Position numbers and translations under genes: made by a program. A stretch of DNA of 64,000 nt from Lytechinus pictus (taxonomy: Eukaryota): the NCBI RefSeq assembly GCF_037042905.1, contig NC_087251.1:13456001-13520000 (forward strand). The letters run 5' to 3'. The notes below the pieces were generated by a model. That model was not told the origin of the DNA, ran no database searches, and saw nothing but the letters and a program-made list of their open reading frames with translations. Numbering within the stretch: the stretch's first letter is position 1; every line of letters begins with the position of its first letter. Shown piece after piece: positions 1 through 64,000 of the stretch.

Positions 1-2820
1 TGGCTTCCAAAAATGGAGTAAAAAATGTCTGATGTTACTTATAAAAGGACATAGTTTGTTTAATATCTGTATGGGGAAAATGAGTTTGGTGTTAAACCAT
101 GGTTTAAAAAGGTCAAGTAATACACTAGGGTCAGTTACAAGACCAATCAGTTGTCTGTATTTTAAAAATCCTAGATTACTTTAAAAAAAAATGGGGTGTA
201 AATTGACTGTTGTTACTTACAAGTATGCATAGTTTATTATAAATACACCTTGGAGGTATGATTTTGCTGTCTATGCTAGAGTTTACAGGGTCAAGCAATA
301 CATTTGGTTAAGTTGAAAGGACAGTCAGGTGTCAGGTATGTCCAAAAATCGAAGATGGCTTTAAAAATGGGGGTCTTAAATGGCTGCTGTTACTTAAAAG
401 TGGATGCAGAACATTATAAATACACCTTGGGGATATTATTTTGGTGTCTACACTAGGGTTTCAAGGGCCAAACAATACTTTGGGACTGGTTACCATGATA
501 TGCAGCTATCCATTTTGCCTCAAAATCCAAGTAAACTTAAAAAATGGGTTCTAAAGTGACTACTGTTACGTAAAATATCTACCTGTTAGAAATAATCTAG
601 GTTCCTGCACTTAAATGCATGGGGACAAGTTATTATTGTTTCATGAGTTGGTACAGCACCCATTTTGATGAAATTTTAGAATCCATCATGGATTCTTTGA
701 CAACATTGAGTACTAACCATCCTTGTTACTTGTCCGATTGTATTATTTGACCCTTCATACCACAATTTGGACACCAACATTATTTCTTACAGGTGAATAT
801 TGTAGAACTCTGACCACTATTGAATATGAGTCGTTTTAGATTCCCTTTTTAAAAACCCTCTTGTGTTTTAGGCAAACTGGACAACTGCATATCAATGTAA
901 CCAGTCCAAACGTATTGTTTTAACCATGAAACCATAGTGTGGTCACCGAAATCATATCTCCTTGGTGGATAATGAACTATGTCCATTTTAAAAGTAACAG
1001 CAGTCATTTTAGACTCCGATTTTTGGAAGCTTTCTTAGATTTTCGACATACTGGACCACTGACTGTCCTTGTAACTAATTTTATTCCTTTTGAAACCATG
1101 ATATAGGCAACAAAATCATATGCCCTTGACGAATATAACATGAACAATTTGCATTTTTAAATACCATCGCGGCTAATTGATACTATTTTTTAAGCCACCG
1201 TGGACTTTTGGACATACTTGACCACCCATCGTCCTTGTAACTTATCCCAATTTATTATTTGACCCATTTAACCATGGTATAGGCACAAAAATCATATTCC
1301 CGGATATTGAACGAACTATGTTGGGTTTTTTTAAGTAGCAACAGCATTTTTTACTCCATTTTTGGAAGCCATCTTGGATTTTTTAACATACCGGACCACT
1401 GACTGTCCTTGTAACTTGTCACAATGTATTATTTGACCATTGAAACCATGGTCTAGACACCAAAATCATATCTCTCAGGTAGATGTGATATGAGCTATGC
1501 CCATTTTAAGGATAAACAGCCATTTTAAACTCAATTTTTGGAAGCCATCTTGTATTTTTGGACACAGCGGACCACTGACTGTCCTTGTAACTTGTCACAA
1601 TGTATTATTTGACCATTGAAACCATGGTCTAGACACCAAAATCATATCTCTCAGGTAGATGTGATATGAGCTATGCCCATTTTAAGGATAAACAGCCATT
1701 TTAAACTCAATATTTTTGGAAGCCATCTTGTATTTATGGACACACCAGACCACTGACTGTCCTTGTAACTTGTCCCGATGTACTACTTCACCATTAAAAC
1801 AATCGAATGGAAACCAAATTAAAGCCACTTAAGTAAGTAATAGATGAATTGTGGATTTTTTAGACTACGGCAGCCAATTTGGGCGCCATCTTGGATTTTC
1901 CTGGTACCTTGGAGTGCTAATATTCACTCTAACTTGTCTAAATAAATTCGTTTACCCATTGGACCATGGAATATGAACCCAAATAGGATTCTAGGGTGGA
2001 TAATGAGTGAGTTATATCCATTTTTAGTGAATGGCGGCCATCTTGGACGCCATCTTGAAAATAACCACTTTCCCGGATGCGGATTTTGGTAGATTTTTAG
2101 TATGTTATTCCTGAGGTCAAATACTGCCAGAAACAGTTGAAAAATCATTTGTTGCAATTTGTTCCGGGTCAAACCATATATTGACCCGTCTAATAAGATA
2201 TTTCGTTAACGATTATATTTTAGTCAGTATTCCACTTGTTTATCATAATAATATGCATTTTAGTGCTCACTCATGTGATTTTTTGGCCTACATACTAATT
2301 TGGGCCAGTCGGGCGGCTATTTTAAATATCAAAATACAGCAATTTTCCCACATGACATAATAAATTATATATCTCGTAAGTAATGATGATTTGCATACAG
2401 TACTTCGTTCATAGATCACAAATTCTTGCAGTTTAGTGCTAATTTTTGTGAAAATCAGTTTTCCCTATTCATATTGTACATAATAGAGTATACAGGGGCC
2501 CATGGCGGCCATTTTGAATATCCAGAAAATATATATTTTGTCAAAAACTATTTTTTCAGAGAGTATTTCACTCCTGCCACACAATTTCATGCATTTTATA
2601 GCTAATATGCAGGCAATTTTATGATTTTCATGGGTAATTTGCATATTTTGGCGGCCATATTGGATTTTGTCAATTTGCGGAAAATGCTCAAGGTTACACG
2701 AGTGGCATCATTCAGATTCGTAATCAGCACCCTCGAATTGACAAGAAAACATCAAAAAATATTGTATATATGAAAAAACAAGGTTTGGTCAATTTTCTAT
2801 GGGGCCTATCCTGGCTTATA
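1..2820. repeat. Foldback-like element(s) made of degenerate ~177-bp tandem units in both orientations
   Basis: Bases 1-31 closely match the reverse complement of ~1341-1371. Near-identical direct units lie at ~1391-1567 and ~1568-1747. GCCATCTTG motifs recur. The element is truncated by the window start. Confidence 0.65.
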
Positions 2821-2835
2821 TTAGTAGACCAGCTA

Positions 2836-4205
2836 TTAACGACAACAATGCGAAATTCCGCTGCTTACTTGACTCCAATCAGAACTTTCACCGTTGATAG
2901 TCACTCTCTGTTCCCTTCCTGTTACAAAGGCTCTTATCCAAGCATGTAATTTTCCAACTATACCATATGACATTAATTTCTCGAGAAGCCTTTCATGAGG
3001 AACAGAGTCAAATGCTTTACAAAAGTTTAAATAAATGACATCAATAGGAACTCCAGCATCAAGTTTGCATGTCATTATTTTCTTCCATCGCTCATAAAAG
3101 TTGTGTCATACAGGACCGATTTGGAATAAATCCATGTTGACAGTTTGATAGTAAACAATGATCCATCAGATGTTACATCACTATATCACGAATTAAACTT
3201 TCCATCAGTTTTCCAACCACTGAAGTTAAACTTATTGGTCTATAGTTTTCAATGTTCTTCTTGCTTCCCTTTTTGTGTAGCGGAGATATATGTTTCCGAC
3301 TTTCCAGTCACCATCAGGAAGCATGCCTTCATCAAAATGACTTCTCAAAAATGATTTGTAGTGGAACTGAAATGGAACGTGCAGTTTCCTTCAACAGTCT
3401 TGGACGCATTTCGTCTGGACCTGGAGATTTGCTTCCATTCAGTTTAAGAACTTTCTTTTCTACCTTTTCTCTAGTAATAATTACATCTGATAGTGGTGGA
3501 CTAGAGTATTGCCAATTTATATCTGGCATAAAATACAAATTTTCATTGACAAAAACGCTTGAAAAGAAGTCATTAAGAAGTTTTGCCTTTTCTATGTCTG
3601 AACTTATGACTTTTCCCTCTGAGTTTACTAGATCACTTATTCCAGGTCTTGATTTTATTTTCCTGTTGGCATACTTCCAAAATCTCTTCGGGTTTGAGGC
3701 TAACTCCTTAGCTAGTGATCCTTTATACTCAATACAGTCCTGTCTGTTAACTTGTCTCAAATGATTACGTATCCTTTTGTATTTAGCATGATCAATAATA
3801 CTTTTAGTGTTTAAATACATCTTCCATGTTTTTTTCTTCTTGCTGGATAACCTCAATGCTTCTTTCGATATATATTATGGGCTCCTACGTTGCTTCGAGT
3901 CTCTTTTAATTCTGGCAAGGAGGCACGCATTCCTGAACAAAAGTAAGGAATATATATTTAAAGAGTTTCCAGGCATCACGGCATGTCCTGTCTTCTAAAA
4001 GTTCACTCCACTTAATATCACTGAGAAGATAATTGAGTTTCTCATAATCTCCTTTGTCTATAGTTTCAACTTTAATGACTTTGTTCTGGCTCTTTTTTCT
4101 CCAGAAACTTTCAAGTCAACAACAATTAATACAATTTTTTTTTTTTTTTTTTTTTGCTTATCAATTTTTTTCTGGTACAAGATCCCTTATTTGTGATCGA
4201 AGACC

Positions 4206-4236
<31 letters not shown>

Positions 4237-4990
4237 TGTCAATTTTTTGGCGGACGGTTTTGCCCCCCCCTGTGAAAAATCCTAGGTACGCCACTGTTCA
4301 GATACATGTTGAAATAAATACGAGTCTTGAAGAGCATCTAAAAAATGTTTAGCCTGGTTGTCACCTAACCCTCCGCGACGTACCATGAATTCCAGTCTAT
4401 TTCGGGAAAATTAAAGTCACCAACTATAAATATAGCTGTGTCTTTGTTTTCAGACAGTTGTATCATAATTATTCAACAATATATTATTTTCTATAGCACT
4501 TGATGGGCTTCATATACATCCTACAAGAAGCTTCGAATTCCCTTTAGAGTTATCATACACCATGATGATTCAATAAAGTCATTAAACATATCCACTTCAA
4601 TCACCTTGAGCAAAAGTCCTTGTGTATATCAAAACTCCACGAGAATTGCACTTGCCCTTTTCAAGGTTTCCAAATATATTAAATCCATGATATAAAATGA
4701 AGTCAGAGTTGATTCTGTTACAGAAGATTTAGGTTTTGCTTCAGTCACCAAAATAATATCAATATTCAAGTTATGCACAATGATCTCCAACTCAATCATT
4801 TTGTTAGATAAAGAGTCTGCATTTGTATATAGAACTTTCAAATCATTTCCAGTTTTCAAATGCCACTGAATTGTCATCAACTGATAACACTCACCGAGGT
4901 CAACTCCTCCTATTGCTCCTTCTAGCCTTAACTCATCTGTTAAAACATAATGGGTCAATAATTAATTGTCATTGCTCATTATTATTTTTG
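2836..4990 (-). mobile_element. Decayed CR1-clade LINE (end of ORF1, endonuclease and partial RT), 3'-truncated
   Basis: Fragments LKVLYTNADSLSNK (APE start), NPKRFWKY, KSPGPD, NYRPISLTSVVGKLMES and DVIYLNFCKAFDSVPH, with several stops and frameshifts. Confidence 0.9.
4098..4296. mobile_element. Short poly-T-rich insertion inside the decayed CR1 (one end of a TIR element)
   Basis: Interrupts the CR1 ORF2 remnants, contains two long T tracts, and ends in GGTACGCCACTG. Confidence 0.5.
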
Positions 4991-5689
4991 TTTTGCCTTC
5001 AATTTTTTTTAACACAAGTGCACACCTAGTTACCAAGAATACGTCAATACCGGTACGTACCGTATATTATTTTCATTCATTTGACTGCATGATAAAAAAA
5101 GAGCACTGCCGATTAAATGCCGTGCCGCGGCCGAGGACCGAACCTCTTACCTCTTTACTTTAGCAAAGAAGATCGGACACATCGGCAATTTTGTGAAACG
5201 CTCGATTTGGAAGGGCGCCCATCAGCGTTGGGTACCGGTATGACATCGCATAAAGATCATCACATGCACAGCTCTCTAGCTCTCGCATGTCTAGACTGAT
5301 ACTGCACTGACGTATACCGTATGACTGAATATAATTCTACGCGGTATATATACGGTATAGGCAGCGCAGTACAGTATAGTAGGTACCGTACCTACGGTAT
5401 GTGTGTAAAACATTTGGGGAAAATCATTTTCGCCGCAGATCCAGCTGCATCCCCGGCTGTATTCTCACTCTTTGTACTCTTACAATCAGACCAAGCAGGT
5501 AATTTTCAGTGCTGAAAAATAATTGTTGGATTGGATTATGAGATGGAAATGAGGTAAGTCACTAACCATAAAGAAAAACTTCAAAAGTTGAAAGTTGAAA
5601 CGGGAGGATGATTGATTGGACTTGACTAACCCAGGCCAGGGAGCTCCGGCCCGCTTTGCGGGCCGGAGCCCAGGAGTCCACCGGCACCG

Positions 5690-6796
5690 TAGCCTGGACT
5701 CTGGAGGCGTCTGGGGAGTGAAAGTATATAGGCCTACTGTACGTATGGTCACTCCCCTAACCAGTAGAGGCGCACGGCCAATATTGGAGACTGTCTCCAA
5801 TGTGGGAGATTATCTCCAATATCAGAGACTTTTGTAAAGAATTTGGGTATCCAATTTCAGAGACAGTCTTCAGTTTTGGAGACCAATTTCCTTTGTTTAC
5901 ATTTGCTGCAAAAGGATTACCTTGGCGGCAAATAAAAATGTGATAAGCAGATTCCTCATGAAAAATTACCCCTTTTCACCGTCTACTTTAAAATTTCACT
6001 GTCTACTTTTGTTTTGATAAGGATTTTTGTTGTCAATCACACACAAAACAAATGGGCTTCTGACCTCAGTGAGACAAAATTTTGGGTGGAAAAAATCATG
6101 CTTTTGTTGGTGTTGTTTCTTTTGTCCTTTTGCAAAGCAAGTCTCCAATGTGGGAGATTGTCTCCCCTATTGGAGAGAGTCTCCCATATTGGCCGTGCAC
6201 CTCTACTGCTAACGCCTGGCATTGTGAACTATAGGCTCCTACGTACCGAGGGAAAAGGCAACTATAAAAATGCGCCAAACTGCTAGTTATGTTTAGATTC
6301 TGAGGTCACGACTGCTGTACATGGCCATGGCCCATGGGTAAAAATATTGGTTGGCAACGTTTGGCAAAAAATGGATAGTTACGGTTACAAAATGACGCCA
6401 AAATGATATGAATTAATAAAAGTAGAAGAGAGTTTACTTACACTTGTTGACATCGCCATCTTTGATCCTTTGTTAATGCAACCTAGCTACGTGACGCGTA
6501 TAGAGGGCGGCAAAATCATGAGCGGTGCTAGATTAAAAAGTACTAAAATGTCCCGCTTCAACCACTGAACTAGAAATACATAGAGAAAACATATTGCATC
6601 TTGCCTTCTACGGCGCATTCTCGAACAATTGACCTAGCAAAATGGCGGCGGTCACGTGACTTATCGAGTTCGCCGGCGATGTTTTGCTTGGGTGTACACG
6701 ACTTCCACGTAGGAGCCTATAGTTCACAATGCCAGGCGTTAGGGGAGTGACCATACGTACAGTATATACTTTCACTCCCCAGACGCCTCCAGGCTA
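5690..6796. mobile_element. Non-autonomous DNA transposon with ~90-bp TIRs (TAGCCTGG...CCAGGCTA)
   Basis: 5701-5761 joined to 6214-6244 is the reverse complement of 6707-6792. Confidence 0.8.
5762..6208. mobile_element. MITE nested in the left TIR of the previous element; 5-bp TSD CTAAC
   Basis: TIR CAGTAGAGGCGCACGGCCAATAT / ATATTGGCCGTGCACCTCTACTG; CTAAC at 5757-5761 and 6209-6213. Confidence 0.88.
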
Positions 6797-7109
6797 GTCC
6801 ACCGTGCTTTTACACATAGTCATAGACACGGGACTAGGGTAGATTGTGGTCTCAATAACTTGGAAAGAATATTGTGAAAACAGAAATTATGCACTTACCA
6901 CGATTAAATGGATGAAACTGGATGCGCGCGTGCGGGTGGTGGACGTGTTTTGATCATACCTCTCAGATTTGACTCTAAATTTGTGAATTCTTATCGGATT
7001 GGAGTATCATAAGTGAATATCTTGACATAAGATTGGTTTCAAGACAGCGGTGTGCTTCATTTTGGATTGAGATTGGCATATTTTCAGAGGATTTAACTAG
7101 ATTCTGATC

Positions 7110-8586
7110 ATGGAGAAAGTTCAGAGGAAATTGAAAAAGTTGTCACCCTTCGGCAAGAAAACGCCGGAAGCAGTACCGGTGGCGGACGCCGGTAGCTCGG
7201 GCACTGAGAATCGGCGAAGATCGGGAGACGATGTTGACCCGCCGAATCCAATACTGGCCGAAGTGGAAGATACTGCCGATTTAACTGTTGCAGATTCGTC
7301 TGAAATCAACATCAGCGATTACACAATAAATGAAGAGGACACAACAAAGAAAGCAAGAAGAGTTGTTGATTTTTCATCAGTCCCAGAGATTGACAGGAAG
7401 AAGGATCACAAGACAAGCAAGGGTAAAAAGAAAGCAGAAACCAGTAAGTCTGTAAAACCAAAATCTAAACCCAGAAATGACAATACTAAGAATGGATTCA
7501 AATGTTCCAAGTGCAATACGATGACAAACCGTATGATTGAATGTGAACTTTGTGATAAGTGGTCTTGCTTACCATGTCAAGAGATGAATGATGAAGTGTA
7601 TTCATTTATTAGTTCATGCAATAACAAGCAAGTACACTGGTTCTGTATTGACTGTGACAAAAAAGCACTGAAAGTAGCCAAGAATGCTCTGACATCAATG
7701 AACATAGACCAGGAAGGAAGTCAAATTCAAATTAACTCTGATGATGTTGATAAGTTGGCAAACAAAGTAGGAGAAAAAGTTAATGAAAATGTTGCCAAAA
7801 TCATATCCCAAGCCCAACAGTCGATCAAGGTCATGATAGGCGAAGGAGAGAAGAGATTGAGAAAATCATATGCGGAAGTGGCAAGTTCTAACTTAGCTAG
7901 CCATACTGTCAGGCACCACACAGGCCTTCTCTGAACATGGTCATAAGGATGATCTGAATATTAGCAAACCCTCAGATGTGGTGAATATGGTGACGATGGA
8001 AGAAGTGGTTGAAAGGGAAAAGAGAAAAAACAACTTGATTATCCACAACGTTCAGGAATCTTCCTCTGACCAGTATCAAGAGAGGCAAGAAGCAGATATC
8101 CGTTCTTTCCAAGACATTCTGAAAGAGTTGGATATCAAAAATGTGAAGCCAGTCAAATCCATCAGACTTGGTGGGAGAAACCAAAACAAAAGGACCAAAC
8201 CAAGGGTTCTTTTAGTAGAGCTGGAGTCGACAAGAAAAAGGAGGGAGATTCTGGAGAAAGCTAAAAGCCTAAAAGATTCTGAGACATGGAAAAATACATA
8301 CATTTCCCCTGACCTCACACGACTTGAGCGACAAGAAAGATACGAACTCAGACAAGAACTGAAACAAAGACGAGAAGGTGGGGAAATGAATCTCGTCATA
8401 CGTAGAGGAAGGATAGTTCAAATGGCCAACCAAAATACCAAGCAAACAAGAAAGGGAAATGAGCAGGTTGTGACCCAGAATGAATCCAATAATCAGAATG
8501 GTGCTGAAGTGATCTGTGATATTAATGACAGTGAAGCCGAGGAAGAGTTGCTCGGAGCCGTGGGTGGTTCGGAGGATGAGCAATGA
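7110..8586 (+). pseudogene. CR1 ORF1 (PHD finger, coiled coil, RRM/Tnp22-like domain), one frameshift
   Basis: CSKC..MIECELCDKWSCLPC..HWFCIDC, followed by RKNNLIIHNVQE..RLG..PRVLLVE..YISPDLT. The frameshift coincides with a TAGC duplication at 7894-7901. Confidence 0.88.
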
Positions 8587-11499
8587 CTGAATGAGCATGT
8601 TCACACACAAGTACAGGATCATGAAGAAGTGAAAGATTTTGAAGTAGCGCAAGAAACTACTCATGCAGCTAATAGAAAATTGACAGTATGGTTCACAAAT
8701 GCAGATTCTTTAAGTAACAAAATGGAGGAGCTTACTCTGGCAATAGCACAGAACAATTCAGACATTGTGATGATAAATGAAGTACTACCAAAATCAAGTG
8801 CCTTCAGTCATTCAGCAATTTCGTACAGTATTGAAGGTTATGATATGTTTTCCAATCTTGACACTGGTGCTAAGAGAGGGGTGTCTATATACTGTAAGAA
8901 AGCCTTGAAAGCAACGGAAGTGCATTTCGACTCTGATTTTCAGGAAATGATTTGGTGCAAGATATATTTGCTTAAGAAGAAAGAGCATCTCTTACTTGGT
9001 TGTTTGTATCGCAGCCCGTCTAGTGAAAAAGCAAACTCTGACCAACTTTGTGATCTTATAGGTATAATAAGCGATAGTCGCGATTCACACGTAATGATAG
9101 TTGGAGACTTCAACTTACCTGAAATAAACTGGAAAAGTTTGCAAGTAGAAGCACCTAGTAATCACCCAGCACATATGTTTCTCGACGCACTACAAAGCAA
9201 GGATATGGTCCAGCATGTAAGAGACCCTACAAGATATCGGAAAGGACAGAGAGCAAACACTCTAGATCTGGTCATTACTGATGATGACCATATCATTCAG
9301 GAAGTGTCCCACCAGTCACCTATAGGAAAGAGTGATCACTGCAGCCTCGTTATTGATGTTTGCATTGATGATGAACTTCCGAAGGAGAAAAGACCTGATC
9401 GATACGTAATGTATAAGGGAGATTTTGAAAAAATGAAAGATGATCTTTGTTCTGTTGACTGGGACAATACATTGAAGGATAAATGCTACACTGAGACATG
9501 GACAGTGATTTTAGACATGCTACATTCTTTGATGGAGAAGTATATCCCCAAAGCCAGTAATAAGAAGCAAAAGAAAAGGAGTATTTACATGACCAAAGAT
9601 GCATTGATCCTCCAAAAGAGGAAAAGCCACTTGTGGGATAAGTACCGGAAGTCGAGATCAAGATATTATTATGACAGGTATAGAGAAGTTAGTAATGAAC
9701 TTCGGAGTCTTACACGACAGCTCAGGAAGGATCATGAGGACGATCTCATCAGTAACATTGGATCGAATCCAAAGGGTTTCTTGAACTATGCTAGCCACAA
9801 GAAAAAAGCAAGAGTTGGAATTGGAGACTTGAATAATGATGATGGGAGTCCCATTCAATCAGAACTAGGAAAGGCAGAAGCTTTGAACACATACTTTGCT
9901 AGTGTCTTTACCAGTGAAAATGTGAATTACCTGCCTGATCTAACAGGAATTAATCACGGTGAGGCAGTCATTAAGGAAGTGACGGTAAATCCAGACATAG
10001 TAGAAAAGAAACTCAGGAATCTGAATGGTAGCAAGTCTGCTGGACCAGACAACATTCATCCCAGACTCATAAAGGAACTGGCTAGAGAACTGGCAGAACC
10101 AATGTCAGTCCTTTTCAACAGATCATTGGAAGAGGCAAAACTTCCTGAGGACTGGAAAGCAGGAAATGTCACGCCAATTCACAAGAAGGGAAGTCGGAAA
10201 GCTGTGGAGAACTACAGACCAGTTACTCTAGCATCAGTTGTTGGGAAGCAGCTTGAGAGTATCATTAGAGATGCCGTGATGAAATTCTTGGAAAGGAATA
10301 ACCTTCTCTCCGACTGTCAACACGGCTTTGTTAATGGACGGTCGTGTATGACCCAGCTTTTATTGGTCATTGAAGAATGGACTAGGATATTAGACAATAG
10401 CCAACCTATTGATGTTTTATATCTAGACTTTAAGAAGGCTTTTGATGCAGTACCTCATGAAAGACTTTTATTGAAGCTGAAAGCTTATGGAATTGAGAAC
10501 CCTCTTCTTGCCTGGATTAGTGCCTTCCTGAAAGGCAGAAAGCAAAGAGTGGCTATAAATGGAGTGACATCATCTTGGACAGATGTTAAGAGTGGCATAC
10601 CGCAAGGGAGTATCCTCGGGCCCATCCTATTTGTCATTTTTATTAATGACTTGCCTAGTGACATAAACTCCAGGATCTTACTCTTTGCGGATGATACTAA
10701 GATGTACAGAGCAGTAGGAAATGATGAAGAATCCCAGGCATAACAGGCAGACCTGTCCAAACTTACCATGTGGGCTGAAAAATGGCAACTTCCTTTCAAC
10801 CAGAATAAGTGTACAGTTCTTCACTTTGGGAGAAATAACAAGAAAGATAAATATCACATGAATGGAGATGAAGTTGCCTCATCTACCAGAGAAAAGGACC
10901 TGGGAGTATTGATTGACTCGGAACTCAAATTTCATGAGCATATATCAATGGAAGTAAGCAAAGCCTATCAGCTCCTTGGTATTATCAGACGGACTTTCAC
11001 TCAACTGGACACAAGGACCCTACCGATTTTGTTTAAGACATTGGTAAGACCACACCTAGAGTATGGCAACATCTTGTGGAACACTCGATGGAAAGAAGAT
11101 GCGGATAAAATTGAGAAAGTCCAGAGAAGAGCAACTAAGATGGTGCAGGAGATAAAAGAACTCCCCTACACAGATAGATTAAAAGTATTGGACTTACACT
11201 CCCTGTATTATAGAAGAAGGAGAGGAGATGCCATTATGGTATTTAAAATACTGAAAGGAATGGTCAAGATGGACTCAAGTCACTTTTTCTTGCCATCAAC
11301 TAGTTCACATCTTCAAGGTCATACGTTAAAGATATTTAAAGAACGATCAAGACTCGACATACGCAAATGCGTTTTTAGTAACCGGGTAGTGAATGACTGG
11401 AATAGCCTCCCCCAAGAAGTTATTGACTCAGGCTCCATCGATGTATTCAAATTAAGACTCGATAAGTTTTGGTGGTCTGAGCGTTTCAATCTCCAATGA
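8587..11499 (+). pseudogene. CR1 ORF2 (AP endonuclease plus reverse transcriptase), one premature stop at 10741-10743
   Basis: Motifs FTNADSL, YRSP, GDFN, LDLV, SDH, KSAGPD, NYRPVTL, LDFKKAFD, GIPQGSILGP and LFADDTK; the frame resumes after the TAA. Confidence 0.93.
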
Positions 11500-11939
11500 T
11501 CAAAACCGTCTCTACCCTCCACGTGTGCAAGTTTTTGTTCTTATGTAATAACACATCGTATGGAGATGGACTGCAATTTTCAGATGAAGAGATCGAGGTC
11601 AACAGGATTACCTCACCTCGTAACATCATGATGATGATGATGATGATGAAGGTCTATCGTGTGGCAGTATCCTGACATCGTGGCACAGACTGGAACTTCA
11701 AGTTCAAGTTAAAAAAAAACGAAAAGTTCTCTCCTTAAATTTTAATCTACCTAAGTACACCCAAGGGTTCATTACATGCCGCCGCGCACAGAAAAATCAA
11801 GCCATAGAAGTCGTGTGTTGTGGACCCAAGAAGTGAGATTCCAGCACGCGCGACCCACTAGTTAGAAATCCACTGCCAAACGCGGTTCGTGGTGCGAGGT
11901 TAGTATACTAATACTAACCTCGCAATACGTGTGAGTGCC

Positions 11940-12420
11940 CAAAACCTGAAACTTTCACCCCCGAGATTTCTACTTTCCTTCTAAAAGATCTAGCCCTAAA
12001 TCATGTAGGCCTACATGGGATAAAACTTCATTTCCGACATTTCTACGCTCTCGTTACTTTTAAACAAGAATTCATCAAAAAAATGAGAAAAATATTGTGA
12101 AAAGACGGAAGAGACTTGCCCAATGTTTACGCCGCCATCTTGTTTCCTATTGTTCTTTGCCAACGTTACAGACGCATAGTCATGCACGTACGGCCACAAA
12201 ACCTGAAACTTTCGCCCCAGAGATTTCTACTTTCCCTCTAAAAGATCTAGCACTAAATCATGTACATGGGGTTCAACTTCATTTCCGACATTTCTGCGAT
12301 ATTGATTTCATTTTTAAAGAAGAATTCATTAAAAAAACGAGAAAAATGTTATGAAAAGATGGGAAGAGCTTACGGCCGTGTTTACGTCGCCATCTTGATT
12401 TCTTTGTCTTTCGCTTGGCG
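11940..12420 (+). repeat. Tandem duplication of a ~257-bp unit
   Basis: CAAAACCTGAAACTTTC..GAGATTTCTACTTTCC..AAAAGATCTAG occurs at ~11940 and ~12197; each copy contains GTTTACGYCGCCATCTTG near its 3' end. Confidence 0.8.
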
Positions 12421-12499
12421 ACAGCACGCAAATCGCGCGGTTTGCGTGCTGTCGCCATTAAGGAGCAACTTGACTGAACCATATTAAAACAATGATGTT

Positions 12500-12758
12500 T
12501 CACTTGACAATGAGGAGAAATAAGAATATTTCATATAATAAAATACAAAAGAAATAGTGAGTGGATGCATCATCAGTCTCCTCAATGACATACCGACCAG
12601 GATGTGCACATATTGTTTTGTGAAATTAAGCAAAACTTTATAATGTCATAACTTTCTTATTTTACAACCGATTTTGATGAAATTTTCAGTGTTATACTTG
12701 TTGGATTTTTCTCTTTTATTCAAATCAACTTATGGTTGGGGTGGACTTGTCCTTTAAG
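12500..12758. mobile_element. One-ended fragment of a TTAA-flanked MITE
   Basis: Ends in GGGGTGGACTTGTCCTTTAA; shares CCGATTTTGATGAAATTTTCAG with the MITEs at 33.5 and 58.4 kb. Confidence 0.65.
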
Positions 12759-13066
12759 TGGCTTTTGAACTTCCATCTTAGAGAAGTGTAAAGTTTTGAC
12801 TTTTGGTCTTGTAGAACAAGATGTCAAGTTACTCTCCCATGTAGCCAGGATGCTCCTAGAGAGTAAAATTCATTCACTTACGCAAGGCTCCACACTAAAA
12901 TTTTTTGGTGGTGGCCTGTGGGTAAAGTTTAATGGTCCTAAGAAAATAAAGGAAAACATTAAAAAACGGATAAAACAAACTTCTAAAATATTCTGCAGTT
13001 TGTGCATTGTATATAAACCTTAATAATGGTAAAAATAGGCATTCATATTGCGCCATCTATCTCGAA

Positions 13067-25657: not shown

Positions 25658-28600
25658 GTAAGTATTCCTGCTATATTGAACTTCTAGCTATCTTGCACAT
25701 TTTTACATACAGAGATACATGTACATGTAGATAATCATTCCCATTTTCTGCAAATATTTGTAAATTAACTGATGTGAATTCTTCTTACTCATTCAGTTTC
25801 TGTAAACTTTGAATTGATAAATCATTGTTAAAATCATGCAATTTCTGGATAGTTTTGCCAACAATGAGACAAAATTATTGGTTCATAAAGAAGAAAAAGA
25901 TAACATAGAAGGAGGAGGAGGGGAGAGTTTTAGGGGGGAGATAAGAGAGGAGAATAAAGGGTTCTAAAATGTTGTTATAAAGAAAAAGTATAGTGAGTTC
26001 TATAAGCACAACAGAAAAACTTTAGCAATTAAATCAAAAATTAAGACTTCACTTCAAAATTATAACTGCTTTCCATTTTCACTAATTTATGAACTCAAAA
26101 CAGTGCAATTCATTGGTGCAGTTACAAATTACATGTACATGTAGCTGTAGAATGATGCGTAGGTTTGATGTTCGAACCCTTGTCACTACTTTCGACTGGT
26201 TTTAAAGTCTGGTCCCAGATGTATCTGATTAATAATACACATGACCTGTGAATTGAACTTCTCAAGATATTCCATTGTATTACATACAAAATTGTTGAAT
26301 AGCATTCCATATATGAGCTAAAATCATGTTCTACTTTGTCATCATTCGAAAGAAAAATCACACATGTACTTGTATGTAAAGGTAGATTTTTATGTTCTTT
26401 TAATTTTTTTTTATTCATTTCGTTTTACATCGTTCCTTGACAATTCTCACTTTGTTTTCTCTGAACTTTTTTTCCTTTCTCTTGTTTTCTCTAGTGTCTT
26501 TAATATGCATGTAAGTTTTGATCATTAGAAAGATGGGAAACCCCCAGGAAGCCTTTGTGGTTTTTTGTTATTTTCACATAAACTGTACCCATTATCCATT
26601 GAAAATATGAAAATCACATTCGTTTTTCAATATATTTTTTCTGTCTTTTGAAATATTAGATAGAAAGCAAATAAATGAACAAAATGATTTAGACGCATTC
26701 ATTGGACAGTTTCACCACTCTTTAGTACTGATTGTACATAATGATTGATATTTTAAGCCTTTAAGAGGATTTGGTAGTAAATGCATGGTCTCCATGCTCA
26801 GATGGAGATAACCAAGACAGGATACAACTCTCTTCTGTGAACATTAGCATCTCTATGCTCATATGAAGATATGCTGGTATGTACATGTACACCTCTTGAA
26901 GATTTCCTTTTTCAGCGGGACTACAAGTGTGCAAATGAGGGTGACCAGATTTTGAGAGTAAAAAATGGGACACTTTGAGGCCAGATGTTAATGAATTTGA
27001 ATTAAACCTTCCTAGGCTGCTGCCCCTATTTTCAAGTTATTTAATAAGATTGAATTAAAACACTTTTTTATGTGATCTAAAATAAGTTCGCAAAGATGTG
27101 AACATTAATTTTGTGATAGCATAAGATTACTTTGTTCATCATCAGTTTTTTGTCTCACCTGTAAAGCAGAGTGAGACTATGGGTGTCGCTTTTCCGACGG
27201 CGGCGTCAAAGTCAAATCTTAACCGAAGGTTAAGTTTTTTAAATGACAGCATAACTTAGAAAGTATATGGACCTAGTTCATGAAACTTAGACGTAAGGTT
27301 AATAAAGTATTGCTGAACATCCTGCCTGAATTTTGAGTCACATGACCAAGGTCAAAGGTAATTTAGGGTCAATGAACTTTGGCCAAATTGGGGGTATTTG
27401 TTGAATTACCATCATAACTTTAAACGTTTATGGATCTGATTCATGAAACTTGGACATAAGAGTAATAAAGTATCACTGAACATCCTTTGCGAGTTTCAGG
27501 TCACATGATCAAGGTCAAAGGTCATTTAAGGTCAATGAACTTCGTCATATTGGGGGTATTTGTTGAATTACCATCATAACTTTGAAAATTTATGGATCTA
27601 GTTCATAAAACTTGGACAAAGAGTAATCAAGTATCATTGAACATCTCATGTGAGTTTCAGGTCACATGACCAAAGTCAAAGGTCATTTAAGGTCATTGAA
27701 CTTTGGCCATTTTGGAGGTAATTACGTGTATTTGATTACTGTCATAACTTTCAAAGTTTATAGATTTAGTTTATAAAATGTGGATAGGGGTAATCAAGTA
27801 TCACTGACAAGTCTTAGGTTGCATGATCAAGGTCAAATGTCATTTATTGTCAATGAGCGTAATATTGTATCATTATATGAATGATGTTTTTGTGAATAAT
27901 TATTTTATAGTACTTAGTTTTCAAAGTCAGCACTGCTGCTATGTTGAATCGCGTGATGCAGATTAGACTGCCAGAGGCGCTCCACTTGTTTGTTCTATCA
28001 ATTGCGGTGTCGCGAATTTACGTGCTACTGCGCTCATTTTTTTTTTAGACATGGTAGAGTATATATTTAGCTTTAAAATGATACCAATTTCATGACAATA
28101 TATCTCTCCATTCAATTCATTGAGATATGGAATGTTAAACCAAATGAAAATGGAAATTACAAAACTACATTTTTATGGGGCGAGTTCAAGAAGCATGGCT
28201 ATATACCTGTATTTTAATGATTGATTGAAATAAATTTTGAATTTTTTAATTCAATTAAAAAAAAATTGCTTTATTTCAAATCAGATCGTAGGTCAATCGT
28301 AATGTGTGTGGTGGTCTTAATATGTACCAGTAATCACAGTGTGAATTATCATTACTCAGTCATGAATCTTTCACATGACTTGTATTTGATTTCAAACTTT
28401 GAAAATGTTGATGGGGGAAACATTTATATAAAAAAATAACAAGGTCCAAATCCCAGCTGTGAATTTAGAGGAAAAAAAACTAAATTGTACATAGAACTTT
28501 ATTTGTACTATGGCCACACTTTTTGTTTCTAGAAACACGGTTTTCAAATATCTTCATTTCAAACTCCTGAATATTTCACTTTTTGAGAACCAATATTGTA

Positions 28601-31600
28601 TTGTTCTGGCAACGATATTGTTTCAGGATGTTCATCACTGGAAATGACTGAATATTTCTTGGTATTGGATTTCCTGTGCATATATTTACCATAATCAAAA
28701 CATTACCTTCAAATTAAAGGAGGAGATATTTGGAAGATATTTGGTGATCATTGTGGTTACATGTAGAATCAATGACTCAACATGAATGTATTGTTTGTTA
28801 GTTGAAATGTCTCATTAATTTGAAAGCAAATGGAAATGAATTTAGATTGCATGGAGTTGTACATGATGCTAAAATGATGACTAGTGGAAGGTTAAGTGTA
28901 TGCCACTCACTGAACATGGTCAAGTTTCAAGATTATGGCATGAAATCCTTGTTCCAGTGTTATTTTTTTGTTTGTGGAGCTGCTATTAAAGGGGAATCCA
29001 ACCCAAATAAAAACTTGTTTTTATAAGGAAAAGAAAAATCAGACAAGTTGATAGGTGAAAGTTTGAATAATATTGGACAAACAACAAGAAAGTTATACAT
29101 TTTTAAAAGTTGTAAATATTGGTAATCACTATACCCATGGAGACTTCAAATTGGCCGCATATGGGATGGCATAGTGATGCAAGGCAAGGACTACTCTTCC
29201 ATGTACTCCAATACATATTATGGCTAAAATGTCATTTTTCCCAAATGTTTTATTTTTAAAATTATATTTTTCTTTCATGAGGACATAAAACAATATACTA
29301 CCTGGGTTATATTTAGATTACTGCCCCAGGGGAATGGGTACTTAGGAGAAAACCACAAATCCCTGATAATAAAGTACATGGCCTATGGGAAAGTTGTCCT
29401 TGCCCCTTGTCATAATTTACTTACCCAGTTGCCAATTTGAAATGTACATAGTATTAGTGATCTCAATTTTAAAGCAGCTATAACTTTCTTATTGCTTGAC
29501 CGATTTCTTTAAAACTTTCACCATTCTGTTTAATTTATTTTTCTCCTTCCCAACACAACATTTTATGGCCAAGGCTGGATTCCCCTTTAACCCTTTGGCG
29601 CTGATGTTGAGATGTTGCGCACAAAGGTCAACTCAGACCATGTTGGGGGAATCAACATAGAAATCTAAACTTTGGATTAAGTTTTTGAAATGTCATCATA
29701 ACTTAAAATATAATGCACCTACATGTAGTTCATGAAACTTGGACAAAATCAAATATTACTTAACACCCTGCAACCTGTTTGAGTTTCAGGTCACAATATT
29801 AAGATCAAAGGTTATAGGGTCAATGAACTTTGGTCATGTTGGGGGTATTTATTGAATTGCCATCGTAACTGAAAGTTTGTAGATCTAGTTCATGAAAATT
29901 GGACATACATACTGGATCACCGGAGAAAGGAAACTTTCAAGCTCGGAAGTTACAAGTACCGATAATTAGTGCTGCCACCAAACGGATATCCGAACGGTTT
30001 TCATTTTTCGGGTTCGGGTAGCCGTGGACACTGATTCACCACTTTCCTGTCACAAAAACTCATTAAATTTAGTAAGACTCACCAACAAAATTTATAAGTT
30101 TTAGTCGCCAATATAATCACCAATATCAATTAATCTTCTTCGGTAATATATTCCCGCCAAAAATCATCGTTTTTATATCAGTTTTGAAACATGACCTTAT
30201 ATCAGTTTTGGAGCATGACCGTCCGTGAATGGAGTAAAGTTCCGTTCTGACAACGATGGCGATTTTACTATGGTGTCGCTTAAGATCGTTTTTCTTTCCC
30301 GTCTTATGTTTTAATGATTTCAAATGCGTAACTCATCGTATATTTTCTTACCTCGACTTTCAATGCGAGTGAAGAATGAAGATAATTTGAAACCATTTAA
30401 GCGTCAAATAAATGTTGATCGGGTTACTCGGGTGTGTCATGTTGTTTCTTGTAATTTATTCATCAAATGCAAAATGAATTCTACTTTTTCTCACAGCAGC
30501 TTTGGTTACCAATGAAGATGATTATTTTTGAAACTATGAAAAGTTGAAAACGTCGAATGAATGTTGATTGCGTGTGTCATGTTCTTTCTTGTAATTTATT
30601 CATCAAATGCAAAATGAATTCTACTTTTAAAAATTTTTTTGAACTTTTAAAAACATCTTGTTTGAACAGTTTAAACGATAGTTGTTAGAATGAAGGTATT
30701 AAACATTTAAAGTTTAAACAGCGTCAATTACGCTATCAGGATTTTATTCGATTATTTTAAAAAATCATATCTTTCCAACAGAGGCGGAGGTGAAAAGGGG
30801 CATGTCAATGGCCACCTTCATTTTCCAGTTATTCCAGATTGATACTTTCAACTAAAATTAAGTTCACCGTAAATATGCTGTTTTACGTTTGAAGCAAAGC
30901 TGTTTGGGCCCGTCATGTATTTTTAAACAATTGTTTGAACTTTTTAAAACATTTTTTTGAACAGTTTAAACGATAGTTGTTAGAATGAAGGGATTAAATT
31001 TTTAAAAGTAGATTAAACATTTAAACAGAGTTATTTTCAAGTTAAAAGTGTGGAGGAAAACTTGAGAACGTATTTCCCTCCTATCAAAATATCCTTGACT
31101 GGCAAGAAGTTGACCTAGAAATAAATTTAAACATGCCTGTTAATCGAGGCATCTGTTCAGCTCACCAACTCAATTTCATTTCGACTTCTGTTTTAATGTG
31201 TACTGTCAATTATCATGATACTGATTTACTGGTGATTATGATAAATGGCGGACTTTGTTAGTCTATTTGTGATGAATGATAATGAGAGTGAAACTGAAAT
31301 GAATGACGATGATGATGAGTGATGGCTAGTGAAAATGATTTTATATGATTATCAAGATTGGTGAAGATGTGGTCTGATTACAGTACCACAAAACAGCACT
31401 CACATGCAAATAAAAGCAAATTTCAATATCAACAAAATTGTGCATAAAACTTAAATCCCATTTTGCTATTAAATATTGCATTGTCTTACATACATATGTT
31501 TTTAAAGCCCATTTTTGGTAGAGAGGCTCTCCAGTAAAATGTATTTAAGTTTCACCTAACATTCCAATCTTGCAAAATTGTAGTGGCTATCAATTCCTTT

Positions 31601-34600
31601 CCAGCTGTCGATTAACTATGTAAAAAAATGAAATTCATATTTTTAAATATTTAGCAGAATTAGCACCATATTTTGATTGTTTTCATTCAATCCCAAAGGA
31701 TATTCAAGCACTTACTATCTTAAAAATTTCATAATATCAGAAAGATACAAATTATGTACCGCATGACAACACAAGGAATATGAGATCAATATGACGATTT
31801 TGCAGTCTATGAAAAGTCATTATTCACAGTTAAACAGAAGAATACAAACTTGTTAAAGACTTCAGTGTTCATCAGAGAAATGTGGTTTAATGAAAAAATA
31901 AATAAATTCTATTCATAAATCTGTGATCAATGCAGGTTGATTTTTCTAGAAAAAAAAAAGAGTACAATAGTACAGATATTAAAGCCTGCAGCCGCTTTAG
32001 AAAAAAAAAATGCAGACATCGTTGAAACCTTTTGTTACGTCACATGTCTTTTGTGTACGTGCGCATGAGGTGTTTATGCCTTGCCTCCTGTTTTTTTCTT
32101 TCCTTGTTTAAAATATACAAACTACATATTGACATGGGATTTCACTACTGTTATTGTACAAATTAGGGACTCCTCGTACATGTATGTGCACAGTACACAT
32201 TGAAATATAGTATTGTGCCCTTTCCAAACAGTTGATTACCCCTCTTCTGGTCAATACCACACACAGGCAAGTACTTCAGTGTAGTAAAAATGTATAGTTA
32301 CAATGAATTTTTTTAAATTTAGGAATATAGACAGTGTTTCAAGTTGGATTAGCGGTGGTAAGACAGCACCTGTATATAAAGTGTGCATACATGTAGCCAT
32401 GTACATATACTGTATTGTTATTTATTTGATCTTGGAGATAATGTACATGTACTGGTAGATTCAAGTACAGCATGTACTTTTAGTATCTTTTCTTATAATC
32501 CATGAATACTTCACTTGTGGGTGATTAACCTGATATTTTATTCAAAAAGTGGTCAAATGAATATTTTTAAAAAGCATGTTTACTAATACTATTAGAATAT
32601 GATTTCAACCGTAGAGACTGACTTTTCCACATCATGCATATACCTGTAATTATGAAGTGGTAAAACTTATTTAGTGGGAATCTGTTCAGTATAACTGTGA
32701 ACTCTCCATGTGATCTTGGTAGCAATGTTTACGTGATCATCTTGTGAATCAGTGGACTGTGGTTTTTAAGATAATTTTGCAATGTGTACCAGTTCTCGAG
32801 TGACTGTATTATGACGGAAGGTCTACAGTCGCACATGAAGCGATCTTCACCTGGGGGAATTTCTTATTGTCTGCCAAGTTGATCTTAGATCTTGAAAACT
32901 TTCCTTCGCTTTGATTAAATAGCTGAGAAGCACATATTTGTGATTGTTTCTATCTTATGGTAAACTGTTGGATAAAATATGTGATAGAAAGTTCTTTCAT
33001 GAAATTCTCCCCTGGATGTACATGTACTATAGTGTTAAATGCTATTGTGAAAAAAAATGAACATGAAGGGTTCACATCGTACCTTTTTCCCTACTTCCCA
33101 ATGCAGAGGTTGTTTCCATAACAACTGAACTACATGTACATGTACCCATCTGGTTGAAAAGTGCTGCTCTAATTGACTACTGTGCTGTAATGTACATGTA
33201 GATTACAAATACAATGCCCATCTGATCTTAATGAGATGATGTGAACATTTTGTTCCAAACCAACAGTAATTGTGATGTCTTTCTACAGTTTTGGGTATTT
33301 CTATGTTGTTTTCTGGCTAATGAACCATTGTTATACATGTACATGTATCTCTTGATTCTCTTCAATTGGTTAAAGATGTTGCAGGGGCTGTTTCTACGAT
33401 GTTAATAACCTTTAAAATCATTTTGTTTTAAGCTATTGATGAAGTGAGTGATTTGTGTGCAGTACTTGTACATGCTTCGTCTTTTCAACCCAACTCTTGT
33501 GCTCATGGTCCGGGCTGAAAATATTTATATCTTAATACATAGAGTAGAATTCACTGAGCAATATGCCGAAAATTTCATAAAAATCGGATAACAAATAATA
33601 AAGTTATTGAAGTTTAAAGTTTAGCAATATTTTGTGAAAACAGTCATCATGAATATTCAATAGGTGGGCTGATGATGTCACATCTCCACTTTCCGTTTTC
33701 TTATGTTATTACATAAAATCATAATTTTTTCATTATTTCATACTTGTGTGAATAATATGTCTCCCTTATAATGAAATAAGTTGCAGCAATAAATATCTAA
33801 TGCACTAAATCAGTTGCCAATCCAATTTTTCTAGTTCTTGGAGGAAAAAATTTGAATAAACCTAATTTCATATAATAAAATACAAAAGAACAAGTGGAGA
33901 TGTGACATCATCAGCCCACATAATGAATATTCATGACGACTGTTTTCACAAAATATTGCTAAACTTTAAAATTCAATAACTTTGTTATTTGTTATCCGAT
34001 TTTGATGAAATTTTCAGCATTTTGCTCAGTGAATTCTGCTCTATGTATTTAGATATAAATACTTTCAGCCCGGACCACCCCTTTAAAGTGCTCCCAACAC
34101 CAACGTTTGAACCCCCTATTTTCAGCCTAAATTCCTGTTCCAGAGCATCACCAATTTAGAAAGCCATAGAAATTCATATTTTTTCCCTGTTCCGGAGACC
34201 CTCAAATTTGTGATTTCTTGTTCCATTGCCCGCACAGACTCAGTGCAGCCCAATGGCATATTGCCATTGGCTGCGTGAATTCAATGGATACATGTGTAGC
34301 TAGCTCAGCACAGCAATTCGGAGACTGCTGATTGGTTCATCACACAGAAACGTCATGACCAATTTCATGCATATTGCAATGCTGCGAAACAGTATTTATG
34401 CCGTTCCAGAGCATTGCGTTTTAGCAATCGTTGATACTAGAACAGTTCCGGAGACCCCCATTTTAAGACCAACGTTTACATGTAGTTTCAGAGCCCCTGA
34501 TTTTGTTTTTTGGTGCGGCACATAGGTATTATTTTATAATTCGAGTACCTCCCTCCTTCCCCCCCCCCCCCCCCGGGCAACCAATCAGATTTGATGATTT

Positions 34601-37600
34601 CCGGAGCTTTTAACTGCTAGTGCAAATTTGTTATAGCAAGTTTTGTGAAACAGGCCTCTGTACTTAGAATCCCTCATAAGTTACAAATAGTCATGGTACC
34701 AAATTGCGTTTTTTTTTCAGCAATATAGTCTTCACTTTGTTCTTTTAACAGACTCCACCAAGCCCACAATGCAACTTGTCCAGTCCCCTCTGGCTTCAAA
34801 GCTCAAAGAACCTATGCGCATCCATGGACCTACCACCAACAGCGTTATCGTTGCTTGGACAACCAGCCAGCCCTGGCCATCCAGTCCTTCCCCATCATCC
34901 CCATCCACATCATCATCGACCTCTTCCTCATGGAGTTCAGGAAACAGCCCTTCCTATTCCTTCCAAGCCAACGATCCAGGGACATCCAAGGTAGACCATG
35001 TGGTATCCTCCACCAAGATCCTGTGTGCCGTGTGTGGGGATCAAGCCACAGGGCGTTATTTTGGTGCTCAAATCTGCGAAGCATGCAAGGTTTGTGTCTT
35101 AGTTTTTCAATTCTTGAACAATGCATGTACAAGTTTCCTTAATGATTCATGAATTGGTCTTTAGTTTTTCATATGTTATTTTAAAGCATGGATGCATACT
35201 AATTCTATGTCTTTTGTAAGTATGCACATGAGAAATGTGTGCTTAATTTTGCTTACTGCAATATGGACTGCTATGAGAGGCATGGTTTCTAGACAGCCTC
35301 AAGGGGACCGCAACGGGACTATGATGGTCTGGCAGGTACGTTACCCGCGAGCCGAAAGAAACAACCATGTCTCGAATATCAAAGCAGTCCATATATATTT
35401 TATGAACTGAATTAAACGTTACATCTACGTCTAGATCTAGACTAGATCTAAAACAATAAAGCCTAGATCTAGTATGCCCTACTCCAGGCTAACTCCAAAT
35501 CGTACGGTCTGGAATATCAAAGCAGTCCATATTTTATTATATTATTGGGAACCGAATTGGAGTCTAATATGGTAATAGATCTACATGTAAGTCTAAATTC
35601 TCCAAAACAGTCTAGATCTATGTCAGATCTAAAATTAAACATTAGGTCTAGATCTATAGTCTTATCTAACCAACGTTAGATCTAACGACATCGTTGTCGT
35701 TTAACATAACGTCCCCAGGCTAAATTAACTTATCTTTTAGCTGAACTCGCTTGCTTCAACAAGGCTTGATGATTGATACATTCGTTATGTCCTTGATAAG
35801 TTTCCTTTAGTCTTCTTTCCAATAATGTCTTTATTTTTTAACCGAAATACAGTAGAACAAGCAACAGTATAGGATCGGCATCATTCCATCGACCTATCAT
35901 ATCCGCTGCGCGCACCTGCGCATTAAGACTGTAAATGCGCGCACTGTCTAAAAATTTTTATTCGATCGTGCGGATATTTATGGTATCCGCAATCATCGCA
36001 GAAAGCAACATTTTGCACGCAATCACATTGGGATCTCAGCCAAATTTAACTATGCCCGTTGTCAAGGGCCTGTTGCCCTTGGTAACCACCTTAGTCTGTT
36101 GTTTTTTGGGTATGGTCAAATACATGACCCCACTTTTGACCAATCAGACGAATGGCTTACACGACATTCTTAAATAAAGAGAGGTTTATGATAGAAAATA
36201 TCCTAGATGGATGCATAAACCCCATTAATTATTTTAACTATTTTGTGACCTTTGGATATTGATTAAGTTCCATTTGATAATTTCACTTTCTATGAATTTA
36301 GAGCTTTTTCATCAGAAGCACAAGAAAAGGAGAGCCCACCTTTCGATGTGTGAATAATCAGGACTGCCACATCACCCCCTTTTCAAGGCTGCTATGTCAG
36401 TACTGTCGCTACCAGAAATGCATGAAAGCAGGAATGGGCCGAAAAGGTAAGCGCAATAAGCTAATCTGGCAGAGATGTCACCAATTGTTATGCATGATTG
36501 AAAGTCATAATTGAATTCAGACCTTGCAGTAAGCTCTCATGCAATCAGTTCATTGCCACAGGCTCTCTTCGTGCTGTATGTCAGTCACTCTTCTAGTAGA
36601 GGGAAAATATTTCTGTCATTCTGTAATGATAAATGAAGATGCTACTAAAGAATCAGAAGAGTGGTATTATGTAATGCTTTTTAACTACTGGGCAGTTACA
36701 TAACATAATCTTTTTTGTATTTTTTTTTTGTATTTTTTTTTCATTCTTCACTTACATGTAATAATGACTATTTGAGCTGTGATGATTTCAATTCAATTCA
36801 ATATTTTAAGAGCATTATAATTTTTCATGTGCACTTGAAAATAGAGACCTTTACCTTCAGATTGAGCAGGATCCAGGAAAAATGAACCATTTTACCGGGA
36901 GTCAACAAAAAATTATTTGCTGTAATACAAGTTTTTCAAAGGAACAGGGAATTCATTACGTCCACATGCCACTGTTATATGCCAGGAAAAACCTGATTAC
37001 GCTCATCCCATGACTTTGCGCCTTGTTGCTTACGAAACATAATAATACCTTTATCAGTATGATGTGTGTCTCCAGAACATGTACAATTTACAATGTACAT
37101 GTATTTTCTCTTTATTCATTCAATCTATTACAGATGAAGGGCCTAGCCCTGAATATTTTTTCATAAAACTTTGAACAAACTTTCAATAACAGCTTAATGG
37201 CACTTAGAGCATTCAATCTGATTGATTGGTAATAAATATAGTTATGGTGCATCCGCTATTATAGCAATTCTTTACGAAATGGGCCCCAGATTAAGTGGAT
37301 GTCAGTGAAATTTATATACGTGTAGAGTATCTCTTGTCTGTCCATCTTTTACATTTATTACCACTAGTACATTTATGTGCATTCATACTTTATATCTTCA
37401 TTGTTTCAATTCTTACAGTTAAAGAGCCCAACAAAGATTTAGCCAAGGACCAAGTCCCATGTAAAGTTTGTGGTGATGTGTCATCGGGTATACATTTTGG
37501 AGTGTATACATGTGAGGGCTGTAAGGTAAGTTTGAATCTCTTTGTCCTTTAATACTGTTTACGAGTTTTAAAAGATAAAGAAATTTTAGAAATTTATCAC

Positions 37601-40600
37601 CTGGAACCCATATAAACTTTTTTTTTAATGATCATGAACTTTAGGATGAGATTCCCAGAATAAAGGGAAGTCAGGGTTTGGTGTTTGATGGTCAGGATTA
37701 AAAGCATGGTGTCTGCTTTCCAAGACCTATTGACACTATATAAAAAAAAAAAAAAAAAAATCTTGGACAATATATGTCAGTTACTGGTAGTTGTGTTATT
37801 TGTTTTTGATTGAATTTTATCACTTAACATTGTGAGTGAAGGTGCGGGAAGACTTTATACTCTCTCTGCTATGACATTTTGTAAATGTCTATTTCTGAAT
37901 CATAATAAGCATCTATTTTATCTCAAAGAACCTGCCATGGTGACTAAATGTGAGCACGGAATTCCATGATGTGATTTTTGAGCTGGGTAGTCATATAATC
38001 TATCACTGGTTTCTGATGAGGGCACTGGGAATCCACTCTTCTCTCTGATATCTTTATTGAATATGATGCTTTTTTTGTCTGCAATTTTCCCAGGGCTTCT
38101 TCAGGAGGAGCCTTCGTGATAGAAATACCTACAGCTGTTCTGGAAAAGAGGAGTGCATCATAACATCTGTAACACGGAACCATTGTCGCTATTGCCGCTT
38201 CAAGAAGTGCCTTAGTGTGGGCATGTCAAGAGCCTGTAAGTTTTCTTATATCATCCAGCTACCATGCCTTTAAATCAACTAGACTGTAGCTTTAAAGATA
38301 TGCCGTAACTGCCTTTTAAAGCCACAAATACCACATGAAAAAGGGTGCCTTTGATTTACTACTTCTGTCAACAGTTTAAAAAGTGTAAATCTAGTCTGTT
38401 TCCTTGAATAAGGATGGCTGTATTCACCTCACAGTCGCAGCAATCACACTTACCTCTTCTCTCCACTTTGCAAAATTCAGTCCACCTGCTTTCCTCCTCC
38501 ACTTGCATTTCCTCAAACCACCCATCTCAAATTCGAACCTTTCTAAAAAATAAATCCTGTCATGCCTTTTTGTTCTTCTTGTTATTTGTCTATTTTACAT
38601 CTGAAAATTCTTGTCCAAGGGGAGGGGCTGTTTTTGTTCAGATACTTGTGGCAGCAAGACCCAGTTTATTAAAGCACAATGCAGCCTTTCAACATTTCTG
38701 CAATGACATGAAGGATGCTTGAAATGTTTGCTTTTATATTTATATTGTACATGACAAAAGAAGTCTGAGCTGGATTTTTTTATTCACAATAATGAACTTC
38801 CTTTAATGTTATATTACAGTGAGATACTTGTTGGGTTACTATGTTCATAGATATATTCACACCCATGAATTACTATAGAAAGCATAAATGCACATTGTCC
38901 ATGTATGCACCTTAATAAATTCTGTAATTGCTTGTTTCCCAAAAATGGTTGAAGATTGAATCCTCCAATCATTTAGTGGCCTGTTAAGGTTTTTAGTAAA
39001 TTGTTTATATTTTATATTTAAAAAAAATGAATTCCTTAGAAAGGCCAATTATTAAATATTGATATATTAAAATATTATTTCATCATTTCATCATATTATT
39101 TTAATAAATTTGGTCAATATTGTTGTGGCTTCACAGGTATCAAGTTGGGAAGACACCAGAAGTATAATACTCATCTTGTTGAAGATCAAGGTAAATCCTC
39201 AGTAACACCTCCTCTTTGGCCAAATGGAGGAATGCAGAGTGGTTTACAATCTAGCCCTGAAACTTCATTATATAAAGAGAATAGTAATAAGATATCTGCA
39301 AGGGATGTTGATCAGCGGACAGAGCAAGAGCAAGGAAACAGTATTCAGAGGGTCTTCAAGCAAGAAGGTGCAGTAGGTGCTACCCCAGCTGTAAGAGAAG
39401 CACTAAAGAAGAGCTCCTCCATACCAAAACAATCGAGTGAATCTTGTACACCCCATAGTGGGTTGTCTCCTTTGGACATTCCCAAGCAGTCTGTTAATCA
39501 GCCAAGTGTGTCCCCAAGTAATGCCCATTTCCAGTACTTACCGCAAAACTCTCCTTTGCTTGCCACATCAGACAAATGCGCAGAGATGTCTGTTGCACAT
39601 TCAAGGAGCAGAAGCAATCATCACAAAAAGAAACCCACTTTATCTAGTGCACACAGTGTTTCCTCAAGCCACCCCATGCCCCAGCCACTTTGTGTAAATA
39701 ACAGTGGCTGGGAAGATCGCAGTTTACCAAAGAATACATTTTCTCCATTGCAGTTTGACTCAGACAAACATTCAACTGTTGGTTCCAAATCTGATTCATC
39801 TGTACACCCTCAACCTGGAGACATGGTACTCATTAAAAAGGAAGTATTAGATGCCTCTGCATATTCTCCATACCATTCATACATTAGTAATCTGAATTGC
39901 TCCCACCTCAGAGAAGATATTACTGCCAACCACGAGGAACAAGTTGACATAGACACTGCCAGAATTGCTAGTGATGAAAGATTTGTTGGTAATCTAGTTG
40001 CTACATCCACAACTTTGACTGAGCCAGATGTAGTTGAAGTTTTGAGTACTATGGTAGAGAGAAATAATGCTGAACATGATTGTCATGTCTCTTCAGATTC
40101 TCAATTGATGTCTATGGAAAGTGAATCAAGAAAAAACATTCACACAAATATGTGTGTATCCCCTGCAGGATCAAGTGCTTGTTCTGTGCCTGGTATCTCT
40201 CCCCAGAGTAGTCCAGGGCCATCCTGGTATGTTTCAAGGTCACAGACACCAAGTCCTGCAATCCCTGGCTGCGCTGGTGCATCTCCCACTGCATTGCCCA
40301 CTCTTCCATTTGATAAGTATAAGCAACAAACAGAAGCATCAGATGAAACCAGAGAAGTAGCTTTTACATCTGGTCCAGTTACACCTGTAATATGTGCTTT
40401 AGAGGACAGTGAGTATTCACCTGCAGCTACCAGCCCAAGCCATTCCTTCTCCTCCCAAAGTTCACCTATATCTCATTCTGCTAACTCTAGTGTCAGTAGT
40501 CCCTTGATGGATCAACTTCAAAATAGTCAGGCTCTTCTTTCCTATGACAGGCTCTACACCTGTCCATTTTCTGGTCATGTTTCCGCCAATGTTGCTCGTA

Positions 40601-43600
40601 ATGTTGCTTTGATCTGCCACAACCTCCTACAGAGGATGAAGAGTGGACATCTGACTGATCGAGTGTTGTCCGCCCAAACAGAGTGGGACCTGATGAAGCA
40701 CACCAGTGATCTTGGAGCCCTCGAAAGAGACAGCATTCTGTTTGATTTGACACGCAGCATGACTGGATACACTGCGGTCATGAAGTCATTGTTACACAAC
40801 GAAAACATACGAACAGCTACAGAATACGTAAGTGTTTTTTCAATTTCAATTATCCATTTGTGATATTGAAGTGACTGTCATGTTTTTTTCACATACAAGT
40901 GATTGGATTTGTAGTATTTAAATTCTTTTTGTAAGAGAGTATCAGAACAGTGACACGTGGGCATTCTATACATTGGTCGAATCCAATTGAATATTAATGG
41001 GCAGTTAATATTTTACTTCTTGCAGTTTGTATCAATTATTTAGAGGAGATTTAATTTCCTGTGGGAGGGTAAAGGCAGAAATGACAAAACATGCTGTCAT
41101 TTTTTTTTTCATGGACTATATCGTCGTGTCGGTGCAGGAACACCCTTAGCACCACATCTGAGCACCTCACTTGTGCAGAAATGCTCTTATGTCATTCTCT
41201 AGTGCGCGCTACCAAGGGCGTTTCTGGGTGCATGCAATGTGCGAAAGTGTGGTGCTAAGGGCGTTCCTGCACAGACACGACGAAATGTATGCTTGTCTTT
41301 CTAGAGAGCAAAGCCTGTCATCTGTGTACTGCATTTTCCCTTTATTGCAGAATGGAAGTACAAAATTGATTTTGATTTCTGCTTATTCTATTATTTTGTT
41401 TTGTGAAAAGCAAATTAAAAAGTTTCAATGCATGCCCATACCTAGTGCTCTTTTTATGTTTCAGACCATGGAGGTACTCTGTTGTGGGGTTTTCTTTCCG
41501 TCCTGTGTTTGTTCTTGTGATAATTAAGAACACTTGACAGATCAACTTCGAACTGAGACCGGGGGGTGTTTCATGAAAGTAGTCAGCACTGACTAAATTG
41601 TCAGTGCTGACTATTTTAGTAAAATCCTTGCTTGTGATTGGCTGAGAAGCTCTGGCCTCTGACTGTTACTATGGTAACTGTCAGAGAAAAACATCTTGTC
41701 AGTGCTGACAACTTTCATGAAACGGTCAGGTATTGATATACTAGTCGGATTGGCAGTGATCTAGCTGATTTTTTTCTATCAAGGTCAAAGGCCAAAAAAT
41801 ACATACAGGGGGATTATATATAGTTTAATCTATTTTTTTATGTGATAACTGAGGAACTGTTTGGGGAATGAACTTCAAACTTAGTTCATGTTGGATGGAC
41901 AATGATCTGTGTAGATTTTTATGGTCAAAGGTAATGTTGTAAATCGGATCAAAAATCAGATCGAAAATCGGATCGGCAGTTAAGCTTCTAAAATCGAAAT
42001 CGAATCGAAAATCGAATCGGCGATGTTTAAAAACAAAGGAATACATCAAAATGTTGTTCGCGGTCGCGCGCATCTTCCTGACAAAGTCACAAAGACGAAT
42101 GCATTGGAATGGAAGTCGCCAACATGCGCGATCGTTTGGAACATGTTTTAAAGCCAGTGGTTATTGCTTTAAAATAAACCGAGTGATTTTTATTAGAAAG
42201 ATAAATGAAAGACGCATCTTCCGAGCAAAGGCGCAAAGGAAAATAAAATGAAAATATTTCTCATAGATCACAGGTTAATGAACGATCGGCGGGACATCTT
42301 TTAGATGTATTTTTAGGTGCTAGCGATTTAGAATTATTGGAATGATCTCTTACGACGCATCATCTTAAAGTCGCAAGTGCAATGAAAATGAAGTAGAAGA
42401 CGCAAGCACGCACGATGATTTGAAATATGTTATTAAAATGTTTTGGGTAGCTAGCGTTTTCAAATCAGTTTGAAGTTCACGGCGGGGTCCGCTATCACCA
42501 CGAGGTTGAAGAGAAGATTTATATCATCATAAAGGGGGTAAGAGAGTAGCGCAGTGAGCTCCGTCGGTAATACGACCTTTCAAAGTTCACGGCGGCTTCC
42601 GCTATCACCACGAGGTTGAAAATAAAATGTATATCATCATAAACGATGTAAGGGAGTAACTCAATAAGCTCCGTCAATAGTACAGTCTTTAAAAGTTTAT
42701 GGCGGGGTCCGCTATCACCACGAGGTTGAAGAGAAGATTTATATCATTATAAAGGGGGTAAGAGAGTAGCGCAGTGAGCTCCGTCGGTAATACGACCTTT
42801 CAAAGTTCACGGCGGCTTCCGCTATCACCACGAGGTTGAAAATAAAATGAATATCATCATAAACAATGTAAGAGAGTAACGCAATAAGCTCCGTCAATAG
42901 TACAGTCTTTAAAAGTTTATGGCGGGGTCCGCTATCACCACGAGGTTGAAGAGAAGATTTATATCATTATAAAGGGGGTAAGAGAGTAGCGCAGTGAGCT
43001 CCGTCGGTAATACGACCTTTCAAAGTTCACGGCGGCATCCGCTATCACCACGAGGTTGAAAATAAAATTTATATAATCATAAACGATGTAAGAGAGTAAC
43101 GCAGTGAGCTCCGTCAGTAATACGACCTTTCAAAGTTCACGGCGGCATCCGCTATCACCATGAGTTGGAAGAGAAGATATCTATCCTCTTAAACATCGCC
43201 ATAGATAATACCGCGTCTTTCTCCCTGAATAATGCGACCTCTAAATAGCTAGCACCTCAAAAACAATCTTGAAATATGTTCTGAGCGATCACGCACTGTA
43301 ACCAGATCTACGCCGATTTTTTATTTTCGATTTTTTCCTTCAAGGGGCATGATCGAAGATCGGCAAGTGATTGCCGATTGTGGTGAAATCGAATGGAATC
43401 GGTTGCCGATTGCAAAATCGGTTACAAGCTTAGTCAAAGGTCACAGAGGTCATGATACATGTAGACCTGCAAAAAAAATTTGTTCGTAATAACTAAAGAA
43501 CCGTACTAAGGATCAACTTTAAACTTGGCTCATGTAATGCATGCAGGTGTGATGATGATATGATCAGAGTTTGCTTTCACAAGGTCAAAGTTCACAGGAT

Positions 43601-44643
43601 GATTATTTGGAGAGTTTAGAATTCATGTACCGGGGTAGTTAAATTTTTGTTCTTTTATTTTCATTTCTCTATTTAGTTGTCACACAATCGGGAATGCAAT
43701 AGTGGCCTCCATTGGGACAAGTTTAATGAGACTGTTAGTATGAAGATCATTGCCAGTGTTCAGTATATCAAGAAAATACCAGGTAAATATTGTAAATAGT
43801 TTATTATAATCTACTATTCAAATGATCAGGGAAACATTTAACCCACAAATTTAGACGGTTTTGATGCTTAAAAGCGAAAGAAGGCTTATTCAGCCTCCCC
43901 CAGTTCTTGGGTGTGACAGCACGATTAGGATGAGAATTGTTGCCAGTATTATAATCTTCAAAACTAAATCAATATTTTTTTCCCCAAAAAAGGATTTCTT
44001 TTTTTGTGTTCAAAGGAATTTTTTTTAGCTCTCGATCACTATTCAAATGGGATAGTTTTTTGTCAAGACACTCTGTACAATTTCAAAGGATAATGCTTTT
44101 TAAAAAATTTGGGATTTTTTTGTGTTTTCTAATGAAAATCTTTGTTTTTCAATTAAGAAGTCATCAATAAAAATTCATCCTCAAGAACCTGATAATTGTT
44201 TTCACCACATTTTGTGCATTTGTTGTCATGAATGACCTTGGAGTAGGAGAAAGAAGAAAGAGGGTAGGATGAGAAGGAGAAGAATAGTTGATACAATGTC
44301 ACCCCCTTGAACCTGATTATTTCTGTTCCTTTTTTCCGCAGGATTTGCATCCATCGACATGAATGACCGTATAAACCTGATAAAGCACAGCGTATTCCCT
44401 ATTATCCTGGTCCACAAAGCTTGGAAGATGGGTGAGGAATGGAAGTGGATGGAGGATACGTTCTACACTAATGCCTCCCTACGCAGGATGTCTGATGGCT
44501 TTAAGGACATGACATATTCTTTCATCAACCAGTTCAATTTGGCCAGCTTTGATAGCATCGAGGTGGCACTTCTCATGATACTGGTAACGCTTAATCCAGG
44601 TAAGCTTCTGTTTCTAGGAATGGGAAGGGGGAGGGAGAGAGAG

Positions 44644-44675
<32 letters not shown>

Positions 44676-47600
44676 CACTTACACACATAGGCAACTGAGG
44701 CAAATTGTTCATCGAATTGTTTTGTACTTATAAACACAATTTATTTATGAGTGTGAGCATATCTTCTGGACAGTGGTGTGTTGTGTGTGTGTTTGTGTGT
44801 GTGTTAGGGCGGGAGGGTAGAGGGGGAAGATTTGGTGTTTAAGCATTTTTAAAATAACTGATTTCATTGTTTTCTTTTAAGATATATATGATTCATGATT
44901 ATATTAAGTTAGTGAAAAAAGTGAAAATATGAAATGTAAAGTATTATATGTGATTTGAAATGTTAAATTAAAATGTTATGTAACTATTTGTTCATGAAAT
45001 CAGAATAAAAACAGTATTCAAAACAAAAAAAACTGAGGACTCACATACTTCACATTTGTAACGAGAACATGCAACAAACTGACATTATCCGCAGTGCAAA
45101 TTATATGCTTTGTATGTTTGGGTCCAGTTAAAAATTTCTCAGTTAACATTGATTCGGCTGTATCATGAAATTTCATTTGGTCTTCAGTTGACCTCAATCC
45201 TTCTAACAACATGGTTTTGAAAGTCTGACGATGTAAAAAATTACAATAAAATTGAAATTTTGATGTTTTTGTATGTCGACTGAAAAAGGGTTTGTGGGGG
45301 TGGCTAAACTTCCAATCCCCAGTTCCGCATCCTATGCATAAAATTCTTGATTATGTAGTAACAATAGTCTTCTGCAAATAGATTTGTGTGTTTGTCAGTC
45401 AAATATAACTGTTTCTATTCATTACTCTCTGAAAGACCTGACTCAGGGCTCAAAATTTTGTACTCTAAATCGGTAGTCAATAACTGCCACATGTGGCTAG
45501 ATTGTTATTATGAGAGAATTAGGGATCCAATTGTCGTTCGTCCGTCACAAGCCTTATGACACATAACCCCACAACCGTAAGTCACTTTTCAACCAAACTT
45601 GGATGGTAGATGGACTTGGGAGACCTGCATGTTATGCTGCAGTCAGAGGTCACATGGTAAGGTCAAAGGTCATTTTCAGGTCAACGTTAAAGTTTACATG
45701 CAAGACTCTCTTATGACACCTAACTCTGCAACCGTAAATCACTTTTCAACCAAACTTGGATGGTAGATGGACTTGGGGGAACCTGCATGTTATGCTGCAT
45801 TTGGAGGTCACATGGTAAGGTCAAAGGTCATTTTCAGGTCAACGCTATAGTTTACATGCAAGACTCTCTTATGACACCTAACTCCGCAACCGTAAATCAC
45901 TTTTCAACCAAACTTGGATGGTAGATGGACTTGGGGGGACCTGCATGTTATGCTGCATTTGGAGGTCACATGGTAAGGTCAAAGGTCATTTTCAGGTCAA
46001 CGCTAAAGTTTACATGCAAGACTCTCTTATGACACCTAACTCAGCAACCGTAAGTCACTTTTCAACAAAGTTGGATGGTAGATGTACTAAGGGGACCTGC
46101 ATGTTATGCCACAGTCAGAGGTCACATGGTAAGGTCACTTTCAGATCAACGTTAAAGTTTACGTGCAAGACTCTTATGACATATAACTCTGCAACCGTAA
46201 ATCACTTTTCAACCAAACTTGGATGGTTGATGTACTTATGGGACCTGCATGTTATGCCACAGTCAGAGGTCACATGGTAAGGTCAAAGGTTATTTCCAGG
46301 TCAGCGTTAAAGTTTATTTGCAAGACTTTCTTATGACACATAAATCCACAACTAAGTCACTTTTCACCCAAACTTGGGTTGTAGATGTACTGAAGAGACC
46401 TGCATATCATGGCGCAATCAGAGGTCGCATGGTAAGGTCAAACATCATTTTGAGGTCAATGATATGACCCATAACTCTGCAACCATAAGTCACTTTTATA
46501 CCAAACTTGGGTTGTAGGTGTACTTAGGAGACCTGCATATTATTGTGTTTGGAGGTCACATGGTATGGTCAAAGTTCATTTTGAGGTCAACATTAAAGTT
46601 TACGTGCAACACTCTTATGACAAGTGTTAAATTCCATCCCAGTCATTTCACAATGAAGTTTCGATACAATTCTGTTGCGTGCCCTCGCAAATCACGATAT
46701 TTCTGGGTATTTTCATAAGTAGGCAGGACACAAAATCGCTTATGCCTTGTCTTGCTATTGATGTGGTTGTCGAGATTATATATATATTTCTGCAAAATTC
46801 TTATACTATGTGCTGTGCAGTGTGTGAAATGCCACATTTAAATTCTAATTTGTAAAAAATGCATTCATTGATTACAATACCTACTGATCCATTCTTTTGG
46901 AGCTGGGTCAACTTACTTGGGTGACTGTGCTAGATATATCACATTAACAAAGAACTGTAACTGGAAATACTTGTTGACTCTTTGTCTGAGATGGACCAGT
47001 CACCTAGCAAGCCAGCAAACAGTGATGTCTGATTGTTTTTCTTACTCACAGATTTGGAGGGCTTAGTGAACAAGCAGGCTGTTCTTAAACTTCACAAGGA
47101 TTATCGCACCATTATGCAGAATTACTGCCTTGGTATGTAAAGGTGTTTAAAGGAAAATGTAACCTTGGAAACAAGTTAGCTTCTGTGAAAGCAAAAAAAA
47201 AAAGATCAATTACAAAAATTAATGAAAGTTTGAAGAAAAATTGAACAAGTGATAATTTTATGAGCATTTGAATGTTAATATCACTAATTATGTGGACATC
47301 TTCCCATTGGTAATGCAACCAACATGTGTGATGTCACTTTGGTACAACTCCCCAAATATTTTCTACATATTTTACTACATTTGTGACTTTTATCAAGTCT
47401 ATCCATATTTCAGGGCCCTTTTTCATAAAATGTTGCTATGATAGCAAGTCGTGCTTGAATGTCGAGTACCATGACAACAGTGAAAATTCTGTTTTTTGAT
47501 AGGATCTTCCATTGAAAGGTGATATTCCAATAAGAGTTGGTATTATAGCAACTTTTTATGAAATGGGGCCCAAGTGTTCTTTATTATCCATGTCATGCGA

Positions 47601-48731
47601 AGACATTGAAAGGTTTAATAGACAAAGCATTAGTTATTTCAACAGTCAAATGCTCATAACTTTCTCAATGTCTGCCCAATTTTTCTCACACTTTAATTGA
47701 TCTTTTTTCTTTGATTTTTATGTTTTCATATAAGGCAACATGTTTCAAGGGTTTCATTCTCCTTTAAGATTTATTGTTCAATTAATTTTTAAACCTTTTT
47801 TAAGCAAGGGTTGTTTAAATTTAAATTTAAGATGATTATATTTATGTTAACTTGTTTGATTTTTTTTAGGGGGAGGGATCTTAGCTTTATTGGTAATAAA
47901 TTTCTCATTTCTTATCCTAAGTGTCATTAAAAAAAAATGTAAGTGCAAAGAAATTCAATTATTCATCTTTTTATTTCTGCTTCCCCAGCGTTATCTTATG
48001 TGTTGGGTTGTTTTTCCATTCTATTGTTTATATGGTAAAGAAAATTCTTGAGGATGACACATCATTTATTGCACTGAGAAGAATCCTATTGCCCCAAAAA
48101 TGTCTCTGCTCATATAAGGCAGTGACAGGGGTCTTCCAAAAGATGATAAACCATATCATTGAAAATATCTGAAAAGTAAACTTGGAAGGCTTTATGCCTA
48201 TGAATTTCCTTTCCATTGAAGTAAAAATCTTGTGATCTATCTATGCTTCTAAAGCAAGTCATTCTAATGAGAGTGATGTAATAAACTATTTAAGATAGTC
48301 ATAACATAGGCAAGCATTTATAGAAAATGCATAGAAACCCACAAACAATTTGACAGCTTGAATTAAGATACAAGGCATATACAGCTTTGCCAATGTTTAT
48401 TTATCTGTGAATATATTTATACGTAAAATCCCATATCATTGACTTTGTCAGCAGGCTATATACAATATTTTTATCATTCTTTGGTTTGTCATATTGGGTC
48501 AATAAATGTAAAATTTCATTGTTCAGATTTTTTAATGGTTTTTGGTATTTTCATTCATACTCCTTTATTTCTCCAGAAACACATGGCAAATTGGACAACT
48601 ACTTGATCATGTTACAGTTTGTGCCCTATCTCTCCAAAATTGACCTTGTCCACAAACGATCCATACGGCAGTGTGAACATTCTACTTTCTCCATGCCGGC
48701 TCTCTTTGCAGAAATAAATCTGTCTTCATAG
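25627..48731 (+). CDS. Nuclear hormone receptor with two tandem DNA-binding domains (2DBD-NR). Spliced CDS join(25627-25657, 34752-35089, 36302-36446, 37419-37525, 38094-38235, 39137-40827, 43677-43782, 44342-44599, 47052-47132, 48577-48731), ~1017 aa
   Basis: Manual splicing: all introns are GT..AG, phases are consistent, and the total is 3054 nt ending in TAG. DBD1 reads [52 protein letters not shown]2 reads [49 protein letters not shown]. The LBD signature is [22 protein letters not shown] and the C-terminus is [11 protein letters not shown]. The first exon is less certain. Confidence 0.93.
27146..27990 (+). mobile_element. HINE copy 3 (in the probable first intron of the NR gene)
   Basis: TTTTTTGTCTCACCTG ... 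CCAGAGGCGCTCCACTTGTT. Confidence 0.8.
28986..29590. mobile_element. TTAA-flanked MITE (Kolobok-like termini)
   Basis: TTAA|AGGGGAATCCAACC ... GGCTGGATTCCCCT|TTAA. Confidence 0.85.
29624..29907 (+). mobile_element. Internal HINE fragment
   Basis: Contains TAGTTCATGAAACTTGG, AGGGTCAATGAACTTTGG and other unit sequence. Confidence 0.7.
33506..34086. mobile_element. Palindromic TTAA-type MITE
   Basis: TGGTCCGGGCTGAAA ... TTTCAGCCCGGACCACCCCT|TTAA with ~190-bp inverted arms; same family as 58364 and 62931. Confidence 0.85.
34752..35089 (+). CDS. 2DBD-NR exon: Ser/Pro-rich A/B region plus first zinc finger of DBD1
   Basis: Acceptor TCTTTTAACAG; encodes [24 protein letters not shown]; donor AAG|GTTTGT. 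Confidence 0.92.
36302..36446 (+). CDS. 2DBD-NR exon: second zinc finger of DBD1
   Basis: TTTAG|AGC; encodes [48 protein letters not shown]; donor G|GTAAGC. Absent from the ORF track. Confidence 0.95.
37419..37525 (+). CDS. 2DBD-NR exon: inter-DBD linker plus first zinc finger of DBD2
   Basis: TCTTACAG|; encodes [36 protein letters not shown]; donor AAG|GTAAGT. Confidence 0.95.
38094..38235 (+). CDS. 2DBD-NR exon: second zinc finger of DBD2
   Basis: TTTTCCCAG|; encodes [47 protein letters not shown]; donor T|GTAAGT. Confidence 0.95.
39137..40827 (+). CDS. 2DBD-NR large exon: C-terminal extension of DBD2 (CIKLGR), long Ser/Pro-rich hinge, start of LBD region
   Basis: TTCACAG|GT ATC AAG TTG GGA AGA; 1691-nt open frame (ORF 39145-40863); donor TAC|GTAAGT. 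Confidence 0.92.
41121..41283. mobile_element. Small MITE
   Basis: TCGTCGTGTCGGTGCAGGAACACCCTTAGCACCACA / TGTGGTGCTAAGGGCGTTCCTGCACAGACACGACGA. Confidence 0.75.
41561..41727. mobile_element. Small MITE
   Basis: GTTTCATGAAAGTAGTCAGCACTGAC / GTCAGTGCTGACAACTTTCATGAAAC. Confidence 0.75.
42473..43195 (+). repeat. 110-bp tandem satellite (~6.5 units) with an alternating A/B higher-order structure
   Basis: GGCGG..TCCGCTATCACCA starts at 42481, 42591, 42701, 42811, 42921, 43031 and 43141. Confidence 0.92.
43677..43782 (+). CDS. 2DBD-NR exon: LBD helix 3 region
   Basis: TTTCTCTATTTAG|; encodes [35 protein letters not shown]; donor G|GTAAAT. Confidence 0.9.
44342..44599 (+). CDS. 2DBD-NR exon: LBD signature (about helices 4-8)
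   Basis: TTTTCCGCAG|; encodes [25 protein letters not shown]...[17 protein letters not shown]; donor G|GTAAGC. Confidence 0.92.
44636..44675 (+). repeat. (GA)n(GT)n microsatellite
   Basis: Direct reading. Confidence 0.9.
45505..46755 (+). mobile_element. Second HINE-like family with ~158-bp tandem units (~7)
   Basis: AACCGTAARTCACTTTTCAAC recurs at ~45573, 45730, 45888, 46047 and 46193; units contain GAGGTCACATGGTAAGGTCAAAGGTCA. The termini are uncertain. Confidence 0.65.
47052..47132 (+). CDS. 2DBD-NR exon: LBD helix 9 region
   Basis: CTTACTCACAG|; encodes [27 protein letters not shown]; donor G|GTATGT. Confidence 0.88.
47147..47767. mobile_element. TTAA-flanked MITE
   Basis: TTAA|AGGAAAATGTAACCTTGGAAACA ... 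TGTTTCAAGGGTTTCATTCTCCT|TTAA. Confidence 0.8.
48577..48731 (+). CDS. 2DBD-NR last coding exon: LBD helices 10-12 with AF-2-like motif
   Basis: TTTATTTCTCCAG|; encodes [51 protein letters not shown]. Confidence 0.9.
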
Positions 48732-51008
48732 TTCAATATTGATTTTCTTGAAGAAACAGGGCAGGTTAGTTGAAGACATCATTAGATTCTTCTGTCAGTC
48801 AGGTTAGGCAGAGTTGAAAAAAAAAATATGTGTGTATTCTTCAAGTCTTGTGTGTATCAGAAATTGTGTAACAATATTCCTAAATGGATGACAGGTAATC
48901 ATGTTTGTTTTGTTATCTAGTTGTAGAGTAAATATGATGTGATTACCTAGGATCTGTAGGAACCATTTCTTTAAAAATCTCCTCAAAAAAGGTTTATTTC
49001 TTGAGACTCCTATCTTATTATTCCATTATCTAATGATTGCCATTTTTATTTGATAAAATGAATGCAGTCTCAAATTAATTTAAAGGAAACCAAAGGATTC
49101 ATGTTTGAAGGTAGAAAATGCTTGCACCTTTTGAGAAAACAAGATTTATTTTACTAGTCATGTTAAATCTTTCAAAAATTTACCTCCAAATTGCACTTAA
49201 TTGAATCTTATTAACTAAAGCACATTAGAGGGGAGGGAAATTTGTTTTCTTTAAACAAAACTTGTTCTGAATATTTTAAAATAATTGAGTGACCATATTG
49301 TATGAGGCCATCTTTGAAATTGTAATGTAATTTGTGAATTCAGAGGCACGCAGTGTATACCCAGCTTTGATACACAAGAATATGCAAAATATGGCCATTG
49401 TCTAAACCAAAATGAAAATTTGTTTAAAAGATAATTTTCTAATTTGTGTGTGTGTGTGTGTGTATTTGATGTCATAATTGTTCACCATGGAATGAAATGA
49501 ATCACATTTGTATAATAATTTGTGTGTGAAAAAAATTCAATGAAAGAAAAAGACCGAAGTGTACTATAAAAAACCAGGGAGATGTGCACAATGTGTTTGT
49601 GCCTTTTGATTACCTCAAATATTTTTCATTATTTTTTTTAATTATACAATAGATTTTTTCCTGACATTTTGATCGGCTCATTGCTGGTGGCATGTTCTGT
49701 TTGACGCTGAGTTGTAAACAAAATTTGTCAAATTGTGTAGTATAAAGATTTGTTTATTGTGACTAGCAATGTTGTTTAGAATTAATTATATGTCAGTGTA
49801 CAGAGAGTAGTCATTGGGAACTAAATGGATAAGTGTATATGTACTCTTTCTGATTGAAGTAAGCACATGTATTGGCATGCACGTACAGAATGAATACGCA
49901 AAGTAGTGTTTGTCACACAAATAATTTTTGCAATGATTGATCCTTATGGACCTGTACACTTAAATTGATATTTTCCATCGCCTGTACACACCACCGTGTA
50001 AATGTAAATGCCTATAGATATACATCGTTAAAGGATTGCAGATTTGATACTTACCAGATGCTCTACATCCTTTCACGAGACTCCCATTGTAGCTTTGCCT
50101 CCAATGGTTATTACCATGGAAACCTTAATTTGTTGCCATGGTTATTGTCATGGTTAACCATTAATGGTTCATCATTAACATACAAACCATAATTTTGATT
50201 AGCTGTTGAGCGATTTTTGCGATGGTAGTTGCCATTGATAACAATTACCATCAGTGGTTTTCTGTAACCATGGAAACCATTTTGTGTGCTGTTGATCGAC
50301 ATTGCCATAGATAACAGGATTCCTGTCAGTGGTTCATAGTGACGGAAACAATTTTGATAGTCTGTAAAGTATGCTGCCATGCTAAATGGAGGAGTCCTCC
50401 TTAAGGGTTCACTGTAAACAGTCCAAGGCTTTATCCTACCCCCAGGACTTCAACTATAAAGTATATGTGGGCTCAATCCAAAATTTACCCCCCCCAAAAA
50501 AAAAAAAAAAAACACCCAGTAATTGATGCTACATTGTGTGTTACTGTACATCACCAATGTAATCTTCATTCTTGCTCCATTTTATGAGGATCATTTCACT
50601 TATCAAACAAAACATTTAAGGATGTTCCCCAGTTAAGTTTGTGTGCACGCTGATCTGTGCGCGCAATGACTTCACAATGAATGAATAGGTGATCCATTCA
50701 TGTCACGTATCAGCTGATTTTACCTGTGGTCTGCACTCTAACTGCAGATCTAATCTATTATTTTATGAAGCTATTAGCTGAAAATAATCCACAGACCCAC
50801 TTTCGAAATTCCTATACAACTTCAGAGTATTTTCTTCTGAAGAGCTGCAAAGTATGACGAGTATGGCCTCGAATTTGAATAAATGGGAGAGTGGTTTGGA
50901 ATTTTTATCACACAGATATTATGCCATTGGCTCATTTTAGAGTGTTTTACAATCACATTAGCTACAACAAAAGTGCTGATAGTTTGAAAACAAGCACGTG
51001 AACCCCCA

Positions 51009-51897
51009 TTTTTGTCTCACCTGCATAGCAGAGTGAGACTATTAATAGGCGCCGCTTTTCTGACGGCGCCGGCGGCGTCAACATCAAATCTTAACCGAAG
51101 GTTAAGTTTTTGAAATGACAGCATAACTTAAAAAGCATATGAAAGTAGTTTATGAAACTTGGACATAAAGTTAATCAAGTATCACTGAACATCCTGCCCG
51201 AGTTTCAGGTCACATGACCAAGCTCAAAGGTCATCTAGGGTCAATGAACTTAGACCATGTTGGGGGAGTCAATATCAAAATCTTAACCTAAGGTAAGTTT
51301 TTGAAATGCCATCATAACTTAGAAAGTATGTGTAGCTATTTCATGAGAGTTGGCCATAAGGGTAATCAAATGTTACTAAACATCCTGCCTGAGTTTCAAG
51401 TCACATTACCAAGGTCAAATCTCATTTAGGCATTTTAGGGTCAATGAACTTTGGCCAAGTTGGGGATATTTGTTGAATTACCATCATAACTTTGGAAGTT
51501 TATGATCTGATTCATAAAACTTGGACATGAGAGTAATCAAGTATCACTAAACATCCTGTGCAAGTTTCAGGTCACATGACCAAGGTCAAAGGTCATTAAG
51601 GTCAATGAACCTTGGCCATGTTGGAGATAATTATTAAATTGCTGTCATACCTTTCAAAGTTTATGGATATAGCTTATGAATTGTGGACATAAGGTAATCA
51701 AGTATCACTGACAAGTCTTAGTTCACATGATCAAGGTCAAATGTCATTTAGGGTCAATGAATGCACAGTAGTATTGTTTCATTACATGAATGGTGTTTTT
51801 TGTGAATAGTTATGTTAAAGTAGTTTTGTAAGTCAGCACTGCTGCTATATTGAATTGCGTAATGCAGGTGAGACTGCCAGAGGCGCTCCACTTGTTT
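51009..51897 (+). mobile_element. HINE copy
   Basis: Both subTIRs and the central units are present. Confidence 0.8.
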
Positions 51898-52795
51898 AAT
51901 GTTTTCACCTCTTAAGTATACCGTTCTTTCCTCTACAACTTTGCAAATTTGGTGAAATGGCATGGATTTTTTAATGAAGTGCAGCATTTTTTGTACTTCC
52001 TAAATTAGTTATAGAATTTCAAATATTTTGGATCTGATTTTGTCACTTTCTCCTCATTTTCTCCAGAAATGAATGTGCCTCTATCCTTAAAAGAGCAAAT
52101 GAATATCAATATAAATTAATTCGCCATCTTTTGTATACAGTCCAGAACTGGACTGTCGACTTTGATGAAATTTACCTGAATTTTTAATTGAGTAATAAAG
52201 GTTTATTAAACTCAACTTTGTGATCTTGTGAGATCTAAAACAGCCCAGTTATTTTTGATTGCGTAATTCTCGAGAACTATAGATTTAGTGAACCTCGGAG
52301 CCCGGTAGCAAAAAAATCAAGCACATGAACCCATGTTACTTTTTGCATTTTTTGAAAATTTAGGTTCTCAAGTAACTCTGTGCAGAATTTGGTGAAAATT
52401 ACATGAATTTCATTTTAACTGTGGAACATTCATAACATACGGTCTAAAAATGGTTATGTTGCCCCTCATATTTAAGCCCAAGATCAGAAAGCTGGGTTGT
52501 TTGGTTGGTTTGCTTTTTTTTATACCTTTGCTGCTGCGCTGCACAATGAAAATCATGCATGGGATGGTTTATTTATGCAGTCGATCATCCAAAATGCAAA
52601 TTTGTGCAAATTCTTTGCCCAAATCTGACACTTTCTCGCAAAACTTTACATTTGTTGAATATTAAAAATAGCAAGCCTGTTTTATCTCATTTTATGATCG
52701 CTTGGATGGATGGGAGCAACATAACAATTTTTCTTTTAGGCCTAACTCTTGGCCATTTTCACAACTACTTTTGGGCAGGAAATCAACTAGGCATA

Positions 52796-53819
52796 TTTTT
52801 GTCTCGCCTGCATAGCAGAGCGAGACTCTAGGCGGTGGCGTTAACATTGAAATCTTAACCATGTTTAAGTTTTTGAAATGTACTGCATATGAAAGTATAT
52901 GGACCTAGTTCATGAAACTTGGACATAAGAGTAATCAAGTATTACTGAAGATCCTGCCTGAGTTTTAGGTCACATGACTTTGGTCAAAGGTCATTTAGGG
53001 TCAATGAACTTAGACCATGTTAGGGGAATCAATATCGAAATCTTAACCAAGGTTAGGTTTTTGAAATGTCATAAAAACTACGAAAGTATATGGACCTACT
53101 TCATGAAACTTGGACATAGGGGTGATAGTGTATCACTGAGAGTATCCTGTTTGAGTTTCAGGTCACATGACCATTGTCAAAGGTTACTTATGGTTTAACG
53201 AACTTTGACCATGTTGGGGGTATTCCTGGAATCGTCATAATAACTTTGAAATTTTATGGATCTAGTTCATGAAATTTAGACATAAGAGCAGTTATCCTTG
53301 AATATCCTGTGTGAGTTTCAGGTCACATGACCACGGTCAAAGGTCATTTAGGGTCAATGAACAATGTTGGGGGTACATGTGGAATTATCAACTTTAAAAG
53401 TATCTAGTTCATGAAACTTGGACATAAGAGTAACCATGTATCCCTGAATATCTTGTGCATGTTTCAGGTCACATGACCAAAATCAAAGGTCTTTTAGGGT
53501 CAGTGAACTTTGGCCATGTTGTGGGTATTTGTTGATTTGTCATCATAACTTAAAAAGTTTATGGATCTACACTTGTACACTGTAGTTCATGAAACATAGA
53601 CATAAGGGTAATCAAGTATGAATGATTGTTTTGCACATGTATGTCTTAGGTCACATGATCATGGTGAAAGGTCATGTTGGGTCAATGGACATAGTATTTT
53701 ATTATCATATGAGTGTTTTCTTTTGTGGATAATTATTTAATAGCTGTTTTCAAAGTCAGCACTGCTGCTATATCGAATCACGTAATGCAGGCGAGACTGC
53801 CAGAGGCGTTCCACTTCTA
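52796..53819 (+). mobile_element. HINE copy (GTCTCGC/GCGAGAC variant)
   Basis: Both subTIRs and the central units are present. Confidence 0.8.
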
Positions 53820-54234
53820 CTTTTAATCCTCAAGTTATTGCATAGACAAAAGAGGCAGAAGAAAGGTGCTATGGAATCCCACATGCGGTTGAGCTTCAGA
53901 CGTGAACTATGTGGGGTACCTAAGCAGGCCCTGTTGCATAGAGTTGCTATAATTGTAACTTCCATTGCAACACTGTTCAACAGCCAATCACAATAAAGGA
54001 TTCCTAGGAAGTTATAATATAAGATTATCAAACTAGCCTTTTATTTTCCCTGCACATTATTCATGTATGACAAAAATGTCTGTGTGCAAATATGAATAAG
54101 GAGAAAATGGAAAAGACAAACAACTTCTTGGTACGAGAACCATCTGAGATAATTTCCTCTCTCAACCCAGGTGTATTTTATGGTGCCCGCCAGGAAATGC
54201 AGTGTTAAAAGAAATTGAAACCCCCAAAATCTAA

Positions 54235-54560
54235 AGAAAATACCACATAATTTCATTGAAAAATACAGGATAATCAAAATGAATTCACATATACCCCAAT
54301 CTGATTCCCTGATATGGAGTACCAACTCTTCAAATTTGGCCTTCTTCAGGTTCGATGTCTCTGGATGGAGATTTTGAATCATTTTGAACTGCGAAAATGG
54401 TGTCCTCCATCCAGAGACTTTTAACCTGAAGAATCCCACCCTTGAAGAGGTGGTACTCCATACTGAAAACCCAGATTGTGGTATACATTGTAAGTGGATT
54501 CATTTGATTATCCTATATTTATCAATGATATTATGTGGTATGAGATTTTATGGGTTTCAT
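54235..54560. repeat. Degenerate inverted repeat (old MITE)
   Basis: GGAGTACCA..CTTCAGGTT..CTCTGGATGGAG is mirrored by CTCCATCCAGAG..AACCTGAAG..TGGTACTCC. Confidence 0.7.
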
Positions 54561-56789
54561 TTTCCTTCCCTGATACCGATGGTTACAAAATCCATTTGTA
54601 CAATAAAAGAAAAAAACATCTTTTTAGTGAAATTAATTCTATTTTTTTTATATTACCCTTTGCATTGGATGATTTTTTTTTATATGCACCAGCATTATGA
54701 AACAAATGAATTTTGTAGATTATTTCAATATGACTGGACTGGTTGAATGCTTGCAGCATCCTATATAGTACAGTGTAAGAATATTATGTGAATTATACCA
54801 TGCATGGGCAGACTTGTATTTTTATATCATGAACATTGAAAAATGTAAACAAACAGTTATGAATTATAGGAAGTGTGTCTCTGCCTCTTCAGCCCTTATT
54901 TTTGTATTGGATATTTTATAAATATATATTGTAAGAATGGGAAGTGTATATAAATTATATAGATATGTAAATGTCTGGAGATTTATAATGTGTTGTTATT
55001 TTTACACACATGCTGTTCTAGTGCAATGATTGGAGTAAATTGATGAAGATTTTCTGAAATGTTGATAACTGAAAATATCTGCTTAAAAATAAAAAAAGTA
55101 AAATCTAAAATTGTTGTTAAAGCCACATGTATCATATAATGTATTACAGAAAAGAAACTTTATGTATTCGTTTAATCAGTTTTAAATGTAATTGTGTCTT
55201 TTAATGTGTCATACAGAGCCATGGCCATGCATGATTGTATGAAAATAACATATTAATATTTTTTCCACTTTTATTTCTGGAATACATTTGGGGTGATTAT
55301 TCAAACATGTACATTTATGATAACTTTCAACTTCCAAACATGGTCATCTGTTCATAAACAAGTTTTATGTGCACTTAGTGTTCAATTTAATCTTTGCTTA
55401 TTAAACTACATGCATGGAAAATGGAAAAAGAATAAAGAAAAAATATTTTTTTGTTTTTATTCCAATATGTTCACAAAGTTCACAAACATTAAACTTTTAG
55501 ATAAATAGTTTTTACTATTCAGTCCTCAAAACTTAAATTGTCTTTAACTGTATTTTTCTTATTTTTGTATGTTAAAATTGTGTGAAAAAATTATGAATGG
55601 TATCTATACACATTATGGGAAATGTTGTGTATTATGAGTATGTATGGTACATTATTAATTAGGTGTAATTTTGTAAATATGTGATATTTTCTATTCACTG
55701 ATGCACTAATCCCTTTTATATTTATGAATGTGATTTTTTTTTTGCATAAATGAATTTTCAGGAAATGGAATATTACCTGCAAAGTTGAGGAGGTAGAAGT
55801 CTCAATTTCATCGAGAAATTTAAGAAAAGTCCTCCAGTAAAGGATAAATCCTGGAATTTTAATTTCCAGTCATTAAACATATAAATATCCTGACCATTTA
55901 AGCACTGAATAGATCACAATGCCCTTCAAAATTGATGTTGTCTTATTTCATTGTTTGTAAAATAATATTTTATGTGCCTGAAAATGATATTCATTGAAGA
56001 GACTTGTCTAGAAGATGAAAAAAAAATATGCTGATCTTGGAGAAACCAATTATTTTTAATCTTACAATTTCCACTTACAGTGTATTGAAAGGGAGAGTTG
56101 GGAGTTGGTATTCATCAAGAATATTATCCTACAGTGTGTCTTTATGCATAAACCATGTCAAAATATATAATTTCTCTGTTGCCTTTAAAACTATGATGTA
56201 CTAATATAAATGTTTTCTCATATGTAAGAAAATTGTTTAAATTATGAGCATATTATGTCAATGCCTATTGTTCACACATTAATGTAGATATTTTGTGTTA
56301 TATACCTCATACTAAGATTGTTATCTCTGATTTGTCAAAACTACATCGTGTGACATGGTGCTATTCTGTCTATCATCGTCTCAGGGGTTTGACTTACTGT
56401 ACATTTCTTCTATCAAACCCTCTGCTAGTACTCTTAACCCCTGAGGGCGGGCCACAAGTTGTGTTTCTACGACCGTGCGCGCATCTAGCTGGCTGCCATG
56501 CTGCTGCTGCTCGGTCATGTACACGCTCGGTCATGGACTGCTCTTTATTCGGATGACAGTGAAAATCATCACTCTCTCTGTGCTTTTCATACTGGCCCTT
56601 CTATCACCCCTCGGCCTCTGGGTGATAGAAGGATGGGTATGAAACGCATTTCAGGAGTGTTAATTTACAGTCATCCTCATAAGCAGTCAATATTTGTATA
56701 CTGTCTCATGTGTTCATCTTGTTTTTTTCCCCCAATATCCAAACTGAAGAGATTGACTTGATATCCATTACCAACAATATGAGGGTTCA

Positions 56790-57060
56790 TTCGAATTGCC
56801 ATCATACCTTTGAAAGTTTATGGATCTAGGTCATGAAGCTTGAACATAAGCGTAATCAAGTATCATTGCTCGTCTTTAAAGAGTCTAAAGTCACAAGATC
56901 AAGGTCAAAGGTCAATTTTGGTTCAATGAACATATTATTTTAGTATCATATGAATTGTGTTTTTTTTTAATGATTATTCTACAGCAGTTTTAAAAATCAG
57001 CACTGCTGCTATATTGAATCGCATGATGCAGACGAGACTACCCGAAGCATTCCACTTGTT
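56790..57060 (+). mobile_element. 3' fragment of a HINE
   Basis: CAGCACTGCTGCTATATTGAATCGC..GAGAC..TTCCACTTGTT. Confidence 0.72.
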
Positions 57061-58363
57061 ATTCAATGTGTTTGTTTAACTTGTAAGCAATAGCACTCAC
57101 CTACGATAATGTCATAAATTGATTAAAAATACATGTATAATATCTATGTGATGGATATCTACATGCCCCCCAAAATCATTTGATCCATGTGAAAACTCAT
57201 TGCAATTTCCTGTTGCATTCAGAAAGAAAAGTATGTTTATGTATTCAAGGTATGATATCAACTTTTTCTTATTTGACTTACAACTCTGAATATCTGTTGA
57301 ACATACACAATGATTAAATTATCTGAAACAATAAGAATTCCAAAGATGCCCTTATAGATGTAAAATTGTTGGCTAGTGTATTTATGTTTTAATTTTCATT
57401 ATATTACTATCCTTTTTATTTGAAGTCAGTAGAAAAAAATAAAACCAACAATATATATATCTTTGAAAAACAAACGTGATTGGTAAAATGGTTCCCAACT
57501 TTGTATCTAAGCGTTTTGGTTCTCTCTTTCATATTAGTTTTCTCAAATTGCATTTTTTCAGCACCCATGACTTAAGTGAATTTGGGTTCTTATGTTTTTC
57601 ATCACTTGAAATAACATGTATATCACATCACCTTTTCAGTAATGAGTCTTGACAAGTGGGTGATAATGATCGCTGTTACAAAATTATGTCCCCAATAAAT
57701 ACAAAATGAAATGTAATTTCTATGAAGAATCTAATCATATCTTGTCATGAATCAAGTATGGTACATGTGGAATGTTAGATATTATGTACATTTTGATGTT
57801 TGTTTAACAATTTTTTTAACTTGGACTATTTTTTTATCACAAGTTTTAAAACGATTTGTAATTATGCAGATGATTGGAATGTTGATTGTCTGTGCCAATC
57901 ATAGATGTTCAGAAAAAAAGTTATTCAAGCTGTTCTGTTATATGTTGTAATAGAAAGATTGAAATTCATTATTTATTAATAATCCATCATATTTTATTCT
58001 GAAGTCTAAATTTTCAGTCAGGGGGGCGGCAATGTTGTTAATAACTTAATTACTTCTATTTCTTAACATGAAAAGGTGCCTTTACTTCATGGAAGATAGA
58101 TTTTCTTTCATTTGGTAGAAACTAATTCCACGCTATATAAAGGTACTCAATTTGCTTTAAAAATGCATTTATATTGAAGTAATTTTGTGTTATTGATGAA
58201 CGTGTTAATTCATTCAATTTCTTCGATTCATTGCTTTTTTGTTTTGTTGTTTCGATGCAAGAACACATTTTTTTTGTGCACCGCATTGTTGCAGAAAAGC
58301 CCTAACGCAATGCACCAATACATGCTGCTAAGGGTGATTTTGCACGAAAAGTGTGGTATAGTG

Positions 58364-58976
58364 TTAAAGGGATGGTCCGGGCTGAAAATATTTATATATA
58401 AATACATACAGTAAAATTCACAGAGCAAAATGCTGAAAATGTTACCAAAGTCGGATTACAGATAACAAAGTTATTGAATTTTAAAGTTTATCAATATTTT
58501 GTGAAAAAAGTTATATGCACATCGTCATGAATATTCATTAGGTGGGCTGATGATGTCATATCCCCACTTTCCCTTTTCTTATGTTATTACATAAAATCCT
58601 AATTGTTTCATTTTTTTAGACATGTATAAATGATTTGTCTCCATTATGATGAAATAAGTTGCGCCAATAAATAACTAATGCACTTAATCAGTTGTCAATC
58701 CAATTGTTTTAGTTCTTGGTAGAAATATTTTGAATAAAACTTATTTCATATAACAAAAAAACAAAAGAACAAGTGGGGATATGACATCATCAGCCCACCT
58801 AATGAATATTCATGAAGACATGCTTAGAACTGTTCCACCGGAATAATGCAAATCTTTAAAATTCAATAACTTTGTTATTTGTTATCCGATTTTGATCAAA
58901 TTTTCAGCATTTTGCTCTGTGAACTTTACTCTATTTATTGAGATATAAATATCTCCAGCCTGGACCATCCCTTTAA
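58364..58976. mobile_element. Palindromic TTAA-flanked MITE
   Basis: TTAA|AGGGATGGTCCGGGCTG ... CAGCCTGGACCATCCCT|TTAA. Confidence 0.9.
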
Positions 58977-59782
58977 GTGCGTTCTTGCATCAACACAATG
59001 GTTTTATAGTTGCTGTGATATAGTGATCTATGGAGAACATGCTAAATCCTGGTTATTATAGTTATTATTCAATTAAAACTGCCTTTGTAATGTGAATGAT
59101 ACAAATACAGAAATAGTTTTCGAATGAGATGAAAGATAATTATTACTCTGATGAAAGCTCACAAATATATGACAAGCATGTAATCTGTCTTGTACAAATT
59201 TAAACCCACTTTTGCAGATTTTACCCCTGTCAGATGGAGAAAATCAATTGCCTTGATATTTGCATTGTAATTATAAATACGGTCATAGAATGAATTATAT
59301 TATAAAAAATACTTTGTCTTCTCATTTGAACACCTCACACAGATGTAATACAATTTTATTGTTGGATTTTCTATTACACGTTCTTCATGTTGTATTTGGA
59401 GGTAATTTTGTGAATCATTTTTTCTTATTACACAGTGAGGAGGTCGTACTACATATTGAATGTTATATATTGTGAATAAAACGTTATAAATACATTTGAA
59501 TGTCTAAAAGATTCTTTTGTTTTGGTGGGGTTTCTTTCCCTTTTTATACTATATTATTTCCACAAAAGCATTCAACATTTCAAATTAAAATGTCATATTC
59601 AAATACTCAACACTAAACATTTTATTGATTTTTTGATGAAATAAAATAAATATGAGTCACAACATTAGAAATGTAAAAACTTTAAAAATACAACTTTAAT
59701 AGTAAAGTTATCATCTCTCCCCAGAAAGTCTTATTCCTGTCCATGATACTTTTTGTCTCATCTGCGAAGCAGAGTGAGACTA

Positions 59783-61932
59783 CAGTGTGTATAAAAAAAA
59801 ACGGAACAGATTTGAAAAGTCTATAAAATTTTTGTTTCAAATTATGATGCCTATATTTTGGTGTTAATAGGTGCTCTAAGGTCTTATCTTTCAAATGCTA
59901 TTAAAATTGTTTAGTTTTGTTCATGCATGAGCGAACACGGAATGTTTTTGTCTGGGGTTAAAAAGGAGGCTTGCGCCAAAATGGCATAAAATTATAAATA
60001 TGATGATCGGACTTCTTGCTAATTAGCAGACTTCCTCTTAACCTTTTCATTATCTTTGCCATAATTTTCAAATCATGCGGTCAAAATTCATTTTCAGATC
60101 TATTTATTTGCTTGAATTGTTCTGTTGTTTCTTTTTAATATGCTCTCTGTTAGCTTTGAATATTCCTTCTTCAAGCTAAAACAATTTTGTTCAACTGAAG
60201 TATGGGAGAGTGTGGATTTTTTGTCAAATCCTTTCATTGTGTGCTACAAAGGTTATGGTGCCTTTTGAACAGTGCCACACAGATGGGTGGGGGCTCGGGA
60301 TGCTCCCCCCTCAATTAAAAAAATCATGACCAAGAAAAAAAGTGGACAGGAAATAGGAAAGATAGAGAGTAAAATATGATATTATTTTCTGAATATTATG
60401 TCAAAATCTATCTCAAAATTTGATATTGTAATAAAAAAGTGGGAATATTTGCCTTCTCACTTCACTCGCTCACAACTTTTTAATACATTTTACCCGATCT
60501 GCCATATCTAGCTCCTTCAAAATTGACTCAATACACCATTGTCATTGAAAGACATGAATCCCTTCCTGTGTTTCCTGTCAAGCAATTAAACTTGGTCAAG
60601 GAATCAATGACCCCTTGAAAAATAGATTCATGTCTTTTAAAGGTACATAACATAATTTATTTCACATAATAAAAGGATTTGAATAATCACAAGTTTTCCC
60701 AATTAATAATGCAAATCTTCTTGCTTGGGTTGACAAAAAATCTTCTTTTCTCAGTTACTTATGAAGGAAAATTAAAAGGTAAGAGAAGTTTAAATGAAAA
60801 AAACAAAATAATTCAAGTAAATAAATAAATTTGTAAATAAAATTTGACAGCATAATTCGAAAATTGTGGCACAGATAATGAAAAGGTCAAAAGGAAGTCT
60901 CCTGATTAGCAAAAAGTCTGATCATACTCATATTCTGCAATTCTGGCGCAAGCCTCTTTTTGAACCCCCAACAAAAACGTCCTGTGTTCGCTCAAGCATG
61001 AACAAAATTTATTTTTTTTAATTGCATTTCAAAGATAAGACCTTAGAGCACCTATTAACACCAAAATATAGACATCATAATTTGAAACAAAAATTTTATA
61101 GACTTCAAATCTGTCCCGTTTTTGTCTCACCTGCATAGCAGAGTGAGACTATAGGCGCCGCTTTTCCGACGGCGACGGCGACGGCGGCGGCGGCGTCAAC
61201 ACCAAATCTTAACCTGAGGTTAAGTTTTTGAAATGACAGCATAACTTAGAAAGTATATGGACCTAGTTCATGAAACTTGGCCATAAGGTTAATCAAGTAT
61301 TACTGAACATCCTGCCTGAGTTTCATGTCACATGACCAAGGTCAAAGATCATTTAGGGTCAATGAACTTAGACCATGTTGGGGGAATCAACATCAAAATC
61401 TTAACTTAAGGTTAAGTTTTTGAAATGTCATCATAACTTAGAAAATATATGGACCTAGTTCATGAAACTTATATATAAGGTTAATCAAGTATCACTGAAC
61501 ATCCTGCATGAGTTTCACGTCACATGACCAAGGTCAAAGGTCATTTAGGGTCAATGAACTTTGGCCGAATTGGGGGTATCTGTTGAATTACCATCATAAC
61601 TTTGAAAGTTTATGGATCTGATTCATGAAACTTGGACATAATAGTAATCAAGTATTACTGAACACCCTGTGCAAGTTTCAGGTCACATGATCAAGGTCAA
61701 AGGTCATTTAGGGTCAATGAACTTTGGCCAAATTGGGGTATTTGTTGAATTACAGCCATAAATTTGAAAGTGTGTTGGTCTAGTTCATAAAACTTGGACA
61801 TAATAGTAACCAAGTATCACTGAACATCTTGTGCGAGTTATAGTAGTTTTCAAAATCAGCACTGCTGCTATATTGAATCGCGTGATGCAGGTGAGACGGC
61901 CAGAGGCATTCCACTTGTTTTTATACGCACTG
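59783..61932. mobile_element. Tc1/mariner-type non-autonomous element with ~300-bp TIRs, TA TSD
   Basis: TA|CAGTGTGTATAAAAAAAAACGGAACAGATTTG ... CAAATCTGTCCCGTTT[HINE]TTTATACGCACTG|TA. Confidence 0.85.
61119..61919 (+). mobile_element. HINE copy nested in the right TIR; near-identical to 14531-15515
   Basis: Same diagnostic bases as copy 1, with one central unit fewer. Confidence 0.85.
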
Positions 61933-62930
61933 TATAGGCGCCGCTTTTCTGACGACGGCGGCGGCGTCAACACCAAATCTTAACCGAAGGTTAAGTTTTT
62001 GAAATGACAGCATAACTTAGAAAGTATATGAACCTTCTTCATGAAACTTGGCCATGAGGTTAATGAAGTATTACTAAACATCCTGCCTGAGTTTCAGGTC
62101 ACATGACCAAGGTCAAAGGTCATTTAGGGTCAATGAACTTAGACCATGTTGGGGGGAATCGACATCAAAATCTTAACCTAACGTTAAGTTTTTGAAATGT
62201 CATAACTTAAAAAATATATGGACCTAGTTAATGAAACTTGGATATAAGCTTAATCAAGTATTACTGAACATCCTGCATGAGTTTTAAGTCACATGACCAA
62301 GGTCAAAGGTCATTTAGGGTCAATGAACTTTGGCCATGTTGGGGGTATCTATTGAATTACCATCATAACTTTGAATGTTTATGGATCTGATTCATGAAAC
62401 TTGGACATAAGAGTAATCAAGTATTACTGAACATCCTGTGCGAGTTTCAGGTCACATGATCAAGGTCAAAGGTCAATGAACTTCAGCCATGTTGGGGTTT
62501 ATCTGTTGAATTACCATCTTAACTTTTAAAGTTTATGGATCTGATTCATGGAACTTGGACATAAGAGTAATCAAGTATCATTGACCATCCTGTGCGAGTT
62601 TCAGGTCACATGACCAAAGTCAAAAGTCATTTAAGGTCATTGAACTTTGGCCATTTTGGAGGTAATTATTAGATTGCTGTCATAACTTTCAAAGTTTATA
62701 GATATAGTTTATAAAATATGGATATTGGGGTAATCAAGTATCACTGACAAGTCTTAGGTCGCATGATCAAGGTCTAATGTAATTTATTGTCAATGAACGT
62801 AGTATTGTATCATTATATGAATGGTGTTTTTTGTGAGTAATTATTTCATAGTAGTTTTCAAAATCAGCACTGCTGCTAAATTGAATCGCGCGATGCAGGT
62901 GAGACTGCCAGAGGCGCTCCACTTGTTTGT

Positions 62931-63534
62931 TGAAGGGATGGTCCAGGCTGGAGATATTTATATCTCAATAAATAAAGAAAAATTCACAAAGCAAAATGCT
63001 GAAAATTTGATCAAAATTGGATAACAAATAACAAAGTTATTGAATTTTAAAGATTTGCATTATTCCGGTGAAACAGTTCTAGGCATGTCTTTATGAATAT
63101 TCATTAGGTGGGCTGATGATTTCATACCCCCACTTGTTCTTTGTATTTTATTATATGAAATTAGGTTTATTCATTTTTTTTCTATCAAGAACTAAAACAA
63201 ATGGATTGACAACTGATTAAGTGTATTAGTTATTTATTGCCTCAACTTATTTCATCATAATGGAGACAAATCATTTACACATGCATGAAAAAATTAAACA
63301 ATTATGATTTCCTGTAATAACATTAGAAAAATGCTAGTGGGGATGTGACATATTAGCCCACCTAATGAATATTCATGACGATTTGCATATGACTGTTTTC
63401 ACAAAATATTGATAAACTTTAAAATTCAATAACTTCGTTATTTGTTATCCGATTTTGATAAAATTTTCAGCATTTTGCTCTGTGAATTTTACTTTATATA
63501 TTAAGATATAAATATTTTCAGCCCGGACCATCCC
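62931..63534. mobile_element. Inverted copy of the 58364-58976 MITE
   Basis: AGGGATGGTCCAGGCTGGAGAT ... TTTTCAGCCCGGACCATCCC. Confidence 0.85.
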
Positions 63535-63656
63535 AATACCATCATAATGGGCCTGTAAAAGTCCAGGCACAAGAAAGAAAGAAAAAAAAAGAAACTGGCA
63601 TTCATACACACAGTGGCATACCGTGGGTCATATATATATATGTGTGTGTGTGTGTG

Positions 63657-63687
<31 letters not shown>

Positions 63688-63716
63688 GTGTATATGTATA
63701 TATATATATATATATA

Positions 63717-63946
63717 AGCATCTTGGTTTTCCACGTATTGGCAATAATAAGACATCAGAAATAAGAAACAAATGACATTCACGAGTAATGCAAGTTTGCA
63801 ATGCCAACATGTTCTTTATTAACTTTCCAAATTTTTGGTAGAAGGTAGAAGGCAAACTTGCATTACTCGTGAATATTATGAATATTATCATTTGCTTCGC
63901 ATTTCTGATATCTTATTATTGCCAATACGTGGAAAACCAAGATGCT
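63717..63946. mobile_element. MITE with ~46-bp TIRs embedded in (TA)n microsatellite
   Basis: AGCATCTTGGTTTTCCACGTATTGGCAATAATAAGACATCAGAAAT / ATTTCTGATATCTTATTATTGCCAATACGTGGAAAACCAAGATGCT, with (TA)n on both sides. Confidence 0.85.
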
Positions 63947-63953
63947 ATATATA

Positions 63954-64000
<47 letters not shown>

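Follow-up and report, generated by a model that had tools for sequence, protein, structure and literature searches.

Does a single gene of Lytechinus pictus encode a nuclear receptor with two tandem DNA-binding domains (DBDs) and, if so, to which receptor group does it belong and how might it read DNA? The question comes from an earlier note on a 64,000-nucleotide stretch of the genome (the window), which proposed that nine exons between 34752 and 48731 splice in frame to give A/B-DBD1-DBD2-hinge-LBD.

Gene model and transcript

All exons within 34752-48731 have GT..AG borders on the + strand and keep the frame, giving the A/B-DBD1-DBD2-hinge-LBD order. The proposed architecture stood, whereas the exon count did not: there are 10 coding exons, a short one upstream at 25627-25657 having been missed. 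This exon is spliced to 34752 and supplies the annotated ATG. In RNA-seq run X20, 37 reads were loose-ended at 34752, and their consensus is found once in the window, at 25628-25657. The 10-exon translation is an exact match (100% identity) to the 1017-residue RefSeq "uncharacterized protein LOC129264923 [Lytechinus pictus]", in agreement with the echinoderm origin that had been guessed; together with the uninterrupted frame of 1017 codons, it bears out the view of the gene as intact. The coding exons are as follows.

25627..25657, + strand: exon 1, coding part; ATG and residues 1-10, with a GT donor after 25657
34752..35089, + strand: exon 2, phase 1 to 0; A/B domain and DBD1 zinc finger 1, to P-box CEACK; AG acceptor, GT donor; zf-C4 profile 2-24 (Pfam)
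36302..36446, + strand: exon 3, phase 0 to 1; DBD1 zinc finger 2 and start of the inter-DBD linker; zf-C4 profile 25-69, E 1.4e-11 (Pfam)
37419..37525, + strand: exon 4, phase 1 to 0; remaining linker and DBD2 zinc finger 1, to P-box CEGCK; zf-C4 profile 2-24, E 2.6e-09 (Pfam)
38094..38235, + strand: exon 5, phase 0 to 1; DBD2 zinc finger 2; zf-C4 profile 25-70, E 2e-16 (Pfam)
39137..40827, + strand: exon 6; C-terminal extension (G-box KLGRH), hinge of about 500 residues and initial LBD helices; no match in the Pfam search
43677..43782, + strand: exon 7; LBD, with the start of the LBD signature, which runs on into exon 8
44342..44599, + strand: exon 8; LBD core, with a Hormone_recep match on segment 44317-44604 (Pfam)
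47052..47132, + strand: exon 9; LBD, required for the exact RefSeq protein match
48577..48731, + strand: exon 10, coding part; the last helices of the LBD, the AF2 core (PALFAEINL) and a stop codon that ends at 48731

The 5′ UTR reaches upstream of 25627, and the 3′ UTR extends to at least 48894 in a cDNA contig (X1), with RNA read depth persisting to 49500. The translation start is ambiguous between the annotated ATG and an internal Met at 34769; this Met, number 17 in the annotated protein, is where the S. purpuratus model starts.

Transcription was analyzed with three raw-read RNA-seq runs (X19, X20 and X21), about 6% of each run being read. All eight junctions within 34752-48731 were covered in each run, by 5 to 34 reads apiece and always with GT..AG borders (reads given in the order X19, X20, X21).

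35089/36302, + strand: 16, 34 and 14 reads
36446/37419, + strand, joining DBD1 to DBD2: 16, 20 and 5 reads; also in the cDNA contig
37525/38094, + strand: 13, 19 and 13 reads
38235/39137, + strand: 19, 18 and 12 reads
40827/43677, + strand: 21, 11 and 13 reads
43782/44342, + strand: 23, 26 and 13 reads
44599/47052, + strand: 14, 31 and 7 reads
47132/48577, + strand: 13, 22 and 11 reads

The first four of these, which the earlier note had singled out, are canonical (AG/GT), in frame and spanned by RNA reads; it had also named transcripts never joining 36446 to 37419 as an outcome that would speak against its reading, and that junction occurs in all three runs and in the contig. The contig links exons across 37417-48894. 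Nearly all RNA reads have their first mate on the - strand, which in the usual stranded libraries indicates + strand RNA. As all introns in 34752-48731 are spliced as modelled, both DBDs and the LBD share one mRNA, transcribed from the + strand.

Each DBD is encoded by a two-exon cassette with identical phases (1 to 0, 0 to 1) and an intron just after the 'CK' of the P-box. This arrangement fits an origin of the two cassettes by tandem duplication of one DBD exon pair. As DBD1 and DBD2 of the protein are just 45% identical, such a duplication would be neither recent nor made by the assembly.

The introns and surroundings of the gene also contain an AGGTCA-rich tandem-repeat family with a unit of about 157-163 bp, present in two introns and both flanks and at no fewer than 3,000 places in the L. 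pictus genome. Each unit carries four co-directional AGGTCA half-sites in the arrangement DR7-DR1-DR5.

Domains and predicted fold of the protein

A Pfam search of the full protein returned zf-C4 in two stretches (E 4e-50) and one Hormone_recep match at residues 830-993 (E 7.9e-11), as the earlier note had expected. The succession of zf-C4 positions 2-24, 25-69, 2-24 and 25-70 across the exons indicates two complete DBDs. The nine conserved cysteines announced for each domain are in place, at C102, 105, 119, 122, 139, 145, 155, 158 and 163 in DBD1 and at C186, 189, 203, 206, 222, 228, 238, 241 and 246 in DBD2, and counting from C163 to C186 gives the 22-residue spacer that had been claimed. 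The P-boxes are CEACKS in DBD1 and CEGCKG in DBD2, so that only the second member of the pair quoted as typical (CEACKK then CEGCKG) is found here. After DBD2, a five-residue pre-Grip precedes the G-box at residue 257 (GM-SRACI-KLGRH), and an AF2 core, LFAEIN, lies in the C-terminal tail. The LBD signature (Ti, a 20-residue consensus) occurs at residue 848 and fits at 7 of 8 defined positions; the strict regular expression had no match because R stands in the Q/K position.

In the AF2 structure model, the LBD has a pLDDT of 78-94 across approximately residues 760-1000. It superposes on the LXR and VDR LBDs (VIA Z 23-24, rmsd 2.5-2.9 Å over 220-229 residues) up to residue 1015-1017, and its top Foldseek matches are RAR, LXR, FXR and PPAR; the best PDB matches by sequence are RAR-gamma, PPAR-gamma and RAR-beta. 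The LBD is thus predicted to adopt a canonical NR1-like 12-helix fold with helix 12 and the AF2 core. The poorly conserved hinge of about 500 residues is predicted to be disordered, with pLDDT below 50 over most of residues 250-736. The DBDs were modelled at a pLDDT of about 50-67 only.

Receptor group, copy number and selection

Echinoderm receptors of this kind were described in 2023. The available text of Wu & LoVerde (PMC10497141) defines an echinoderm 2DBD-NRB that includes L. variegatus and S. purpuratus members and gives several features relevant here: the P-box pair CEACKS-CEGCKG, an inter-DBD spacer of 17-22 residues in groups A and B, a group B G-box KXGR(P/H) five residues past DBD2, and a group B AF2 core of the form hydrophobic-hydrophobic-x-(E/K)-hydrophobic-hydrophilic. 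It further reports one 2DBD-NRB per echinoderm genome and no 2DBD-NRA. As far as that text goes, Lv2DBD-NRB and Spur2DBD-NRB resemble the L. pictus protein in architecture, CEACKS-CEGCKG pair, spacer, G-box, group B AF2 and copy number. The S. purpuratus protein is 93% identical to that of L. pictus across both DBDs and is its sister in the trees.

In a tree of two-DBD receptors, group A (24 rows) and group B (21 rows) were split with support of 100/99, with L. pictus on the B side, paired with S. purpuratus (99/90) within Echinoidea (100/98). The echinoderm rows were unresolved as one clade, and their monophyly was not rejected (p-AU 0.26; 0.21 for Ambulacraria). Separate trees of DBD1, DBD2 and the LBD had been suggested as a check. 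All 17 DBD1s grouped together (90), as did all 17 DBD2s (88), groups A and B alike, which is consistent with a single origin of the two-DBD architecture. In the LBD tree, the 12 ambulacrarian rows fell on the same side of a branch (93), and 32 of 33 two-DBD receptors stood apart from the NR1D, E78 and NR4A rows used (88). Lophotrochozoan 2DBD-NRBs (Crassostrea Cg2DBD-delta type) are on the same side of the deepest split, with 50-54% DBD identity to L. pictus, but carry CLPCKS-CEGCKK rather than CEACKS-CEGCKG (PMC10497141, available text). The 2DBD-NRAs (Schistosoma Sm2DBD-alpha/beta/gamma, Echinococcus 2DBD and mollusc 2DBD-gamma) form a separate clade, and their first P-box is CEACKK, in contrast to CEACKS.

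A six-frame search of the 812-Mb genome found only this locus to match the hinge, the LBD and both DBDs (at least 82% identity). At least 26 other places, among those listed, matched residues 171-260 or so alone, at 40-58% identity. No two of these 26 are near each other, and no second two-DBD locus was seen in the assembly, the counts being lower bounds. The gene is single-copy in the L. pictus genome. The P-boxes, G-box, AF2 core and trees together place the protein in the echinoderm 2DBD-NRB of PMC10497141. It is very probable that the locus is the single-copy L. pictus 2DBD-NRB orthologue, with the layout A/B-DBD1-22-residue linker-DBD2-long disordered hinge-12-helix LBD, 1017 residues and 10 coding exons.

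We compared the L. pictus protein with 11 echinoderm and hemichordate orthologues in a 12-species alignment. Identity to L. pictus ranged over 72-91% in DBD1, 65-98% in DBD2, 26-83% in the LBD and 11-51% in the hinge. All 18 DBD cysteines were unchanged. In DBD1, the entire P-box helix (EACKSFFIRST) was invariant, and so were the basic residues past finger II. L258, G259, R260 and H261 of the G-box were invariant too; K257 and, around the AF2 core, P1007, A1008, L1009 and E1012 were almost so. Comparison of the RNA reads with the window gave 13 listed exonic differences, nine of them synonymous, and 160 further differences in the region. The four non-synonymous ones lie in the hinge (three) and the LBD (one); among the differences listed, the DBD and LBD exons hold six synonymous against one non-synonymous. 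At the level of sequence, these comparisons show purifying selection on DBD1, DBD2 and the LBD across echinoderms and hemichordates. The expressed gene and its domain-structured divergence differ from the silent, neutrally diverging locus that would have undermined the original proposal.

Could the two-DBD protein be an annotation artefact, its DBDs belonging to alternative transcripts or to two adjacent genes? The phase symmetry of the cassettes would allow it, since skipping exons 4 and 5 or exons 3 and 4 keeps the frame (935 and 934 codons, without an internal stop). However, the junction between the DBDs was read in all three runs and in the contig, neither skipping junction (35089 to 38094 or 36446 to 39137) was among the 15 joints listed of 16, and annotations of 11 further ambulacrarian species show the same architecture, which makes this explanation extremely unlikely. 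We give almost no credence to a decaying or silent pseudogene duplicate, or to an assembly-made tandem copy of one DBD. No support for it was found apart from the long, poorly conserved hinge, and it is opposed by the open frame, the expression and splicing, the single copy and the predominance of synonymous variants in the domain exons, as well as by the low identity between DBD1 and DBD2 and their separation into distinct clades across phyla.

The receptor at this locus accordingly confirms a published group and is no discovery. The novelty implied by the earlier note was overstated, because echinoderm 2DBD-NRs with the CEACKS-CEGCKG pair, a Lytechinus member included, appeared in 2023 (PMC10497141). 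In the available text of that paper, the word 'pictus' is absent, intron data are not given and 'expression' appears solely in a reference title; what is added here is the L. pictus member, the exon structure and the RNA junction evidence. The CEACKS-CEGCKG module is present in 10 echinoderm proteins and one hemichordate protein (Glandiceps), and we found no report in print of hemichordate two-DBD receptors. Judged from these sequences, the ambulacrarian 2DBD-NRB group extends to hemichordates.

Putative modes of DNA reading

The earlier note suggested that the protein may read composite multi-half-site elements, and from general nuclear-receptor biology and work on 2DBD-NRs a mechanism can be sketched. 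The L. pictus 2DBD-NRB would be a sequence-specific transcription factor. DBD2, which shares with NR1 receptors the P-box CEGCKG and the FFRR after it, would read an AGGTCA-type half-site, and DBD1, whose CEACKS is nearest to the ERR-type EACKA, may read a second site adjoining that of DBD2. Spacing between the sites would be set by the linker, which is short and conserved, together with the C-terminal extension of DBD1. The LBD may dimerize as in flatworm 2DBD-NRs, bringing up to four DBDs to a composite element, and AF2 would recruit co-regulators, possibly in answer to a ligand. In the literature consulted, the 2DBD-NRAs are the only two-DBD group with experiments: the available text of PMC1810520 describes an LBD homodimer for Sm2DBD-alpha and no heterodimer with RXR. 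In the same text, flatworm DBD1, DBD2 and DBD1+DBD2 did not bind AGGTCA repeats in EMSA, whether direct, everted or palindromic, at spacings of 1-6 nt ('data not shown'), which suggests that a simple AGGTCA-repeat model may be wrong.

Single-DBD NR1 receptors (RAR, PPAR, LXR/VDR/FXR, Rev-erb/E78) share the DBD2 P-box and FFRR, with 57-61% identity to DBD2, but they have one DBD as opposed to two, and LBD identity is just 15-21%. An alternative is that DBD2 alone reads DNA, DBD1 being retained for allosteric control, for binding protein partners or for touching DNA or RNA non-specifically; the receptor would then act like an NR1 receptor to which an accessory zinc module has been added, rather than as a four-half-site reader. 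Such a role for DBD1 would agree with its lower identity to E78/NR1D DBDs (45-52%, against 61% for DBD2), with top PDB sequence matches that all align to residues 173-304, i.e., DBD2, and with a DBD1 P-box that differs among groups (CEACKK, CEACKS, CEACKI, CLPCKS) while that of DBD2 is almost fixed; the flatworm EMSA results point the same way. On the other hand, the two DBDs are equally conserved within Ambulacraria, and the invariant cysteines, P-box helix and basic residues of DBD1 form the pattern of a selected DNA-contacting surface. We consider exclusive reading by DBD2 unlikely, though deserving of serious weight.

The reading of composite elements through both DBDs can be taken further: the ambulacrarian 2DBD-NRB might be a four-DBD homodimer whose natural response elements are the DR7-DR1-DR5 AGGTCA arrays of the tandem repeats of about 157-163 bp. 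This specific proposal is a very long shot. If it were true, a transcribed repeat family would be a binding platform for an orphan receptor class.

Exon structure and transcription of the receptor gene

Nuclear-receptor motifs were found in + strand stop-to-stop ORFs between 34.7 and 48.7 kb, where an earlier note had proposed nine exons (34752-48731) starting at a Met codon at 34769. Every one of these exons has AG at its acceptor and GT at its donor, and reading from ATG 34769 stays in frame through the first four. Analyses of single exons with Pfam identified zf-C4 profile positions 2-24 on 34769-35089, 25-69 on 36302-36445, 2-24 on 37421-37525 and 25-70 on 38094-38234, as well as Hormone_recep on 44317-44604, and no family on the long hinge exon (39139-40827). 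Used as a protein query, the 250 C-terminal residues encoded by the long exon retrieved the Strongylocentrotus purpuratus orthologue LOC100893306 (P0002) and a 100% identical, 1017-residue "uncharacterized protein" of Lytechinus pictus, LOC129264923 (RefSeq protein P0001), which starts 16 residues upstream of the proposed Met. In the RNA-seq run X20, 37 reads ending at 34752 run on into a sequence unique in the window, 25628-25657, followed by GT. Thus, the borders and frame of the nine exons stood, but a tenth coding exon upstream had been missed. Translation of the resulting 10-exon model yields P0001 exactly.

Coding exons of the two-DBD receptor gene
25627-25657 (+), exon 1, from RNA read ends and the match to P0001
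34752-35089 (+), exon 2, first part of DBD1, phase 1 to 0
36302-36446 (+), exon 3, second part of DBD1, phase 0 to 1
37419-37525 (+), exon 4, first part of DBD2, phase 1 to 0
38094-38235 (+), exon 5, second part of DBD2, phase 0 to 1
39137-40827 (+), exon 6, long hinge exon
43677-43782 (+), exon 7
44342-44599 (+), exon 8
47052-47132 (+), exon 9
48577-48731 (+), exon 10

On the full protein, Pfam reported two zf-C4 stretches (E 4e-50) and Hormone_recep over residues 830-993, and with the canonical splice borders this bears out the proposal of two DBDs and an LBD in one protein. The nine conserved cysteines of each DBD (C102...C163 in DBD1, C186...C246 in DBD2) and the 22 residues between the two sets are as the earlier note had described them.

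Transcription was analyzed over 34000-49500 using the contig set X1 and about 6% of each of three stranded raw-read RNA-seq runs labeled as the same species (X19-X21). All eight introns in this interval were supported in each raw-read run, always with GT..AG borders. Nearly all exonic reads had their first mate on the - strand, which corresponds to + strand RNA in usual stranded libraries.

Junction-spanning reads in X19, X20 and X21
35089/36302: 16, 34, 14
36446/37419: 16, 20, 5
37525/38094: 13, 19, 13
38235/39137: 19, 18, 12
40827/43677: 21, 11, 13
43782/44342: 23, 26, 13
44599/47052: 14, 31, 7
47132/48577: 13, 22, 11

The first four of these junctions, which the earlier note had singled out, are crossed by reads in all three runs, indicating a single mRNA with both DBDs. 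An X1 contig of 2,791 nt runs intron-free across the exons from 37417 to 48894; X1 is therefore derived from cDNA. Across X1, seven junctions are exact and the eighth differs by one base: a T replaces the window's final base of exon 6 (40827) at the donor, where the raw-read runs have a plain GT..AG junction. This difference looks like a polymorphism at the last base of the exon.

Each DBD is encoded by a pair of exons that follow the same phase pattern. In both, an intron lies directly after the "CK" of the P-box, and finger II closes one base beyond GM(G/S)R(K/A). Had the second DBD originated when a two-exon DBD unit was duplicated in tandem, such phase-identical cassettes would be expected. 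The word "intron" has no match in PMC10497141, the 2023 study by Wu and LoVerde that defines groups A and B of these receptors (2DBD-NRA and 2DBD-NRB). Skipping exons 4 and 5, or 3 and 4, in silico keeps the frame; no joint that skips DBD exons, these combinations included, occurs among the 15 joints listed of 16 in 34000-49500.

Relationship to other two-DBD receptors

According to the passages available from PMC10497141, all echinoderms studied, Lytechinus variegatus and S. purpuratus among them, have one 2DBD-NR each, assigned to 2DBD-NRB. The same passages give a spacer of 17-22 residues, a five-residue pre-Grip followed by the G-box KXGR(P/H), and an AF2 core of group-B type. The L. pictus protein has the CEACKS and CEGCKG P-boxes of the echinoderm 2DBD-NRB proteins, and its 22-residue spacer, SRACI-KLGRH and LFAEIN match this description.

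Our own sequence-based trees agree with the 2DBD-NRB placement. A tree of 45 two-DBD proteins was built, leaving out P0003 (a hinge fragment), P0033 (a 195-residue insert between the DBDs), P0048 (DBD2 only) and P0049 (partial). At its deepest split (support 100/99*), the 24 CEACKK-CEGCKG proteins of group A part from the remaining 21, namely 11 with CEACKS, 1 with CEACKI and 9 with CLPCKS-CEGCKK. The L. pictus and S. purpuratus proteins pair (99/90*) among the echinoids, which themselves form a clade (100/98*). Neither the echinoderms nor the Ambulacraria come out as a single clade in this tree, although monophyly is not rejected for either (p-AU 0.26 and 0.21). For the LBD tree, 33 two-DBD and 10 single-DBD receptors were selected manually and their C-terminal 260 residues used; P0011, whose LBD is truncated, and P0014, P0015, P0018-P0020 and P0034, which have no LBD in precomputed Pfam lists, were left out. 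One branch (93) has the 12 ambulacrarian rows on one side, and another (88) sets 32 of the 33 two-DBD receptors apart from the NR1D, E78 and NR4A rows.

For the separate-DBD tree, 17 of the 36 proteins with two DBDs by regular expression, picked for taxon spread, were combined with 15 of 72 single-DBD proteins. All DBD1s grouped together (90), as did all DBD2s (88), over only 70 columns and with no starred support there. This grouping is consistent with one origin of the two-DBD architecture.

Two hemichordate proteins, P0012 of Glandiceps talaboti (CEACKS-CEGCKG) and P0013 of Ptychodera flava (CEACKI-CEGCKG), carry two DBDs each and group with the echinoderm proteins. The Saccoglossus kowalevskii model P0048 contains DBD2 only and may be truncated at its N-terminus; passages of the Lymnaea genome paper (PMC11589774) mention a Saccoglossus orthogroup member without two DBDs. 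All three hemichordate orthologues cluster with echinoderm LBDs. Hemichordates have no match in PMC10497141, and a literature search, mostly by title or abstract start, found no report of a hemichordate two-DBD receptor. No holothurian orthologue appeared among the 120 matches listed of 275 above threshold.

Conservation was assessed by aligning 12 ambulacrarian proteins, from 4 echinoids, 1 ophiuroid, 3 asteroids, 2 crinoids and 2 hemichordates. Across this alignment, no substitution affects any of the 18 DBD cysteines or either P-box helix.

Identity to the L. pictus protein, by region
A/B: 12-61%
DBD1: 72-91%
Linker: 36-86%
DBD2: 65-98%
C-terminal extension: 57-89%
Hinge: 11-51%
LBD: 26-83%

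In the exons, 13 differences of the RNA reads from the window are listed, and 9 of these are synonymous (six of seven in the DBD and LBD exons, three of six in the hinge), with 160 further differences in 34000-49500 beyond those listed. A six-frame search of the species' own 812-Mb assembly matched the hinge, the LBD and both DBDs at the receptor locus only; at least 26 other, scattered places match one DBD at 40-58% identity.

Domains, proposed mode of action and repeats

The LBD is modeled with confidence, at pLDDT 78-94 over about residues 760-1000, and superposes on LXR and VDR LBDs through helix 12 (Z 23-24, rmsd 2.5-2.9 Å over 220-229 residues), with many rows tied. Foldseek ranked RAR, LXR, FXR and PPAR at the top, and the nearest solved receptors by sequence are RAR-gamma, PPAR-gamma and RAR-beta. 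The A/B region and hinge are predicted to be disordered, and the DBDs are modeled at pLDDT of about 50-67. DBD2 is NR1-like, with 61% identity to E78/NR1D DBDs and a CEGCKG P-box followed by FFRR. DBD1 is more divergent than DBD2 (45-52% identity).

From general knowledge of nuclear receptors and the 2DBD papers, we infer that DBD2 would read an AGGTCA-type half-site and DBD1 an adjacent site. The P-box of DBD1 most resembles the ERR-type EACKA, as does the group-A EACKK in the available passages of PMC10497141. The short, partly invariant linker (R170, K171, K173, D182) would set the spacing of the two sites. By analogy with Sm2DBD-alpha, whose dimerization is shown by yeast two-hybrid and GST pull-down assays in the passages available from PMC1810520, the LBD may dimerize, so that up to four DBDs could engage DNA. 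The same passages state, as data not shown, that flatworm DBD1, DBD2 and DBD1+2 did not shift direct, everted or palindromic AGGTCA repeats with 1-6 nt spacers. The parts of the literature surveyed yielded no DNA target, ligand or loss-of-function phenotype for 2DBD-NRs, only expression patterns in Lymnaea.

The window also contains several arrays of a tandem-repeat family with a unit of 157-163 bp, two of them in introns of the receptor gene; a 192-bp unit precedes some.

AGGTCA-rich repeats
14629-15433, array
20173-21065, array
27250-27807, array
45553-46459, array
61196-62747, array
51583, single DR1 site
56902, single DR1 site

AGGTCA half-sites number three to four per unit and share one direction, which in the window is always the + strand (e.g., DR7-DR1-DR5 at 45647-45683). 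AGGTCA occurs 107 times on the + strand versus 13 on the - strand, and perfect AGGTCAAAGGTCA 17 times versus 0 expected. A locus-specific tie of these repeats to the receptor gene was rejected: the AGGTCA triple (DR1+DR5) has 1598+1421 perfect copies genome-wide, versus 0 for the reversed control, indicating that the family is dispersed rather than particular to the receptor locus. The family is strongly represented in RNA, with a depth of about 140 over the intronic array. Searches by title or abstract start found no report of a sea urchin AGGTCA repeat family.

Other elements in the window
7101-11499 (+), remnant of a LINE (non-LTR retrotransposon), with Exo_endo_phos, Exo_endo_phos_2 and RVT_1 in ORF 8587-10740
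42473-43194, 110/220-bp tandem repeat of 6.6 and 3.2 copies, between exons 6 and 7 (intron 40827/43677)
47413-47463 and 47521-47571, arms (78% complementary) of a MITE-like inverted repeat in the last intron, within 47386-47667

At 8586 and 10743 the reading frame of the LINE breaks, leaving adjacent ORFs. The repeat at 42473-43194 has reads from both strands and a high X1 word depth and is therefore probably a repeat family. Around the MITE-like element, an RNA joint of the "opposite strands" type was observed at 47386/47639. Just upstream of exon 2, depth over 34054-34173 comes mainly from the opposite strand (first mate on +), with an X1 word depth of 3834; loose read ends are heterogeneous on both sides, and this segment most likely represents part of a transcribed, dispersed repeat. 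No Pfam family (E<=0.001) was assigned to ORFs 7101-7931, 7897-8583, 10744-11496, 3246-3761, 54044-54499 or 17952-18323. A DNA_pol3_a_NI match on 3335-3874 (-) was taken as chance (22.2 bits against a cut-off of 22). The whole window gave no Rfam match at gathering thresholds and no tRNA with ARAGORN.

Significance of the L. pictus gene

L. pictus is unnamed in PMC10497141, and by title none of the 10 papers listed, of 15 matching the species and nuclear receptors, concerns this gene. The gene is a straightforward orthologue of published receptors and already a RefSeq model, and its presence is of low surprise; with the echinoderm group in print since 2023, little is added to the classification. 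This work adds a verified exon-level model, direct RNA evidence of both DBDs in one transcript, the phase-identical DBD exon cassettes and single-copy status in L. pictus. This sea urchin is increasingly used for genetics. Together, these features make knock-out, DAP-seq and reporter tests of DNA reading by a two-DBD receptor straightforward to design, and the gene is chiefly valuable as a well-verified starting point for functional studies of an orphan receptor class.
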